Source: Planctomycetota bacterium | GTDB taxonomy: Bacteria > Planctomycetota > UBA1135 > UBA2386 | NCBI GenBank assembly: GCA_046290465.1 | Contig: JBKAGP010000001.1 | Location: 2,944,001 to 3,008,000 of the forward strand | DNA length: 64,000 nt | Direction: 5' to 3' | In this document: piece by piece, positions 1-64,000 of the stretch | Position numbering within the stretch: position 1 is the stretch's first letter | Layout: every line of letters starts with the position of its first letter | Position numbers and translations under genes: made by a program | The notes under the pieces: generated by a model | The model's database searches: none | What the model was told of the DNA's origin: nothing | The model's input: the letters and a program-made list of their open reading frames with translations, nothing else

Positions 1-284
1 TCTGTGGCTCCGTCGTCAGCCTTGCCGCTGCCGGTAGGCGCGCTTGCTTGAGCGGCGACCTCGTATCCGTGTTCCTGAGCACTCGAGATCACCCGGCGCC
101 ACACCCGCTCCCTGGCCGGACGCGGCTCTCCGTCGACGAGCAGCATCAGCCCTCGCCGATGTGCAGTTGGAGGAACGAACCGAAGACGACGCGGCTCAGG
201 GGTGAAGAGGTGGACCCACGCCATCGCACTCGCGATGCCGTGGTAGTCACCCGGTCCGATGGGCCTTCGCTGTGAGCGCGTCAT
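1..284 (-). CDS. Hypothetical protein, 5' part only (runs off the window edge)
   Basis: ATG at 284 preceded by GAGAGG; frame MTRSQRRPIGPGDYHGIASAMAW... stays open to position 1; not in the ORF track because it has no stop. Confidence 0.45.
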   Translation of the reverse strand, partial: MTRSQRRPIGPGDYHGIASAMAWVHLFTPEPRRLRFVPPTAHRRGLMLLVDGEPRPARERVWRRVISSAQEHGYEVAAQASAPTGSGKADDGAT

Positions 285-294
285 GCCCTCTCTA

Positions 295-315
295 TACTGG
301 CACATTGTGCCAGTA
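295..315. promoter_or_regulatory. Perfect inverted repeat, candidate operator
   Basis: TACTGGCACA-T-TGTGCCAGTA directly upstream of the ATG at 284. Confidence 0.5.
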
Positions 316-397
316 ACAACCCGAAGGGTTAGATCGGTCCGCGTTTACAGGCGTTTACAACGATCGGGTATTCCGCCCAGGCGGCCGGCAAAGTGGA

Positions 398-1252
398 CTA
401 GGCATTCGATTCCTCAGCTAGCTCGAGCCTAGGGAGGGCAACCGACGCCTTCCCGATTCGCTGCCGCCCGTTTGCTTCGGCCACTCGGAAAACGAACCGA
501 CCAACGGGGCATCCCGGAGACTTGACGTGGTAGAGCACCCCGGGCTTGCCAGTCTTCGGATCCTTGAGGTGCAGGTCGCCAAGCCCCTGCAACAAGAGAC
601 GAAGCCGGGCAGCGAAGCGAGAGTTCGACTCGAACGACCCGAAGTGCCCGATCGCGTCGCCCGCACCGTGCACCTGTTCGTTGACCGCGTCCAGCCACGC
701 CTGGACATCTCGCCTAGCAGGTTTGAGATCGCCGGTGACAACAGCCCAAGCTGCTCCCGCAGCACGTTCGAACGCGTCATCGAGGAGCTTCGCCGGTGCC
801 ACGCGACTACGGTCAGCCAACTCGCGAGCGCTTGAGTCTGCATCGCCGGCGATTGCCGGCAACTGCGCAAGAGCCTCCCCGCGTCCGGCTAGCGAGACCC
901 TGTAGCGCGCAACATCGGCTACCTCGATACGCAGGAGCTTTGCCTCGCTGAGAATCCCGAGGCACGCCTGTGCCTCAACGTCATCGATGCCGAGCGCCAA
1001 CGCGACGTCCGACAAGCTCGCACCTCCACGATGGTCAACGGCAAAGAACCAGCTCAGCATTCTCCTCAACAGAAGCGGGCGCTCTCCCTTGATGCTCGTA
1101 AAGAGGCTCGCAGCCTCACCACCTTCGCCCCGATCTCCTAGCCGGTCAGCCTGCTGCTTCCCTATGACGAACTCATCGCCCGCCCTCGACTGGCTTGTAG
1201 CCTCCTCGGAAGCAACGCTCTTCGATCCGTCGTTCTTCTTCTGTTTGCTCAC
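398..1252 (-). CDS. Hypothetical protein with possible winged-helix segment
   Basis: 284-aa ORF; segment SLSDVALALGIDDVEAQACLGILSEAKLLRIE looks HTH-like. Confidence 0.55.
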   Translation of the reverse strand: MSKQKKNDGSKSVASEEATSQSRAGDEFVIGKQQADRLGDRGEGGEAASLFTSIKGERPLLLRRMLSWFFAVDHRGGASLSDVALALGIDDVEAQACLGILSEAKLLRIEVADVARYRVSLAGRGEALAQLPAIAGDADSSARELADRSRVAPAKLLDDAFERAAGAAWAVVTGDLKPARRDVQAWLDAVNEQVHGAGDAIGHFGSFESNSRFAARLRLLLQGLGDLHLKDPKTGKPGVLYHVKSPGCPVGRFVFRVAEANGRQRIGKASVALPRLELAEESNA

Positions 1253-1580
1253 GATCTACGCCATCTGCATCCGGTCTGCGCCGAGGCGAGCCTAAGACCC
1301 CCGACGCGGATGGCAAAGCACACCGACCCGAGAACCGTGTCCGACAACGCGTAAACATCGCGCCCCGCCACGCTCGTCGCGTTTACACCGGCAACTCCGC
1401 TCCTCGCCCCGACTTCCCCCGATCCGCCCGCACTGGGCGTAAACACGCCGTTGACGCCGCGAGTCACCATCACGTCTCGACTTACCGCAGGACACCGCCG
1501 CGGCGTCCGCACCGCCAGGTGCATCGGGTGTGTTCCTTGTTCCTCGTTCCCTGTTCTTCGCATGGGCTATAGGGGGAGGC

Positions 1581-1973
1581 ATGGTTCTAGAACATCATGT
1601 CACGGGACTGCGCGAAGAACGCCAACGCCTGCAGGCGGAGGCCGACGGCGTAAGGGCGTCACTCCTGAAGCTCGAAGAGCAGCTGCAGCGCGTCGAAACG
1701 GCGCTCGCCGCGCTCACGGGTAGCGAGAAGGTCAAGAAGAAGAAGTCGGCCGGAACCGGCGTGAAGACCACGGAGGTCATCGCAGAGATGGCGGCGCTGC
1801 TGCAGGACGGAGCGCTTCACGAAGAAGAGCTCTCGAAGCGCGTCGCGGACAACCTGAAGGCGAAGGGCAAGACGCGAACAGGTCTCGCGCTCCGCTTCAG
1901 ACAGGCGCTGAAGCACGAGAGCTTCGAACACAAGGGCGACGCCGTGGCGCTCGCTCCGAAGCGCCAGGCGTAG
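1581..1973 (+). CDS. Small coiled-coil / putative DNA-binding protein
   Basis: GGAGG then ATG at 1581; N-terminal heptad-rich helix (LREERQRLQAEADGVRASLLKLEEQLQRVE) followed by a basic domain. Confidence 0.65.
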   Translation: MVLEHHVTGLREERQRLQAEADGVRASLLKLEEQLQRVETALAALTGSEKVKKKKSAGTGVKTTEVIAEMAALLQDGALHEEELSKRVADNLKAKGKTRTGLALRFRQALKHESFEHKGDAVALAPKRQA

Positions 1974-1986
1974 CCGCTTGCTTGTG

Positions 1987-2688
1987 CTACGACGTCTTCT
2001 CAAAGACCACGCAGTACTCGTGCTTGATGGGGACGTGCTTCATGCGCGCGTAGGTGCGTCCATCGGACTTGCAGTTGTGCTGCGTCTTGATGATCACCGA
2101 CCGCATCGCGCCCAGGCATGGCTCCATGTTCATCACGTCTCTGCCTAGCGCGTAGTAACCACCCGCTCGCCGAACATCCGCGACCAAGACGGCGAGGTGT
2201 CCACCAAAGGCAAGCGACTCGTAGGCGTTCCGCAGGCAGACCGTCAGCTTCGTGATGAACCGCTTGTAGTGGGCCTCCGAACTCAGGTCTTTCTCGCCAC
2301 CACCGTAGCTGACGATGTTGAAGTAGGGCGGGTGCACCCACACGAAGTCGAACTCACCTCGCGGCTGCTCCTCGTAGAGGTCGAAGCCCTTCTTCAGGTC
2401 GCCGCCCCAGTAGCGGATTCGACTCCCCGTCGCCTCGTTGAGCCCCGCAATGACGTCTCGGGTCGTTCCGGAACCCATCATCGGGTCGGCAACCCGTTTC
2501 GCGCGGTAGCGCAAGACGAGCTCCTTGAACAACGTGCCATCGCAGTTGCCCCGGTAGCGAGCGTCACCCCAGAGGTTGCACCGCTTGGGATAGGACACTA
2601 CCGAGCTAAGTCCGGCCGTCGCTGCGTAGGGCGACACCTCGTTGCTCATGGGGTCGAGGGTTGGTGTTGATGTTGCGTTCTCTCTCAT
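1987..2688 (-). CDS. Orphan DNA amino-methyltransferase (N6-A/N4-C type)
   Basis: SAM-binding DPMMGSGTT and catalytic HPPY motifs; AAGGAGG RBS before ATG 2688; no adjacent restriction enzyme. Confidence 0.85.
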   Translation of the reverse strand: MRENATSTPTLDPMSNEVSPYAATAGLSSVVSYPKRCNLWGDARYRGNCDGTLFKELVLRYRAKRVADPMMGSGTTRDVIAGLNEATGSRIRYWGGDLKKGFDLYEEQPRGEFDFVWVHPPYFNIVSYGGGEKDLSSEAHYKRFITKLTVCLRNAYESLAFGGHLAVLVADVRRAGGYYALGRDVMNMEPCLGAMRSVIIKTQHNCKSDGRTYARMKHVPIKHEYCVVFEKTS

Positions 2689-2732
2689 GCTTTCCTCCTT
2701 GCATGCGGCCCGCCCCCTCACCCGAAATGCTG

Positions 2733-2993
2733 TTTCCCGGTGAGGGGCGCAGGCGGTTCTTCACAGCGCGCTGAGAACGCCGAGCCCCTCCCGAAGGAAA
2801 GAGCCAGACTGAGCGCCTGCCTGCAGGCGCACCAGAAGAGAGAAGCGGCGCGCGGAAGCACCGAAGCGTTGCACGGACCGTGACAGCTTCGCTGGCGCGA
2901 GGACGTGCTGCGAAGGAGCGTGCGCACCACGTGGAGAAACGGTGCGCGAACAACGCCATCGCCTGCACGGGCCGTGACAGCTTCGCTGGCGCG
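2733..2993. repeat. Structured intergenic module A (two hairpins plus two copies of a 21-bp motif)
   Basis: Hairpins 2733-2800 and 2813-2830; CGTGACAGCTTCGCTGGCGCG at 2879-2899 and 2973-2993. Confidence 0.8.
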
Positions 2994-3086
2994 TCGACCG
3001 TGCTTGCGATGGCGCACGCGCACGATTGAAGCGGCGCATCTCACCCCCTAAGCGGGAAGCCAGCGTGCGCTGGCCTCCCTCGAGGA

Positions 3087-3377
3087 TCAGTAGTCTGCCG
3101 GCAACAGCACCGTCGTCGCCGACCGGTCCGCCTCCGTGATGATCCAGAACTTGGTTCCCGCCGAGCTCCGGTAGACCGAGAACAGCCGGAAGCCCTGCTT
3201 CAACGACAGGTCGTTCTCCTCCCAGTCCTCGGGACAACACTCGCCCCAGTCTCCCTGCACATGGCGGCCCAACGCCGCCTGAATCTCGTCAGGGGGAATC
3301 GCTGCCAGCGCCGCCGGCGTGCTCACAAGACGTCCTAGTGGGAACGTCCGGCCTCTCTTGTCTTCGAATGCATCCAT
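3087..3377 (-). CDS. Small plasmid/ICE-associated conserved hypothetical protein
   Basis: GGAGG RBS and ATG 3377; FPLGRLVSTP...HVQGDWG...DWEEN...RLFSVY...FWIITEADRSATTVLLPADY resembles a common 'plasmid-related protein' family (recognised from memory). Confidence 0.75.
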   Translation of the reverse strand: MDAFEDKRGRTFPLGRLVSTPAALAAIPPDEIQAALGRHVQGDWGECCPEDWEENDLSLKQGFRLFSVYRSSAGTKFWIITEADRSATTVLLPADY

Positions 3378-3418
3378 GTCGACCTCCGTCGTTTGGGCCC
3401 GCCTCCTTCCCCGGTCAC

Positions 3419-3583
3419 GCTTTCCCGTTGAGGGGTGCGGGCAGTTCTTCGCCTCGGCCTCAGAACGCCCGCACCCCATCAGGGAAAGCAGGACGACCGT
3501 GCGCCGTTCGTCGGCGCACCTACCTGGAGAACACGGGCGCGAGCCGCGTGCTATGCAGGTGGCGTGACAGCTTCGCTGGCGCG
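3419..3583. repeat. Structured intergenic module B, homologous to module A
   Basis: Hairpin 3419-3489 (GGGGTGCGGGC/GCCCGCACCCC core), hairpin 3499-3519, third copy of the 21-bp motif at 3563-3583. Confidence 0.8.
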
Positions 3584-3696
3584 GCACGTGCCACACGCAG
3601 GGCGAGCGCACCGAGCCGTCATGCCGAGCTGCTGCAGCCGAGCGCGAAAGCGCCCGGCGCCAACAAGGGCGCCGGGCAGGTTGGCAAGGCGTGTCG

Positions 3697-3966
3697 CTAC
3701 TCGCCGTCGTCCGCTTCTGCCTCGGCGGCCTGCGCCGACTGCATCAGCATGTACGAGTGGACCTCGTTGGCGACCTTCGCCAGCAGCAGCAGGTCCTCGC
3801 GCCCGAAGCTCGAGGACCGACGCCAGCTGCCTTCCGAATCCCGGTAGAGCGTGTGGAAGCTCGCCGAGTAGAAGCTCCCACCGTTCTTGGCCTCGTTCTG
3901 CCAGATGGACGCCTTCACGCCGCCCATCCTGATCTCGTGCACTGGTCTGTTGTTCTCTTCCATCAT
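3697..3966 (-). CDS. Small putative ssDNA-binding-like protein (paralog 1)
   Basis: AAGGAGG RBS; RPVHEIRMGGVKASIWQNE...LYRDSEGSWRRSSSF...DLLLL with an acidic C-terminal tail; function is inferred. Confidence 0.7.
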   Translation of the reverse strand: MMEENNRPVHEIRMGGVKASIWQNEAKNGGSFYSASFHTLYRDSEGSWRRSSSFGREDLLLLAKVANEVHSYMLMQSAQAAEAEADDGE

Positions 3967-4285
3967 TTCCTCCTTCAGATGGTTGGTTACACGTCTGTTC
4001 GGAGGGCACGCGCGCGCCGAGGAGGCGCCGGGTCAAGGAGGAACGCAGGCCGAAGGCCGAGTAGTCCTTGCACGCGGCGACCGACAGGCGCGAGAACGGC
4101 CCGGGAGCAGACGTGTGGCCATCCCTGAAGATGACGATGGCAGACCGAACGACATGTGCACGGAACCGAATGGGCGCGAAGGCGCCGCCGGAGACGAGGT
4201 GCCAGGTGGAGCGCGGTCGCTGCTTGCCTTCTATCGGAACATCGGAAAGAACCTGGTCGCCCGTTTCGGGCGACGTGGGTTTGGA

Positions 4286-4558
4286 CTACCGCTTCGGCGA
4301 AGTCGCACGCAGGAACGCCTCACGGAGTGCTTCTGCCATCGGCAGGAGCTCCGCGACGCCCAGCGACTGCGACTCCTTCCACTCCTCGCCGTCCTTGTAG
4401 AGACGGGTCGGGACGAAATTGAGCATCTCGCCGTTCTGGGTCTTGTTGAGCCAGACGACGACCTTGCAACGGCCGTAGCGAACCTCATCGATCGGTCGCT
4501 CGGCCTTCTGGGTTTGGCGGTCCTCGGGACCACCGGGAGAGCTGTAGCTCATACGCAT
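4286..4558 (-). CDS. Small putative ssDNA-binding-like protein (paralog 2)
   Basis: RPIDEVRYGRCKVVVWLNK...RLYKDGEEWKESQSL aligns by eye with 3697..3966; GGAGG RBS. Confidence 0.65.
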   Translation of the reverse strand: MRMSYSSPGGPEDRQTQKAERPIDEVRYGRCKVVVWLNKTQNGEMLNFVPTRLYKDGEEWKESQSLGVAELLPMAEALREAFLRATSPKR

Positions 4559-4648
4559 ACCTCCATTCGGTTGCGCAGCGCTCCGGCTCTACCTGGCTGT
4601 CCTTGGTTATGAGCCGCCGGCACACGCGTGTGCGGTAGCACACTCGCG

Positions 4649-5587
4649 TCAGGCCACGGCCTCGGCCCACGACTCCCGCATCTGCCTCGCCCGCTCCTGA
4701 ATCCGCAAGAACTCCGGGCACCTAGACCGCACGGTTACAGACGGCACCGGATCTGCTCGCCGAGCGCTCGCCGGCCTCGGGTTCGCCAACATCGCCACCA
4801 GTGCTCCGCCTCTCTCGACCAACGCAAAGGGGAAGCCTCTCCTGTTGAGGATCTCTGTTTTGGGATCTCTGTTATCTAGCGTTGTCGAAAACGCATCAGG
4901 GGCGTTGTCAGAAACCGGCGGGGGCGTTGTCGTTTTTTGCCGCGAGCGCCATCGCCGACCTACATGCGACGTCATCGTCACCAGCGAACCGTCGACGAAC
5001 AGACAGCCGTTGGCGTTCTCATTGGCCTGCCGTACCTCGAGTGCCTGCAGGTAGCCGCGCCGCCGCAGCCTCTCGACGGCTCGACATAGCGTCGACCGCC
5101 CACACCCAGAGAGCGCAGCCAGGTCCGCGTATCGAAACCGCGCGTAGCGCTCCCCCTCCAGCAGGCGCGCCCGTCGCTGCCGCTGCTTGAGCCGACGCAT
5201 GCAGTAGTAGAGCAACACGATCGCCTCCGAGCACGCGGCCTGACCCGTCGCAATGTGCTTGGCCATCTTCCGTGAGACCGCGACCTTCTTGCCGCCCTTC
5301 GGGGTGCCCGCCAGCAGGTCACCGAGCTCCTTCTCGAGGCGCTCGATGCGACCGCGCGACAGCTGCTTCGCAGTCGATCGCTTGGCGTTCACGATACGCT
5401 GCATGTCGACGCGACTGCGTGCGTGAAGCGCCCGCTTCTCGAGCATCGCGGCGAAGACGCGCATGCGGTCTTTGCCCAACCGGCGTTCGCGATGCGCGAC
5501 GAGGATCGCCTCCAACTCCGCACGCGTCGCGACGGTGTAGTTGCCCTGGAACTCGTTCCGTTCGATTCCATTCTTTCGTGATGTCAT
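4649..5587 (-). CDS. Basic HTH protein, candidate replication initiator
   Basis: RYADLAALSGCGRSTLCRAVERLRRRGYL winged-HTH; divergent from parA; GGAGAGG RBS. Confidence 0.6.
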   Translation of the reverse strand: MTSRKNGIERNEFQGNYTVATRAELEAILVAHRERRLGKDRMRVFAAMLEKRALHARSRVDMQRIVNAKRSTAKQLSRGRIERLEKELGDLLAGTPKGGKKVAVSRKMAKHIATGQAACSEAIVLLYYCMRRLKQRQRRARLLEGERYARFRYADLAALSGCGRSTLCRAVERLRRRGYLQALEVRQANENANGCLFVDGSLVTMTSHVGRRWRSRQKTTTPPPVSDNAPDAFSTTLDNRDPKTEILNRRGFPFALVERGGALVAMLANPRPASARRADPVPSVTVRSRCPEFLRIQERARQMRESWAEAVA

Positions 5588-5930
5588 CCTCTCCTCCGAT
5601 GGATGCGGGAGCAGGCATGCGACACAGGTCGCCTCGATAGAGGCGTTGACGAACGCGGCGGAAACGCGCTAGGGTCGAACTGTCAGCTACGAACAGGATC
5701 CACGCGGTCCTCCATGCAAGAGCAGCCCATGCGGCTGCTTTTTCTTTGCCCGATGGGCAACGTCCGGTCCTACATCGGCGCCTCCCCAAGTTGATTGCAC
5801 GGCTCGCAACACGAGCCCGATCTCACCCTTGCCCAGGTCGACGATTCGCGCAAGACCCGTTCTCGCCTGCATCCCGAGAGGCGTCACCGATGGGCGGCTC
5901 CAACGAAGTCGCGCACTTGCCAGAAGAGCG

Positions 5931-6004
5931 ACCTAGCAAGCTAGCTACCGAGCTTGCTAGCACGCCACCTCGCTCACTTTCCATCTTGCGTGCTCGCTCG
6001 ATCT
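5931..6004. promoter_or_regulatory. Short-period repeat tract upstream of parA (candidate centromere/operator)
   Basis: CTAGCAAGCTAGCTACCGAGCTTGCTAGC...CTTGCGTGCTCGCTCG with about 4-nt periodicity. Confidence 0.45.
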
Positions 6005-6045
6005 GTGAGCAAACTGCGAACAGGGCATCAACTGAGGAGGGCACC

Positions 6046-6714
6046 ATGATCATCTCGTTCGTCAACCAGAAGGGGGGCGTCGGCAAGTCGACGCTGTCCT
6101 TCCACTTCGCCTGCTGGCTCGCCGCGCGGGGCCGCGCCGTCGGCTTCTTCGACGCCGACACACAGCGCTCGTCTTCGCGCTGGATGGCAGCGCACGAGCC
6201 ATGCATGCCGCTGGATGCGGTAGACCTGACGCGCCCCAACGACATGCCGCGCCAGGTACTCGAACTCGCAGAGGGCCTCGAGTTCGTCATCTGTGATGGA
6301 CCGGGCGGGCTGGGGGAGGTCACCCGCACGCTGCTCGTGCTCTCGGACCTCGCGGTCTTTCCAATATCCGCATCCTTTCTCGACGCCGAGGCGCTGGCCG
6401 AGGCGAAGTCCCAACTTGACTACGCGACCAGCATTCATCCTGCCACGCCTCCGCTCGCCACGGTCGTCCTCAACAAGGTCCCACGACGCTCACGACTCGC
6501 GCGTGATGCGCGTGAAGCCCTCAGCTCGCTAGGCATCGCCGCCTTAGAAGGTTCGGTCCGCGACCTAAACGTGTTCAAGATCGCACCGCAGAACAGAACG
6601 ACAGTCTGGGACCTCGGACGCGCCGGTCAACACGGCGGCGCCGACCTTGAGATTGTGTTCGACGAGCTGATGATGCTCGTGGAGCAACCACGAGCGGAGG
6701 TGGCACATGGCTGA
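6046..6714 (+). CDS. parA: ParA-family partition ATPase (short, type Ib-like)
   Basis: Deviant Walker A NQKGGVGKST, DADTQ, ICDGPG; GAGGAGG RBS before ATG 6046. Confidence 0.9.
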   Translation: MIISFVNQKGGVGKSTLSFHFACWLAARGRAVGFFDADTQRSSSRWMAAHEPCMPLDAVDLTRPNDMPRQVLELAEGLEFVICDGPGGLGEVTRTLLVLSDLAVFPISASFLDAEALAEAKSQLDYATSIHPATPPLATVVLNKVPRRSRLARDAREALSSLGIAALEGSVRDLNVFKIAPQNRTTVWDLGRAGQHGGADLEIVFDELMMLVEQPRAEVAHG

Positions 6715-7042
6715 ACGCAAGATGTCCGACGCTCTGACCGGCGACCAGAACCCGCCGGCCGTCGGAGACGTCGCCGCGAAGCGACGAGCATTCCTCGACC
6801 CGGAAGTCGGCGCCTTCATTCGTAGCGGCCCCGCCACGAACACACGAACGGCTCCGGCGACCTCCGCGTCTGCCGCCGCAACGCATCCGGACATGCAGCT
6901 CAACACCCGCGTCCCCGCCGACATCTACCAGCGTGCACGTCGAGCTGTCTTCGAGTGCAGGATGAGCGAGGTCGAGCCAAGCACGATTCAGGAACTCGTC
7001 AGCCAGGCACTCCATGCAGAGCTGAAGCGACTGGGATTCTGA
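6707..7042 (+). CDS. Small ParA partner (ParG-like centromere-binding protein)
   Basis: Overlaps the parA stop; disordered N-terminus then strand-helix-helix C-terminus (QLNTRVPADIYQRARR...IQELVSQALHAELKR). Confidence 0.65.
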   Translation: MAERKMSDALTGDQNPPAVGDVAAKRRAFLDPEVGAFIRSGPATNTRTAPATSASAAATHPDMQLNTRVPADIYQRARRAVFECRMSEVEPSTIQELVSQALHAELKRLGF

Positions 7043-7842
7043 CAGCCCCCGCCAAGCGGCCTGCGCTGGCTGCTGCGCGGTGACTGCCTGAGTTGGTCTC
7101 TCACGCGCGCGTGATGAGAGACCAACACAGACGTCCCGTTCACGACAAGCCATCCGAAGTCCCGGCCGAGCCGAAGCGTCGCGAGTCCGAGCCCATCGCG
7201 GCCGACCAGAACACCTCGCCCGACGACGACCAGGATCGAGACGAGCCAGACCCGCGCCAAGCCGCGCAGATCGAAGCCTTCCTTGCCCAGCAGCGCGCCG
7301 CGATGGGATTCACCTGAAGCGACTGCTGACTCCCGGTCCGGGAGTAGTCACCGGGCGGAGGAAAGAACCGCGCCAGGCGCTTCGCGCCCGCTTCGCCCTT
7401 CGGGTCACGGTTCTATCCTCTTCGCCCTACACAACTGTCGATCCACGCTCAGATGCCAGAAGGCCCTCCCTCTGAACTCACCTACGGCAACTGCGCCGAC
7501 CAGAACAACCGGGCTGCGCACCGCGCCCGCCGGCGTGGCCCTGCCTTCTGACGAAGGCCCACACCGACGAACGGCTCCAACGGCAGCTGAAAACTCGACG
7601 ACGCCGATTTGCGTAAGGAACCAGGACGTGTCACTCTCGAGGTGTTGATGCTCGGGTTCGCCTGGGCAGTGTTCTTTCTCTGCCGCCTTCGGGCGGCAGT
7701 TTCTCGGGTAGTCCGTCCAATAAAGGTTCTGAGCGTCGTTTCGACGCTCACCAGACTGCGCATCCCCTCCGGACCTGGGGTTAGCGACTCGTCCGCCATC
7801 GCGGGCGCGGCGCCAACCCCAGGCCGCAACCAAGGAGGCGGA

Positions 7843-8388
7843 TTGAAACGCAGCAAGAAGAAGAACGACGAGGCGCACCAGCGCACTCTCCCCCCATCGC
7901 CGCTCGCAGCGCCGATGATCAGGATGCTCGAGACGAAGCTCGAGGTCCCGAACAGCTATGTGCCACCGGGACCGCTCCGGAGTGCACTTGACGTTGCCAA
8001 GATGATGCGCGAGCTCATCGGTGAGGCTGACCGCGAGCACTTCGCCGCCCTCTACCTCAACACGCGCCACTTCGTGACTCATGTGCACATCGTCTCGTGT
8101 GGCACACCCCAGGCCACGGTTGTTCACCCTCGGGAAGTGTTCAAGGCGGCCTTCCTGGCCAATGCCGCGGCACTCATCGTCGTGCACAACCACCCATCCG
8201 GAGACGTGCACCCGTCGAGTGACGATCGCGCGATCACAGAACGCCTGCGCGAAGCGGGTCAGCTACTCGGTATCGAGCTACTCGACTCGGTCATTGTCGG
8301 CCCTGGTGAGGAGTTCTATTCCTCAGTCGAGGGATGCGTACTCCGCATCGCAACCGACAGCACAAAGGAGGTTGCCGATGGATCCTGA
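7843..8388 (+). CDS. radC: RadC/JAB-domain protein
   Basis: DREHF...VHPREVFKAA...IVVHNHPSGDVHPSSDD...LLDSVIVG; start uncertain (TTG 7843 after AGGAGG, or ATG 7915). Confidence 0.9.
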   Translation: MKRSKKKNDEAHQRTLPPSPLAAPMIRMLETKLEVPNSYVPPGPLRSALDVAKMMRELIGEADREHFAALYLNTRHFVTHVHIVSCGTPQATVVHPREVFKAAFLANAAALIVVHNHPSGDVHPSSDDRAITERLREAGQLLGIELLDSVIVGPGEEFYSSVEGCVLRIATDSTKEVADGS

Positions 8389-8952
8389 CCGTGCGCCAGC
8401 CCGCATCGCGGATGCTAGCTGCAACGGTCACGATGGTTCGCCAGCCGCCCCGAAGTGGTCCGAACTGTTCGTAATCGCCTCTTATTGACGAAGAGATAGG
8501 TCATGCTCGACGAGTGGTTGCGCCGTGGTTTCCCGCGCATGGCGGCCATACCACGTTCCGTTGCTTGATCCCCGCTCCGATTTGTTTGGCCAGGCTGGTC
8601 GCGTCCCGCGACGCCATCGCCTGACAGGCAGAGCGGTTGAGACCACAGGTTGTTCCTGGACGGACTCCCGCACTCTCTCCCGTTCAGTGCTAAAGCCCCG
8701 CCCACGGCTGCCTCGTGATCCTTCCCTCCGACCGCGTTCCGTCGCACCCAGCGAGCCCCGTGCACGCGCCGAACATGAACGAGCGCACGTGACAGTTTCT
8801 CGCATCAATCCAGAACTCCTTAGCCAGAGCCTTCCCGAACGCGCCCCGTAGAAGTACGACCGGATGTTCGCAGAGGTAGTTGCTCGCAACCCGCCATGTC
8901 GGCACAGCTTCTGCCCGGGTATCTGGGGCCTCGAACCCCTGGAGGCATCGCA

Positions 8953-11244
8953 ATGCTGAAGAAGGTTGTTGCAATCAAGAATGTCGGCAAGTTTCGCAAC
9001 TGCGGATCTTCCGGAGATGTCCAATTTCGACGCGCGACACTGATGTTCGCGCCGAATGCGCGGGGCAAGACCACCTTGTGTGACATCCTTCGGTCGCTCC
9101 GCACGGGTGACGGTTCCTACATCATGGGAAGACAGACGCTCGGCTGCGCTGACGGCCCAGAAGTCGAGCTCCTCACTGAGGCCGGCAAATGCGACTTCCG
9201 GTCGGGGGGATGGACAGGCACGGTCGCACACCTTGAGGTGTATGACTCACGCTTCGTGAACGACAACGTCCACGCGGGCGAATGCGTTGGCCACGACCAG
9301 AGGCGAAACCTCTACAACGTCATCCTCGGAGAAGAAGGACTCGAACTGAAAGAAGACTGCGATGCGAAGGACGCAGCTAGTCGCGAAGCGATTCGGGAGG
9401 AGAAAGAGAGACAGGCCGAAGTCCAGAAGCTCATGCCGCACGCGATGGCGGTGGAGAAGTTCTTGTCACTTGAGAAGGGCGATGATTTCGATACCAAGTT
9501 CGAGGAGGCGAAGCGCCGCGTCGCACTGCTCGAAGCCTCGACCGAAGTTCAGGGGAAGAGCCTGCTATCGACAGTAACAATTCCGACCTTCCCTGCTGGG
9601 CTAGCCCAGATCCTCGGATCAACGCTTGAGGATGTCTCGGAGAACGCTGAGGCGCTGATTCAGGAGCACGCCACCAATCACATGAGGGCTACGGATGAGT
9701 CATGGCTGCACCAAGGCGTGAACCTGATGCTTAACGACGATTGCCCGTTCTGCGGAACGCTGCTCAGTGGTCGAGAGCTTCTAGCAGCCTACCGAACCCA
9801 CTTCGCCGGGAGTTACCGAGAGCACAAGGCCGCGGTGGAAGCATGGAGGGCCAGGCTCGACACGTTTGTGAGCGAAACCACGTTCCTCCGGATTCAGCAG
9901 ACGCTCGATGGCAACACCAGGCTTCTGGAAGACTGGAGAAGCTACCTCACCACCGATGAGCAGCTCGAGCTAGACGTCGACGCCCTCAGCGAGAGCCTCC
10001 TGTCCTTGCAAAGCGTCGCCCGAGATGCCTTGGCAAGGAAGTGTGAGGCGCCGCTAGAGGCAATCGATATTGCTCTGGAACTGAGTGCGGCAGAGGAAGC
10101 AGTCGCTCAGGCACGGTCCTCGGTGATGGCTTACAACTCGGCCGTCGAGAGGGTCAACGCTGCAATGCGGGCCAAGCAAGAGGAATCGCGCAAGGGAGGC
10201 CTGACGGAGGCAAGACAAGACCTTGCCGAACTCGCGGCGACGAATACTCGAGCGGGGGCGGAGGCAACAGCAGCATGCCAGGAGCTACTCGCCGCACGGA
10301 CCAAGAGAGCTGCAGCTGACCTCGAGAAGTTGAAGGCAAAACAGAAGCTCGAGAATTACTCCGAGAGCGTCTTTCAACGCTACGAAAAGCGCATCAACGA
10401 GTATCTCAAGAGGTTCGGCACATCCTTCAGAGTTCGAAAGACGGCGGCCGAGTTTCCGGGCGGGAAGCCTCGCACGACTTATTGCCTAGCCATCGAGGCG
10501 CACGAGGGTTCATGGGAGGAGGTGAGGCTAGGGGACCTCAAGACGCCCAATGACCAGGCGTCGTTCAAGAACACGCTCAGCGCAGGTGACAAGAGCGCTC
10601 TTGCGTTGGCGTTCTTTTTCGCTCAGGTCGAGGCGAGTCCAAACCTGGCGGACAAAGTGGTCGTGCTGGACGACCCCTTTACTAGCCAGGATCGCGGGAG
10701 AAGAGTCTGCACTCAGCAGAGCATCAGAAGGCTCGCCCAGAAGACACGCCAAGTTGTCGTTCTGTCCCACGACCCCAACTTCCTAAAGCTCATATGGGAC
10801 GAGTTGCCCGCGGCCGAGAAGAAGACACTCCAGCTCACTGAGCTTGGCGGCGTGATGGAGTGGGACATCGAGAGCGAAGTGCTTGAGGAGTACTATCAGA
10901 ACTTCACGACACTCTGGAAGTACTGCGAGTATCGCGATGGCAGCCCCGAGAGTGTTGTGAAGACAATGCGCGTCCTGCTGGAGAAGTACCTTCGGTGGAA
11001 GTTGCCGAACCAGCTTGACGCGAAGGGATGGCTCGGCGACTACGTGAAGGCCATCGCGGACGCCGACGAAGGATCTCCGCTCGCACAGGCCAAGTGCATC
11101 CTCGAAGACTTGGAGGACCTCAAGGATTACGCGAAGCGATACCACCACCCACAAGACGATGGCACGAGCAGCGGGCAGTTGGTCGATAGCGACGAGCTCG
11201 CGACCTATGGGAAGCGAGCTCTGGAACTCGTGCAGAAGTTCTAG
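8953..11244 (+). CDS. AAA_13-family SMC-like ATPase, RloC-like putative anti-phage protein
   Basis: Walker A APNARGKTT, zinc-hook CPFC within coiled coils, signature LSAGD, Walker B VVLDDP, H-loop LSHD, helical C-terminal domain with KRYHH; GGAGG before ATG 8953. Confidence 0.8.
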   Translation: MLKKVVAIKNVGKFRNCGSSGDVQFRRATLMFAPNARGKTTLCDILRSLRTGDGSYIMGRQTLGCADGPEVELLTEAGKCDFRSGGWTGTVAHLEVYDSRFVNDNVHAGECVGHDQRRNLYNVILGEEGLELKEDCDAKDAASREAIREEKERQAEVQKLMPHAMAVEKFLSLEKGDDFDTKFEEAKRRVALLEASTEVQGKSLLSTVTIPTFPAGLAQILGSTLEDVSENAEALIQEHATNHMRATDESWLHQGVNLMLNDDCPFCGTLLSGRELLAAYRTHFAGSYREHKAAVEAWRARLDTFVSETTFLRIQQTLDGNTRLLEDWRSYLTTDEQLELDVDALSESLLSLQSVARDALARKCEAPLEAIDIALELSAAEEAVAQARSSVMAYNSAVERVNAAMRAKQEESRKGGLTEARQDLAELAATNTRAGAEATAACQELLAARTKRAAADLEKLKAKQKLENYSESVFQRYEKRINEYLKRFGTSFRVRKTAAEFPGGKPRTTYCLAIEAHEGSWEEVRLGDLKTPNDQASFKNTLSAGDKSALALAFFFAQVEASPNLADKVVVLDDPFTSQDRGRRVCTQQSIRRLAQKTRQVVVLSHDPNFLKLIWDELPAAEKKTLQLTELGGVMEWDIESEVLEEYYQNFTTLWKYCEYRDGSPESVVKTMRVLLEKYLRWKLPNQLDAKGWLGDYVKAIADADEGSPLAQAKCILEDLEDLKDYAKRYHHPQDDGTSSGQLVDSDELATYGKRALELVQKF

Positions 11245-11509
11245 ATGAGTTGGTCGACGCGACTAGCCCACTGGGCAACAGCAATCCTCGAGCGGACCCT
11301 CAGCCGCCTCATTCGATCTTGCGATGGTTGCCGTCCTCCCCTTAGAGCTTCACGGGAACACAAGAGGGCTGCGCTCGCCTGAGGAGCGGCATCCTTCCGG
11401 GAAGCCACAGCTATTGGGCTAGCCACTTTCTCCCTCAACCCAAGACCGCTCGCAACCCGCCGACTTGAGTAGCCCTCCGATCCATGAGACCCTCAAATCA
11501 GGAGGGATG

Positions 11510-12187
11510 ATGGAGAGGAAGCTCGCTTGGTTTCCATTCACGACAGCACAGGTCGAGATCGCACTCGGCTTGGCCGGACTCGGTGCTACAGCGGCCTCGT
11601 TACTCGAGGTCCCGGGCCCAACGGTCGCGCTTGGAACGGCGGGCTTCCTCCTCCTCACCTTTCTCGTCGGGCTGCTTGCCGCTGCTTCCGGCAACCGAGT
11701 GGCGCGTGTGCACCTCGATGGGGCCCTGCACGGGCGCGGCTACGCGGATCTGTTCCGACACGCCCACCGCAGCCTGCTCCTCATCCATCTCGACGACGAC
11801 GCGCCTCACGATGAGCTCTTGGGCCTCTACCGTCGACTGCTCGAGCGCGGCATCGAGATTCGTCGCCTGATCTTCGTACGTCCTGACCACCGTCAAGCCG
11901 GAGTTCGCTGGATCCGCGAGTTCGGGCCGCACGAGCTTCTTCGCCAGAGGTTTGTCGAGACCGCGTCGGGGAACCCGCTCCCGCTGAGCTTCGCGGTCGT
12001 CGATGAGGACGCCGTCCTGATCGCCGTTCCCGGATACCACCCAACCGAAACGGAAACGTTCGGGGACGGCCTCGTGCTACGACACCTGATCGAACTCCGA
12101 CATCCGACGATCACTCGCGCATTCCTCGAGGCCTACGAATCTGCCTGGAGGCGAGGTACGCGGCTGGAGGACGACTGCCTGGCGTAG
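11510..12187 (+). CDS. Two-TM membrane protein with a PLD-like/DUF5919-like C-terminal domain
   Basis: Two hydrophobic N-terminal helices; ...LLERGIEIRRL...FAVVDEDAVL...FLEAYESAWRRG has the layout of a PLD-like fold but no HxK motif; AGGAGG RBS. Confidence 0.6.
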   Translation: MERKLAWFPFTTAQVEIALGLAGLGATAASLLEVPGPTVALGTAGFLLLTFLVGLLAAASGNRVARVHLDGALHGRGYADLFRHAHRSLLLIHLDDDAPHDELLGLYRRLLERGIEIRRLIFVRPDHRQAGVRWIREFGPHELLRQRFVETASGNPLPLSFAVVDEDAVLIAVPGYHPTETETFGDGLVLRHLIELRHPTITRAFLEAYESAWRRGTRLEDDCLA

Positions 12188-12253
12188 TCGGGCGCACGGT
12201 CCGTGGCACGCGAATCAGTGCACGGCTACCGACCTCGCGGTCACGCTCGATTC

Positions 12254-12505
12254 TCACCGCTTTCTACGCAAACGCCGATCCAGCTCCTTGCTGAACTCAA
12301 CGAACGGCACCCCCAACCCGCGACACCACTCCCGCACCTCGAGGATGTCGAGCCGCCGCTCACCGTTCTCGGATTTGCTCACGTAGGACTGGGGCACCCC
12401 GAGACTCTCCGCCAAGTCGGCCTGAAGAGTCCCCTCACGCTCGCGTAGCTCGCGCAGCAGATCCCGAAGCACTCGGTACTCGGGCGTATGGGTGGACTTG
12501 GGCAT
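12254..12505 (-). CDS. XRE-family HTH transcriptional regulator
   Basis: LRELREREGTLQADLAESLGVPQSYVSKSENGERRLDILE. Confidence 0.9.
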   Translation of the reverse strand: MPKSTHTPEYRVLRDLLRELREREGTLQADLAESLGVPQSYVSKSENGERRLDILEVREWCRGLGVPFVEFSKELDRRLRRKR

Positions 12506-12578
12506 CTGTGGAGTCTCTGCACCGAATCCTACTTCCCCACTTGGCATATCCCAGTTTCGGATCTAGCATCTAGACCGT

Positions 12579-14009
12579 ATGGCCGTCCTCCGAGAAGCCG
12601 TGACCCCACCAGAGGTCCTCTTCGTCCACGCCCCCTACCCCGGCCGTCTGAAGTTTCGCGCGGTGCCGAGCAGCATGTTCGCAGCTGCCGGCCCCTTCGT
12701 CGTAGCCAACCCGAAACGCCAAGTGAGCTACCTCGACCCCGGCAGCCCGACCGCCGAGTTCTACCGGCACCTTGAGGGTCTGCTCGCGACCGGGCGAGTA
12801 CGCGCGCTGTGCATCTCGACGTCTACGGCAGCCATCGAAGAAACGGCGCGGATCGCCGCAACGAGCTCCCTCTTCGCGCCTGAGACCCTCGTCATCGTAG
12901 GCGGGCCACACGAGAACGACATCGGCACCAAGACCGCCAACCGACTCCCCGGTGTGCACATCTCGATCGGCGGCGAAGCACCCTCGGCCCTGCAGGGCGT
13001 GCTCGAGCTGTATCTGACAGACAATCGAACGGCAGCGGATTTCGCGCGGGACCTGCACCCGGGCGAGCTCGACGAGGCCACCACCTGTGGGGTGTTCACG
13101 GTCGCGAACTGCAACTGGCCCGCGAGGGTCGAGTTCGACCGCGGCCCCAGTCGCTTCCGCGACCCGCGGCCGCTCGTGGTTCCCGAGAGCTACCCACGAT
13201 TCGACGTGTTCGAGGCCCCGTCGACGATTCCGCTCATGGTCTCCCGTGGCTGCTCGTATGGGCGGTGCACGTTCTGCGCGGAGGCCAACCGGGATGGCAG
13301 CGTGTTCCGCACAAGCGACTACGGATGGGTCGAAGAACTGGCCGACCGTGTCCCGGACGCCGCACTCTACTTCCAGGACAGCATCTTCCCGGCCGGCAAC
13401 GGCTCGAGCTCCGAACTGCTTCCGCTACTACGCGGTCTCGACCGCGAATGGGGCTGCCAGGTCTACCTGCCGACCCTCACCGAGCGACGCATCGCCGAAC
13501 TCGCTGACCATGGTTGCACCTACCTCTATGCCGGCATCGAATCGGGCGCTCCGGACGTGCTCGAGGGCATCCGGAAGCCGCAGCTGCAGCCAAGACTGGT
13601 CGCGGAACGCACGAAGTGGATCGCGAAGCAGGGGCCGCGGGTCGGGCTGTCGCTGATGTTCGGCTCGATGTCGACCAAGGGGGTCGTTCTCGAGAACAGA
13701 CGGTCCCTGAACCTGACTCGCGACCTGACCGATGCGGTCCGCGACACCGACGTCAAGGTCGCCGGGTTCTATCCCAACGTGCAAACGGTGCTGCCAGGGA
13801 CTCAGCTCGCTCGCGGGATGGCCGAGGCGGGGCACCACCTGGACTTCTACAGCATGCCCCGGGCACCGGTCTTCGACGGCCTGGAAGACGGAGGGGTCGG
13901 CTACAACTTCCTCACGGTCGGCGGCCCATCCGCGAATGACCTCGCGCTTGCCGAAGACATCGTCGCGACCGCCCGCGACATCCAGACGGTCGGAGTGTGC
14001 TCATGGTAG
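12579..14009 (+). CDS. B12-binding-domain radical SAM protein
   Basis: N-terminal Rossmann-like segment (IVGGPH, IGGEA); SRGCSYGRCTFC cluster motif, YFQDSIF, AGIESG, LPGT. Confidence 0.85.
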   Translation: MAVLREAVTPPEVLFVHAPYPGRLKFRAVPSSMFAAAGPFVVANPKRQVSYLDPGSPTAEFYRHLEGLLATGRVRALCISTSTAAIEETARIAATSSLFAPETLVIVGGPHENDIGTKTANRLPGVHISIGGEAPSALQGVLELYLTDNRTAADFARDLHPGELDEATTCGVFTVANCNWPARVEFDRGPSRFRDPRPLVVPESYPRFDVFEAPSTIPLMVSRGCSYGRCTFCAEANRDGSVFRTSDYGWVEELADRVPDAALYFQDSIFPAGNGSSSELLPLLRGLDREWGCQVYLPTLTERRIAELADHGCTYLYAGIESGAPDVLEGIRKPQLQPRLVAERTKWIAKQGPRVGLSLMFGSMSTKGVVLENRRSLNLTRDLTDAVRDTDVKVAGFYPNVQTVLPGTQLARGMAEAGHHLDFYSMPRAPVFDGLEDGGVGYNFLTVGGPSANDLALAEDIVATARDIQTVGVCSW

Positions 14010-15493
14010 TGCCTCATCCGAGGCATGCCCGGCTTCCGCTGTCGCGCCCTCCGGAGCTCGTAAGGGACCTCGACCGGATCATCATCGGGCAGGACCATGC
14101 GAAACGTGCCCTGGCGCTTGCCGTGTACCGACACCAGCTGGGCCTCTCGGAGGCCTCCGAACACAACGGTCCAGCATTCGGCGCTCAGCACGTCTTGCTC
14201 GTAGGCCCAACCGGCTGTGGGAAGACCCGAATGGTCCGAGAGCTCGGCCGTCTGATCGCCCCCCCCATCGCCACGTGCTCCGCGACGAATCTCGTCGAGG
14301 TCGGCTATGCGGGCGAACACCCAGACAGCATCGTGCACCGACTGCTGCATGCGGCCGATGGCGACGTGCGCCGAGCGGAGCGCGGGATCATCTTCATTGA
14401 CGAGATCGACAAGAAGCGCCGGTCGACCGACGGCTCGAGGGACATCTCCGGCGAAGGCGTGCAGCAGTCCCTGCTGAAACTGATGGACGGCGCCAAGGTT
14501 GCCATCCGCCGAGAGGGCGAGACGACGATGGTCAACACTCGCGGGATTCTCTTCGTGTGTGCCGGCGCGTTTCCTGGGATGGAGGAGATCCTCGATTCCC
14601 GCCACCGACGAGGATCTCTCGGATTCACAGGCATCCAAGGTGATCCCGGCCCGGTCTCCCCGGAGCTCGAAGGCCACGGAGCGCTCGTCGAGTTCGGCAT
14701 GATCCCGGAACTTCTCGGGCGTTTCACGACCGTCGCCCACCTGCGCCCGCTGACGCTCGACGAGCTCGAACGTGTACTCTCGGACTCCAAGGCATCGATC
14801 ATCCGCAGCACCCAAGCGTTCGCCGCGAAACACGGTGCCAAGCTCTCGATCTCGAAAGGAGCCATGCGAGCCATCGCCCGACGTGCGCTGTCCCTTGGGA
14901 CCGGAGCTCGAGCGCTGGACCGGGTCGCGACGAAGGTTCTCGAGCCGACGATCTGGCGCCTCCTTCAGGAGCAGAGGCCCGTGCATCGGATCGAGGTTAC
15001 CTGCCGGACGGTGGACGAGGGACAGAAGGCCCGTTTCCACTACGGAGCATCGACGCGAGCTGCGAAGGAGGACCGCCCGGCCCTCCCACCGTTCGTCACG
15101 CGCGAGTTCGGCCGTGTCGATGGAATCACGAACACGAGGGGCTGGACGCACGATCAGATTCGCGAACGGCTCGAAGAGGTCCTTCCGAGCCTCGAGGTCG
15201 ACGCGGCTCCCAAGTCTGCCAGGACTTGGTGGCAACGATTCGTGGACGCGCGCGAACCCGATCCGCGCGTCGTGCTCCGCGTCGCGGAAGAGCTGACGAA
15301 GAGGGAGGCGACTATCGCCGAGCTCTTCACCGCATTCGTCTGTTCGGCGACGAACAGCATCCAGGGGATCTTCCACTACCTGGACTACAAGCGACTGAAG
15401 GACGAACTGGACCGGAAGCCGAAGGTGAAGCCATCTGAGAACGGGGCGCGAGACGCGCAGGATCTCGGCCTCACAGATGGTCCGCGGAAGTAA
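14003..15493 (+). CDS. Atypical ClpX-like AAA+ ATPase (no zinc-binding domain, extra C-terminal domain)
   Basis: IIGQDHAK, GPTGCGKT, GYAG pore loop, IFIDEIDK, RDISGEGVQQSLLKL, LGF loop, PELLGRF, TGARAL; start overlaps the radical SAM stop. Confidence 0.85.
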   Translation: MVVPHPRHARLPLSRPPELVRDLDRIIIGQDHAKRALALAVYRHQLGLSEASEHNGPAFGAQHVLLVGPTGCGKTRMVRELGRLIAPPIATCSATNLVEVGYAGEHPDSIVHRLLHAADGDVRRAERGIIFIDEIDKKRRSTDGSRDISGEGVQQSLLKLMDGAKVAIRREGETTMVNTRGILFVCAGAFPGMEEILDSRHRRGSLGFTGIQGDPGPVSPELEGHGALVEFGMIPELLGRFTTVAHLRPLTLDELERVLSDSKASIIRSTQAFAAKHGAKLSISKGAMRAIARRALSLGTGARALDRVATKVLEPTIWRLLQEQRPVHRIEVTCRTVDEGQKARFHYGASTRAAKEDRPALPPFVTREFGRVDGITNTRGWTHDQIRERLEEVLPSLEVDAAPKSARTWWQRFVDAREPDPRVVLRVAEELTKREATIAELFTAFVCSATNSIQGIFHYLDYKRLKDELDRKPKVKPSENGARDAQDLGLTDGPRK

Positions 15494-15957
15494 ACATCGA
15501 CGGACGGCCGCATCCGAAGGCGATCCGCGGCAGGGGCTTCGCGACGTGTGCGCGTTTACAGAACCGAGAGAGCCTTCGGGTGGGATTCCCGCGGTGCATC
15601 CGCGACCTACCGTGGTTTGGACGTGCCCAGCGAAACCAGGCCCACATCAGGAGACGGCAAGCATGATCCCACCACACAGTCCACGAGATCGCGATCCCGG
15701 CCAAGTAGTTGGCGCCCGCGAGTTCGCCTGCGACCTGCTACGGCTGATCGCATCATTCGATTCCCTCAGGCGCCAACGCGATGTCAACCGAGCCGTCGCA
15801 GACGGGGTGAGTTCGGCGCTTCAGCTTCTCCCGGACTCGGGCCTCGAGTCTCTCATACATCTGCTCGCTTCGTTGCAGAGGAGTGCGAGCACTCACGTGA
15901 CCACGAGCAGGGGCCGGCCGCCAGAAGGGACGCATCACAACAACTAGAGGGTGACCG

Positions 15958-16680
15958 ATGAGCCGATCGACAATCGAATGGACCAACGCCACGTGGAACC
16001 CGGTGACGGGCTGCACGAAGACCAGTCCAGGCTGCAAGCACTGCTACGCGGAACGCATGGCAAGGCGCCTACAGGCGATGGGGCAAGCCAACTACGCGAG
16101 GGGATTCCAGCTCACGCTCCAGGAGCACATGCTCGATATCCCACTGCGCTGGCGGAAGCCCCGGCTCGTGTTCGTCAACTCGATGAGCGACCTGTTCCAC
16201 AAGGACGTGCCGACATCGTTCATCCAGCGCGTGTTCCGAACCATGGAGCAAGCGCCTCAGCACACGTTCCAGGTCTTGACGAAGCGCGCGGATCGACTGC
16301 GAGAGGTCGCCCCTCAGCTGCCCTGGCCTGAGAACGTCTGGATGGGCGTGAGCGTCGAGAACGCCGACTACCTCGACCGGATCGACGACCTGCGAACCGT
16401 TCCCGCCAACGTCCGCTTCCTCTCTCTCGAGCCGTTGCTGGGCCCGCTAACCGAGATCGACCTGACCGGCATCGGCTGGGCCATCGTCGGCGGAGAGTCC
16501 GGACCTGGCGCACGGGCGATGGACCCCGAGTGGGTTCGGGATCTCCGAGACGCCTGCGCGGTCGGTGGCGTTCCGTTCTTCTTCAAGCAGTGGGGAGGCA
16601 CGAACAAGAAGAAGGCCGGCCGCCTACTCGACGGAAGGATCTGGGACGAGATGCCGTCCCGGGGGCCAACTCGCGCGTAG
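15958..16680 (+). CDS. Phage Gp37/Gp68-family (DUF5131) protein
   Basis: [67 protein letters not shown]. Confidence 0.92.
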
Positions 16681-17207
16681 CGTGCTGGCGTACTGACAGT
16701 GCATCTTTGGAATATGACGAGATAGGTGGCGGGTTGGCGAACATCGCACCCTTCAACCGACGAACCGGCCGAGCGGGCCATTCTGCGTATTGATAGAGGC
16801 GCGCGTCACGTTTCTGCATGTGCACTTGCCGACAGGGCGCGACAGCGATGAGATAGACAACCGCTGCGAAGGAGAACGTCATCGATCCCATCGTGGCCAC
16901 ATGACACACCATGAGCCGGGGTTGTCCGCACGGACACAGAGCACTTGACTCTCCTTCTTCCCCTTTTCCCGGTGCTTGCCCCGGCTCACTTTCCTCTCCA
17001 CGGATGACCGATCCACTCGAGCACTTCGGCGAGCAACAAGATGCTCGAGCAGCATCGCGAACTTCTCCTGCAGCAGCGCCGAGATCGTGCGCAGCCATCA
17101 GTCGAGATCGATTCCCCCCTGGGCGCTCTGGACCGTGCGTCGACTGCTGTCACGGGCTCGAAGAACCAAGCCCAATGCTGCCAGCTTGGATGCACGAGGG
17201 GTAGCGC

Positions 17208-18020
17208 ATGCGAGACCTTGGCCTCGAAGTTGAGACCGTGACACGCTGGTTCGCCGAAGAGCAGCGATCGCCCTTCGTGCTTGTGCGTGTTCCCGACGAG
17301 CACGCTGCTGCTTGGTCGGACGTCCTTGGTGTCTCAGTCCGTCGGTGCTACATCGATGACACCGTCCTCAAGGCGCGCGTGCAGGCAACCGGTTGCCCTC
17401 GGTCGGAGATCGTCGCCGCGAGGCTCCCGGATCCAGGTTCGACGATGTCAGGGGACTTCGGCGAGATACTGGTGTTTCTCTACCACGCAGCTGCCGAACG
17501 CGATGTCGACCTCATTGGCCCAAAGAAGTGGCGCCTGAAGCAGGACCGAACAAAACCAGCGCCACACTCGGATGTCGTTCACTTCGTGCTGCCGAGCTGG
17601 CCACGCTCCTCGACCGAGGACCGCATCCTGTGCTCTGAGGTAAAGACGAAGGCCACGGCCGGAGCCTCATCACCGATTTCCAAGGCGATTGATGACTGCG
17701 AGAAAGACCGAACCAGTCGATTGGCGAAGACCCTAGTTTGGCTGAGGGAACGTGCGCTTCATGAAGACCTTGGCAGCACGACCATCGATCACCTCGACCG
17801 CTTCATCAAGGCCACGGACCACCCCCAAGCCAAGAAGTGCTTCCACGCCGTCGCGGTCATTTGCGAGAACCTCGTGGACAACGAACTGGCAGACGCGCCC
17901 GACGAAGCGCCTGCAGACCACACGGTTGTAGTCATCGCAGTTCCAAACCTGAAGGAACGCTACGAAGCCGTATTCGACGCCGCTCATGCCACCGTCGCGG
18001 AAGCGGGCGGTGAGACGTGA
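17208..18020 (+). CDS. hamA: Hachiman HamA-like nuclease (DUF1837-like)
   Basis: SGDFGEIL...D...EVKTK PD-(D/E)XK-type motifs; GTGA overlap with the downstream Ski2-like helicase. Confidence 0.75.
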   Translation: MRDLGLEVETVTRWFAEEQRSPFVLVRVPDEHAAAWSDVLGVSVRRCYIDDTVLKARVQATGCPRSEIVAARLPDPGSTMSGDFGEILVFLYHAAAERDVDLIGPKKWRLKQDRTKPAPHSDVVHFVLPSWPRSSTEDRILCSEVKTKATAGASSPISKAIDDCEKDRTSRLAKTLVWLRERALHEDLGSTTIDHLDRFIKATDHPQAKKCFHAVAVICENLVDNELADAPDEAPADHTVVVIAVPNLKERYEAVFDAAHATVAEAGGET

Positions 18021-20995
18021 GGGCAACTCTGGCAAAGTGGGTCGGTGACGCTGACGCCCTTCATCACGTGGAACGGTTCGGCTCCTCGCAGCCGCCACTA
18101 CAGCTGAGCTACATCAGGTCACGAGGCGACGACTACTACATTTCCCTCGTCGGCGAGCTCTTCGACAGGCTCCGTGAGCCCTACCGCGATCCGGTCGACT
18201 GGTCACGCCTGGGCAACGCCATCACTCAGGCCGGCGGCGTAGGAGAAGCTCGGGCAAACGCCTACTCCGGTATCATGGCGGCCGAAGCCGCCATCTTTGC
18301 TGCGGCCGCGTTCTACTTCGGCGGTTACTCTGCATCGGCCTACGTCACGTTGAAGACCTGCGACCCGGGTGCCCTCGATGACATTCAGCTCGCGTGCTAC
18401 GAGCTGCTCTCACGTCCACCGGCGATCAGGTCGGCACGTGTGCGTACCCTTGTTGGCGGCGTTCGAAGAGGGAACCTTGAGGTGCTTCGGGCGGAGGGCG
18501 AGTACGCGACTGAGAAGGAGGCATCTGCACTGCACACAGATTCCGGTGAGTGGATCGGCTGGCGGCTATTCGGGCGGGTCCTCTCCAAGTTCGAGCGAAC
18601 TAACGTCCGTGCAGTTCTACCCGATGGCGAATCGGGATTCTGGGACCCGCTAGTGCGGTCGTTCCTCAACCGGACCCCACCTACCTGGGATTTCTTCCCC
18701 TCGCAAATCGATGCCATTAGGAGCGGCCTGCTTGGAAGCGTGGCCTCATTCTCCCTACAGATGCCGACAGGCGCGGGAAAGACAGCTCTCTCTGAGACCC
18801 TCCTCTTTCACCACCTCAACCGCAACCCGCAGGATGTGGCCATCCTGCTCGTCCCCTTTCGCTCGCTCGCGGCAGAGCTTCGCGGCAGCCTTGCAAAGCG
18901 CTTGAGCAACATGGGCCTTCCCACCAGGTGTGCGTATGGAGGTACCGTGCCCACCGGCGAAGAAGTCAGAGACCTCGATGCAGCACGCGCGATCGTCGCA
19001 ACGCCTGAGGCACTATCGGGCCTGCTCAGCGCAGAGCCGGACTTCTACTCCCGAGTATCCCTCGTCATCTGCGACGAAGGGCACCTCCTCGATGGTGAGG
19101 CGCGCGGGGTCGGACTTGAGTTGCTGCTCGCCCGCATGCGCGCCCGCGAGAAAGGCCCGCCAAAGTTCGTCTTCGTTTCCGCGATCGTCCCGAACATCGA
19201 GGAGATCAACGTGTGGCTTGGCGGCACGGATCAGACCGTCGTTCGCAGTGACTACCGCCCGGCTCTCGCAGAGTTCGCAGCGCTGCAGGTAGCTGGCAAA
19301 GGCGCCGCCATGACGGTCGCGCTTCAGCTTCACCCACACCAAGCCGCATCCACGTTCTCTATCGAACGATTCCTGAGCCGTGATGACTTTCGCCACCGCA
19401 ATCCCACTACGAACCGGCTGAACACATACCCTTTCAAATCTGTGAAGGCCCAAGCCATCGCAGCAGCACGGAAGTCGCTCTCGATGGGGTCCGTTGCCGT
19501 GTTCGCGGCCAACAAGAGAGGCACTCAGGGAGCCGTAGGGCTCGCTCATGAACTCCTCCAACAACTGGCGAGCCTGCTGCCCCTGCCCGCCCCCATGCAG
19601 TTCGTCGGGGATGCGGTGAAGCTGCAGTCGGCAGTTGAGCACTTCACCCTGGAATACGGCGCTTCCTGGGTGGGCACACGAACACTTGCGGCAGGAGCCA
19701 TACTGCATCATGGAGACATTCCGCAAGAGAGCAGGGAAGTCGTGGAATCGCTGATTCGCGACAAAGACGTTCGCCTTGCCATCTGCACCAACACTTTGGC
19801 GGAAGGCGTCAACCTGCCGATCAGGACGTTGGTCCTCTACTCCGTGCAGCGTCGTGGCCCCAACGGAGCAGCAGAGAACCTGCTCGCGCGCGACATCAAG
19901 AACCTCGTCGGGCGCGCTGGACGAGCTGGGGCAACCACCAAGGGGCTGGTCATCTGCGCCAACCCTGGACAATGGCAACTTGTCGCCCCCGTGGCCGAGC
20001 AACAGCCAGGCGAACGCGTCTCCGGGGCACTGCTCGAGTTGATGGGGCGCGTCGAGTCAGCACTGAGCCAGCGGAGCATCACCCTCACAAACGACATCCT
20101 TGAGGGTGCGACGGCGCTTCACACTCTGATCGACGGCATCGATGCAACGCTTATCGATCTTGCCGCCGAGGAGCTAGGCGAAGATGAACTCGTGCGCATG
20201 GCCGGAGAGCTTTCGAGCCAGACTTTCGCGGCCCGCCAAGCTCAACAAACGACCACGGCACTGATGAAACAGGTGTTCGAGCTGCGTGCTCAACGCGTGG
20301 CAGCCATCAAGGGAGCGGGGAGACTCGCATGGATCCGAGAAACGGGTACGCGAGCACGAATGCTGGAGTCGGTGGAGGTCAATCTGTTACCCATGCGACA
20401 ACGCTGGGATGACATCGAAACGCCAACCGATCCGGAGTTGACAGAGACACTGCTGGTCTGGGCGTGGGGCCTTCCCGAGGTAGCCGAGGCACTCGACGAG
20501 GCCTACCGGGGATCCCCCCCATCGCGGTCGAGTTTCGCCAGGATCTTGGAGGCGTGGATCGACGGCCGATCTCTGGCGGAGATCGCCAGCCAGACGGAAA
20601 CCGATATCGACACCATGCTCGGCGTTCATTCCCGGGTCGTCAGCTACGTCCTCCAGGTAGCCGTCGAGCAGGGCATCGGGCTGCTAAGGAAGCTGCTCGA
20701 CGCGAATAACCTCGAACTGTCTAAGGCCGTTGCGGACTTCCCCGAGCACCTACGCTTCGGTGTCCCAACGCCTGCCGGAAGATTGCTCGCAGCTGGCGGA
20801 GTCAGGCACCGACGAGCTGCTGTAGCGCTTGGCCGCAGCCCTGAGCTTGCGTCGGATCGTGGAGATGACCGAGAAGCCGTCCTCTCCGTAGCCCGACACC
20901 TGCTCGAAGACCGCGAAAGGTGGCTGCCTTCGATGGGGACTCTGGTGCTGGAGAACACGATACTCGACCTCATGGCTGCGCGAGGAACTGGATAG
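18017..20995 (+). CDS. hamB: Hachiman HamB-like SF2 (Ski2-like) helicase
   Basis: MPTGAGKT, TPE, DEGH, HHGD, TLAEGVNLP, GRAGRAG; helical N-terminal domain; coupled to the hamA-like gene. Confidence 0.8.
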   Translation: MRATLAKWVGDADALHHVERFGSSQPPLQLSYIRSRGDDYYISLVGELFDRLREPYRDPVDWSRLGNAITQAGGVGEARANAYSGIMAAEAAIFAAAAFYFGGYSASAYVTLKTCDPGALDDIQLACYELLSRPPAIRSARVRTLVGGVRRGNLEVLRAEGEYATEKEASALHTDSGEWIGWRLFGRVLSKFERTNVRAVLPDGESGFWDPLVRSFLNRTPPTWDFFPSQIDAIRSGLLGSVASFSLQMPTGAGKTALSETLLFHHLNRNPQDVAILLVPFRSLAAELRGSLAKRLSNMGLPTRCAYGGTVPTGEEVRDLDAARAIVATPEALSGLLSAEPDFYSRVSLVICDEGHLLDGEARGVGLELLLARMRAREKGPPKFVFVSAIVPNIEEINVWLGGTDQTVVRSDYRPALAEFAALQVAGKGAAMTVALQLHPHQAASTFSIERFLSRDDFRHRNPTTNRLNTYPFKSVKAQAIAAARKSLSMGSVAVFAANKRGTQGAVGLAHELLQQLASLLPLPAPMQFVGDAVKLQSAVEHFTLEYGASWVGTRTLAAGAILHHGDIPQESREVVESLIRDKDVRLAICTNTLAEGVNLPIRTLVLYSVQRRGPNGAAENLLARDIKNLVGRAGRAGATTKGLVICANPGQWQLVAPVAEQQPGERVSGALLELMGRVESALSQRSITLTNDILEGATALHTLIDGIDATLIDLAAEELGEDELVRMAGELSSQTFAARQAQQTTTALMKQVFELRAQRVAAIKGAGRLAWIRETGTRARMLESVEVNLLPMRQRWDDIETPTDPELTETLLVWAWGLPEVAEALDEAYRGSPPSRSSFARILEAWIDGRSLAEIASQTETDIDTMLGVHSRVVSYVLQVAVEQGIGLLRKLLDANNLELSKAVADFPEHLRFGVPTPAGRLLAAGGVRHRRAAVALGRSPELASDRGDDREAVLSVARHLLEDRERWLPSMGTLVLENTILDLMAARGTG

Positions 20996-21278
20996 CAATC
21001 GCGGCTTCGGGCGGATCTTCGCCCGCCCCCGGGAACCTCAAAGTCGGTACCGCGCGGTCCCCTGCCTGCCAGTCGTGCCCGATACTTGGAGCACGCCGAT
21101 TCGCCCGAACAAGGCGCTAGGCAGAGCGGTCACCGGTTGATGAGCGCCAAGACCCAGGTGAGCACCCAGGCCACGGTCAGGTAAGCCACAACCCTGCATC
21201 GAGCGCGCCCGCATGCGGGACATCTCCTGACAAAGCTCGCCCAAGGGACGCCACACCGAGGACAGACGCGTGGAGTTC

Positions 21279-21947
21279 TCATGCTTTGCCGCCGCAGGGC
21301 CCCACCCCATCGATCCCGAACGGTCTTACGACCGTGCGCCGTAGCCGCAAACAGTCGACCGGCAGCTTCCCCAGCCCGGCGACCTTGCGCTCCTTGTTGA
21401 CGGCTCTGAGGAGCGAGAGAAGCTGTCGGCGAACAGGTGCATAGGGCTCGAAGCCGAGGTACTGGAACTCCGCAGCAACCTGTCCGACCGACCGTCGACG
21501 TGCTAGCTCGAGCAGGTAGGCCTTGAGGGAACGGTAGCGCTCCGGGTGGATCCGAACCGAAACATGCCATCGCCGATCAGCACCACGATGCCAACCGATC
21601 GAGTAGCCGCCGAAAGCGATCGGCTGGAGCCGAACGTCCCTGACCTGCGAGGCCGAGTGCTCCTCGTAGAACCGATGGCCCTCTCGCGGCTCGGTGGCAC
21701 ACAACACGAAGAACCGCCGAAACCGGATGTACTGGACGTTGGGCAGACCCGCCCGCTTGCGCCGCGCACGGACGAACTTCGACACGCCGAGCTCGTAGCG
21801 CTCGATCATCCGCTCGTCCACGGCGCGTGGGTCCTTGTGCGGTGGGATCTCACCGACGACGTAGTGATGGTAGCCGTGGCGGACGTAGCAGCACGCAAGC
21901 TGCTGGACGAACCCCGCCACGGACGTGGCTTCACACCTGTAGTTCAC
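21279..21947 (-). CDS. Basic conserved hypothetical protein
   Basis: Protein-like core SVAGFVQQLACCYVRHGYHHY...NVQYIRFRRFFVLCAT...FEPYAPVRRQL; probable GTG start 21947 (ORF track extends to 22280). Confidence 0.65.
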   Translation of the reverse strand: MNYRCEATSVAGFVQQLACCYVRHGYHHYVVGEIPPHKDPRAVDERMIERYELGVSKFVRARRKRAGLPNVQYIRFRRFFVLCATEPREGHRFYEEHSASQVRDVRLQPIAFGGYSIGWHRGADRRWHVSVRIHPERYRSLKAYLLELARRRSVGQVAAEFQYLGFEPYAPVRRQLLSLLRAVNKERKVAGLGKLPVDCLRLRRTVVRPFGIDGVGPCGGKA

Positions 21948-23360
21948 AACTGCACCTATCAACTTCCTGGCACCTCTCCGCTCCACAGAACGGACAAGTG
22001 CGGAGCGTTTACGGGCACGCTCCAAGCCGCTGAACCTTCCGGCCAGCGACCATCGCCCAACCATGTTGATCACCTCCTTGGCAACCTCGTTGCGCGCATA
22101 CCCACATTCCAGATCGCACGCCCGCAGGGCGTGTCCAATCCATGATGGTTGCGCTAGACCTCCTTGCGACGGCCGCCGGATAAACCTCCGGCGTCCATCG
22201 TCATCCTGTCGCCGCAGGGGGCGGCTCCTCCCGGAGCACTTCCCTACCCCCTGCAGCCACAAGTCGTGCTTACCAAGCAACCGTCACCTCGAGTGACGTT
22301 TCGTTCGCTCGTCGCTGCTTTCGTCGTCGCTGTGCTCGCCGGGGCCAACCGGCGTGCGCGAACGCGGGTCCTGACTGCCTTGCCAGGAAGAAGTCGCACG
22401 AAGACTCCTTCGAGACCCTTCGGTCTCGCCACCGCTCGGGCTCCCGCCCGACTTCTACTTGCAGCTCGCTCCCAGACTCGAGCCTTTGAATCACCTGGTC
22501 GACAGCCAGGCACCGGGCACCTCCCCGGCAGCTCGAGTCCTTCCCCGATTAGTGGACCACGTCGAAGCATGGGTCACGTTGCTAGCGGCGTTTCACGCCG
22601 CGGCACGAGCCCGTGAAGCCTAGTCTCCCGACCGGTGCTTCACTCTCCCCGGAGCAGGTCCTCCGGGATTTCAGGCGGCAGAATGCAGAAGCTCCGCCTT
22701 ACAGACCGGACAGGTGCGTTCGCAGTTCGGCACCGTCTCCCATGCTTCTGACCAGCAAGCCCTCGCGGGCCTTTCACCGTTGAACTTTTCACGGCCGAGG
22801 GACTTTCCCTCGGTCCCCGGACTTGTCAGGTCCGGTCGATTCGCCTCGCGGCGATCGAGCTCCCGGCGCTGGCTTGCGTTGAACGGACGCGGTGTCGATC
22901 ACGACAACCGGGCCCGGACCCCGCAGGTGGATTTGGCAGCACGCCTCTTCCTCGCTTGCTCGATGGCACCCGCCACGACGGACGGGCAATCGCACGAGTC
23001 ATGCCCGTGCGGGGCAAGCGGGGTGTCGGCGCCTTCGCTACCTCACCAACTTCGTCATCCACGACCACTCGGAGTTCCACCGCGTGGCGTGTCTCGGTCG
23101 TCCCGCCTCCGAAGCGCGGGATCACCATGAGATAGAATGAGCGGATTGACGTTCGACGCATGTTCGGGAGAGGGGCACCGCGCCCCTCGGAACCGATCCC
23201 GAGAGCGCGGGCGCCAAGGCCCGATGGATTCGAACGGATTACTCGCTCAAGCCTCTCTCGCACTGGACGAGCCCGTCTCCGGGCATCCAGCGCTACGAGC
23301 CAACATCACGGCAGGCGGTGAACCCTGCCCCCTTAGCCTGGTGGCTACCAGGTTTGCCGG

Positions 23361-24053
23361 GTGATGCTGCGGCACTTCGAGGCGACGTCAGACCGTGTTT
23401 CGAGTTCTGACGACGAGGAGCCCCTGTGGAGCTCCATGAGACCAGGGTACCATGACACGCAAGGCCTTGGCAAAGCGCCGCCACACCGGAGCATGCAAGG
23501 CAGCCAACATCAACGGAGAACCACCATCATCGACTCGGAACTCAAGCGAGCGGCATACCACGAGGCCGGCCACCTTGTCGTCATGAGGCATCACGGAGTA
23601 ATGATCCGCACAGCCATCGCCCGGACGAATGGCGACGGACGCGCGAGCCACTACGAACCGCCTCAAGACGATCTTGGCACCCACCTCGATCTCTACATGA
23701 GCGGCCCCGCTGCAGAGTGCCTCATCGGCGAAGAGCTAGCCCCTCCGAACCCCGCCGAGCTCATCGACCTCCAGAGCCTTCCTCCCATCAGGTGTCCGGA
23801 CCACCTGGAGGCCATGTGCATCTTCAGAGAGAGGCGGCCTGACGAGGGGTTCGGAGGAATGTCCAAAGCCCTCTGGGAATCGCACAGGAGATGCCACGAC
23901 ATCTTGGCGCTGCAGGGCATTGCGCTCCAGCATGTCGCCGAAGCCCTTCACACGAGGCCGAACAAATGCGTGCCCGGCCACCTGATCGACCGAGTTCTGG
24001 ATGAACACTGGATGCACGGCCCCGCCTTGGGCAACGAGGAGCCCCTCGCATGA
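23361..24053 (+). CDS. Peptidase M41-like HExxH protein
   Basis: AAYHEAGHLVV and downstream GPAAE; no ATPase or TM domain; true start probably internal. Confidence 0.65.
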   Translation: MMLRHFEATSDRVSSSDDEEPLWSSMRPGYHDTQGLGKAPPHRSMQGSQHQRRTTIIDSELKRAAYHEAGHLVVMRHHGVMIRTAIARTNGDGRASHYEPPQDDLGTHLDLYMSGPAAECLIGEELAPPNPAELIDLQSLPPIRCPDHLEAMCIFRERRPDEGFGGMSKALWESHRRCHDILALQGIALQHVAEALHTRPNKCVPGHLIDRVLDEHWMHGPALGNEEPLA

Positions 24054-25186
24054 CGTCCGTTTTCATCAGTTCCGTCATGAGTGGCATGGAGGACATGCGC
24101 GCGGCTGCCGTAGCGGCGTGCGAGTCCGTTGGCGTCGACCTCATTCGCGCGGAGGACTTTGTAACCGACGGGGCAACGCCTCGAGGAGCTTGCCTTCGCG
24201 GCGTTGCGCAAGCCGATGCAATGATCCTCCTTCTCGGCCAACGATACGGGGCGAAACTAGACAGCGGGCGATCCGCCACGGCGGAGGAGTTCGCCGAAGC
24301 CAAGCGGCACAACAAGGACATCCTGGTCTTCAGGACAAGCGCCGACCCCGAATCGGATCAGTCTGCATTCATCGCCGAGGTTGGCGCGTGGCAAGGCGGA
24401 CTCTCCTACAAGCTGTGCTCGTCTTCCATTGAGCTGCAGAAGGAGCTTGTCCGAAGCCTGTTGCAATGGAGCTCCGCCCCACCGGTCGGAGACATTGACC
24501 GCCGAGTTAGCAGCAACTTGTCCAAGGTCGTCCCATCGACCAACTCAAACTACCTCGGAAGCGATCCACCTCGGCTCGCGATCTCGTGGACCCCGAGCCA
24601 GCCGCTCATGCTCAACGAAGACGTCGTCTTCGATCACCTCCCCGATGTGGCTGGCGACCTTCTTGTCGCCGGCCCAACCAGACTCCTCGACGCGCGCCCG
24701 ACCCATTCGACCGAGCCGGACGGAATTGCGCTCCAAAACCGCGACCAGGAGCCCCCCATGCTCCGTGGCTGGATCGGAACGGACCTCTCCATTGCTATCT
24801 GCGTCGGAATCGTCCAAGGCCACTCGCACAATCACGACGGGATGATGACTCCCATGTTCTTCCTCTCGCCGAGCGACCTCCACAGAGCAACAAGCAGGCT
24901 GCTCGCATTCGTAGGTGCAGTGCTCGGCCACGTGGACTCCGATCGACGGTGCAACGGTGGGCGTATTCAGTTCTGCCTGTCGGGAATGGGATCCCGAGTG
25001 ATTGGCGAAGCGCAACCGGGCCAGTCATCGTTTCAGGTGAACATGCACAACGGCGGACGAGACGGCGGCGACATCGTCACTCCGGCGCATCCAGAGGCCA
25101 TCGTGAGATCCCAACTTGCGGCTGAGAGCGCCGCAGTCGAACGAGTGCTCAAGAGACTGATCCGGCAGTGCGGCGGGGGATCATAG
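24050..25186 (+). CDS. DUF4062-domain protein with an unknown C-terminal domain
   Basis: VFISSVM...CLRGVAQADAMILLLGQRYG...SATAEEFAEA; ATGA overlap with the upstream gene. Confidence 0.85.
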   Translation: MTSVFISSVMSGMEDMRAAAVAACESVGVDLIRAEDFVTDGATPRGACLRGVAQADAMILLLGQRYGAKLDSGRSATAEEFAEAKRHNKDILVFRTSADPESDQSAFIAEVGAWQGGLSYKLCSSSIELQKELVRSLLQWSSAPPVGDIDRRVSSNLSKVVPSTNSNYLGSDPPRLAISWTPSQPLMLNEDVVFDHLPDVAGDLLVAGPTRLLDARPTHSTEPDGIALQNRDQEPPMLRGWIGTDLSIAICVGIVQGHSHNHDGMMTPMFFLSPSDLHRATSRLLAFVGAVLGHVDSDRRCNGGRIQFCLSGMGSRVIGEAQPGQSSFQVNMHNGGRDGGDIVTPAHPEAIVRSQLAAESAAVERVLKRLIRQCGGGS

Positions 25187-25293
25187 CCCGACAAGCAACC
25201 GACATCGGCGCCCCAGGGGAAGTCTCGAACGCGACCGGAGGGCCGAACGCGGAAACAGAGCCCAAGCGAGAACCTCCTCTGAGGCGACGCACG

Positions 25294-26610
25294 TCAATGT
25301 CGCCGTCCCGGAGTCTGGAGCAACCGCTCCAGCACGACGGTCGCCGCCAAGTCTCCCGTCACGTTCACCGCGGTTCGCGACATATCAAGGATGCGGTCGA
25401 CTCCCAAGATCATGGCCACTCCACCGGCCGGGACCCCGATGCCCTGAAGCACTGATGCCAGGATGACGATGCCGACTCCAGGAGTGCTCGGCGATCCAAT
25501 CGAAGCACCGATCGTCGTGCAAGCCAGCAACGCCATCTCACCGAGGCTGAGGTCCACACCAAACACCTGGGTCATGAATACGGCAGCAGTCACCTGATAG
25601 AGCGCTGTTCCGTCCATGTTCACGGTCGCTCCAAGCGGAATGACGAACTGCACGACCGGTCGTGACGCCCCCAGGCTTTCCTCTGCGATCTTCATCGACA
25701 GCGGCATAACGGCGGCAGAACTCGAGGTGGAGAACGCAAGCAACTGCGCATCACGAATGCGGGCGAGAAACTGCAACGGCCCCTGCTTCCCCAACCACCG
25801 CACGAGCAAGGAGTAGACGACGATCAGTGCTACGAGTCCAAGAAGGACGGTCGCCACGTAGGCCCCAAGCCCCGCGAGGGCATTCGCTCCAGTACGCGTC
25901 ATCACTTGCGCCAAGAGCCCAAAAACCGCAACTGGTGCAAGCGCCATCGCCCACCCGACAACCTTGAGTGCAAGCTCCTGCGTCGCCTGGAGAATCCGAA
26001 TGAGGAGTTCGCGGGACTCGGATCTGAGCCCTACCAGCGCGACGCCAACCAACATCGCGAACACCACCAACTGCAGCATGCTTCGGTGAAGAAGAGCGCT
26101 CGACGGATTGCTCGGAATGATCTCTGCAATGCGTTCGGGCAACAGTCTTGATGAAGCCCCCGTCTCGACTGGCATGCCCCCCTGATCGGTGACACCATCG
26201 AACGACGCACCATCGACGAGGTGACCTGGCCCGATCAGGGTAGCAAGGGTGATCCCGATCAGCACCGCGATACAGGTCGTCGCTACGAAGTAGGGAAGAA
26301 CTCGGAGCCCCACGCGCTTGAGAAACTCCGCTGACCCACCAGACGCGATCCCCAGGATGACCGACGAGAGCACCAGCGGCACGACCATCATCTGGATCAG
26401 CGCCATGAAGACATGACCCGGCAAGGCCAGCCAGCACGCAATCAGTCTCGCGCCGCTCTCCGCAAAGAGACCACCTCCCGAGGGGGAGAGGGCCAAGCCA
26501 ACGCCCACGCCCAGCGCCATCCCTATGAGAACCTGCAGCCATAGGCGACTCCGAACGTAAGCCGCAATGCGCCGCAAGAGCCCTTGTGACCCTACTTCAC
26601 GATTTCTCAT
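25294..26610 (-). CDS. Dicarboxylate/amino acid:cation symporter (DAACS family)
   Basis: AFSTSSSAAVMP, PLGATVNMDGTA, GVDRILDMSRTAVNVTGD; AGGAGG RBS. Confidence 0.93.
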   Translation of the reverse strand: MRNREVGSQGLLRRIAAYVRSRLWLQVLIGMALGVGVGLALSPSGGGLFAESGARLIACWLALPGHVFMALIQMMVVPLVLSSVILGIASGGSAEFLKRVGLRVLPYFVATTCIAVLIGITLATLIGPGHLVDGASFDGVTDQGGMPVETGASSRLLPERIAEIIPSNPSSALLHRSMLQLVVFAMLVGVALVGLRSESRELLIRILQATQELALKVVGWAMALAPVAVFGLLAQVMTRTGANALAGLGAYVATVLLGLVALIVVYSLLVRWLGKQGPLQFLARIRDAQLLAFSTSSSAAVMPLSMKIAEESLGASRPVVQFVIPLGATVNMDGTALYQVTAAVFMTQVFGVDLSLGEMALLACTTIGASIGSPSTPGVGIVILASVLQGIGVPAGGVAMILGVDRILDMSRTAVNVTGDLAATVVLERLLQTPGRRH

Positions 26611-26840
26611 CATGCCTCCTGGAAGCGCTCCGGGATGCACAGCATCCCGCCGATGAATCCCAGCCGCGCGGCATGACTTGCTCCCTATCGCCTCGCAACT
26701 CCAGCCGACTCACGCAGCGGCGAGGTCTCGCCGACACAATCCAGAGTGATCAGGCTTCGGACCGAAAGCGGCGACATGCATGTAAGTAGCCCCGCAGTCG
26801 CAGCGGCGAGACCTCGCGGCCCCAGCGCTGCGCGGGCCCC

Positions 26841-27143
26841 CTACTTGCGCTTTGCCGACTGCCCAGCGGCGTCCATTCCCGCAAGCAACTGCTCTACAGT
26901 TGTCGCATTGGGGTCAAGGCTGACGACGATATCGGCCGAACCAGGCTCGACCTCGATTCCCGACACGCCAGGGAGCTTGGTCACGGCACCACGCACGGTG
27001 GCGGCACAACCGCCTCAAGTCGGCGTCTTGTCCAGGACAAGGTGGACTTGGGTAGACGTGAGCTGAGAGTCGTGCTTGACCGTGCTGCAGCCAGCGAATG
27101 ACAGCGCGACGATGACTGCGCAGGCAATCCAGAGATGCTTCAT
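26841..27143 (-). CDS. Putative selenocysteine-containing HMA-domain lipoprotein (U43 in TPT-U-GGC)
   Basis: Lipobox FAGC at C19; in-frame TGA 27015-27017 followed by GGCAATVRGAVTKLPGVSGIEVEPGSADIVVSLDPNATTVEQLLAGMDAAG, an HMA-fold continuation; TAG at 26841; 100 aa with readthrough. Confidence 0.85.
26979..27011 (-). promoter_or_regulatory. SECIS-like hairpin after the in-frame UGA
   Basis: GGUUGUG-C-CGCCAC [CGUGC] GUGGUG-C-CGUGACC; the loop starts 17 nt after the UGA and has G at position 2. Confidence 0.7.
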
Positions 27144-27254
27144 GATTAGGGTTCTGGGTGTTGTTGGATGAACCGAGACGCAAGCCCGAAACGCAGGGCT
27201 GCACAAGGCCATCCGCAACCACCATGCCACGCCGAGCAGCTAGCACATGACTTG

Positions 27255-27935
27255 CTACCCCGGCGACTTGCGCGCTGCATCGACAACCGCAATGTACTTC
27301 GCGGGATTCTCATCGATGTTCGCAAGGCAGTCTGGACAACAAACCCGAATCAGGCGACCCGCGACAACAGCTTCCAGGTACGGGGGCGCAGGCAGGCCTA
27401 TCGGACGACCACTCACGGGGCAGCTACTGAGGCCGTAGCCGTCTGCCTGGGAACGCGCGGCAGCCCTGCTCAGAGCATCGAGGAACTTGCTCGGCCCCTT
27501 CATGACGGCCTCCCTCTCGTCGCTCGAATCAACCCTGACGAGCCGGTTGCCTACGACGAACTCGACGGGGCGTGCCGGCAACTGCCTCCCGGTCACGACT
27601 GAATCCCTCATCGCGTAGATCCCCTCCTGGTCCGCTACGATCCACCGGTCAACCTCTGCAAAACTGCTCACCAGATCCTGACCGAACAACCGCGAACACT
27701 GACTGCAACAGAACCGCACCTCGCGACCGCCGTAGGACTTGATGAGCCCAGTCTTGGTCACGGCCAAGTCCTCACCTGAAACTGGGCAGGTGGCGAACGG
27801 GTAGGGGTCACCGATCCTGAAGTAAGGCCGAGAGACTCGAAACGCACTCGGCGCAATGCGGTTGCGAACTCCTCCCGCACCCGAGCCACGGGGCGCCGCG
27901 CACGCAAGAAGGAACACGGCGAGCACGATTGCCAC
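27255..27935 (-). CDS. Putative lipoprotein with tandem YHS/TRASH-like Cys motifs
   Basis: YPFATCPVSG...EVRFCCSQC and CPVSG...IRVCCPDC; LLAC lipobox; start uncertain (ORF track gives 28121); paralog of 31332..32045. Confidence 0.75.
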   Translation of the reverse strand: MAIVLAVFLLACAAPRGSGAGGVRNRIAPSAFRVSRPYFRIGDPYPFATCPVSGEDLAVTKTGLIKSYGGREVRFCCSQCSRLFGQDLVSSFAEVDRWIVADQEGIYAMRDSVVTGRQLPARPVEFVVGNRLVRVDSSDEREAVMKGPSKFLDALSRAAARSQADGYGLSSCPVSGRPIGLPAPPYLEAVVAGRLIRVCCPDCLANIDENPAKYIAVVDAARKSPG

Positions 27936-28209
27936 CCCCGAGACCGAAAGGGACCGTGCGAACGAGCGCCAGAAGCACCGCCGAGACCAGCGTGCTGGAC
28001 AACCATTATTGCAACGCATCGCGACACAAAGACAGCAACGTGCGTGCCTCGCCGCGCAACCCTCGATCACCGCCCACCGACCACCACGGGGACAGCCCAA
28101 TTCGCACGGCCATCCCGGCAACGAAACCTGTCAGCGCCGTCGCTGTCCGGCCAAACACATGGCGGCCGAGGGCACCGCCACGCGTGGCGGCTCAGCGCGC
28201 GCGGCCTCA

Positions 28210-30501
28210 TCAACCAGCCGACCCGAACGCACGTAGCCGCAGCGCGTTGACGATAACCGACACCGAGCTCAGGCTCATCGCAGCGGCCGCGATCATCGGA
28301 CTCAACAGCCAACCCGTGAACGGAAACAGTACGCCCGCAGCCAAAGGCACACCGGCGGCGTTGTAGCCAAACGCGAACAGGAGGTTCTGCTTGATGTTCC
28401 GCATCGTCGCTGCGCTCAGCTCGCGCGCACGCACGATGCCTCGCAGGTCGCCCCTGACGAGCGTCACGGCGGCGCTCTCCATCGCGACGTCCGTTCCTGT
28501 TCCCATCGCGATGCCCACGTCCGCCTTCGCGAGCGCAGGCGAGTCGTTGATGCCATCGCCGGCCATCGCCACCTTGGCGCCGCCTTCCTGGAGTTGCTCG
28601 ATCGTCGCGAGCTTCTGATCGGGCAGAGCATCGGCGATCACCTCGTCGATGCCCAGTTCTCGCCCGACGGCTTCGGCCGTTGCCCGGTTGTCGCCGGTCA
28701 ACATCACGACGCGCAGACCGGCACCGTGCAGGGCGCGGATGGCCTCCGGCGCGCTGTCCTTGATCGGGTCCGCGACTGCCAGCATGCCGATCAGCTGCCC
28801 ACTCGCGGCCAAGAACATGACCGTGGCCCCGTCACCCTGCAGCCGGGCGGCCCGAGTACGGTCCGCGTCCGACGCGGCCACGCCGATCTTTTCCATCAAC
28901 GCGAGATTGCCAAGGGCGACATCCTGTTGCTCGACCCGGCCCATGACGCCCTTGCCCGTCACGGACTCGAACCCATCGACGCCCGACAACTGGATCTCGC
29001 GCTCACTCGCACCCTCGACGATGGCGCGCGCGAGTGGGTGTTCGCTGCGCGTCTCCAGGCTCGCCGCCAGTCGCAAGACGGCGGACTCGTCTGCTCCGGC
29101 TTCGCTGACGACCTGCACGTTAGTCAGTTTCGGCTGTCCGAGCGTCAGCGTGCCGGTCTTGTCCACGACCAATGTGTCGATGGCACGAAGGCTCTCGATC
29201 GCCTGTGCGTTGCGGAACAGCACGCCCAACTGCGCGCCCCGCCCCGTCGCCACCATGATCGACATCGGCGTCGCCAGGCCGAGCGCGCACGGGCAGGCGA
29301 TGATGAGCACGGCAACCGCGTTGAGCAGCGCATAGGCGAGGCGGGGCTCCGGCCCCCAAACGCTCCAGACGACGAACGCGAGCGCCGCACACGCGACCAC
29401 GATGGGAACGAACCAGGCGGCGACACGATCGGCAAGCCGCTGGATCGGTGCTCGGCTTCGCTGTGCATCGGCGACCATCTGGACGATCTGTGCTAACAGC
29501 GTTTCGCCGCCGACCTTCTCGGCCTCGATGGTGAGGCTCCCCGTCGTGTTGACCGTTCCGCCGATCACCTGATCGCCCGCCGCCTTGGCCACGGGGACCG
29601 GCTCGCCCGTGACCATCGACTCATCAACGGTGCTGCCGCCCTCGACGACGATGGCATCGACCGGAACGGCCTCGCCGGGACGAACTCGCAGGCGATCCCC
29701 CTTTCGGACGGACTCGACAGCGACCTCCTCCTCTGCGCCATCGGAGCCGATGCGCCGAGTCATCTTCGGCGACAGATCGAGCAACGCCCGGATCGCGGCG
29801 CCGGTGCTGCTGCGCGCGCGCAGCTCCATGACCTGACCGAGCAGCACGAGCGCCACGATCACCGCGGCGGCCTCGAAGTAGACGGCCACGCCGTGCGCTC
29901 CACGGAAGCCCTCGGGGAACCAATCGGGCGCCACGAGCGCCAGCACGCTGTAGACGTACGCGACGGAGACGCCGAGCCCAATCAGCGTGAACATGTTGAG
30001 CTGCCAACGCCTGACGGATTCCCAGCCCCGCACCAACAGCGGTAGGCCCGCCCAGGACACCACCGGCGTCGCGAACGCCAGCTCCAGCCAACGTGAGAAC
30101 CCGCCAAACAGTCCATGGATCGGAGCGCCAGGGAGCACCATGTCCCCCATCGCAAGCACGAGCAGCGGGACGGCCAGCACCGCGCTCCAGACGAAGCGGC
30201 GCCGCATGTCGCGGTACTCGGTATCGTCCGCCTCAGCGCTCGCATCGACGGGCTCGAGCGCCATGCCGCAGATGGGGCAGGTTCCCGGCCCTGCCTGCTC
30301 GATCTCCGGGTGCATGGGACACGTGTAGGTGTCAGGGGGCGCTGGTCGACCGGCCCCCGCGGTGTGACCTCTAGCAGGATGGAGGCCATGACCATGCCCG
30401 TCGGCGTTGGCGTGCTCGCCCCCATGGCAGCAGGTCTTGGCCTCTGGGGCGTCGTGGTGAGATTCATCTGACATGGGATTCCGTTCGCTTTGCATGTCCA
30501 C
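28210..30501 (-). CDS. copA: Copper-exporting P1B-type ATPase
   Basis: His-rich N-terminus and YTCPMHP..CPICGM; TGEP, CPC, DKTGT, SEHP, GDGIND, YN, MSLSS. Confidence 0.96.
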
Positions 30502-30554
30502 GCTGACGACCAGACTGGGCGAACGTTACACCTACCGTGCCAGAGGACGCCCCG

Positions 30555-31109
30555 TCAGGCCTGCGGCGGCCTCGCGCAACTGCAGTCGAGGCAGCCGTGC
30601 TCGGCACATGTGCGACAGGTGAGCTGCACTTCCCGCCGCAGAGCCGCTCGAGCGCGGTGCAGGCGAACGCGGGCACTCCCAGCACTGACGCCGCGATCCT
30701 TGGCGACCGCCCCGACGGACCGGCCCTCCAGATCTACGAGCCGGACAAGCTCTGCATAGTCCGGATGGATGAGCGGCAACAACCCCTGGATGCAGACGCA
30801 GACGTCGCGCTGCCGTTCGGCATCCTCAGCTACCTGGAGGAGGTCGGAGTCAATCTCTAGGCCTGGGTGCCCCTCGGACCGCCGGCGATGCCGATCCACG
30901 ATGGCATTTCGGAGGATCCGGTAGAACCAGGCAACGACGTTCCCCTCCTCGCCTACGTCGACGACGCGCTCGACGCCACGCGCAAACGCGTCCTGCAGGA
31001 TCTCCTCGGCCTCATCCCGCGATGCTACACGGCGCTCGAGAAACGCCAGAAACTGGCGACGACTGGCGAGCAGGATCAAGAGTCGCTTATGGCTTTCGGA
31101 ATCGGTCAT
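30555..31109 (-). CDS. CorE-like metal-responsive ECF sigma factor
   Basis: sigma2 (AEEILQDAF, WFYRILRN) and sigma4 (RVRLHRAR); linker CVC; Cys-rich tail CRTCAEHGCLDCSC; no anti-sigma gene adjacent. Confidence 0.88.
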   Translation of the reverse strand: MTDSESHKRLLILLASRRQFLAFLERRVASRDEAEEILQDAFARGVERVVDVGEEGNVVAWFYRILRNAIVDRHRRRSEGHPGLEIDSDLLQVAEDAERQRDVCVCIQGLLPLIHPDYAELVRLVDLEGRSVGAVAKDRGVSAGSARVRLHRARAALRREVQLTCRTCAEHGCLDCSCARPPQA

Positions 31110-31331
31110 GACGTTGAGGCCCGTGACCGTACCGGCTGTTCGCCATCATCGAGTCTCCTTCTTCCGCCTGGGATCACACCTCACCTTGGTCGTCCGACGG
31201 CACGCGCCTTGCTGAAGCGGGTCGGAATCACCTTGCGCGCGCCAGCCCAACGCTGCCGCGACGGCTCCAACATCACGATGGCGATGTACGCCAGCACTCA
31301 TCCAAACCCGCCCAAAAGAAGGAAACCCAAG

Positions 31332-32045
31332 ATGTCATTGCTCCGCTCCGCGATCTGCGCCGTAACTGCGATTGCGCTACTGAGCGCACCGACGGCCGCG
31401 CAGCATGGCGGCCACCACGACCACCCGGCGCCTCACCAGAAACCGACCACCAAGACCTCGAGAACTGGTGACCCCTACCCGTTCGCCACCTGCCCAGTTT
31501 CCGGCAAGAAGCTAGGAACCATGGGCGATCCCTTGGTGAAGGTCTACCGAGGGCGCGAAGTCCGCTTCTGCTGCGGTGGTTGCACCGGCAGCTTTGAGAA
31601 GGACCTCGACAGCAGCTTGGCCAAGCTCGACCAGAAGGTCATCGCAGACCAGCGCCCCATCTACCCGATGTCGAAATCGGTCGTCTCGGGCAAGAAGCTC
31701 CCGAAGAAGCCTGTCAACCTGGTCCTCGGCAACCGGCTCATCCTGTTGGCTGATGCGAAGGAGAAGGCAACAGCGCTGAAGTCACCCGGGAAGTACCTGA
31801 AGCAGCTGGACGCCGCCGTGAGCTCTGCGCAGGGAAAGAGCTACCCGTTGCAGAAGTGCGTAGTCAGCAACGAGCCCCTGGACAGCATGGGGAAACCAAA
31901 GGATGTCGTCATCGCCGGTCGCTTGATCCGCATCTGCTGTTCAAGCTGCGCAAAGAAGCTCGACAAGACGCCCTCCACATTCATCTCGACGATTGACAAG
32001 GCGACCGCCGAACAGTCCCGTCCGAAGGCCCGAAACGGCAAGTAG
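31332..32045 (+). CDS. Exported His-rich protein with YHS/TRASH-like Cys repeats
   Basis: AAGGA RBS, signal peptide, HGGHHDH, YPFATCPVSG..FCCGGC, a degenerate middle repeat, YPLQKCVVS..ICCSSC. Confidence 0.82.
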   Translation: MSLLRSAICAVTAIALLSAPTAAQHGGHHDHPAPHQKPTTKTSRTGDPYPFATCPVSGKKLGTMGDPLVKVYRGREVRFCCGGCTGSFEKDLDSSLAKLDQKVIADQRPIYPMSKSVVSGKKLPKKPVNLVLGNRLILLADAKEKATALKSPGKYLKQLDAAVSSAQGKSYPLQKCVVSNEPLDSMGKPKDVVIAGRLIRICCSSCAKKLDKTPSTFISTIDKATAEQSRPKARNGK

Positions 32046-32226
32046 CCTTGGCCGCTCCTTGCGCCCAGCGAAAGCTGGCGCCAGGGAACGGCCCTCGGGC
32101 CCGCCGCGAAAATAACCTAGGATCCCCGTGTTCCGCCCCCCCCCCGACGTCATTCGGTGGTTCCCGGCACTACCCACAACATCGTCACTCAAGAACCCGT
32201 GACGAAACGAGCGCGCACAGCATCTG

Positions 32227-34329
32227 ATGAACCGACCTCCATGGAGCCTGCTCCCCGTCTTTGCACTCATCATGTTTACGGCAGCCCAAGAGTGCACTGC
32301 GCAGGCCACGGGCTCTGAGGTTCCCTCGGGCAAGGACGTCGTCCGCTACGAGCTCGTAATCGCGGAGACTCCGGGCGCACCCGCGGGCACAGCGACTACC
32401 GTGCTCACCGTCAACGGCACCTCCCCTGGCCCGGTCTTGAGATTCAGAGAAGGCGACCTCGCCCAAATCACGGTCAAGAACCGGCTACCATCCGAGGAGA
32501 CTTCGATCCACTGGCACGGGCTGCTCGTGCCCAACGAAATGGACGGAGTCCCATACCTGACCACCCCTCCAATCCCTGCTGGCGGCGAACACACATTCGA
32601 GTTCCGGCTGCGGCAATCGGGCACCTATTGGTACCACTCGCACACAGGGCTGCAGGAGCAACTGGGCGTCCAGGGTGCGATCGTCATCGAACCCAGAAAG
32701 CCCGATGTTGCGTTCGATCGTGAGCACGTCGTCGTCCTGGCCGATTGGACCGACGATGATCCGACCACGGTCATGCGCTGGCTGATGCGCGGCAGCGAGT
32801 GGTATTCGGTGAAGAAGGGGACGCAACAGTCGCTGCTCGGAGCCTGGCGGCGAGGCGCCGTTTCGGATTACTTCGAGCGCGAGGGGGACCGCATGCCGGC
32901 GATGGACTTGTCGGACGTGGGCTACGACGCGTTCCTGGCCAATGGCAAGCGAGCACTGAAGCTCGATGCCCGCCCGGGTGAACGCGTCCTGCTGCGCATC
33001 GTTAACGCCGGGGCCTCGACCTACTTCTACCTCGGCGCTGGCGAAGGCAACCTGACGATCGTGGGCAGCGACGGCATTCGCGTAGAGCCGGTCGAGGTCC
33101 GGCGCCTCCTCATCGGCATGGCGGAGACGTACGACGTCGTGGTTACCATGCCAGAGACCCGGTCCACGCTCGAGATCCGAGCCACGGCGCAAGATGGCAG
33201 CGGACACGCTTCGATGCTGTTGGGGGATGGGCCGCTGATCGAGGCCGTCGACCCGCCGCGGGCGAACCTATACGTGATGGACGAGATGCTTGCCGCGGGG
33301 CTCGCAAGCCAGATGCCAAAGCGCGCGCTGGAAGCCGCTACTGCGGAACGCCCATTCGCGCCCTACGGCCTGCTGCGTGCAGTCTCCGACACTACCATCG
33401 CCGGACCGGGCACCGAAGTCCGCGAGCTGACCATGCGCCTCACCGGCGACATGCGCCGGTATCTGTGGGGCTTCGACAACGAGACCTTGGCCGAGAACTC
33501 GACGATCCGCGTCCGCAAGGGCGAGGTGCTGCGCATCCAGCTCATCAACGACACGATGATGCACCATCCGCTGCACCTGCACGGTCACTTCTTCCGCGTG
33601 CTCAACGGGCAGGGCGAACGCTCCCCGCTCAAGCACACCGTGGACGTCCCCCCGATGGGCAAGCGCACGATCGAGTGGGTCGCCGACGAAGAGGGCGGAG
33701 ACTGGTTCTTCCACTGCCACCTGCTCTACCACATGGATGCCGGCATGGCCCGCGTGTTCAGCTACCAGCAGGATCCGACGTATCAACCCACCGTAGACCC
33801 GAAGCTCCTCGAACCGGCCTACCTATTCTTCGATGCAACGGTACAGAACCACATGACCATGGGCCGTGCCATGCTCATGAAGGGGCGGAACGACTTCTTC
33901 ACCCGGTGGGACATCGGACTGCCATCGGCGTTCGGCGACGACCACCGAGACGGTGGACACGAGGACAACATCGAGGTCGATTTCGGATGGTCACGCTACA
34001 TCGATCAGAACTTCGCCACCGAGTTGGGCTGGCGCTACGCTGATGGTGACGGGGCAACGAGTCGCGCATTCGCGGGCGTGCGCTATCGCCTGCCCTACCT
34101 CGTGATGTCAAACCTCAGCGTAGACAGCCGGGGAGACTTCCGACTTTCACTCGACAAGGGGCTCCAGCTTACCGACCGTCTTGGGATCGGCACCTCCGTC
34201 GAATACGACACCAATACGCAATTCGAGTGGCTCGTCGGCATCGATTACACGATCACGCAGAACCTGGGTTTCTCGACCTCGTATCACTCCGACCATGGCT
34301 ATGGCCTTGGCCTGGTCTTGACCTTCTGA
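32227..34329 (+). CDS. Multicopper oxidase (CopA/PcoA-like) with a C-terminal beta-barrel-like domain
   Basis: HWHG, WYHSH, HPLHLHGH, HCHLLYHMDAGM; the last ~180 aa are amphipathic strands ending YGLGLVLTF. Confidence 0.92.
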   Translation: MNRPPWSLLPVFALIMFTAAQECTAQATGSEVPSGKDVVRYELVIAETPGAPAGTATTVLTVNGTSPGPVLRFREGDLAQITVKNRLPSEETSIHWHGLLVPNEMDGVPYLTTPPIPAGGEHTFEFRLRQSGTYWYHSHTGLQEQLGVQGAIVIEPRKPDVAFDREHVVVLADWTDDDPTTVMRWLMRGSEWYSVKKGTQQSLLGAWRRGAVSDYFEREGDRMPAMDLSDVGYDAFLANGKRALKLDARPGERVLLRIVNAGASTYFYLGAGEGNLTIVGSDGIRVEPVEVRRLLIGMAETYDVVVTMPETRSTLEIRATAQDGSGHASMLLGDGPLIEAVDPPRANLYVMDEMLAAGLASQMPKRALEAATAERPFAPYGLLRAVSDTTIAGPGTEVRELTMRLTGDMRRYLWGFDNETLAENSTIRVRKGEVLRIQLINDTMMHHPLHLHGHFFRVLNGQGERSPLKHTVDVPPMGKRTIEWVADEEGGDWFFHCHLLYHMDAGMARVFSYQQDPTYQPTVDPKLLEPAYLFFDATVQNHMTMGRAMLMKGRNDFFTRWDIGLPSAFGDDHRDGGHEDNIEVDFGWSRYIDQNFATELGWRYADGDGATSRAFAGVRYRLPYLVMSNLSVDSRGDFRLSLDKGLQLTDRLGIGTSVEYDTNTQFEWLVGIDYTITQNLGFSTSYHSDHGYGLGLVLTF

Positions 34330-34361
34330 TGGCCAACATCTCTTAGCGAGGCATCTCCAAA

Positions 34362-34610
34362 ATGAAAACGCTCCGTTCCAAGCTTCCCGTTCTCGCACTC
34401 GTCCTGTTCGCGGCGTGCGCTTCGGGCCCAAGCGCAGACGTCATCCCCTACACGAGTGACCTCTGCATCGTCACCGACAACAAGCTCGGCTCGATGGGCG
34501 ATCCCGTCGTCAAGGTCTACGGCAACCAGGAGGTCAAGTTCTGCTGCCGTCCGTGCGTGAAGGAGTTCGAAGAGGACCAGGAGCGGTTCCTTGCGAAGCT
34601 GAAAAAGTAG
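34362..34610 (+). CDS. Small lipoprotein with a single YHS-like domain
   Basis: FAAC lipobox; CIVTDNKLGSMGDP..EVKFCCRPC. Confidence 0.85.
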   Translation: MKTLRSKLPVLALVLFAACASGPSADVIPYTSDLCIVTDNKLGSMGDPVVKVYGNQEVKFCCRPCVKEFEEDQERFLAKLKK

Positions 34611-34719
34611 GTATCGGCAAGTGAGTGAGAAGCCGGTGCATCAACATCGGCCTCGCTTGCCACACCGTGGCCACCAGAGGGCCGAACCGCCCACCAACCA
34701 CCTACACACACCAAGCTCC

Positions 34720-35265
34720 ATGAGCCCCCGTCCCAACTACGTGGCACTGCTGCTCCTGGCGCTCGTAGCCTCCTTGGTCGGCGGTTGCTCGACGATCCGA
34801 ACCAGCGGACGCCCCGATTTCGACCTGAAGAACATCCGGAGCTATGCGTGGATCAACGCACCGAGCTTCACAGGCGACGTAAGCGAGCACTCTCAAGAAA
34901 GCCTGCTCGCCCAGGCGCAACGCGCGATCGACAACTACCTGCAGCAGCTCGGAGCCAGGCCATCTACGGAGAGCGAGGCGGAGGTCCTCCTCACGGCGAC
35001 CCTCGGTATTGAGACACGGCGACGCCTGAACGACCCTGACTACGATCTCTACGCCGTCCAGAAAGACGAGCTGGGTTCCTTGACCATCACGTTCTTCGAC
35101 AGAGATCAAGGAGAAGCCTGGACAGGCAGATGTCGGCATACGCTCCGCATCGCTTCTCGAAGCGAGCGACTGGGCCGCACGGAGTTCATCCCAACGGGGC
35201 ACGCGCGTGATTGGCGCATCGAGCAGATGGCCGAACGCATCCTGTCGCGTGCGACAGCCCAGTGA
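34720..35265 (+). CDS. DUF4136-like lipoprotein
   Basis: VGGC lipobox; DFDLKNIRSYAW, GSLTITFFD..AWTG. Confidence 0.7.
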   Translation: MSPRPNYVALLLLALVASLVGGCSTIRTSGRPDFDLKNIRSYAWINAPSFTGDVSEHSQESLLAQAQRAIDNYLQQLGARPSTESEAEVLLTATLGIETRRRLNDPDYDLYAVQKDELGSLTITFFDRDQGEAWTGRCRHTLRIASRSERLGRTEFIPTGHARDWRIEQMAERILSRATAQ

Positions 35266-35337
35266 GGCAAGCCTCCCAGCCGGGCGAGTGTGCACAGCCC
35301 CCGCCATCCGCTCGACAGCGGCGCAACGGATGCTCCC

Positions 35338-36702
35338 CTAGCGCAGTTCGTAGTCGACGATCTTCTTCCGCAGCGTGGTTGGCGAAATGTCCAAGACCTG
35401 CGCCGTTCGCGTGATGTTCCATCCCGTACTGTCAAGTGCGTGGCGGACGTGATCCCGCTCGACCTCCCAGAGCTTCTTGACCGGACCATCCTCGGCGACG
35501 GCTTCGTGAGAAGGCCTAGCCGGCGCAATATCCACTTCCTCGATCACGTCTGCACGAGCGAGCGCCACGGCACGGGTGAGCACGTTGTCCAATTCGCGGA
35601 CGTTGCCAGGCCACGAGTGCAACTCGAGCTGCTTCAACGCTGTCTCAGAGATGGCAGTGACCTCGCTTTCCAGGCGCCGCCGGATCCGATGAAGAAGGTG
35701 GGTCGCCAAGATTCGAATGTCTCCGGGACGCTCTCGAAGCGGCGGGATTTCGAGCCGCGCAACGGATAGGCGGTATAGCAGGTCTTCCCGGAACTCACCG
35801 CGCTCGACCATTTCTCCGAGATCTCGATGGGAAGCTGCAAGCACTCGCGCTTCGAAGGAGACGCTGTGGTTGCCCCCTACGCGTTCGAATGTGCGCTCCT
35901 GCAAGGCCCGTAGGAGTTTGGCCTGGAGTTCGAGTGGCATGTCGCCGATCTCGTCGAGGAACAGCGTTCCGCCCCCTGCATCCTCGAGCCTCCCTTGCTT
36001 CTTGGAATCCGCTCCAGTGAATGCCCCCTTCTCATAACCGAAGAGCTCGCTCTCGAGGAGTGTGGGCACGATCGCCGCGCAGTTGATTGCCACGAAGGGC
36101 TCAGCAGGCGATGACGCGTTATGAATCGCCCGGGCGACAAGCTCCTTTCCCGTGCCGCTCTCGCCTTCGATCAGGACCGTAACCTGACTCCTTGATAGAA
36201 GGCCGACCTGCTTCAGGAGTTCGAGGATACGTCGGTCTGACCCGACGATTTCATCCGGGTGCTCCGCACCGGGAGTGATCGGGACGAGGTCCGCCCGCTG
36301 TGCCATTGGCCGCCGCTGCCGGCGCCGTTGCCGACACTTCTCGATCGCCACGAGCACATCCTCTACCGCCAGCGGCTTGCGGACGTAGTCCAGTGCTCCA
36401 ATCTGGATCGCCTCGATCATCGACTTCATGTCCTGAACCCCCGTGATCATGACGACCTCGGGCGCGTCCGCGGCGTCGGTCAGGTCCTTCAGAACCCTCA
36501 ACCCATCGCGATCGGGCAAGCGGAGATCCAGGAAGACGATGTCAGGTTCGAACTCTCGCACCGCCTCGCCGGCAGCTCCGCCCTTCGTGCGCGTCGCGAC
36601 GGCGTGTCCCTGCTCTTCAAGGAGGATCTGTAGCGACCTACAGATGGCCGCATCGTCATCGACGATCAGAATGCGGAGGGCGTCATGCTGGCTCTGGCTC
36701 AT
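35338..36702 (-). CDS. Sigma-54-dependent response regulator (NtrC/AtoC family)
   Basis: Receiver domain (IVDDD, FLDLRLP), GESGTGKE, GAFTGA, LFLDEIG, WPGNVREL, Fis-type HTH. Confidence 0.95.
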   Translation of the reverse strand: MSQSQHDALRILIVDDDAAICRSLQILLEEQGHAVATRTKGGAAGEAVREFEPDIVFLDLRLPDRDGLRVLKDLTDAADAPEVVMITGVQDMKSMIEAIQIGALDYVRKPLAVEDVLVAIEKCRQRRRQRRPMAQRADLVPITPGAEHPDEIVGSDRRILELLKQVGLLSRSQVTVLIEGESGTGKELVARAIHNASSPAEPFVAINCAAIVPTLLESELFGYEKGAFTGADSKKQGRLEDAGGGTLFLDEIGDMPLELQAKLLRALQERTFERVGGNHSVSFEARVLAASHRDLGEMVERGEFREDLLYRLSVARLEIPPLRERPGDIRILATHLLHRIRRRLESEVTAISETALKQLELHSWPGNVRELDNVLTRAVALARADVIEEVDIAPARPSHEAVAEDGPVKKLWEVERDHVRHALDSTGWNITRTAQVLDISPTTLRKKIVDYELR

Positions 36703-38557
36703 TGGGCAACTCGATTCGGAACACGGCACCAGCGACCGCTCCGCGATCATCCACGCGGTTCGCTGCGCTGACACGGCCCCCATGGTAATCGACGATCTTC
36801 CGAACGATCGCCAGCCCGAGCCCCGTGCCCTGCTCCCGGGAGGTGAAAAATGGCTGAAACAGTCGCTCTCGGTTGTCTTCTGGAATCCCCGGACCGTCGT
36901 CCGAAACCTCTAGCGCCACCATCCTCGCTCGCTCGTCGAGCAGGACCGCAACGTCGATTTGCCCGTTAGGCCCGGTCGCGGCCATCGCGTTCTCAAACAG
37001 ATTGACCAACACTTGCCGGATCCGCTCCGAATCAATCCGGAGTTCAAGGTCCTCGTGACCATCCTCGACACGGATGCGACAGCGCAGCTCCCCGGCCTCA
37101 TTCTCGACCGCCTCGAGCGCCGCCACGATCACGTCCCGAAGTCGATGCACGCGGTAGTCCATCGACAACGGACGGCTCAGCGACAACAGGTCAGTGAACA
37201 TCCGCTCAAGGCGAGAAACCTGCTCTTGTGCAATATCGGCAAGCTCGACATGCCTGCTACCGGCTGCGAGACCCGACCGGATTGCTTGGAGGTTCATCTT
37301 GATCGACGAAAGCGGATTGCGCATCTCATGAACGACGGCCGAACTCATCTCCCCCATCGCAGCTAGGGTCTCTGAATGCACGATTCGCTGCCGAGCCTGC
37401 GACAACTCGTCGAGCATGCCGTTCAACGCACGACCTACAGCATCTACCTCGGGCTGAGCCAAGGGCACGACGCGGGCTGCGTGATCCCCGCCACCGACAC
37501 GATGTGCGACCCGGACCAACTGCTGCAGTGGTGTCGTGAGTTGCCGAGCCCCCACGCGCACGATGAGAACAACGATCAGGGCGACGACGAGCGCCGTGAG
37601 CGCCGCCCTCGAGCTGAGCTCGGGGAGCCACGCCAAGGCCTCTGCAGCGTCCTGCTCGAGCAGCAGCACCCACCCCATCTGGGGAAGCGCGGTGAAGCCA
37701 CCTACCACCTCGCGGCCGCTGGCGTCGGAGTAGAGCGCCGCGCCCGAGTCTCCTCCTTTCGCGCGACGAAACCCAACGGTGTCAATCTCGGCTTGGAGAG
37801 CATCCCCGGAATCTCGCAGTCCGGACGAAGTCAACAGTACCCCTTCCGACGACACCAAGTAGCAGCGACTGTTGGATAGCCCTGCGCCTACATCCGACAA
37901 GATGTCTTCGAGCTTCGATTCGTCGAGAGCCGTCAAGACATACCCAGTGATGACGCCATCACGCATCACTGCAGCACCGAAGTGCATGCCCAGCTGCCCG
38001 TTCTCATGCCGGTGTATTCGCCCCGCGGCCCCCGACGTTGAGGTTCGCACCGCGAGCTTGATGTCTGATCGCTCGAAATCTTCGATTCCGTGCGCATCAG
38101 TCCCGGCCCCAGCCAGCTCCCGCCACTTCAGATCGTAGAGCCCAACCGCTTCATACAAACCGTTCCTCGCCACGAACTGACCTAGCAGAGCGTTCGCACC
38201 ATGCTCCACGCCCCCCTGAGAACTGTCAGTCGTACACCGATGCCGCACTGCCGGACAGCCAGCGAGGAACCCCGCATCCGCGACTCGTTCGCGGAACCAA
38301 AGCTCTAGTTGGCGCTCGCGCGAAGCGGTGAGCTGAGCCAACCTGGCAGTCGCGGCATCCAGGACGGCCGACTTGGCACAGTGGTAGCCTTGGGCCGCCA
38401 GCAAGATCATCGGCACCAAGGCGATCCCGAGTGACCAAAGCAACAGACGGCGCCGCAGGTGCCCACCGGCTTCGTGCGCTGGCTTCGCCACGGTATCGCT
38501 CCGCTCGCTGTGAACAGTTTCTGGTGAGGATGGCATCAGGATCTGGTCGCGCCGCAA
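36683..38557 (-). CDS. Sensor histidine kinase (Cache-like, HAMP, HisKA, HATPase)
   Basis: Two TM helices; HEMRNPL, NLFENA, DDGPGI, GTGLGL; His/Cys residues in the periplasmic domain. Confidence 0.93.
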   Translation of the reverse strand: MRRDQILMPSSPETVHSERSDTVAKPAHEAGGHLRRRLLLWSLGIALVPMILLAAQGYHCAKSAVLDAATARLAQLTASRERQLELWFRERVADAGFLAGCPAVRHRCTTDSSQGGVEHGANALLGQFVARNGLYEAVGLYDLKWRELAGAGTDAHGIEDFERSDIKLAVRTSTSGAAGRIHRHENGQLGMHFGAAVMRDGVITGYVLTALDESKLEDILSDVGAGLSNSRCYLVSSEGVLLTSSGLRDSGDALQAEIDTVGFRRAKGGDSGAALYSDASGREVVGGFTALPQMGWVLLLEQDAAEALAWLPELSSRAALTALVVALIVVLIVRVGARQLTTPLQQLVRVAHRVGGGDHAARVVPLAQPEVDAVGRALNGMLDELSQARQRIVHSETLAAMGEMSSAVVHEMRNPLSSIKMNLQAIRSGLAAGSRHVELADIAQEQVSRLERMFTDLLSLSRPLSMDYRVHRLRDVIVAALEAVENEAGELRCRIRVEDGHEDLELRIDSERIRQVLVNLFENAMAATGPNGQIDVAVLLDERARMVALEVSDDGPGIPEDNRERLFQPFFTSREQGTGLGLAIVRKIVDYHGGRVSAANRVDDRGAVAGAVFRIELPNEPEPA

Positions 38558-38686
38558 CGGGGCCAGCTTCGTTCAAGTCGCCCAATTGGGCGTCGCCGGA
38601 GGGGAACATGCTGCCCCTACCGCGGCAAGGCAATGGCTTTCGTCGTCGCAGTGTGTGCAACGACCGTACCTCAGGCTGCTGCGAAA

Positions 38687-38702
38687 CGGCATGCATGTTG
38701 CT
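38687..38702 (+). promoter_or_regulatory. Sigma-54 (-24/-12) promoter
   Basis: CGGCATGCATGTTGCT = GG-N10-GC, about 55 nt before ATG 38756 and divergent from the sigma-54 activator locus. Confidence 0.7.
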
Positions 38703-38755
38703 CTCCGCAGTCAGGACATCAACACGCGACGACTGCGGACAGTCCCCGGAACACC

Positions 38756-39757
38756 ATGAACCCTACCTCCCCAATGGTCGGCCCAGCGCTCACAGCGGCC
38801 TTCTTCCTCATCGCTGCAGCCATTCCAGCACAGGGGATCGCGCTTCGAACCGGCGAGGTCGTTATCGGACGAGTCGTGAACGTGCAGGCATCGACCATCG
38901 AAATCGCCGTTACGTTTCCACGCGTCGAAACGCGCGTTCTCAAGCGCGGCGACATCAAGCCTCGGTCGATGTATGCGATCCTGTCCGGACGCATGGATCA
39001 AACAAGCGGCACGGCTCATCTCGAGCTTGCTCAGACGTGTCGTGAACTTGGTCTGTTTGCCTTCGGCATTGCCGAGGCACGTGAATCTGCACGTCGCGAC
39101 CCTGCCCTGACCGATGCGAGCAATCGCCTCATCAAGGCTCTCAGGCAATCCATCGCGACGCAACTCCTGCGCGCTGCCAGTTCCGACGCAGAAGCGGGTC
39201 TCTACGGCTCCGCAAAGCTCGCTGCACAGACGATCGTCCGGGACTACTCAGACACGGACGCCGCGGCCGCCGCACGAGCCCTGCTCAAGAAGGTCCGCTC
39301 GGTCGCCACACCATTCGCGCGCGTCGTCACCGAGAAGGAAGCAACAGCGGCCATCAAGAAGGTCAGGCGCGCGCTGGAGCGGAGCGCGTCTGACTCTGCG
39401 CCCCCCGCCCACGGAAAGATGCGAGATCAACGCCGCCTACAACGAGGGATCGCGCGCATGGAGAAGACCTGGAAGGCCGTGCACGACCTGGTCGGCCCTG
39501 AAGCATCAGAAACTGAACAAGCGTCGACAAATGCTTCCAGCACCGCCGACCGCCTTGCGGCCGCCCAAGCGGAGCTACGCAGCCGCCTGACCGCGGCGTA
39601 CCTCGCACTCGGTCAAATCTACCTCGAACGAGAGGCGTTGTCGGACGCAAGCGAGTGGTGCAACAAGGCGTGCGAGACCGACCCGGAGAACAAGGGGTCC
39701 CACCGACTCCACTCGTTGATCCTACAGGCGAAGATCATCAGCGGGTCCGGCTACTGA
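38756..39757 (+). CDS. Exported helical/TPR-like protein
   Basis: Signal peptide; C-terminal AYLALGQIYLE..DASEWCNKACETDPEN TPR-like repeat. Confidence 0.7.
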   Translation: MNPTSPMVGPALTAAFFLIAAAIPAQGIALRTGEVVIGRVVNVQASTIEIAVTFPRVETRVLKRGDIKPRSMYAILSGRMDQTSGTAHLELAQTCRELGLFAFGIAEARESARRDPALTDASNRLIKALRQSIATQLLRAASSDAEAGLYGSAKLAAQTIVRDYSDTDAAAAARALLKKVRSVATPFARVVTEKEATAAIKKVRRALERSASDSAPPAHGKMRDQRRLQRGIARMEKTWKAVHDLVGPEASETEQASTNASSTADRLAAAQAELRSRLTAAYLALGQIYLEREALSDASEWCNKACETDPENKGSHRLHSLILQAKIISGSGY

Positions 39758-39847
39758 GCCCACCAAACCGAGCGCCCCTAAGATGGTACGGGTCACCGCC
39801 TATGGGGGTGCGGCTCTCATGATCCGCACATATCGAGTCAACTCACG

Positions 39848-41251
39848 ATGAAGACGACAGCACAACGTCGGTGGACGCGAGTCCGCGTCGGCAACGCCCT
39901 CTGTTGCCTCCTACCCACGATTGCCGCGTGCAGCATGCATCCACGCACGACGCCCATCGGTCCGTACACCAGCGCACCAGCCGGAATGCGCGCCGAACGG
40001 CCGCAACTGCCCGACTTCACAATCAACTCCGATCTCGATACCTACATCCGGTACGCGCTACTGAACAACCCCGGCTTGGAAGCCGCGTTCCAGGACTACA
40101 TCGCCGCGATGGAGCGCATCCCCCAGGTGACGGCGCTCCCGGATCCGAGGTTCAGCTACCGGTACTACATCCAGGAAGTCGAGACCCGCGTCGGTCCGCA
40201 ACAGCACGCGTTCGGCCTATCACAGACACTGCCTTGGTTCGGCAAACTCGAGTTGCAGGGCCAGATCGCCTCGGGCGCTGCAGGTGCCGCTAAGGAGAGG
40301 TTCGAGGCGAAGAAAGACTCGCTTGTCGCAGAGGTCATCGATGCCTACCTGGAGTACTACCATCTGGGGCGTGCCGTCGAAGTCGTCCGCGGCAACCGCG
40401 ACCTCATCCAGCAGCTTGAGCGAGTAGCCCGCGCCCGCTACGGGGCAGGAGCCGCCAACCACCCCGATATCATCCGCGCCCAGGTGGAACTCGGCCAGCT
40501 GGAGAACCAGCTGGCCAGCCTGGACGATCGCAAGTCGCCATTCATCGCACGATTGAACGCGGCGCTCAATCGACGCAAATCGACTCCGATCCCGTTCCCA
40601 AAGAAGGCCGACGTCCATCCGCTCGGGGCCCCCGACGAAGAGGTTCTCGGGTGGATTGCCACCAGCAACCCGGAGCTCATGGCGATGCGGCACGAAATCG
40701 ACGCCGCAAGGGCAGCCGCCCTGCGTGCCGAGAAGGACTTCTACCCCGACTTCACCTTCGGTGTCGATTACCTGGCCACCGGCGATGCTCGCATGCCTGG
40801 AGTGGCGGGCAGCGGCGACGATGCCGTCATTGCTGGCGTCTCTTTCAATCTTCCAATTGCACGCGGCAAGTACAACGCGGCCGTTCGTGAAGCCAAAGCC
40901 CGCCAGTTTTCGACGGCACTGAGACGAGGAGACCTGCTCAACAAGCTTCAGGCAGAAGCGGCGACTGCGCTGTTCCGCATCCGCGACGCAGAACGACAGA
41001 TTGCCTTGTATCGCGACACACTGCTTCCCAAGGCGCGCGAGTCGCTCGCGACCACTCAGACAGCCTACAGCGCGGGGAATGGAAGCTTCTCCGACCTGGT
41101 GGATGCGCAGCGGATGCTGCTGTCCTTCGAACTGTCATTCGAGCGATCCCGTGCCGACCACGGACAGTGGCGAGCGGTACTCGAGCGCCTCGTCGGCCAC
41201 GCGATCCCCACGAAGAGCGCGGACGTGAAATCGTCCGACAAGGAGAAGTAG
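39848..41251 (+). CDS. cusC: TolC-family outer membrane factor (CusC-like)
   Basis: ALLNNPGL, LPDP, QTLPWFGK, YPDFTFG, LERLVG; upstream of the adaptor and RND genes. Confidence 0.88.
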   Translation: MKTTAQRRWTRVRVGNALCCLLPTIAACSMHPRTTPIGPYTSAPAGMRAERPQLPDFTINSDLDTYIRYALLNNPGLEAAFQDYIAAMERIPQVTALPDPRFSYRYYIQEVETRVGPQQHAFGLSQTLPWFGKLELQGQIASGAAGAAKERFEAKKDSLVAEVIDAYLEYYHLGRAVEVVRGNRDLIQQLERVARARYGAGAANHPDIIRAQVELGQLENQLASLDDRKSPFIARLNAALNRRKSTPIPFPKKADVHPLGAPDEEVLGWIATSNPELMAMRHEIDAARAAALRAEKDFYPDFTFGVDYLATGDARMPGVAGSGDDAVIAGVSFNLPIARGKYNAAVREAKARQFSTALRRGDLLNKLQAEAATALFRIRDAERQIALYRDTLLPKARESLATTQTAYSAGNGSFSDLVDAQRMLLSFELSFERSRADHGQWRAVLERLVGHAIPTKSADVKSSDKEK

Positions 41252-41255
41252 CAAG

Positions 41256-43595
41256 ATGAACGTAAGCAAGACCACCCGTCTGACCGCGCTGCTCGTCGCC
41301 ACAACCATCGCCGGGCTCGGAGTCGGCTACCTCCTATGGGGTGATGCAACACCGCCCACGCACCCCGAGCACTCGACGACTACGCACGAAGGCCATGCCG
41401 CTGCAGCCGAAGTGTGGACCTGCTCCATGCACCCACAGATCCGCATGCCATCGCAGGGCAAGTGCCCCATCTGCGGGATGGATCTCATCCGGGCCTCGAG
41501 CGGCGGCGACTCGGGTGGGCTACGACAACTGACGATACGTCCGGAACAGCGAGCCCTCATGCGCGTTCGAACCGTCCCCGTCGAGCGACGCTTCCCCGAT
41601 GCAAGGGTGCGCCTCGTCGGCAAGGTGACCTACGACGAGACACGACTCGGCTACATCACCGCTTGGGTTCCAGGGAGAATCGACGAGCTCTACGTAGACT
41701 TCACCGGGGTCACCGTGCGCAAGGGTGACCACATGGTGAAGCTCTACAGCCCTGAGCTCTATCGCGCGCAGGAGGAGCTGCTACAGGCGCTAGCATCGCT
41801 TGGAGACCTGCAGAAGAGCGAGTTCGAATCACTGAGAGCCTCGGCTCAGGGCACCATCGACTCGGCACGAGAGAAGCTGCGCCTCTGGGGCCTCTCGAAG
41901 GAGCAGATCTCGGCAATCGAGAAACGGGGATCTGCCGAGGAGCACGTCACGATCCACGCACCTTCATCCGGCCTCGTCATCCACCGTAGTGCCCAGGAGG
42001 GCATGTACGTGCAGACGGGAACGCGCATCTTCACGATCGCGGACCTCAGTCACGTCTGGGTGCAACTGGACGCATACGAGAGCGACCTGGAGTGGCTTCG
42101 ATATGGTCAGCAGGTCTCGTTCGAGACCGAGGCCTACGGCGGACGACGGTTCAACGGCCGAATCTCCTTCATCGACCCCGTCCTCGACCGTCGCACACGC
42201 ACCGTCAAGGTCCGCGTGAACGTGCCGAATCCCGACGGCCTGCTCAAGCCAGACATGTTCGTGCACGCAACCGTCGCGGCCCGGATCGCTGGCGCTGGCA
42301 AGGTCATGGATCCATCCCTCGTCGGAAAGTGGATCTCCCCCATGCATCCCGAGATCGTGAAGGACGGCCCCGGCAAGTGCGACGTGTGCGGCATGGATCT
42401 CGTCCCTGCCCACGAACTCGGCTACGTCCCCGCAACTGAAGTTCAGGACGAAGCCCCGCTCGTTGTGCCGGTCTCCGCCACCTTGGTGACCGGAACGCGC
42501 GCCATCGTCTACGTCGAGCTCCCCGACCGAGAGACTCCGACCTACGAGGGTCGGGAGGTCGTGCTCGGACCGAGAGCCGGCGACCAGTACGTCGTCCTTC
42601 ACGGCCTCCAGGAAAACGAGCTCGTGGTGGCCGAAGGCAACTTCAAGATCGACAGCGCTCTCCAGTTGCAGGCCAGACCGAGCATGATGAGCCCTGCGGG
42701 CGGCCAGCCCGCGGGCGGCCACAACCACGGCGGCGGAGCCGGAACGAAGCCAGCAACGATGCCCTCGGGTCAGAGCCACGCTTCCATGCTCTCGGCGGGC
42801 GCGCGGACTCGACTGCAGCTGATCGAGCGGGTCTACGCTGACATCACCGCGTCCGTAGATGCAGGCGACCTCCACGAAGCAAAACAACGGTTCGAGCAAC
42901 TCGGCAAGGCCGTTGCCGAAACCCGGATGCAGCTGTTCGAGGGGGATTCCCACAAGATGTGGATGGAGCTGTCGATGCGCCTGTCGAACGACGCATTCGA
43001 AGGCAGTGCTTCGCCTGACACGTCGACCGCGAAGTCAAACCTCGGGAAGCTCACCACGTCGGTCGAGATGATGCGGAAGCACTTCCAAACGACGGCAGAA
43101 TCCCCGTCAGGTACGCCCGTCGAGTTGCCGGAGGAGGTGCGCTCAGCGCTTCGACGGAACTGGGAGGCTTACTCTGATCTGCATTCGGCCCTCGCAGCTG
43201 ACGATCTCAGCAAGGCCAAGTCGGCAGCGTCGAAGCTGGCCGCCGCAACCGACGGCGTTTCGTCGACGTCTCTACCAGCACCGGCGCAAGTCGCGTGGCA
43301 ATCGTTGACGAACGCAGTGGTCACGAGCGCGCGCCAGATTTCCGAGGGCGACGACATCGAAGGTGCGCGAGCGGCGTTCGAGCAAGTGTCCAAGGGTATT
43401 GAAACGGCACTCCGCGCACTCGGTTCGCCTGCGAAGGTCCGTGTCATGCATTGCCCAATGGCATTCGACGGCCGCGGCGCGCGTTGGTTGCAGGGTTCGG
43501 ACGAGGTGCAGAACCCCTACTACGGCGCCAAGATGCTGGATTGCGGCTCCGCCATCGAAACCCTCGAGCCTCGCGAGGACCTCCGTGGCAAGTGA
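41256..43595 (+). CDS. cusB: CusB-like RND adaptor with heavy-metal-binding and DUF3347-like domains
   Basis: WTCSMHP..CPICGMDL, SPMHP..CDVCGMDL, LYSPEL, LKPDMF, C-terminal HCPMA..WLQ..NPYYGAKMLDCG. Confidence 0.9.
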   Translation: MNVSKTTRLTALLVATTIAGLGVGYLLWGDATPPTHPEHSTTTHEGHAAAAEVWTCSMHPQIRMPSQGKCPICGMDLIRASSGGDSGGLRQLTIRPEQRALMRVRTVPVERRFPDARVRLVGKVTYDETRLGYITAWVPGRIDELYVDFTGVTVRKGDHMVKLYSPELYRAQEELLQALASLGDLQKSEFESLRASAQGTIDSAREKLRLWGLSKEQISAIEKRGSAEEHVTIHAPSSGLVIHRSAQEGMYVQTGTRIFTIADLSHVWVQLDAYESDLEWLRYGQQVSFETEAYGGRRFNGRISFIDPVLDRRTRTVKVRVNVPNPDGLLKPDMFVHATVAARIAGAGKVMDPSLVGKWISPMHPEIVKDGPGKCDVCGMDLVPAHELGYVPATEVQDEAPLVVPVSATLVTGTRAIVYVELPDRETPTYEGREVVLGPRAGDQYVVLHGLQENELVVAEGNFKIDSALQLQARPSMMSPAGGQPAGGHNHGGGAGTKPATMPSGQSHASMLSAGARTRLQLIERVYADITASVDAGDLHEAKQRFEQLGKAVAETRMQLFEGDSHKMWMELSMRLSNDAFEGSASPDTSTAKSNLGKLTTSVEMMRKHFQTTAESPSGTPVELPEEVRSALRRNWEAYSDLHSALAADDLSKAKSAASKLAAATDGVSSTSLPAPAQVAWQSLTNAVVTSARQISEGDDIEGARAAFEQVSKGIETALRALGSPAKVRVMHCPMAFDGRGARWLQGSDEVQNPYYGAKMLDCGSAIETLEPREDLRGK

Positions 43596-46500
43596 TCTCA
43601 CCAACGAACCGAAGTCGTTCCTGGACCGCCTGATCTGGTTCTGCCTACGGAAGAAGCTGATCGTCTTCCTCCTTGTGCTCGGCGTCATGGGATGGGGTGC
43701 GCTCGTCGCCCCGTTCGATTGGAAAGCAGGTGGCTTGCCACGCGATCCGGTTCCGGTCGACGCCATCCCCGACATCGGTGAGAACCAGCAGATCGTATTC
43801 ACCGAGTGGATGGGGCGATCGCCACAAGACGTCGAGGACCAGATCACCTACCCGCTCACCGTCGCGCTGCTCGGGCTGCCCGGTGTCAAGACGGTACGCA
43901 GTTACTCGTTCTTCGGCTTCTCGACCGTTTACATCATCTTCGATGAGGACATCGACTTCTACTGGAGCAGAAGCCGCGTCCTCGAGAAGCTCAACAGCCT
44001 GCCGAGAGGCACCTTGCCCGCGGACGTCCAGCCAGCGCTCGGACCGGACGCCACGGCACTGGGTCAGGTCTACTGGTACACACTCGAGGGGCGCGACCCC
44101 GACGGCAACCCCACTGGAGGATGGGGGCCACAGGAGTTGCGCAGTGTGCAGGACTGGTATGTCCGCTACACGCTGCTTGCTGCAGAAGGCGTAAGCGAGG
44201 TCGCCTCCATCGGTGGATTCGTCGAGGAATACCAGATCGACGTCGATCCGGACGCCATGCGGGCACACGGCGTCACGCTGGATCAGGTCTTCGCGGCAAC
44301 GAAGATGTCGAACCTCGACGTCGGCGCTCGCACGATCGAGGTCAGCCGAGCCGAGTATGTGATCCGCGGCCTTGGCTTCGTCAAGAACGTCGAGGACATC
44401 GAGGAGACCGTCGTACGTGTCAACGACAACGTGCCGATCCGCGTCCGCGATGTCGGCCATGTCACCAAGGGGCCCGCCCTGCGTCGAGGGGCGTTGGACA
44501 AGGGCGGCGCAGAAGCCGTTGGCGGTGTCGTTGTGGTCCGTTACGGCTTCAACCCGCTTCAGGCGATCAAGAACACCAAGGCGAAGATCGCGGAGATCGC
44601 CCCTGGACTGCCGACGAAGGCAATCGCTGACTTCACGGCAACGTCGAAAGACGCGCTACGCGGCTTCGCAGCCCTACAGGGGTTCGAGGCGTTCGATGGT
44701 GACGACCTCAACCAAGCGGCCTGGGTGCCGTTCTTGAGATCCAATGAGAAGTCGGCATGGCCTACCGGCGTGAACCTCAGCCAGGTGACCATCGTCCCGT
44801 TCTATGACCGAACGGACCTCATCTACGAGACTCTCGGCACGCTCAACTCAGCGCTCGTCGAGGAGATCCTCGTGACGATGATCGTGATGCTCATCATGGT
44901 GCTTCACCTGAGGAGCTCCTTGCTCATCAGCGCTTTGCTCCCAGTCGCCGTACTGATGTGCTTCATCGCCATGCGAACGTTCGGGGTCGCGGCGAACATC
45001 GTCGCGCTTTCGGGTATTGCAATCGCCATCGGCACGATGGTCGACATGGGCGTAATCATCTGTGAGAACGTCCTGCGCCACCTCAGGGAAGCGGATCCCG
45101 ACACACCTCCCATCGAGACGATCTTCCGTGCTACACGCGAGGTTGGCAGCGCCGTCATCACCTCCGTCGCGACGACCGTCGTCAGCTTCTTGCCCGTATT
45201 CACGATGACGGGCGCCGAAGGCAAGCTCTTCCAACCACTCGCCTTCACCAAGACGTTCGCCCTGGTTGCATCGATCATCGTCGCACTGACGGTGATCCCA
45301 CCGGCGGCCCACATCCTGTTCACGGGCTCGATTCGCTCGACGCGCACCAAGGCTCTCATGCATGCGGGGCTTGCCGCCGCAGGACTCGTCGTAGCTATCA
45401 CAACAAGCATCGTCGGAGGGAGTCTGCTCCTGGCATTTGCGGCATTCCAACTCCTCAAGAGCAGGATCCCGCGCTGGACCGGTAACTCGGGGCCGATCGT
45501 CGTCAGCCTGGCTGTTGCGCTATTCGTTCTGATCGAACTAACGCAATCGTGGCTACCGCTCGGTCCCAGTCGCGGGTTCCTCAAGAACCTGGCATTCGTC
45601 GGGGTTCTGATCGGCGGACTGCTAGGAACGTTCCTCGCCTTCCAACGCGTTTATCCGCGCGTCCTGCGATGGTGCCTGCGACACAAGCTCCTGTTCCTGT
45701 CGGCGCCAACCCTCATCGTCGCTCTCGGCGCCTGCTCCTGGTTCGGTTTCGATCGCGTCTTCGGCTTTGCGCCCGAGTTCATGCGACAGAGTGCACCCTG
45801 GCAACGGATGGCGAGCGTGTTCCCGGGGCTCGGCAAGGAGTTCATGCCACCACTGGACGAGGGCTCCTACCTGTTCATGCCGACGACACTCCCCCATGCG
45901 TCGATCGGTGAGTCCATGGAGGTCCTGCAGTATCAGGACACCTCCATCGCCAGGATACCGGAGGTCGAGTCAGTCGTCGGGAAGCTGGGTCGAGCTGAAA
46001 CTCCTCTTGACCCAGCCCCGATCTCGATGATCGAGACGGTCATCAACTATCGGCCCGAATACATCACCGATAAAGACGGAGACCGCATCAGCTTCCGCTT
46101 CGACGAGGAAACGGGCGAGTTTGCGAGAAACGAAGAAGGCGACCTGATCCCCGACACGAACGGACGCCCGTTCCGACAGTGGCGCGATCACATCAAATCT
46201 CCCGACGACATCTGGGACGAGATCGTCGCGGCATCCGAGATACCCGGCACGACATCTGCCCCGAAACTGCAGCCGATCGCGGCGCGCATCGTCATGTTGC
46301 AAAGCGGCATGCGAGCGCCGATGGGCATCAAGGTGAAAGGGCCCGATCTCGCTACGATCGAGGAGGTCGCCGTGCAGCTGGAGCGCTACCTGAAGCAGGT
46401 CCCAGGCGTATCCGCTCCGACGGTGACCGCCGACCGCCTGGTTGGCAAGCCCTACCTCGAGATCGAGCTCAACCGCAAGGCGCTCGGCAGGTATGGCCTC

Positions 46501-47505
46501 CATGTCGGCTCGGTGCAACAGGTCATCGAGGTAGCCATCGGCGGTAAGCGAATCACCACGACGGTCGAGGGTCGTGAGCGGTACCCGGTACGCGTCCGGT
46601 ATCTGCGGGAGTTGCGCGACACGCCCGAGAGCCTCGGAGAGATCCTTGTTCCCACTCCGACCGGCGCGCAGGTCCCGCTCTCTGAGCTCTCGGAGATTCG
46701 CTTCGTTCGCGGACCACAGGCCATCAAGAGTGAAGACACGTTCCTCATCGGCTACGTGGTTTTCGACAAGCAAGCGGACAGCGCAGAAGTCGACGTTGTT
46801 GAAGAATGCCAGGCGTTCCTACAGCAGAAGCTCGACTCCGGCGAGTTCGTACTGCCCGCCGGCGTGAGCTACAGCTTCTCCGGAAGCTACGAGAACCAAA
46901 TCCGATCCCAAAAGACGCTTGCGCTGGTCTTGCCCGTCGCGCTGTTCGTCATCTTCCTGATCCTCTACCTCCAGTTCGGTTCGGTCTCGACCTCGCTGCT
47001 GGTGTTTTCGGGCATCGTGGTCGCATGGGCAGGAGGCTTCCTCCTTATCTGGATGTACGGCATCGGAGGCTTCCTCGACATCGACCTGTTCGGCGAGAAT
47101 CTGCGCGCCCTCTTCCAGGTCGACACCATCAACCTGAGCGTCGCCATCTGGGTCGGATTCCTGGCCCTATTCGGCATCGCGTCAGACGACGGCGTCGTGA
47201 TGGCGACCTACCTCGAACAGAGTTTCCGCGGAGCACATCCGCGGTCTCGCGAAGACATACACAACTTGGTCGTGGAGGGAGCCAAGAAGCGTATCCGCCC
47301 CGCGCTCATGACGAGCGCGACGACGATCCTCGCACTCATCCCGGTCCTGACCTCGACGGGCCGCGGGTCCGACATCATGGTCCCGATGGCCATCCCTTCT
47401 TTCGGTGGGATGCTGATCGCCATGCTCACGGTATTCGTCGTACCCGTGCTCTACTGCACCATCAAGGAGCGGCGGCTCGGTAGCCAGCACACGACGACGG
47501 GCTGA
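43585..47505 (+). CDS. cusA: CusA-family Cu/Ag RND permease
   Basis: VDAIPDIGENQQI, LGPDATALG, EFMPPLDEG, MIET, MLQSGMRAPMG, RIRPALMT; GTG start overlapping cusB. Confidence 0.94.
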   Translation: MASDLTNEPKSFLDRLIWFCLRKKLIVFLLVLGVMGWGALVAPFDWKAGGLPRDPVPVDAIPDIGENQQIVFTEWMGRSPQDVEDQITYPLTVALLGLPGVKTVRSYSFFGFSTVYIIFDEDIDFYWSRSRVLEKLNSLPRGTLPADVQPALGPDATALGQVYWYTLEGRDPDGNPTGGWGPQELRSVQDWYVRYTLLAAEGVSEVASIGGFVEEYQIDVDPDAMRAHGVTLDQVFAATKMSNLDVGARTIEVSRAEYVIRGLGFVKNVEDIEETVVRVNDNVPIRVRDVGHVTKGPALRRGALDKGGAEAVGGVVVVRYGFNPLQAIKNTKAKIAEIAPGLPTKAIADFTATSKDALRGFAALQGFEAFDGDDLNQAAWVPFLRSNEKSAWPTGVNLSQVTIVPFYDRTDLIYETLGTLNSALVEEILVTMIVMLIMVLHLRSSLLISALLPVAVLMCFIAMRTFGVAANIVALSGIAIAIGTMVDMGVIICENVLRHLREADPDTPPIETIFRATREVGSAVITSVATTVVSFLPVFTMTGAEGKLFQPLAFTKTFALVASIIVALTVIPPAAHILFTGSIRSTRTKALMHAGLAAAGLVVAITTSIVGGSLLLAFAAFQLLKSRIPRWTGNSGPIVVSLAVALFVLIELTQSWLPLGPSRGFLKNLAFVGVLIGGLLGTFLAFQRVYPRVLRWCLRHKLLFLSAPTLIVALGACSWFGFDRVFGFAPEFMRQSAPWQRMASVFPGLGKEFMPPLDEGSYLFMPTTLPHASIGESMEVLQYQDTSIARIPEVESVVGKLGRAETPLDPAPISMIETVINYRPEYITDKDGDRISFRFDEETGEFARNEEGDLIPDTNGRPFRQWRDHIKSPDDIWDEIVAASEIPGTTSAPKLQPIAARIVMLQSGMRAPMGIKVKGPDLATIEEVAVQLERYLKQVPGVSAPTVTADRLVGKPYLEIELNRKALGRYGLHVGSVQQVIEVAIGGKRITTTVEGRERYPVRVRYLRELRDTPESLGEILVPTPTGAQVPLSELSEIRFVRGPQAIKSEDTFLIGYVVFDKQADSAEVDVVEECQAFLQQKLDSGEFVLPAGVSYSFSGSYENQIRSQKTLALVLPVALFVIFLILYLQFGSVSTSLLVFSGIVVAWAGGFLLIWMYGIGGFLDIDLFGENLRALFQVDTINLSVAIWVGFLALFGIASDDGVVMATYLEQSFRGAHPRSREDIHNLVVEGAKKRIRPALMTSATTILALIPVLTSTGRGSDIMVPMAIPSFGGMLIAMLTVFVVPVLYCTIKERRLGSQHTTTG

Positions 47506-47562
47506 TGAATCGAAACCGAGACGCTAACCGCGACGTGGGAAGCGTCACGGCTGCAGCTGAGC

Positions 47563-47587
47563 GCCAACGCCACGTCGTGGCGTTGGC
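47563..47587. terminator. Hairpin between convergent genes
   Basis: GCCAACGCCAC-GTC-GTGGCGTTGGC; no clear U-tract. Confidence 0.45.
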
Positions 47588-47640
47588 CTTGCATTGGCCC
47601 GCAGCCAGCGCCCGGGGCCCGATCGTCTAGCCGACCCAGC

Positions 47641-48264
47641 TCAGAGCTTCTTCTCGGCCTTGATGCCTGGTTTGGCAGCCTTCTTCGCCGCCGGTTTCTT
47701 CTCGACCAAGGCGAAGGAGCTCACCTTGAACTTCGTGTCTGCAAGTGCCTTGACGACAGCCTCGCGAGTGAGCGAGCCCTTCTTCATGGCTACGGTCACG
47801 GCCTTGGCCTTGAGGTCGACTTCGACGCTATTCACACCCGCGATCTTGGCGAGGGTCTCACGGACCCCCGAGGCGCAACCGCCTCAAGTCATTCCCGTCA
47901 CGCCCACGACGTAGACGCCCTTCGGAGTCATGCGCGTAGCCTTGACCGACGCGAAGGAGCTCACCTTGAACTTGGTGTCCACGAGCGCCTTGACGACAGC
48001 TTCGCGCGTCAGCCCCCCCTTCTTCATGGCTACGGTCGCGGTCTTGGCTTTGAGGTCGATCTCGACGCTCTTCACGCCTGCGATCTTGGCGAGGGTCTCA
48101 CGGACCCCCGAGGCGCAACCGCCTCAGGTCATCCCCGTCACGCCGACGACGTATGTGGCCGGGGTAGTCGACTTCGCCGCAGGAACGTTCTTGGTCTCCT
48201 GAGCGATTGCTTGGACGCCTCCAAAGACGACTCCGCATAGCAGTGCGAGCACGGTGGTTCTCAT
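47641..48264 (-). CDS. Putative exported tandem-HMA selenoprotein with two Sec (U47, U127; GMT-U-GGC twice)
   Basis: GAGAGGA RBS, signal peptide MRTTVLALLCGVVFGGVQAIA; in-frame TGA at 48124-48126 and 47884-47886, each within YVVGVTGMT*GGCASGVRETLAKIAGV.SVE.DL; 207 aa with readthrough. Confidence 0.9.
47850..47870 (-). promoter_or_regulatory. SECIS-like hairpin after the second UGA
   Basis: CGGGGGUC [CGUGA] GACCCUCG; the loop starts 21 nt after the UGA. Confidence 0.72.
48090..48110 (-). promoter_or_regulatory. SECIS-like hairpin after the first UGA
   Basis: Identical CGGGGGUC [CGUGA] GACCCUCG at the same spacing. Confidence 0.72.
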
Positions 48265-48798
48265 ATGTCCTCTCATGGATCTCTCTCGACTGGGCTAGGC
48301 GGATGCACGGCCGAGATAACGCGAAAGCGCCTCACCCTGACAACCAGGTGCCGCTCAGGAAATCCACCTGAAGGAGTCCCAGGGGCCGCAATGTAGGCGA
48401 AACTCATCCGAGCGCAACGGCCGCAGGCGCGGAGCTAGCCTCACGCCGGCCACTTGATCGCCGCTGGTTCGGCATGACGAACGACTTCTCCCCCGAATGA
48501 TCCCGCTCGCCAAGTGTGGTCTGTGCCAGTTTAGGGCCATCCGCGATCTAGCGCTGGAACGAGACGCCCTTCGACTGCCTCCCCGCAAGCGCCACGTCTG
48601 CCTCTGGGCTCCAACATCCGGCCCGAAGAGGGCCGAAAGCGCATTCTCGTCGTCATGGGCGCGGCGCATGAGGTACGAGGGAGCTCCTCGCGATCGCTGA
48701 TGGTCAGCTCAGAAGCGCGTAAATCCCGATCCCAAGGGGCCTTGACCCGCCCTCGGACCACCTCCTGGTGACTTCCCACGAGAGTTTCATTCAGCAAC

Positions 48799-48839
48799 TT
48801 GCCCTGCGCGGTCGATTCATCATATACTGAAATGATGAA
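48799..48839 (+). promoter_or_regulatory. Sigma-70-type promoter with an overlapping ArsR/SmtB-type operator
   Basis: TTGCCC-N18-TATACT; inverted repeat TTCATCAT-N8-ATGATGAA (48816-48839) covers the -10 box and the start codon. Confidence 0.7.
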
Positions 48840-49230
48840 CGATACGCCGAAGTCGAAGAGCCCCAAGGCCCGCGAGGGGGCCTGCGAGATCAACCAGGTC
48901 GATTGCTCGATGGTCTCGGAAGCTCAGGCGTCGCTTCCCGCAACCACAGAGCTCCAACGAGTCGCTGACGCCTTTCGAGTCCTCGCGAACCCGAACCGGT
49001 TGCGCGTACTGAAGGCCCTTCAGGGTCGGGAGCTGTGTGTCTGCGACCTCCGTGAAGTGCTCGGGATCTCCATGTCCGGCACCTCGCAGGTCCTCCGAGA
49101 GCTGCGCAACCTCGGAGCAGTTGAGTTCCGCGCCGAAGGCAAGCTCGCCTACTACCGGCTAGCCGACTCGTCATGGCTCGACATTGCCGAGAGCGTGCTT
49201 GAGAAGTTCGTGGGTGCCGAAGCGAGATAG
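48835..49230 (+). CDS. ArsR/SmtB-family metal-sensing repressor (CadC-like)
   Basis: FRVLANPNRLRVL, ELCVCDL, EGKLAYYRL, N-terminal Cys (GACE); start 48832 or 48835. Confidence 0.93.
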   Translation: MNDTPKSKSPKAREGACEINQVDCSMVSEAQASLPATTELQRVADAFRVLANPNRLRVLKALQGRELCVCDLREVLGISMSGTSQVLRELRNLGAVEFRAEGKLAYYRLADSSWLDIAESVLEKFVGAEAR

Positions 49231-49270
49231 CGCTCGCCCGTTTTTCGCGACGAGGGAGAGAACGATTGTG

Positions 49271-50872
49271 ATGTCTACCAACAAACGAGGAAGGTCTTGG
49301 TTTCTTGCCGGCATGCTCGCCTTGAGCGTTGCCCTTTCCGGTTGTGGGCAGGAGCCCTCTCCTGGTCCTGGTTCCGAACCTGCTGCAGGTGAATCGACCG
49401 CGACTGGCAGGAATCCGACGAGCACCGCACACAAGCACGACACACCCGGCGAGACGTGCTTCATCTGTGATCCAAGCAAGCGTGAGTCAGGACGCCTGTG
49501 GTGCAAGGAGCACGGCCGTTACGAGAATCGATGCTGGATGTGCCAGCCGCAGCTCGAGGAGAAGGGCCGCCTCTACTGCGAAGAGCACGGCCTCTACGAG
49601 GACGAGTGCTTTCTCTGCCATCCCGAGCTGAAGAAAGACTCCAAGGACGAGAAGCAGCCGAAGGACAAGAAGGGCGCGCAACTGGATGCTCCCCCCCGCA
49701 CTGTTCCAGGTCTTTTCTGTAAGGAACACGGGGTGCCGGAGGCGGATTGCGGCATCTGCCAACCACAACGCACGGCAGAACTGCAGCCAGGCGACGAACT
49801 CAAGGTGCGTTTCGAGTCGGCCCGTGCAGCTGCGAAGGCAGGTGTGCAGACAGTTCCCGCCCGCCAGGCCACGGTGCGGGAAAGCGTTCCGGCCATCTGC
49901 GAGATCTCCTACAACCAGAATGCTCTGGCCCGCATCACGCCACTGGCCGCGGGGATCGTGCGCAAAGTGCTCGTCGATGTCGGTGCGGACGTGAAGGCGG
50001 GAGATGTTCTGGTGGAAGTGCACTCCACCGAAGTAGCGAGCGCGAAGGCTGCGTTCGTCTCGTCCGTGGTCGACCTCGACCTGAAAGAGGTTGCCTGCAA
50101 GCGAGAGAAGCGCCTGGCGAAGAAGAGCATCTCTTCGGAGAAGGAGGTGCAGGAGGCCGATGCTGCGTGCAAGACCGCTGAGCTCACGCTGAGTACAGCA
50201 AGACAGAGACTCCTCAACTATGGCTTCACGGCGGATGAGGTTGCAGCGATCAAGAAGGATCGCGACACCTCAGCTCGCTTGTTGGTCCGCGCTCCATACG
50301 AGGGCACATTGGTCGAGAGAAGTGCGGTGGTCGGCGAAGCTGTTGAGCCAGGCAAGAGCGTATTCTCTCTCGCGGATCTCGGCTCGATGTGGCTCTCGCT
50401 CTCGATCCCTGCCGATCGCGCGGGTCTCATCAAGAGTGGTCTGAGCGTGGAGGCGACCTTCCACGGCCTTTCCAGCGAGGCGTCACGTGGTGAGATCACA
50501 TGGGTCAACACCTCGATCGACGAGAAGACTCGCATGCTGCGGGCACGTGCCGTGGTCGGCAACCCTGACCGGAAGCTCAGCGCAGGGATGTTCGGCGACG
50601 CGATCGTCTTCACTTCGGATGCCAGAAGCGCAGTGGATGTGCCCAAGGAAGCCATCCAGCGGTTCGAGAAGAAGCTCTACGTCTTCGTCAAACTCGAAGA
50701 CGACCTCTACTCGTTGCGTCGCGTCGCCACGGTCGAGCGACCGTCGAACAACATCGTTGCGGTGGTCGAAGGTCTGCGCGCGGACGAACCTGTTGTTGCT
50801 ACAGGAGCATTCACCGTGATGTCCGAGTTCCTCAAGTCGAGGCTCGGCGCTGGCTGTGTCGATGACAAGTGA
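49271..50872 (+). CDS. czcB: CzcB-like RND adaptor lipoprotein with N-terminal Cys/His repeats
   Basis: LSGC lipobox; three C-x2-H-x6-C-x2-C repeats; membrane-fusion core (VRAPYEGTLVE, LADLGSMW, LSAGMF). Confidence 0.88.
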   Translation: MSTNKRGRSWFLAGMLALSVALSGCGQEPSPGPGSEPAAGESTATGRNPTSTAHKHDTPGETCFICDPSKRESGRLWCKEHGRYENRCWMCQPQLEEKGRLYCEEHGLYEDECFLCHPELKKDSKDEKQPKDKKGAQLDAPPRTVPGLFCKEHGVPEADCGICQPQRTAELQPGDELKVRFESARAAAKAGVQTVPARQATVRESVPAICEISYNQNALARITPLAAGIVRKVLVDVGADVKAGDVLVEVHSTEVASAKAAFVSSVVDLDLKEVACKREKRLAKKSISSEKEVQEADAACKTAELTLSTARQRLLNYGFTADEVAAIKKDRDTSARLLVRAPYEGTLVERSAVVGEAVEPGKSVFSLADLGSMWLSLSIPADRAGLIKSGLSVEATFHGLSSEASRGEITWVNTSIDEKTRMLRARAVVGNPDRKLSAGMFGDAIVFTSDARSAVDVPKEAIQRFEKKLYVFVKLEDDLYSLRRVATVERPSNNIVAVVEGLRADEPVVATGAFTVMSEFLKSRLGAGCVDDK

Positions 50873-53800
50873 ACGGGGACTCCATGCTTGAGCGCCTCGT
50901 CGAGTTCTCACTTCGCAACCGCCTCCTGTTCTTGCTGCTGGGATTTGCCCTGGTCGGCGGCGGGATCTACACGGCAACGCGTACGCCAGTTGACGCCTTC
51001 CCGGACACAACACCCGTCCAGGTCCAGATCAACACCGTGGCCCCCGCGCTCAATCCGGAAGAGATTGAGCAGCAGCTCACCCTTCCAGTCGAGCTCTCGA
51101 TCGGCGGTCTTCCTGGTCTGGCCGATGTTCGTTCCATATCCAAGTTTGGACTGTCCCAGGTCGTCGCGACGTTCGATGACGACACGAGGATCATCGATGC
51201 GCGCCAGTACGTCTCCGAACGACTGGCGACAGTAGAGCTTCCCGAAGGCATTGAGCGTCCGCAGCTCGGCCCCATCTCCACCGGGCTCGGAGAGATCTTC
51301 CACTACGTCCTTCGTTCGGAGAACCCGCGCAGGACGCTCGAAGAGCTGCGAACCCTTCACGACTGGGTCGTCAAACCGGAGCTCCGCAAGGTTCCTGGTG
51401 TCGCTGAGGTCAACTCGTGGGGCGGGTACGAGAAGCAGTACCACGTGGTTGTCTCGCCCGAGGCGTTGCTCAAATACGACCTCACCCTTGGGGACGTCTT
51501 CGAAGCGCTCGAGAAAAACAATCAGAACGTCGGTGGTGGCGTGCTCACGTCGGGTGGGCAGTCGCAGCTCGTGCATGGCCTCGGGCGTGTTTCAACCGTC
51601 AACCAGATCGAGAACATCGTTGTCTCCGCATTCGACGGTGCGCCGATCCGCATTCGAGATGTCGCGCAAGAGGTTCGGGTCGACCACGAGATCCGGCGCG
51701 GTGCGGTCACGGCGAACGGTCGCGGCGAAGTCGTGCTAGGCCTTGCTTTCATGCTGATGGGCGAGAACGCCCAGGCCGTCACCGAAGAGCTCAAGGAGCG
51801 GCTCGTAGGTGTCCGGAGATCGCTCCCCGAAGACGTTGTCGTTGAAGTCGTCTACGACCGCACCGAGCTGACAACCGAGGTGATCGGAACCGTGCAGCAC
51901 AACCTGTTGGCCGGAGCCTTGCTCGTCATCGTCGTGCTCTTCGTACTGCTTGGCAACATTCGCGGCGGTCTCCTGGTAGCCCTCGCCATCCCACTCGCGA
52001 TGTTGTTTGCCTTGATCGGCATGTACCACTTCGCGATCGCGGCAAGCCTCCTCAGCCTTGGTGCAATCGACTTCGGCATCATCGTCGACGGCTCGGTGGT
52101 GATGACCGAGGCCAACATGCGGAACCTGGCTCAGCGTGCGCGTGAGCTGAAGAGACCGCTGACCAAAGATGAGCGTCTCGCGGTCATCACCGAGTCGGGC
52201 AAGCAGGTGGCTCGACCGATCGTCTTCGGCATGGCCATCATCATGGTGGTCTTCTTCCCCGTGCTCGCGCTCGAGGGAATCGAAGGAAAGATGTTCCGCC
52301 CGATGGCGTGGACGTTCATCTTCGCCCTTGGCGGGGCACTGCTGATCGCCCTCACCCTGTCACCGGTCCTTGGCTACTACTTCCTTCCGAAGCGTGTTCG
52401 GGAGCGAGAGGGTGTTATCGCTCGCGCGATGAACGGCGCCTTTGCCTGGTTCCTTGCGGCAGCGATGCGGCTGCGGTGGTTCGTTCTCAGCGGAGCGATG
52501 CTGCTTCTAGTGTTCGCCGGATGGACTGCGACACGGCTGGGAGGAGAGTTCATCCCGCGCTTGAGCGAGGGGGCGGTGGTCTTGAACACCATCCGCCTGG
52601 CCGGTGTCTCTATTGAGGAGTCCGTTCGCTACAACACGCGCATCGAGAAGCTCTTGCTCGAGAACTTTCCGGACGAGGTTCGGCACGTCTGGAGCCGCAT
52701 CGGGACAGCTGAAATCGCCACTGACCCCATGGGCACCGAGCTGACCGACATCTTCTTGTCGCTCAAGCCCCGAAGCGAATGGAAGAGGGCCAGCACGCAG
52801 ACTGAGCTCGGCGCTGCCATGCAGAGCCTGGTGGACGACCTACCCGGCGTGAACATCATCGCAACCCAGCCGATCGAGATGCGCCTCAACGAGATGGCGT
52901 CGGGCATCCGTTCAGACATCGGCATCAAGATCTACGGCGACGACTTCGACGAGCTCGTGCGCATCAGTGACGAGGTACAGCGCATTCTTGTCGACATCCC
53001 CGGACAGTCAGACGTCGCTGTCGATCAGGTCACGGGGCAACCAACGCTCCGCATCCGCATGGACCCCGACGCACTTGCCCGCGTTGGAGTGTCAGGACGG
53101 GAAGTGCTCGAGTTCGTGGAGGTCATCGGGACACGCCGTGTCGGCGAAGTCTTCGAGGGACAACGTAAGTTCCCGTTGGCTGTCCGGTTGCCGGATTCCC
53201 ACCGGGGCGATGCCGACGCTCTACGTGCGACGCTGATTCCAACGAAATCTGGGCTTCGCCTACCTCTGCGAAGCGTGGCTGACGTCTCAGAAGAAGAGGG
53301 CATCTCGACGATCAACCGTGAGTGGGGTCGAAGGCTGATCCGCGTCCAGTGCAACGTAGCCGGCCGCGATGTTGCCTCGTTTGTTGAGGAAGCGCAGACG
53401 CGGATCGCCAACGAACTGGAGCTCCCCGATGGCTACGTCATCAACTGGGGCGGTCAGTTTGAGAATCTGGCCAACGCGAAGGTGCGGTTCATGATCGTTG
53501 TTCCGGTCACGCTCCTTCTCGTGTTCTTCCTGCTGTTCTTCAGCCTGAAGAGTCTTCGGGAGGTCCTGCTGATCTATACCGGGATTCCCTTCGCCGCTGT
53601 CGGAGGTGTCTTGGCGCTCTGGCTGCGCGGAATGCCGTTCAGCGTGAGCGCCGCCGTGGGCTTCATCGCGCTCGGAGGCATCGCCGTCTTGAACGGACAG
53701 ATCCTCGTATCGGCCATTCGCTCTTTCCTTGCTCAGGGCAACGAGCTCCGTTCGGCGATCACAGAAGCCACACAGCAACGGCTTCGTCCCGTTCTGGCGA

Positions 53801-53997
53801 CGGCTATCACGGATGCTGTCGGTTTTCTTCCGATGGCGATCTCCACGGGAGTCGGTGCCGAGGTGCAGCGACCACTTGCGACGGTTGTGGTGGCAGGTGT
53901 GCTGACGTCAACCGTCCTGACTCTCTTTGTGCTGCCGATCCTCTACCTGCTTGTCATGAAGAAGGTCCCAGCAACAACCGACGGGGAGGTTGCGTAG
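50869..53997 (+). CDS. czcA: CzcA-family heavy-metal RND permease
   Basis: VDAFPDTTPVQVQINT, GPISTGLGEI, LGAIDFGIIVDG, EFIPRLSEG, GAEVQRPLATVV. Confidence 0.95.
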   Translation: MNGDSMLERLVEFSLRNRLLFLLLGFALVGGGIYTATRTPVDAFPDTTPVQVQINTVAPALNPEEIEQQLTLPVELSIGGLPGLADVRSISKFGLSQVVATFDDDTRIIDARQYVSERLATVELPEGIERPQLGPISTGLGEIFHYVLRSENPRRTLEELRTLHDWVVKPELRKVPGVAEVNSWGGYEKQYHVVVSPEALLKYDLTLGDVFEALEKNNQNVGGGVLTSGGQSQLVHGLGRVSTVNQIENIVVSAFDGAPIRIRDVAQEVRVDHEIRRGAVTANGRGEVVLGLAFMLMGENAQAVTEELKERLVGVRRSLPEDVVVEVVYDRTELTTEVIGTVQHNLLAGALLVIVVLFVLLGNIRGGLLVALAIPLAMLFALIGMYHFAIAASLLSLGAIDFGIIVDGSVVMTEANMRNLAQRARELKRPLTKDERLAVITESGKQVARPIVFGMAIIMVVFFPVLALEGIEGKMFRPMAWTFIFALGGALLIALTLSPVLGYYFLPKRVREREGVIARAMNGAFAWFLAAAMRLRWFVLSGAMLLLVFAGWTATRLGGEFIPRLSEGAVVLNTIRLAGVSIEESVRYNTRIEKLLLENFPDEVRHVWSRIGTAEIATDPMGTELTDIFLSLKPRSEWKRASTQTELGAAMQSLVDDLPGVNIIATQPIEMRLNEMASGIRSDIGIKIYGDDFDELVRISDEVQRILVDIPGQSDVAVDQVTGQPTLRIRMDPDALARVGVSGREVLEFVEVIGTRRVGEVFEGQRKFPLAVRLPDSHRGDADALRATLIPTKSGLRLPLRSVADVSEEEGISTINREWGRRLIRVQCNVAGRDVASFVEEAQTRIANELELPDGYVINWGGQFENLANAKVRFMIVVPVTLLLVFFLLFFSLKSLREVLLIYTGIPFAAVGGVLALWLRGMPFSVSAAVGFIALGGIAVLNGQILVSAIRSFLAQGNELRSAITEATQQRLRPVLATAITDAVGFLPMAISTGVGAEVQRPLATVVVAGVLTSTVLTLFVLPILYLLVMKKVPATTDGEVA

Positions 53998-53998
53998 C

Positions 53999-55408
53999 AT
54001 GGCAACAACTACCAGATTGGAGACTGGGCGGCTCCGTCGGCAAACGCTCGTGGCCGCTGCTGTGGCGCTGCTAGTCACCTTGAGCGGATGTGCCACTGTA
54101 GACCCAACGCCGGATTACGAACTAGCGCGAGAGGAGGTAAAGGCAGCGACCGGCGAAGACACCCTCTATCAGCCCGGAGAGGAAGAGCGTGCGCGCAAGC
54201 TGGTTGCAGAGCTCATGAAGGATGGGTTGACCTCAAAGGACGCAGTCCAGATTTGCCTTCTCAACAATCGACTTCTGCAGCAACAGCTCTACGAGATCGG
54301 TGTGCGGCGTGCGGATGCAGTGCAGGCTGGATTGCTCTCGAACCCGTCGCTCCAACTGATGGTGCGCTTCCCACTCGATGGAGGAAGCACGAACATGGAG
54401 GGCGGACTTCTCCACAATCTCATCGAGCTCTGGCACTTGCCCGCGCGCACGAGGGTTGCGGAAAGCCAAGTAGACCGAACCGTGCTCGAGGTTGCTCGCC
54501 GCGCGGTCACGCTCGCGGCTCAGGCGAAGTCGGCGTACTTCACGGCCGTTGCTTCGAGTGCTTCTCTCGCTGTTGCAGAAGAGAATCTCAAGACCGCACA
54601 GGAGTTCCTCGAACTCACGCGTGAACGCAAGGCTGCCGGTGCTGCGACGCAGGTTGACGAGAACGCCGCGCGCGCCGGTTTCCTCGAGCAACAGGTGCTT
54701 GTTCGTTCCACAAGCTTCGCTTCGTTTGAAGCGAAACGACGCCTGGCGATGGTGCTGGGTGTTTCCGTACCGCCGCAGGAACTTGAGCTCACGAGTCCAC
54801 CACTCACGCCACCGGAGTGGAGCGTTGACCTCAAGAGACTGCTCGCAGTTGCCGAAGAACACCGGCTTGACCTGCGCGCGGCGAAGAAGGCCGTCGAGGC
54901 CGCAGGCAACGCAGTGCCTCTTGAGCGGCGTCGGCAGCTGCGCAAGCTAGGTGGTGGCTTGGCCTTCGAAACGGTCGGCAGCGATGTAGAACTGGGTCCA
55001 GCATTCCGGCTTGAGATTCCGATCTTCGACCGAAACCAAGCACAGATTGCCAAGGCCGAGTTGCGCTTCTCTCAGGCGATACGTCGCCTTGAGGGAGTGT
55101 CCGAGAACGTGTCCCAACAAGTACGGGGTGCGTACGAACGCTACGCGATGGCGCAGGAAACCGCTCGCCTCTACCAGAAGGAGCTCTTGCCGCTTCAACA
55201 AGCCAGCCTTGACCTTGCCCGAGAGTCGTTCGCGGCAGGCAAGACAGGCTTTCTATCTGTCCTCGAGGCTCAGAACCGACTTCTTGCCACTCGGCGTGAC
55301 TATGTCGTACGGCTTGAGTCTGTGGCCCAGAGCATCCCCGAGCTGGAGGCTGCTTGTGGGCGACCGCTCGACGTGCTCCTTGCTACGGATGCGGATCGTG
55401 ACAAGTGA
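53999..55408 (+). CDS. czcC: TolC-family outer membrane factor (CzcC-like)
   Basis: LSGC lipobox, AGLLSNP, HRLDL, EIPIFDRNQ, LEAACG. Confidence 0.88.
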   Translation: MATTTRLETGRLRRQTLVAAAVALLVTLSGCATVDPTPDYELAREEVKAATGEDTLYQPGEEERARKLVAELMKDGLTSKDAVQICLLNNRLLQQQLYEIGVRRADAVQAGLLSNPSLQLMVRFPLDGGSTNMEGGLLHNLIELWHLPARTRVAESQVDRTVLEVARRAVTLAAQAKSAYFTAVASSASLAVAEENLKTAQEFLELTRERKAAGAATQVDENAARAGFLEQQVLVRSTSFASFEAKRRLAMVLGVSVPPQELELTSPPLTPPEWSVDLKRLLAVAEEHRLDLRAAKKAVEAAGNAVPLERRRQLRKLGGGLAFETVGSDVELGPAFRLEIPIFDRNQAQIAKAELRFSQAIRRLEGVSENVSQQVRGAYERYAMAQETARLYQKELLPLQQASLDLARESFAAGKTGFLSVLEAQNRLLATRRDYVVRLESVAQSIPELEAACGRPLDVLLATDADRDK

Positions 55409-56027
55409 TCAGGCGCGGACAGCAACGCTCATGCGCGCAGCGAGCCTCGCCTACCTGACAATCGGCTGGAATGTCGTCGAGGGTGTCATCGCCGTTTCCG
55501 CAGCGGCTGCTGCTGGGAGTGTCGCGCTGCTCGGCTTTGGCCTTGATAGCTTCGTAGAGAGCGCCTCTGGTTTGATCGTTCTGTGGAGACTCTCTCGAGA
55601 ACGGCGCAACACGGCCGTTGCGGCGGAAGCTGTCGAGAAGCTCGACCGCCGGGCGCATCGCCTGGTGGCCGGCACCTTGTTTCTCCTTGCTGCCTACGTC
55701 TCCGTGGATGCTGGATTCGCGCTGTGGAACGGGGATCGCCCTGAGACGAGCGTCGTCGGGATCATTCTTGTCTCAGTCTCGATCGCAGTCATGTGGTGGC
55801 TAGCGCGTGCAAAATCGTCCGTGGCACGTGTTCTGGGGAGCCGAGCGCTTGAAGCCGACTCCTTTCAGACCCTGGCATGCTGGTGGCTTTCGATCGTCGC
55901 CCTGTCAGGGATTGTTCTCAACGCCGCGTTCGGTTGGTGGTGGGCAGACCCTCTTGCGGCCCTAGGGGTCGCAGCCCTTGTTGTTCGCGAGGGTACCGAA
56001 GCTTGGCGTGGTGAGGCGTGCTGCTGA
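55389..56027 (+). CDS. CDF-related cation transporter lacking the C-terminal domain
   Basis: WNVVEG, GSVALLGFGLDSFVES, ALEADS, WWWADP; ends EACC; start 55389 or 55398. Confidence 0.85.
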   Translation: MRIVTSDQARTATLMRAASLAYLTIGWNVVEGVIAVSAAAAAGSVALLGFGLDSFVESASGLIVLWRLSRERRNTAVAAEAVEKLDRRAHRLVAGTLFLLAAYVSVDAGFALWNGDRPETSVVGIILVSVSIAVMWWLARAKSSVARVLGSRALEADSFQTLACWWLSIVALSGIVLNAAFGWWWADPLAALGVAALVVREGTEAWRGEACC

Positions 56028-56050
56028 GACTGGGAGTCGAAGAAGGCGAA

Positions 56051-58468
56051 TCAGACAACGCTTGCGGTGTCTTCAAATCTCAGTAGGCGCAGAGCGTTGA
56101 GCACAACGACCAACGTAGACCCTTCGTGGACGACAACAGCCGGGCCAATCCCAAGGCCTAGAATCGTGGCCGGAACCAGAAGAGCCACGACACCGAGGCT
56201 CATCCAGAGATTCTGCTTGATCGCCCGGCTCGCGGCTCGACTCAGCCCAACCGCGAATGGAAGCCGTTCAAGATCGTCAGCCATCAGAGCCACGTCCGCC
56301 GTCTCGAGAGCTACATCCGACCCTGCAGCTCCCATGGCGATTCCTACCGTCGCGCTAGCCATTGCCGGAGCGTCGTTGACCCCGTCGCCGACCATGGCCA
56401 CAAGTCCTTCTGACCGAAGCATCTTGATAGCTTCCACCTTGTCTTCGGGCATTAGATCCCCCCTGGCGTCATCCAGACCAACGGTTTCAGCAATCGCTGC
56501 AGCAACTTGTTGGTTGTCACCTGAGATCATGATCATCCGCCCGACGCCGATGGCCCGCAGTCTCTCGATCGTTCGGTTGGCAGCTTCGCGAGGCGTGTCC
56601 ATCAGCCCGAGGACACCGAGGTACTGGTCCCCGTGCCGAACGATCATCGTGGTTCGCCCATTCTCCTCAAGTTCCGCCACGCGTTGTTGCAGCTCTTCAG
56701 GAAGTGCTGCGCCGGGGACTTCCTCGAACAAGTCATCCTTGCCGATGAGCACTTCTTGACCCTCAACCTCTGCGCGAACCCCGCGGCCAGTCACGCTTTG
56801 CAGTCCGGAGGCGGTGGCCGGAGTAGTTGCACCGAGCCGTTCTATCCCATCTCGCTCAACTGCAGCAGCAAGTGGATGGTCGCTCAGCGCCTCCACCCCA
56901 ACTGCAACGCGTAGCAACTCTTGCTGTGTCGCTCCTGACGCTGGATGCACGTCGACGAGCTTTGGTTTCCCCTCCGTCAGCGTCCCAGTCTTGTCGAAGG
57001 CTATCGCGCTTACTTGCCCAAGGTTCTCAAGCGGACCTCCGCCTTTCACGAGAACCCCTCCCCTCGCTGCCCGCGCTACCGCACTCAACACCGCACTTGG
57101 TGTCGCGATGGCAAGCGCGCACGGACTTGCCGCCACTAACACGGCCATCGCGCGGTAGAAGCTCTTTGCGAAAGACTCCTCAACGACCACCCAGCCGAAG
57201 AGCATCAGTACGGCAATTCCAAGAACAGCCGGGACGAAGACTCGCTCGAAACGGTCGGTCAGCTTCTGCGTCGGTGAACGGCTTGTCTCTGCTTCACTGA
57301 CCATCTGCACGACACGAGCCAGTGTCGACTCCGTTGCCGCTTGGGAGACGTAGACGTCCAGAACGCCACTGCCATTGATGGTCCCTGCGAAGACTCTGCT
57401 CTCAGAGCCGACCGCGCCTGGTCTTTCTCGTGCTCGTCGCGGGTCTTCGACCGGCTGCTTCTCGATTGGCACGCTTTCCCCGGTGATCGGAGCCTGGTTG
57501 ACGCTGCTTTCGCCCTTCGTGACGAACCCGTCTGCAGGAAAGCGCTCGTTGGGCTTCACGAGGACGGTGTCTCCAACGCGTAGCTCCTCGACTGGCACCT
57601 TGTCTACAGTGCCGTTCCTTCTCACCCAGGCCGTCTCCGGTGCAAGTTCGGCGAGCGACTCGATCGCATTCTTTGCCCTGCGCATCGCATAGCTTTCGAG
57701 TGCATGACCGAGGCTGAAGAGGAACAACAGCAACGCCCCCTCTGCCCACTCGCCAAGAACAGCCGCACCAGCGGCGGCCAGGAGCATCAAGAAGTCAATC
57801 TCGAAGCGCCCGTGCCGAAGGTTCGCAACAGCCTCCCTGAGCGGGAAGGTCCCACCGAACACATATGCCGCGATGAACCCACCGAGCACTAAGCTCGGTG
57901 GCACTGCAGCAACCTTCGGAAGCAGCCAGCCCAGAAGGAGAAATGCACCCGATAGCGCAGCGAAGACGAGCTCTACCTTCCCTCCTCCAGCGTGTGCATG
58001 ATCGTGTTCTTCTTGGACAGCGTCTGGTTTGTCTCCGAGGAGTGTGGCGAGACGCGCGCGAACGGTTGCTTCATCCGTGACTTCTCGCTCGAACTCGACA
58101 CGGGCCGAGCCATCGGCAGACACACACGCTTCAACGACACCTGGTTCTCGCAGAAGACTCTCGCTCAGCTGCCGGGCCTTGCGGGCATGCATCGAGGGCG
58201 CTCGTGAGGCGACGTGTCCATACCGCTCGTGGAGCTCTAGCCCCGCTCTCCGTGCGTAGTCGCAGACATCTGCCACGGATAGCCGGCGACGATCGAAGTG
58301 CACGCACAGACGCTCCGGAGTGCCGTCATCGCATTCGATGATGCGATGCACTTTGCTGACGCCGCTCTTCGCTTCCAGAAGCTCCTCCAGGCGACGAACA
58401 CAAGCATCGCGTCCTTCCTCAACATCTGGCAGCACGACGGCCAGAGATATCGGTAGTTTCGCGCTCAT
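56051..58468 (-). CDS. Heavy-metal P1B-4-type ATPase (Zn/Co/Cd/Fe)
   Basis: TGES, SPC, DKTGT, SDHP, GDGVND, HEGST; N-terminal degenerate HMA-like domains and a His stretch. Confidence 0.94.
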   Translation of the reverse strand: MSAKLPISLAVVLPDVEEGRDACVRRLEELLEAKSGVSKVHRIIECDDGTPERLCVHFDRRRLSVADVCDYARRAGLELHERYGHVASRAPSMHARKARQLSESLLREPGVVEACVSADGSARVEFEREVTDEATVRARLATLLGDKPDAVQEEHDHAHAGGGKVELVFAALSGAFLLLGWLLPKVAAVPPSLVLGGFIAAYVFGGTFPLREAVANLRHGRFEIDFLMLLAAAGAAVLGEWAEGALLLFLFSLGHALESYAMRRAKNAIESLAELAPETAWVRRNGTVDKVPVEELRVGDTVLVKPNERFPADGFVTKGESSVNQAPITGESVPIEKQPVEDPRRARERPGAVGSESRVFAGTINGSGVLDVYVSQAATESTLARVVQMVSEAETSRSPTQKLTDRFERVFVPAVLGIAVLMLFGWVVVEESFAKSFYRAMAVLVAASPCALAIATPSAVLSAVARAARGGVLVKGGGPLENLGQVSAIAFDKTGTLTEGKPKLVDVHPASGATQQELLRVAVGVEALSDHPLAAAVERDGIERLGATTPATASGLQSVTGRGVRAEVEGQEVLIGKDDLFEEVPGAALPEELQQRVAELEENGRTTMIVRHGDQYLGVLGLMDTPREAANRTIERLRAIGVGRMIMISGDNQQVAAAIAETVGLDDARGDLMPEDKVEAIKMLRSEGLVAMVGDGVNDAPAMASATVGIAMGAAGSDVALETADVALMADDLERLPFAVGLSRAASRAIKQNLWMSLGVVALLVPATILGLGIGPAVVVHEGSTLVVVLNALRLLRFEDTASVV

Positions 58469-58494
58469 GTCATCTCCTCATCCACCGGCTCCCA

Positions 58495-58935
58495 CTAGTG
58501 GTCTTCGTGGTGGTGCTCGAGTGCGGGGTTGTAGTTCTTCCCGCCAATCTCGATAGAGATCCGCCCCTCTGGGCCATGTTCCTTCAGAGCAGGGTCTGTC
58601 ACGGCAAAGGCTCCGGCCTCACCGCTGACCGCAGTTGTCGAGAGCACCTTGGGTCCCGAGTCCGTCGTCAGTTTGACTTGCGGGGCTTTTGCGCCCGTGA
58701 AGGCTGACTTCGCGTCCGGACCAAGAACGTAGATGGTCATCTTCCCCGCGGATTCGTCGTGCATGACTTCCAGATGCGCGACATGGTCACCCACCTCGAG
58801 AAGGTGGCCACCGTGCGGGCCTTCGTGGCCGTGCGCAGCTACACCGGACTTGCCTGGCTTTTCTTCGTGCTTCTCGTCGGAACAAGATGCAACGACAAGC
58901 AGCATCGGGAGTGCGATCGAAACGAACTTCATCAT
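58495..58935 (-). CDS. His-rich lipoprotein
   Basis: VASC lipobox; HGHEGPHGGHLLEVGDHVAHLEVMHD; C-terminal HHHEDH. Confidence 0.85.
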   Translation of the reverse strand: MMKFVSIALPMLLVVASCSDEKHEEKPGKSGVAAHGHEGPHGGHLLEVGDHVAHLEVMHDESAGKMTIYVLGPDAKSAFTGAKAPQVKLTTDSGPKVLSTTAVSGEAGAFAVTDPALKEHGPEGRISIEIGGKNYNPALEHHHEDH

Positions 58936-61900
58936 CAGTCTTCACCTTCTGGGGTTAGGCGTGGCCCACCGGCCAACGCAGGTTGCAATTGGTCATCCTC
59001 CTGCTCGTCAGGCAGGAGTTGCTTACGAATGTGCTCGATGTCTTCGTCCCGTACGGTCTCGCTGGCTAGCCTCTCAGCCTCTGCACGTCCAAACCGCCAG
59101 AACAGGCCAGGCATCACCAAGAAGTCGAGTAGCGTGTTCGTGACGAGGCCGCCGATGATCACGGTCGCCACCGGGTACAGGAGTTCTCGGCCAGGTTGAT
59201 CGGCAGCAAGTGCTAGCGGTACGAGGCCGATGCCGCTTGTGAGCGCGGTCATCAGCACGGGTACGATTCGTTCCTGTCCAGCGCGCACAAGCATCTCTAT
59301 GGAGAACGACTCGCCCTCCTCACGCATCAAGTGCATGTAGTGATCGACTAGCAGGATTGCGTTTCGAGCGGCTACGCCGAGCAAGGCGATGAAGCCAACG
59401 AGCGTCGCAACCGACATCACTTGCCCGCTCAGCACCACATATGCACCAGCGCCGATGAACGCCACTGGTCGAGTAAGCAGCACAAGCATCGCTAGCCGCA
59501 TGGACCGGAAGTGCATGTAGAGAATCAGCACCATCAAAACGATCGACAGCGCGCTCAGCGACATGATCAGTTGCGTCGCCTCTTGCTGTGCCTCGAACTG
59601 ACCGCTGATTCGAATTGTGTAGCCGGACATGGCCGCGAGCTTCTCGCGTACAGGCTCCAGCGCCGCGGTGACCTCGGTGACGACCTCGCCCAGTGAGCGC
59701 CCTCCTACGTTGTGCTGGACCACGATCCGGCGCTGCACATTCTCTCGGTTGATGTTGTTCGGAGTCTTCGACACCCGGACATCGGCAACGTCGGCGATTC
59801 GGACCAACGACGCGTCTCCGCGCCGCAAGTAGAGGCCTGCCAGTTGGGAGAGGTTCTGTCGGTCCTCCTCTCGCAAACGCACCTTGATCGGGTAGGCGAT
59901 CTGGCCGACCTGCAGTCGGGAGACCTCCTGACCTCCCATGGCAAGTTCGACAGTCTCCGCTAGTGTGTCGACACCGATGCCTTGGCGCGCGAGCTCGGTA
60001 CGCCGCGGCTTGACCTCCACTTGATCGATGAGCACTTGTGGCTCGGTGTAGAGGTCCCGAACCCCATCGATCGCCTTGACCTTGGCTTCGACCTCGGCCG
60101 CTGTGTCCCGAAGAACGTCAAGGTCCGGGCCGGCGATTTTGATCGCGACCTGCGCCGTGACGCCCGAAAGTAGGTGGCTTAGCAAGTGAGCGAGCGGTTG
60201 CTCTGCTGAATACGCCACGCCCGGGAACTCGTAGGACATCTTGTCGCGAATCTCTTCGATGACCTCCTCTCGAGACCGAGTCGAGTTCGGGTCGAAGTTC
60301 ACGATTGCTTCGCTCACACTGACCGGCATCGCGTGCTCATCCTGCGGAGCCCGACCGGTTCTTCGAGCCACGCTGCCGACGCCCTCGATGTCTTTGATCA
60401 GATCCTCCATGCGGCGGCCGAATCGGTCAGACGTTTTCAAGCTCGCATCGGGAGGAAGCACGATGTTCACCTGGGCCGTTCCTTCGTTGAACGGCGGCAA
60501 GAACGTCGACCCTGTGTTCATCAACAGAGTTCCGACGATCAGGAACGCAACGACGCATACCGCAAGGATGCGTTCCACGTGTCGGGTGCTGACGTGCACA
60601 CCAGAGGCCGCGGCAGCACGCAAGCGCGTGACCAACCAGCCGCCGTATCTCTCTTCGGAAGCTTGCTGTGCGCGTCGCCCCAGGAGGTAGTAGCAAAGCA
60701 CGGGCGTGACCGTCAGGGCCACGAGGGTCGACGCGAACACGCTGATAATGTAAGCAAGCCCGATTGGAGCGAAGAGCCTTCCCTCGATGCCACTCAAGAA
60801 GAACAGGGGCAGGTAGACGACTGTCACGAGAAGGGTGCCGTACATGACGGGCTTGCGAACCTCGCTCGATGCCACGAACAGAATCCAGAGCACGGGTTCC
60901 TTGCGCTCCCTGCGCGAGTTCTCGTGCAGACGCCGAAACACATTCTCCACGTCGACGATTGCGTCGTCGACGAGTGTCCCGATGGCCACGGCGAGACCAC
61001 CGAGGGTCATCGTGTTGATCGTCAGCCCGAATGCGGCGAAGACGAGTGAGGCGATCGCGACAGAGAGCGGAATCGCGGAGAGCGTGATGAACGTTGTCCG
61101 GAAGTTCAGCAGGAACAGGAACAGAATGATGACGACGAGGATGGCACCGTCCCGCACCGCCTCGAGCACGTTGTCGATGGCGCGCTCGATGAATGCGGCT
61201 TGCTGAAACACTCCGTCGTCCACGACGACGTCCTTCGGTAGCTCTCGCTGAATCTGCCGCAGCTCTGCGTTGACACGCTCGGTCAGTGCCAGAGTGTCGA
61301 TACCAGGCTGCTTCATGATCACCATCACGATGCCTGGCTCTCCGTTGATCCCGGCAGTGCCCGTCGGAATTGCCGCAGGTCCGAAGACGACATCCGCAAC
61401 GTCTTCGATCCGAATCGGGCGAACCGGGTCTTCTCGCACTACGGCTCCGGTCAGCTCCTCGGGTTTCTCCAGGAGGCCCGAGACAGCCACGAGGGGTCCC
61501 TTTGCACCAATGTTAAGGAAGCCGCCTGCCACATTGATGTTCGCACCCTCCGTGGCTTTCGCGACTTCCTGCAGGGTTACGTCGAACACACGGAGCTTGT
61601 CTGCGTCGACGACGACCTGCAGCTCCGATGGCTGGCCGCCAATAGTGATGACCTGCGCGATACCTGAGAGGGACAAGATCCGAGGTCGAACGTCTCGGTC
61701 GATCGTGCGGCGCAGCTCGAGGATGTCGGTCTCCCCGGTCTTGCTCTGAAACCCGATCATCTGCACCTGCCCCATGATGCTGCTGATCGGGGCGAGGATC
61801 GGCTGGACGTCGGGCGGCAATGCCGGTACCGCACTCTGGAGTTTCTCGGCAACGATCTGCCGGTCCAGGTAGATATCGGTTCCCCAGTCGAACTCGACGT

Positions 61901-62180
61901 AGACAACGGAGAGACCGAGCCCACTTGCAGAGCGTACTCGGAACACCCCCGTGGCACCGTTCATCACCTGTTCGATGGGCCAAGTGACGAGCCGCTCCAC
62001 GTCCTCGGGCACCATGCCGTGGGCTTCCGTCATGACCGTGACGATTGGTCGATTCAGGTCTGGAAGCACGTCGATCGGCGTATTCGCGGCCTTGAACAAC
62101 CCATACCCGCCAACCAACAGAGCAAAGAGAAGTACGATGGCGCGATTGGCCAAAGCCGCTGCGATGATTCGATTCAGCAT
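58935..62180 (-). CDS. CusA/CzcA-family heavy-metal RND permease (third system)
   Basis: IDVLPDLNRP, INTMTLGGLAVAIGTLVDDAIVDVEN, FLPPFNEG, DEHA, PVLMTALT. Confidence 0.94.
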   Translation of the reverse strand: MLNRIIAAALANRAIVLLFALLVGGYGLFKAANTPIDVLPDLNRPIVTVMTEAHGMVPEDVERLVTWPIEQVMNGATGVFRVRSASGLGLSVVYVEFDWGTDIYLDRQIVAEKLQSAVPALPPDVQPILAPISSIMGQVQMIGFQSKTGETDILELRRTIDRDVRPRILSLSGIAQVITIGGQPSELQVVVDADKLRVFDVTLQEVAKATEGANINVAGGFLNIGAKGPLVAVSGLLEKPEELTGAVVREDPVRPIRIEDVADVVFGPAAIPTGTAGINGEPGIVMVIMKQPGIDTLALTERVNAELRQIQRELPKDVVVDDGVFQQAAFIERAIDNVLEAVRDGAILVVIILFLFLLNFRTTFITLSAIPLSVAIASLVFAAFGLTINTMTLGGLAVAIGTLVDDAIVDVENVFRRLHENSRRERKEPVLWILFVASSEVRKPVMYGTLLVTVVYLPLFFLSGIEGRLFAPIGLAYIISVFASTLVALTVTPVLCYYLLGRRAQQASEERYGGWLVTRLRAAAASGVHVSTRHVERILAVCVVAFLIVGTLLMNTGSTFLPPFNEGTAQVNIVLPPDASLKTSDRFGRRMEDLIKDIEGVGSVARRTGRAPQDEHAMPVSVSEAIVNFDPNSTRSREEVIEEIRDKMSYEFPGVAYSAEQPLAHLLSHLLSGVTAQVAIKIAGPDLDVLRDTAAEVEAKVKAIDGVRDLYTEPQVLIDQVEVKPRRTELARQGIGVDTLAETVELAMGGQEVSRLQVGQIAYPIKVRLREEDRQNLSQLAGLYLRRGDASLVRIADVADVRVSKTPNNINRENVQRRIVVQHNVGGRSLGEVVTEVTAALEPVREKLAAMSGYTIRISGQFEAQQEATQLIMSLSALSIVLMVLILYMHFRSMRLAMLVLLTRPVAFIGAGAYVVLSGQVMSVATLVGFIALLGVAARNAILLVDHYMHLMREEGESFSIEMLVRAGQERIVPVLMTALTSGIGLVPLALAADQPGRELLYPVATVIIGGLVTNTLLDFLVMPGLFWRFGRAEAERLASETVRDEDIEHIRKQLLPDEQEDDQLQPALAGGPRLTPEGED

Positions 62181-62192
62181 CTGCCATCCCTC

Positions 62193-63818
62193 CTAGTGGT
62201 TGTGACCCGCATGAGCGTCGACCGCATCGCCGCTCTTCATGGCGAGCCCGAGCTCGAACGCTCCGGACATCACCACAGGATCGCCCGGGAACAGCGCGAC
62301 TTCCTTCGAGGCTGGAACAACCACGACTTCGTGATCCTGGTACGCCACGACAATCGGCACCGGCTTGAAGCTGTCGCCGTCTTGGAGGAAGACAACCTTG
62401 TTCGGCCCGTCTTCAGTTACAGCCGAAGCAGGTAGCACGTACACGTTCTCCATCTTCTGCGTGGGCACGTTCAGCAGATAGCGCAGCCCCTCGCGCAGCT
62501 TCCACGTGCGAGATTTCCGACCGCCGCCGCGGTCGATCTCAGACTGCGGTGTGTTAGCGACCTCAACGAAAGCGAGTGTGCCCTCGTTCTTGGTGGAGCT
62601 CTCGACGTAGCTGATCCGAAGCCCCTCGAGGACGGGCCCGGACCCCTTTACGAGTGGCGTCGCAGTGATGCTGTGGCCATCTCCTGCCGCAGCAAGCACC
62701 GACGCCACTTCTCCTCCAACGGGTTCAGTGCGCAACAGCAGACGCCGCGGGTCTCGCAGGACGATCAGCGCTTGACCTTCGCTGACCTTTGCTCCGCGCT
62801 TCACCTGCACATCGAGGACGTCCCACGTCCCGTCGTTGGTCGGGGCTTCGACACGAACGACAGGCTCCAAAGCGTTGAGTTTGTGGAGTCGCTTGAGGTC
62901 AGCAAGTGTGTGTCCACGCTGCAACAACACGCCGATGTCGAGAAAGTGTTGGGCAACGTCTTCTGACTTGACCCACTCCGTGAGCTCATCGGTCGCAAGA
63001 CCGCTCGCGGCGAGTTCACCGACAGTTGCAGTTGCCCAAGGTAGTTCGCGAATCGCTTCCGGAAGAACTGCGTTCAGCTTCTGCGCCGCCGCGGGCCAGA
63101 GCCCGTTCCTCGCTAGCGCACGCTGCCAAGTCTCTTCCGTGAACTCGGGCAGAGTCGCCCCTCCCTCAACATCGCGAATCTGCTCGTCCGAGAGCCCGTG
63201 CTTCTGAAGCTCCAGCCGAGCCTGTTCGTGTTCTTTCGTCGATCTCGAGAGCTGGTAGCGCAGATCGATAGCGCGCTGCCGCGGGAGAATGGGAAGCTCA
63301 CGCCCCCCGACGTTGCCGGTGAACTTCTCCACGCGCTTGAGCTCTGTGCTTGCGATGCGCACGTCCTCAGCAGACTTGCGCAGAAGCAACACGTTCTCAT
63401 GCAGACGCTCTTGGGCCGGGCGCAGCACATCGGCGGTCAGCGTTAGCGTTGGACGGGGAAGAGGATCACGCACCAACGTGACCACTGTTTTCTCCGGGGC
63501 CACGATAGTACCGGGTTCCACCTCGATGCTCTCGACGCGGCCACCAATCGGTGCAAACACCGGCTGCTCGGTGGAGGGCGTATCGACGATCACGGCCGCA
63601 ACGGAGGCCTTGCGAAAGTAGGTCGACGGCTCAACCTCCTCGATACGAATCCCTAGGTTCGTAATCGTTGCAGCCGGAAGATGCGGCCCGTGACTTGCGG
63701 CGCCCGCATCTTCTGCCGGCTTTGCCGCGTCACCTCCAGCTACCATTCCGCCAGTAAGGAGCCCTGCGACGGTGCACAAGGCGGCCACAACGGTGATCTC
63801 CCACCTGTGCTTTCTCAT
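62193..63818 (-). CDS. Atypical RND periplasmic adaptor
   Basis: N-terminal TM, VFAPIGGRVESI, VLPASAVTEDG, large helical insertion, C-terminal HAGHNH. Confidence 0.82.
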   Translation of the reverse strand: MRKHRWEITVVAALCTVAGLLTGGMVAGGDAAKPAEDAGAASHGPHLPAATITNLGIRIEEVEPSTYFRKASVAAVIVDTPSTEQPVFAPIGGRVESIEVEPGTIVAPEKTVVTLVRDPLPRPTLTLTADVLRPAQERLHENVLLLRKSAEDVRIASTELKRVEKFTGNVGGRELPILPRQRAIDLRYQLSRSTKEHEQARLELQKHGLSDEQIRDVEGGATLPEFTEETWQRALARNGLWPAAAQKLNAVLPEAIRELPWATATVGELAASGLATDELTEWVKSEDVAQHFLDIGVLLQRGHTLADLKRLHKLNALEPVVRVEAPTNDGTWDVLDVQVKRGAKVSEGQALIVLRDPRRLLLRTEPVGGEVASVLAAAGDGHSITATPLVKGSGPVLEGLRISYVESSTKNEGTLAFVEVANTPQSEIDRGGGRKSRTWKLREGLRYLLNVPTQKMENVYVLPASAVTEDGPNKVVFLQDGDSFKPVPIVVAYQDHEVVVVPASKEVALFPGDPVVMSGAFELGLAMKSGDAVDAHAGHNH

Positions 63819-64000
63819 CTCTCTACTCCTTGTTCTTCGCTTGCGTTGTCTTTGATGAGCTCTCTTGGCGGCGTACGACCGCCTGCTTCAGGGTCCGAAC
63901 CGAATCGGACTAGAGGCATTCCGACTGCCTTCTCGAGGTCCGACCACGCCAAGTGCTGCGCAAGCCGAGCCTCGAGGACTTCGACTTGCACCTGTCGAAG
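63815..64000 (-). CDS. C-terminal fragment of a probable TolC-family protein (partial)
   Basis: LRQVQVEVLEARLAQHLAWSDLEKAVG... ends in a TGA overlapping the adaptor ATG (ATGA). Confidence 0.7.
   Translation of the reverse strand, partial: LRQVQVEVLEARLAQHLAWSDLEKAVGMPLVRFGSDPEAGGRTPPRELIKDNASEEQGVER

Follow-up and report, generated by a model that had tools for sequence, protein, structure and literature searches.

A predicted HMA lipoprotein of Planctomycetota very probably carries selenocysteine in its metal-binding site

We analyzed a 100-codon gene with an in-frame TGA in a 64,000-nucleotide stretch of DNA from a Planctomycetota bacterium (the whole stretch is called the window below). 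Comparison with related sequences indicates that the in-frame stop almost certainly encodes selenocysteine (Sec, U) in a metal-binding site, rather than marking a broken gene. The product is very probably a genuine selenoprotein, exported by the Sec translocon and held on a lipid anchor, with a single HMA domain whose loop carries U-G-G-C in place of C-x-x-C. The open frame, the conserved UGA, a covarying hairpin behind it, the Sec machinery, the fold and the lipobox were each computed, and from them we infer Sec insertion itself. The gene is one of a family of such genes within a group of Planctomycetota, the phylum in which the family has been seen so far.

Results

Reading frame and export signal

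With the TGA read as U, the minus-strand frame gives 100 residues with the Sec codon at position 43 (Table 1). The motif around it is LVLDKTPT-U43-GGC46-AATVRG, and the frame 3' of the TGA, GGCAATVRGAVTKLPGVSGIEV..., stays open to the TAG. An earlier note, made by a model from the letters of this DNA, had described the lipobox FAGC, the DKTPT-TGA motif and a frame open to a TAG at 26841, and we recovered all three at the positions it gave. Under translation table 11, the ORF listing splits the gene into two pieces of 71 and 51 residues.

The N-terminus has a hydrophobic signal peptide, followed by a short linker before the HMA domain. Its last residue, C19 (codon 27089-27087), is the predicted lipidated Cys; it is invariant in our family alignment (A2), and a lipobox-like Cys was seen by eye in 38 of the 39 family members. 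Having a signal peptide that ends in a lipobox Cys, the protein is predicted to be a bacterial lipoprotein.

Table 1 Features of the gene, its neighbors and its distant paralogue (positions in the window)
Feature	Position	Strand	Description
Whole gene	26841..27143	-	100-codon ORF; ATG at 27143, stop TAG 26843-26841
Predicted signal peptide and lipobox	27087..27143	-	Residues 1-19, ending L-S-F-A-G-C19
UGA codon 43 (predicted Sec)	27015..27017	-	Stands where the HMA CxxC has its first Cys; U43-G-G-C46
SECIS-like apical hairpin	26987..27003	-	17 nt, 6-bp stem, starts 11 nt after the UGA; arms CGCCAC (27003-26998) and GUGGUG (26992-26987), loop CGUGC (26997-26993)
Possible extension of the hairpin ('long hairpin')	26979..27011	-	6+6 bp with a C-C mismatch
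HMA fold	26847..27053	-	Residues 31-99, beta-alpha-beta-beta-alpha-beta
Upstream ORF, TRASH/YHS-like	27255..28121	-	288 aa, co-oriented, weak matches
Copper-translocating P-type ATPase, CopA type	28210..30501	-	TIGR01511, 590.7 bits against a cut-off of 397
ECF sigma factor with Cys-rich C-terminal tail	30555..31109	-	Sigma70_r2 and r4_2; CorE-like by resemblance
Secreted two-HMA paralogue	47641..48276	-	UGA codons at 48126-48124 and 47886-47884

Assembly error at the TGA is ruled out because independent runs keep it. Two further DNA-type runs, from different studies, covered 26600-27807 with zero differences. In addition, an estuary metatranscriptome library contains a contig of 261 nt that spans 26926-27186, the 5' two-thirds of the gene, and retains both the TGA and the hairpin; its two coding differences (27021 and 27111) both fall, by codon count, on synonymous third positions. 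Two metatranscriptome runs matched just 6% of the sampled words, and the RNA data are assembled contigs that carry neither strand nor level and possibly represent DNA in the library. At best, this contig hints weakly at transcription.

Conservation of the UGA codon and constraint beyond it

The host genome, a single contig of 6.59 Mb that is 94% complete, encodes selB (353.7 bits), selA (453.1 bits), selD (352.1 bits) and tRNA-Sec (72.8 bits), all scoring above their curated cut-offs, and its selD itself contains one in-frame TGA. We searched 61 related genomes in six frames and obtained a match to the gene in 31 of them. Exactly one in-frame TGA was present in 44 of the 56 matches listed, including all 33 of the best-scoring; the other 12 had no stop, were weak, and about half of them lay within open frames of at least 300 residues. 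In the 39 lipoprotein-type genes that were extracted from related loci and the own genome, the TGA was always the first residue of U-x-x-C, and the TGA column was invariant in alignment A2. This set left out one spurious match (C1:4881972), both domains of the two-domain gene of the window and the gene at locus L033, which was removed by a composition filter.

Cys occupies the aligned position in four full-length lipoprotein homologues (P0086, P0092, P0111 and P0122), which are the single-domain Cys forms taken from the top 150 of an exhaustive profile search dominated by multi-domain HMA proteins. The Cys/TGA pairs that the earlier note had proposed to look for among homologues are thus present. 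Among 301 evenly sampled Planctomycetota genomes, six had strong matches, where 15 candidates were scored per genome and the counts are lower bounds. Three of these six genomes, the own genome included, belong to the window's own family and gave eight matches, all with TGA; the other three, from other Planctomycetota families, had no stop and carried Cys forms (L065-L067). A locus search with the single protein returned three loci, all from Planctomycetota or uncultured MAGs.

The sequence after the UGA was compared with that of an 82%-identical orthologue (L063), which retains the TGA. Over the 57 codons and the stop that follow the UGA, there were 26.5 synonymous and 7.5 non-synonymous differences, giving a dN of 0.061, a dS of 1.09 and a dN/dS of about 0.06. 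The stretch behind the TGA is therefore under strong purifying selection, the absence of which the earlier note had named as evidence against Sec. The note had likewise named, as a contrary outcome, homologues that all carry Cys with neither TGA variants nor a conserved hairpin. Each of these expectations fails, and the reading of the TGA as Sec is thereby supported.

A covarying hairpin downstream of the UGA codon

The SECIS-like hairpin lies within the codons for A-T-V-R-G of helix 1. For its analysis, 41 sequences were aligned from the TGA onward without gaps and pairs were counted on the 39 distinct rows, with the stem in columns 15-20 and 26-31 and the loop CGUGC in columns 21-25. Standard pairs were formed in 89.3% of the stem cells, compared with 74.3 ± 1.3% after shuffling and at most 52.6% in slid controls. 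Compensatory changes occurred in four of the six stem pairs. Stem cells changed on both sides numbered 37 (9.9 in shuffles), and the covariation score of 0.500 (0.194 shuffled) was reached by none of 500 shuffles, statistics that overstate the significance because the aligned sequences are kin. The third base of the Arg codon (CGU/CGC) tracks position 1 of the Thr or Ala codon, and the third base of the Gly codon (GGC/GGU/GGA) tracks position 1 of the Ala, Thr or Ser codon. Since the covarying partners include such synonymous positions, protein constraint cannot account for the pattern. Covariation was the check that the earlier note had suggested for its hairpin, and the apical stem passes it.

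Held-out genes gave the same picture. Four of five Sec forms from two further genomes formed all six pairs with the loop CGUGC, and in the fifth the hairpin had 8 bp and was displaced by four bases, its loop being unchanged; three Cys forms formed 3, 3 and 1 of the six pairs, and the loop was present in none. Seen across sequences, the compensatory changes stand out clearly, as does the contrast with the Cys forms.

The hairpin had originally been described as a long one. Its apical 6-bp stem is what holds up, being conserved and covarying; the long form (Table 1) is not the MFE structure and is not stable beyond shuffled sequence. It has an energy of -14.5 kcal/mol, where the MFE for the 43-mer is -16.4 kcal/mol; the apical stem has a pair probability of about 8%, and the MFE structure of this copy instead contains a competing hairpin (GGCGG/CCGCC) immediately behind the UGA. 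Stability beyond that of shuffled sequence was not found over the 43-71 nt after the UGA (z of +0.2, -0.6, -0.8 and +0.5). The extension is not conserved in relatives, the columns outside 15-31 pairing inconsistently by eye, and no Rfam family matched 26500-27400 in a scan at E up to 1. Thermodynamics of the single copy would not by itself support a SECIS, and for this reason the case rests on the comparison of related genes.

With 17 nt and a start 11 nt past the UGA, the stem-loop fits the geometry of a minimal E. coli SECIS. The candidate shares with the fdhF-type SECIS of E. coli its place within the coding region, immediately 3' of the UGA, and a small apical loop that contains G and U; it has, however, no sequence similarity to the E. 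coli element and no evident bulged U. The SECIS candidate of selD in the same genome has a longer stem of 9 bp and the loop CGGGC, and lies further from its UGA.

HMA fold and family placement

The translated product matched the Pfam HMA family (PF00403) over residues 42-94 with 38.9 bits (cut-off 24.8, E 1.2e-9). AlphaFold2, run on the family alignment, modeled residues 31-100 with pLDDT values of 95 or more and predicted strands at 31-37, 60-64, 71-76 and 97-99 and helices at 44-55 and 83-92. An HMA-like fold that is completed only after the TGA had been anticipated, and the Pfam match together with the confident predicted fold agrees with it. In the model, U43 is a residue of the beta1-alpha1 loop and immediately precedes helix 44-55, and C46 lies inside helix 1.

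The best PDB matches of the model were MerP structures (1osd and 1afi; TM 0.83 normalized to the target, 30-31% identity), followed by the metal-binding domains of ATP7B and the Menkes protein, CopZ and Atx1-type chaperones; HMA proteins were the only matches. MerP, CopZ and the UxxU metal-binding (seleno)protein headed the NCBIfam matches, all below their cut-offs: MerP (TIGR02052) scored 32.8 bits against an equivalog cut-off of 92.55, the CopZ models 30.5 against 91 (NF033795), 22.6 against 95 (NF033794) and 22.6 against 85 (NF047957), and the UxxU protein (NF041115) 30.5 against 95. NF045683, a MerT/CopZ fusion selenoprotein, scored 16.7 bits against 375. The protein is an HMA domain that falls outside every curated equivalog.

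With MerP it shares an exported single HMA domain and a metal site in the beta1-alpha1 loop; MerP, however, is soluble in the periplasm and has Cys first, whereas the present protein has a predicted lipid anchor and, in place of the first Cys, a predicted Sec. CopZ, Atx1 and the HMA domains of Cu-ATPases (PDB 6ff2, 1cpz and ATP7B) have the same fold and the same x-C-x-x-C type of site. Unlike the CopZ/Atx1 type, which is cytoplasmic with a Cys-Cys site, the lipoprotein has a signal peptide, a lipobox and a predicted Sec-Cys site.

Gene neighborhood and metal role

Four co-oriented genes encode, in order, the sigma factor, CopA, the TRASH/YHS-like ORF and the lipoprotein, with gaps of 53, 88 and 111 nt. 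CopA has E1-E2_ATPase and Hydrolase domains and an N-terminal HMBD motif, without an HMA domain of its own. The earlier note had placed the gene in one orientation with a CorE-like sigma factor, copA and a YHS lipoprotein. Sigma factor and CopA are confirmed; the YHS/TRASH assignment did not stand to the same degree, as the ORF scored 25.2 bits for TRASH_HVO_1752_C (cut-off 27) and 21.2 bits for YHS (cut-off 30.3), and had no NCBIfam match. A scan of 26400-31400 found no promoter-like site and four terminator-like sites where 2.5 are expected, which is uninformative on an operon.

Related loci show a similar setting. A multicopper oxidase gene lies directly upstream of the orthologue at seven loci (L022, L023, L024, L026, L052, L063 and L064), and an orthologue/HMA-Sec pair at L029 adjoins genes for CopA and for a sigma factor that shares 47% identity with the present one.

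We also considered a canonical mer operon, which was rejected: in the 94%-complete genome MerT was not found, and the best MerA match scored 344 bits, below the cut-off of 454. Given the recurrent CopA and multicopper oxidase neighbors, the missing MerT and the lack of a passing MerA match, we favor a Cu(I) acceptor or chaperone that is lipid-anchored in the periplasm. A role in periplasmic Cu(I) handling is thus suggested, with the copper assignment drawn entirely from the gene neighborhood, and copper is slightly more probable than not as the metal.

A genuine selenoprotein at this locus could instead act like MerP and scavenge Hg(II) or another of the very soft metals (Ag, Au, Cd), its selenolate giving extreme affinity for periplasmic mercury. 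Such a role would fit MerP as the best match in both NCBIfam and the PDB, the entry 'Mercuric transport protein MerP' among the selenoproteins in a table of the GOS survey (PMC2398784), and the metal-efflux genes near the second HMA selenoprotein of the window. We nevertheless consider it unlikely, as the MerP score is far under its cut-off, the mer genes named above are missing or below threshold, and the genes that recur beside the family are CopA and the multicopper oxidase.

It is more doubtful still that the U-x-x-C of a genuine selenoprotein acts mainly as a redox couple, in a periplasmic selenol/thiol oxidoreductase or a Cu(II) reductase. The canonical HMA metallochaperone fold, which is not thioredoxin-like, and a neighborhood of metal export and oxidation speak against this, even though the compartment is oxidizing and many uncharacterized prokaryotic selenoproteins in a 2026 review are homologues of thiol oxidoreductases or have UxxC/CxxU motifs and are probably redox-active (PMC13188914).

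Proposed mechanism

For the favored reading, a selenoprotein in Cu(I) handling, we propose the following sequence of events. The UGA would be decoded by SelB carrying Sec-tRNA(Sec), which the 17-nt stem-loop (6 bp, loop CGUGC) would recruit 11 nt past the codon. A ribosome paused on the UGA would probably also melt the competing hairpin. The mature protein would then reside in the periplasm on its lipid anchor and hold a soft metal ion between the U43 selenolate and the C46 thiolate. It may take over Cu(I) expelled by the adjoining CopA, pass Cu(I) to a multicopper oxidase, or both, so that its favored role would be that of a link between CopA and oxidase or efflux systems. Selenium might benefit such a site by lowering the pKa, speeding up ligand exchange and protecting against over-oxidation where the compartment is oxidizing.

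The gene could also be a pseudogene, or a 42-residue signal-peptide stub followed by a 51-residue ORF from GTG 26996, with the TGA as an ordinary stop; this is how gene callers and table 11 read the locus, and the only product found for it in a collection of 5.8 billion proteins is a 65-residue N-terminal stub (P0002), but it is very improbable in view of the TGA at the same codon in the 44 matches counted above, the low dN/dS past the stop, the covarying hairpin, an HMA domain and confident fold that span the TGA, and a C-terminal fragment that would be left without the first metal ligand and the export signal. Equally improbable is read-through or reassignment of the UGA to Trp, Gly or Cys independently of the Sec pathway: near-cognate read-through is compatible with the sequence taken alone, yet TGA serves as a true stop within the same family, the UGA aligns with Cys, the residue that Sec replaces, and a complete Sec machinery is accompanied by a SECIS-like hairpin at the right spacing.

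Relation to known selenoproteins

HMA, MerP and P-type-ATPase selenoproteins have been on record since 2008 (PMC2398784; PMC13188914). Among the entries in Table 1 of the 2026 review (PMC13188914) are NF041115, a metal-binding protein with UxxU, and a cation-transporting ATPase with UxxC; the GOS survey table has the MerP selenoprotein (PMC2398784), and NCBIfam includes the MerT/CopZ fusion selenoprotein (NF045683). As such HMA- and MerP-type selenoproteins are already listed, the present gene represents a known kind and not a new principle. It resembles those HMA-type entries in that a predicted Sec occupies the HMA CxxC site of a protein implicated in metal handling. It differs from NF041115 and NF045683 in having one Sec (UxxC, not UxxU), a lipobox, a hairpin type of its own and no transporter fusion. 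A list of planctomycete selenoprotein candidates (PMC4807772, supplementary Table S9) has no HMA entry, and we found no published description of a lipoprotein UxxC HMA selenoprotein family in the full-text literature searched, PMC12013277 and PMC13326102 included, although supplements might list one.

Because gene callers split or truncate the gene and no NCBIfam model reaches its cut-off, the family (about 40 genes in the sampled genomes) is probably misannotated. Within the known kind, the gene probably marks the start of a new curated family, and its signature (UGA, 11 nt, 6 bp, CGUGC) may be used to find further members. The hairpin is also an example of the constraint that a SECIS can place on a protein motif. 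If the proposed role is true, an exported HMA protein with a Sec ligand would be a clear case of selenium in metal trafficking within an oxidizing compartment, and selenium availability would be tied to copper tolerance.

More tentatively, selenium may underpin part of the periplasmic copper and soft-metal homeostasis in a lineage of Planctomycetota, through a multi-gene family of lipid-anchored HMA proteins in which Sec is a metal ligand and not a redox catalyst, and in which the SECIS has fixed the A-T-V-R-G motif of helix 1. Were this so, RNA structure and protein sequence would co-evolve, and copper tolerance would depend on the selenium supply.

Paralogues in the genome and the wider family

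The window contains a second, secreted gene with two HMA domains (Table 1), both of which read GMT-TGA-GGC with the UGA at the first Cys. Each UGA is followed by a 7-bp hairpin with the loop CGUGA; both hairpins are in the MFE structure, with z of -2.0 and -2.2. The loops, CGUG-C in the lipoprotein gene and CGUG-A in the two-domain gene, and the different stems are as the earlier note had reported.

At 27-30% identity (E 5e-4 and 9e-3), the two proteins are indeed very different and still have UGA-GGC at the same motif position. It had been argued that this reflects independent retention and speaks against random nonsense mutation. The constraint past the UGA of the lipoprotein gene agrees with the second part. 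The retention, on the other hand, need not be independent, because the genes are distant paralogues within a single domain family and may descend from a common ancestor that already had Sec.

Metal-efflux genes lie near the two-domain gene within the window. The genome as a whole has three lipid-anchored HMA-Sec genes in addition to the two-domain secreted paralogue, which gives five predicted Sec codons. Among the other members in this genome, one (L060) lies by NUDIX and collagen-like genes and another (L061) by an ECF sigma factor, settings that speak against the copper assignment. Tandem pairs also occur in the family, in which the terminal TGA of the upstream gene overlaps the ATG of the next.

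Predicted HMA selenoproteins in the window and in the source genome

Every HMA domain seen in the window lies in a separate exported selenoprotein. The copper ATPase has no HMA domain of its own; all it carries is a His-rich stretch at its N-terminus plus the HMBD motif PF19335. Besides the single-domain lipoprotein gene (27143-26841), the window encodes a secreted protein in which the first Cys of both HMA domains is replaced by UGA (48126-48124 and 47886-47884). Downstream of each of these codons lies a 7-bp hairpin with a CGUGA loop; the two hairpins are identical and form part of the minimum free energy (MFE) structure (z = -2.0 and -2.2). The terminal TGA, unlike the two internal UGAs, lacks this hairpin. 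The gene adjoins large efflux-pump ORFs.

The source genome holds two additional lipoprotein HMA selenoprotein paralogues (loci L060 and L061), with the metal-site motifs U-A-S-C and U-L-Q-C, respectively, and in both the CGUGC hairpin is part of the MFE structure. Another ECF sigma factor gene is located directly downstream of the L061 paralogue. NUDIX genes lie near the L060-type paralogue in the source genome and again in locus L027.

Features of the window, the source genome (contig G000:C1) and extracted loci (L-numbers; positions within the locus)
Feature	Location	Strand
Copper ATPase	window 28210-30501	-
Secreted protein, two HMA domains	window 47641-48276	-
Palindromic motif, two copies	window 26713-26738, 26799-26824	
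Lipoprotein HMA selenoprotein paralogue	G000:C1:3251155 (L060 5021-5329)	+
Lipoprotein HMA selenoprotein paralogue	G000:C1:3216888 (L061 4716-5000)	-
ECF sigma factor	L061 4137-4712	
selD	G000:C1:1309619-1310557 (L018)	-
selA	G000:C1:1310605-1311945	
Locus with the second copy of the single-domain gene	OZ245838.1, 601249-607548 (L062); Planctomycetota MAG chromosome, 7.19 Mb	
Tandem pairs	L029 1501-2108; L030 1163-1797; L054 1430-2043; L068; L069; also L053, L055	

Tandem genes, a second copy and selD

Several relatives carry two differing members of the lipoprotein family in tandem. In L029, L030 and L054, the upstream gene terminates at a TGA that shares bases with the next gene's start codon, ATG (ATGA); thus, over a span of a few hundred bases, TGA both encodes Sec and genuinely ends translation. 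The second copy of the single-domain gene showed no differences from the window over 303 nt, and its CopA and TRASH-like neighbours were also identical; as this MAG may belong to the source strain itself or to one very close to it, the copy does not constitute independent support. The selD gene, which adjoins selA, carries a single in-frame TGA (SSAG-U-AAKL), and downstream of it lies a 9-bp hairpin whose loop reads CGGGC.

A palindromic motif and a possible repeat near the lipoprotein gene

Two copies of a GC-rich palindromic motif (core GGCGAG-RY-CTCGCC), 86 nt apart, occupy the 200-nt spacer that separates the stop codon of the lipoprotein gene from the sodium:dicarboxylate symporter gene that follows; the motif may act as a terminator or operator, or represent a REP-like element. 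Within the TRASH/YHS-like ORF, contigs from two independent runs break or branch at a 35-nt stretch (27778-27812), which suggests a repeat with a counterpart elsewhere, for which the similar ORF at 30867-32045 (+) is a candidate.

Follow-up and report, generated by a model that had tools for sequence, protein, structure and literature searches.

The window analysed here is a 64-kb stretch (64,000 nucleotides) of a Planctomycetota genome, and the gene under study occupies positions 47641..48264 of its minus strand, where 207 codons precede a terminal TGA once two in-frame TGA codons are read through. The list of open reading frames shows only minus-strand fragments of it, at 47641..47835 (64 aa) and 47884..48075 (63 aa). 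An earlier note on this DNA had proposed that one frame instead runs from 48264 through two HMA repeats, with TGA at the first Cys of the GMT-C-x-x-C motif in both, and this is what we find: 48264..47641 (-) is a single frame that encodes, in order, a signal-peptide-like N-terminus, two HMA domains and a Lys-rich tail. The candidate Sec codons are codon 47 (UGA-1, 48124..48126, minus strand) and codon 127 (UGA-2, 47884..47886, minus strand), each within VTGMT-U-GG-C and each aligned with TGA or Cys in homologs. A further in-frame ATG lies at 48276 (MRGH-MRTT...), and because both ATGs are kept in the ortholog from a same-genus genome (G011), translation may start at either 48276 or 48264. The terminal UGA (47641..47643, minus strand) is a true stop with neither a CGUG loop nor a SECIS-type hairpin, as is also the case for the terminal TGAs of two homologous loci (L023 and L024). 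Public protein collections hold the gene solely as 'hypothetical' fragments of 46-64 aa, and no full-length entry (114-364 aa) was found there at E<=1e-8. A search for related loci with the single protein returned one 100%-identical record, which comes from a near-identical Planctomycetota genome and is not independent evidence; the other 79 matches were ordinary Cys-type HMA loci caught by a GMTCGGC-type pattern and were not used.

The N-terminus, as read from the translation (48202..48264, minus strand; MRTTVLALLCGVVFGGVQAIA followed by QE), carries a putative AxA-type cleavage site and no lipobox, and residues 1-32 have an AF2 pLDDT below 50. Pfam, AF2 and Foldseek agree on the two domains that follow, at residues 37-107 (47944..48156, minus strand) and 116-187 (47704..47919, minus strand). 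Both match HMA PF00403 (E 4.3e-23, 81.9 bits against a gathering threshold of 24.8; 38.4 and 38.2 bits, one per domain, in the genome search), and AF2 predicts the beta-alpha-beta-beta-alpha-beta order of elements (E-H-E-E-H-E) twice with pLDDT above 90. In both domains the metal loop GMT-U-GG-C sits at the beta1-alpha1 junction with Sec instead of Cys as the first ligand; U47 and U127 immediately precede the predicted helices 48-59 and 128-139. The best Foldseek matches are the tandem HMA pairs of ATP7B (2ew9, 7si6) and Bacillus subtilis CopA (PDB 1p6t, 2rml), at E 6e-9 to 1e-6, followed by MerP, Atx1 and CopZ. The Lys-rich C-terminal tail (47644..47703, minus strand) is predicted to be disordered, given the translation and its low AF2 pLDDT, and similar tails occur in homologs.

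The two 240-nt repeat units are 88% identical, and their longest perfect run is 47 nt, comprising the TGA and the next 44 nt. The identity of these 44 nt between the repeats had been pointed out in the earlier note, together with four flanking differences (GGG/GGA, ACC/ACT, GCA/GCG and GGC/GGT), all of which proved to be synonymous. A run of at least 47 nt arose in 3.4% of 100,000 simulations in which 23 mismatches were placed randomly over 200 nt, so the identity exceeds chance only modestly (p about 0.03), and a recent duplication might account for it. Downstream of the UGAs, domains 1 and 2 differ at 14 codons synonymously and 7 non-synonymously. Between genomes, downstream of the first U, the corresponding figures are 10 and 4 for one pair of homologs (G048 and G040), and 10 and 10, which is not clearly purifying, for the host (G000) and G011. 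It is in other genomes, rather than in the repeat identity within the gene, that the strong evidence for the Sec reading lies.

A match to the protein was found in 24 of 61 genomes sampled from the genus, family and order, several of them with exactly two in-frame TGA codons, and in 47 of 301 genomes sampled across the phylum at E<=1e-6. The match holds TGA in 23 of those 47, besides the host, so the family is present in at least 23 of the 300 other sampled Planctomycetota genomes, although the rows in these conservation counts are related genomes and are not independent. When 33 loci were read through, U was always at the metal-loop position, in architectures with one, two or three Sec domains, and the Cys of Cys forms falls in the same column as TGA. 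Across the phylum, tandems with several Sec codons are common. The single domain of the G011 form may be genuine, one repeat having been deleted, or the assembly may have collapsed over the 47 nt that the repeats share. Among genomes with a TGA form, selA is present in 23/23, compared with 221/301 in the whole sample.

Each TGA is followed, after 13 nt, by the start of a hairpin, CGGGGGUC-CGUGA-GACCCUCG, which lies at 48090..48110 (SECIS-1) and, with identical sequence, at 47850..47870 (SECIS-2), both on the minus strand. The stem has 7-8 bp. The CGUGA apical loop starts 21 nt after the UGA, and the distance window in the description of bSECISearch is reportedly about 16-37 nt. The 57-nt stretches fold with minimum free energies of -26.6 and -25.8 kcal/mol (z about -2.15 relative to shuffled sequences), and a figure legend marks a conserved G in the bacterial SECIS (PMC1794560). 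Support for this structure comes from covariation in the stem, where 93.8% of cells are paired (19 sites, 12 genomes), a share that drops to 32-49% once the partner is shifted by 1-3 columns. A compensatory change is seen in six of the seven stem pairs, and the covariation score of 0.724, against 0.324 in shuffles, was reached by 0/500 of the latter. A stem of at least 6 bp is present at 37/42 candidate Sec sites and 6/27 control Cys sites, and a (C)GUG loop at 34/42 and 1/27, respectively. In the alignment A2, which used a CGTG located after each TGA as its anchor, conservation of the loop is partly by construction; neither the stem covariation nor the leave-out model is affected by this anchoring.

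That leave-out covariance model (R2), built without the host and G011, finds exactly these two sites in the 64-kb window, at E 2.6e-5 (28.5 bits for SECIS-1), with the next match at E 0.31. On Sec loci outside its training set it gives 19 further matches. On four Cys-form loci (L025, L053, L054 and L059) it returned nothing at E<=0.5, and on a fifth (L072) a weak match only (14.5 bits, E 0.24). Matches of another model (R1) are circular because it contains the window's own sites. The hairpin proposed in the earlier note folds as described at both sites, and the SECIS search recovers precisely the two UGA-associated copies in the window. The host's single-domain HMA selenoproteins have the same CGUGC loop in a different reading frame (..ACC GUG CGU..), which points to the RNA, and not the protein, as the target of selection. 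An Rfam search of positions 47000-49000 at E<=10 found no SECIS or other relevant family, with three matches at chance level, and a genome-wide count of CGUGN-loop hairpins with an in-frame upstream TGA, used for finding candidates only, gave 27/542 with at least 6 bp, no enrichment over a rough expectation.

The host encodes the full decoding machinery, with a tRNA-Sec (selC; 72.8 bits, cut-off 47, anticodon tca), selA (453 bits), selB (354 bits) and selD (352 bits), the last with one in-frame TGA itself. At E<=0.01 the host has five PF00403 matches, every one a Sec form, and its 5 HMA-like selenoprotein genes contain at least 7 Sec codons. The central claim of the earlier note, a two-Sec protein, is thus supported by all four sel genes in the host, by homologs across Planctomycetota that keep TGA and hairpin at the same site, and by the read-through comparison, in which the TGA column aligns with Cys forms and conserved TGA. 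We regard the decoding of each in-frame UGA as Sec as very likely.

The gene lies among metal-handling functions, the window containing two CusA/CzcA-family RND systems, a CDF protein, ZntA-like and CopA-like ATPases and a multicopper oxidase. The earlier note had set it between Cus-type and Czc-type efflux operons. This placement stands at the level of families only: both flanking RND pumps reach TIGR00914 (CusA/CzcA family). Of the adaptors, the upstream one carries a CusB-like and an HMBD domain, and the downstream one is CzcB/NccB-like but falls below its cut-off. Divergent from the HMA gene is a gene for an ArsR/SmtB-family metalloregulator (48799..49227, plus strand; Pfam HTH_5; NF033788, 74.9 bits, cut-off 55), whose ELCVCDL motif is typical of As(III)/Cd-type ArsR sensors. 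This regulator may control the HMA gene, and an operator scan of 48240-48860 gave two weak palindromes and no operator. A Pfam scan covering 34 of the 51 ORFs in the window detected no mer genes (MerA and MerT families).

This setting is not shared widely. The HMA gene is adjacent to RND pump genes in the host and not in G011, G040 or G339; the G011 ortholog adjoins a multicopper oxidase gene, and the homologs in G040 and G339 are surrounded by unrelated genes. Between the host and G011, similarity is confined to the gene itself, with about 165 nt before it and about 80 nt after it. Pfam revealed no recurrent metal-efflux partner among 23 ORFs flanking 11 homolog loci, though many of these ORFs, from high-GC DNA, may be spurious, or among 24 ORFs at three longer loci. 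Beyond the genus, the efflux-operon context is not conserved.

Scans gave neither a T-tract terminator nor a convincing minus-strand sigma-70 promoter. A GC-rich inverted repeat, evident in the sequence and a weak R1 match, is located between the convergent RND gene and the HMA gene (47562..47588) and is a possible bidirectional terminator; contigs from two RNA libraries end near it, at 47599 and 47612, which is a weak hint only. Contigs of three RNA runs fall within 47599-48345 and none was seen on 47400-47575 or 48368-48700, with a DNA run covering everything, but RNA-library contigs may hold DNA and missing cover proves nothing. All contigs, including those from DNA, break at the 47-nt repeat, which marks the break as an assembly effect. 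One RNA-library contig spans UGA-1 with zero differences, and a contig from a variant strain keeps UGA-1 and the hairpin with differences at 16 other positions.

Proteins of this general kind have been described. The Global Ocean Sampling selenoproteome has a row for a selenoprotein 'Mercuric transport protein MerP', a Sec form predicted from metagenomes (PMC2398784), and a review tabulates as selenoproteins both a UxxC P-type ATPase and the UxxU family NF041115, the latter as 'putative mercuric reductase' with 2 Sec (PMC13188914). NF041115 ('UxxU_metal_bind') resembles our protein in having a small HMA-type domain, Sec in the metal loop, two Sec in total and a predicted heavy-metal role. However, both of its Sec residues belong to one U-x-x-U in a single domain, whereas here there is one U-x-x-C (UGGC) per domain, each with its own SECIS, and our protein has a signal peptide; the model's cut-off of 95 bits is reached neither by the whole protein (70.7) nor by its domains taken singly (38.7-39.7). 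MerP (TIGR02052) is likewise an exported HMA protein with a GMTCxxC-type loop, and its structure (PDB 1osd) is among the structural matches, but it is a single domain where ours is a tandem, and TIGR02052 is not reached (58 bits, cut-off 92.55). Sec-containing P-type ATPases carry their UxxC in the N-terminal HMA domain of the pump. There too Sec takes the place of the first Cys of CxxC, according to the tabulated entry (PMC13188914), but the site belongs to a cytoplasmic P1B-ATPase rather than to a free exported protein.

CopA and ATP7B share with the HMA protein two consecutive beta-alpha-beta-beta-alpha-beta domains. In contrast, these proteins, CopZ and Atx1 are cytoplasmic, Cys-only, and either fused to a pump or, like CopZ, a small single-domain protein, whereas ours is an exported and free Sec tandem with a signal-peptide-like N-terminus. 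The CopZ models come closest to their cut-offs only as sums over the two domains: NF047957 gives 84.2 bits against 85 (46.9-48.7 per domain), NF033795 82.2 against 91 and NF033794 70.9 against 95. The MerT/CopZ fusion-like selenoprotein NF045683 is also HMA-type and linked to heavy-metal handling, but has a MerT membrane domain that is absent here, and its CopZ-like C-terminal part alone matches (53.2 bits, cut-off 375). We also considered a role like that of CusF, the periplasmic partner of HME-RND pumps, although the HMA protein is not a CusF homolog. No NCBIfam model, those for selenoproteins included, reaches its cut-off for the tandem HMA protein or for the other four HMA-like selenoprotein genes of the host, so annotation pipelines will keep missing this family.

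What the selenolates do is less settled than how they are encoded. It is possible, though we think it unlikely, that this is a genuine exported double selenoprotein whose U-x-x-C pairs carry out redox or chalcogen chemistry rather than metal carriage, for example as a periplasmic selenol/thiol oxidoreductase or as a protein that carries or scavenges species of selenium, sulfur or arsenic. In many family members the motif is U-x-x-x-C, or the U has no partner Cys; this is atypical for HMA metal sites, would not make a canonical one, and leaves room for other chemistry. The ELCVCDL motif of the neighbouring regulator and the lack of a conserved metal-gene context in G040 and G339 point the same way, and most of the UxxC selenoproteins catalogued in the ocean survey are oxidoreductases (PMC2398784). 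On the other hand, both the fold and the GMT-C-x-x-C loop are characteristic of metal-binding HMA domains, the top structural matches are all metal chaperones or metal-binding domains of ATPases, and metal-handling genes lie beside the gene in both same-genus genomes.

The fragmentary public gene calls might instead suggest a decaying pseudogene, in which chance placed two nonsense mutations at matching sites of a duplicated HMA gene. We consider this highly improbable given that TGA is conserved in the same column at dozens of sites across the phylum, that a covarying hairpin follows each, that the downstream reading frame is kept and that every TGA-form genome has selA. That the TGAs are true stops and the two fragments separate small proteins is scarcely credible, for although both open from GTG and public collections annotate them as genes, they start inside helix alpha-1 without strand beta-1, the metal loop or a signal peptide of their own, and the stretches before each TGA show conservation as coding sequence and supply the rest of the HMA fold.

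We therefore favour the reading in which this annotation-split gene very probably encodes a single exported protein with two HMA domains and Sec replacing one Cys in each. Its two Sec sites derive from duplication of an 80-codon unit along with its UGA and SECIS. During translation, the hairpin within the coding sequence would recruit SelB carrying Sec-tRNA(Sec), and export by the Sec pathway with cleavage of the signal peptide would leave a mature protein of two CopZ/MerP/Atx1-type domains and the Lys-rich tail. At the beta1-alpha1 loop of each domain, a selenolate would then be paired with a thiolate (U47 with C50, U127 with C130). From the fold, motif and neighbours, a function in binding or buffering thiophilic metal ions in the periplasm is reasonably likely, Cu(I) or Ag(I) being the most likely ions and Hg(II), Cd(II) or Pb(II) possible ones, and the protein may work for, or alongside, the heavy-metal efflux systems next to it. 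Taken as a whole, this explanation, with an intact gene and an exported two-Sec HMA protein that binds soft metals, is in our view a probable one.

The earlier note had placed the novelty in the exported two-Sec architecture and its context, which was overrated, given that HMA-type selenoproteins are already listed in the tables of PMC2398784 and PMC13188914 and multi-Sec tandems recur in the phylum. Existing catalogues already include HMA and MerP-like proteins with Sec, so no new category is opened; the tandem two-Sec HMA protein is a real, uncatalogued variant of a known selenoprotein type. We may speculate that termination at UGA-2 releases a complete one-domain protein, in which case selenium supply could set the ratio of one- to two-domain product. 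A broader and doubtful extension is that Planctomycetota use selenium-based extracytoplasmic buffering of soft metals through exported Sec-HMA modules, with duplicating domain-UGA-SECIS cassettes and a product ratio set by selenium. If this is the case, then cassette duplication gives 1 to 3 Sec per protein, and insertion or termination at later UGAs couples selenium status to metal-buffering capacity. Irrespective of this, the family offers a clear example from nature of a bacterial mRNA with several Sec codons, each with its own in-frame SECIS. These codons arose through repeated domain duplication, and the domains group by genome in the tree. With Sec rather than Cys as the predicted metal ligand in an exported protein, it also provides a tractable system for studying how the presence of a selenolate affects the binding of metals in an oxidising compartment.

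Translated with TGA read through, the minus strand from 48264 to 47641 forms a single frame of 207 sense codons that closes on a true stop, also a TGA (47641-47643, -), and translation thus bears out the earlier note's reading of one frame with two in-frame TGAs at the first Cys of its HMA domains. The product has a hydrophobic N-terminus ending in AIA followed by QE, two HMA domains (residues 37-107 and 116-187; Pfam HMA matched twice, E 4.3e-23) and a Lys-rich C-terminal tail. UGA-1 (codon 47; 48124-48126, -) and UGA-2 (codon 127; 47884-47886, -) each lie within VTGMT-U-GG-C, where U is candidate selenocysteine (Sec), at the position of the first Cys in the canonical HMA metal loop. Standard ORF calling breaks this frame into pieces, and public protein collections hold the gene only as fragments of 46-64 aa, a full-length form (114-364 aa) not being found in them at E<=1e-8. 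A second, conserved ATG at 48276 means that the start may lie four codons earlier. The two 240-nt units share 88% identity and differ at 14 codons synonymously and 7 non-synonymously; their longest perfect run, 47 nt, consists of the TGA and the 44 identical nucleotides already noticed after it, and a run of this length arose in 3.4% of 100,000 trials in which 23 mismatches were placed at random. The hairpin proposed within those 44 nt, CGGGGGUC-CGUGA-GACCCUCG, folds at 48090-48110 and 47850-47870 (-). From the sequence evidence set out here, we regard this as a real gene for a predicted exported protein with two Sec residues.

The host genome (6.59 Mb, one contig) encodes the Sec machinery that the earlier note wished to see sought: a gene for tRNA-Sec, which scores 72.8 bits where the gathering score is 47 and is given the anticodon tca by ARAGORN, together with selA (453 bits), selB (354 bits) and selD (352 bits), each above its curated cut-off. 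This gene content indicates that the host can read UGA as Sec. The host selD carries its own in-frame TGA (SSAG-U-AAKL) with a CGGGC-loop hairpin after it, and directly adjoins selA at G000:C1:1309619-1311945 (-) (loci L018 and L009).

Bacterial SECIS elements follow a numerical rule for the distance between UGA and loop, which we used for comparison. Every candidate Sec codon in the first 12 genomes is followed by a hairpin whose CGUG(A/C/G) loop begins 18-27 nt past the UGA. We aligned these sites, 19 in all, over 25 columns, and the 7-bp stem was paired in 93.8% of cells, compared with 32-49% when the 3' partner was slid by 1-3 columns; six of the seven stem pairs had changes on both sides, and the covariation score of 0.724 (0.324 when shuffled) was reached by none of 500 shuffles. 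Because CGTG served as the anchor of this alignment (three rows were re-anchored manually), the invariance of its loop is partly by construction, while the stem statistics are unaffected. We therefore compared candidate Sec sites with Cys sites of HMA homologs, having dropped four of the 46 U sites that a script flagged across every locus read (two terminal stops, two outside the gene). A stem of at least 6 bp was present at 37 of 42 Sec sites against 6 of 27 Cys sites, and a (C)GUG loop in the expected window at 34 of 42 against 1 of 27; the two terminal TGA stops (L023 and L024) had no such hairpin.

A covariance model, R2, was trained on 16 sites from ten other genomes, with the host and its same-genus relative (G011) left out. 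An unfiltered run over the 64-kb window, both strands included, found exactly the two sites of the tandem gene (28.5 bits, E 2.6e-5), the next-best match reaching 13.7 bits (E 0.31), so that the bacterial SECIS search suggested at the outset recovers both. Over 25 further loci the model gave 19 matches at E<=0.015, every one in a Sec-form gene outside the training set; three of them lie at 237-nt intervals in the three-domain gene of G249 (L048). Four of five Cys-form loci (L025, L053, L054, L059) had nothing at E<=0.5, and the fifth (L072) had a weak match of 14.5 bits (E 0.24). L018, L043-L045, L049, L060, L065 and L075 also lacked a match at E<=0.5, their hairpins being different or sub-threshold. 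In the tandem family the loop, CGU-GA(G), encodes the Arg-Glu of a conserved VRETL, whereas the host's single-domain HMA selenoproteins have the CGUGC loop in another frame, (AC)C-GUG-C(GU), which points to selection on the loop as RNA. The Sec versus Cys comparison, the leave-out model and this difference in frame remove the circularity of the hairpin alignment. Rfam holds no family matching the hairpin.

Read-through searching gave matches in 23 of 60 relatives at genus, family or order level (24 of 61 once the host is counted), several with exactly two in-frame TGAs, and in 47 of 301 genomes sampled across the phylum (E<=1e-6). Homologs were expected to keep the TGA or to carry Cys in its place, and both occur: 23 of those 47 genomes, besides the host, hold a TGA-containing match, and the homolog alignment places the G042 Cys in the TGA columns, with further Cys forms in G112, G150, G285 and G149. 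Among the loci translated with read-through (14 and 19), the closest subfamily has the motif GMT-U-x(2-3)-C, with one Sec domain in G011, G216, G070 and G141, one plus two degenerate domains in G179, two in the host, G048, G040, G339, G183 and G265, and three in G249 (L048:1429-2193, +; GMT-U-GVSC, GMT-U-GVGC and GMK-U-AQSC). More distant exported relatives have U with no Cys partner (GIGG-U..., GLG-U..., GGG-U-SANKKVRETL), U-x-x-U or U-x-x-x-U; two Sec share one loop in L060 (G289; GAT-U-AT-U-G) and L065 (G240; GMT-U-GVT-U), the latter with several domains in a row. All 23 TGA-form genomes have selA, compared with 221 of the 301 in the whole sample, and several genomes with Cys-form matches only (G079, G130, G174, G283, G285 and G308) are absent from its holders; as the sampled genomes are related, this co-occurrence is a consistency check rather than a statistical test.

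AlphaFold2, given a 13-row alignment, predicted two beta-alpha-beta-beta-alpha-beta domains (pLDDT >90), the N-terminus and tail being disordered (overall mean pLDDT 78.5, pTM 0.44). The best Foldseek matches were tandem HMA pairs, of ATP7B (7si6, 2ew9, 2rop) and Bacillus subtilis CopA (2rml, 1p6t), followed by the single domains of MerP (1osd), Atx1 (1cc7) and CopZ (6ff2). In the domain tree both host domains and that of G011 lie within 0.07 substitutions per site, the G011 domain pairing with the second host domain (support 95/85); the three G249 domains group together, as do the two of G183. Such clustering by genome indicates that units of domain, UGA and SECIS have been duplicated repeatedly and independently. 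Public short-read contigs, from DNA and RNA, break exactly at the 47-nt run (47840-47886, 48080-48126), so draft assemblies may collapse or split tandem Sec-HMA genes; G011 could owe its single domain to such a collapse across the shared run, or to a real deletion.

UGA-1 is bridged by a contig from one RNA library, which spans 48017-48239 without a single difference; two other RNA libraries gave contigs over 47599-47861 and 47612-47842, and a variant-strain contig (47915-48345) has 16 differences and a 3-nt insertion that leave UGA-1 and its hairpin untouched. As RNA libraries can contain DNA, these contigs hint only weakly at expression.

At E<=0.01 the host genome has five PF00403 matches, every one of them a Sec form. 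A hidden gene for a 100-aa lipoprotein-like HMA selenoprotein lies at 26844-27143 (-) (lipobox-like FAGC, TPT-U-GG-C, Pfam HMA E 1.2e-9), with the CGUGC-loop hairpin past its TGA lying in another reading frame. Similar lipoprotein-like genes occur at L044:1363-1671 (+; near 3.251 Mb of G000:C1; VPD-U-ASCC) and L045:1483-1767 (-; near 3.217 Mb; ISP-U-LQC), each with a CGCCAC-CGUGC-GUGGCG hairpin. A second predicted exported tandem double-Sec protein of the host (L046:178-768, +; G000:C1:1515877-1516467) has GIGG-U-SAAG... and GLG-U-GGTAIETRD, lacks a Cys partner and scores above cut-off with neither Pfam nor NCBIfam models; R2 detects its domain 2 SECIS, and orthologs in G036, G018, G281 and G311 have two TGAs. 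Two further candidate Sec codons with frames open on both sides lie near G000:C1 1298630 (-), in a rhodanese-like active-site loop (H-U-GSGGRS), and 3141743 (+; ...HPLGCT-U-NNGVIDR...).

The tandem gene (47641-48264, -) sits within a metal-handling island. On one side are the Sec-HMA lipoprotein gene, adjoining a TRASH-like ORF, a CopA-like ATPase with HMBD (28213-30501, -) and a multicopper oxidase (32227-34326, +), then a sigma-54 two-component pair (35341-38557, -) and an OEP, CusB-like adaptor with HMBD and CusA/CzcA-family RND (39848-47505, +); on the other are a divergent ArsR/SmtB regulator with ELCVCDL (48799-49227, +), a second adaptor, RND and OEP set (49184-55408, +), a CDF (55011-56027, +), a ZntA-like ATPase (56054-58468, -) and a third RND (58938-62180, -). 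Elsewhere in the window, a HamA (PF08878) gene and the DEAD/Helicase_C gene that follows it (17208-20992, +) resemble a Hachiman-type system of anti-phage defence. The G011 ortholog has a multicopper oxidase gene about 850 nt away, the remaining flanks sharing nothing, and the G040 and G339 homologs have unrelated neighbours. Given the HMA fold, the loop motif and the island, the product probably binds or buffers soft metal in the periplasm, working like MerP, CusF or CopZ. We would favour Cu(I) or Ag(I) as its metal; Hg, Cd or Pb are possible, as is a role of the Se-S pair in redox chemistry rather than soft-metal binding.

HMA-type selenoproteins have been catalogued before, among them a 'Mercuric transport protein MerP' row in the Global Ocean Sampling selenoproteome (PMC2398784). 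NCBIfam includes a MerT/CopZ selenoprotein model (NF045683), and a table in a 2026 review has entries for NF041115 (UxxU, 2 Sec) and MbdU (CU, 2 Sec) (PMC13188914); the cut-offs of these models are reached neither by the tandem protein nor by the four further HMA-like selenoproteins of the host. No entry matching this family turned up in that review under PF00403, HMA, periplasmic, metallochaperone or UxxxC, HMA proteins are absent from Table S9 of a planctomycete selenoprotein study (PMC4807772), and open-access full text yielded nothing relevant on HMA or heavy-metal-associated selenoproteins. The Sec-HMA family, yet uncatalogued, is widespread in Planctomycetota.
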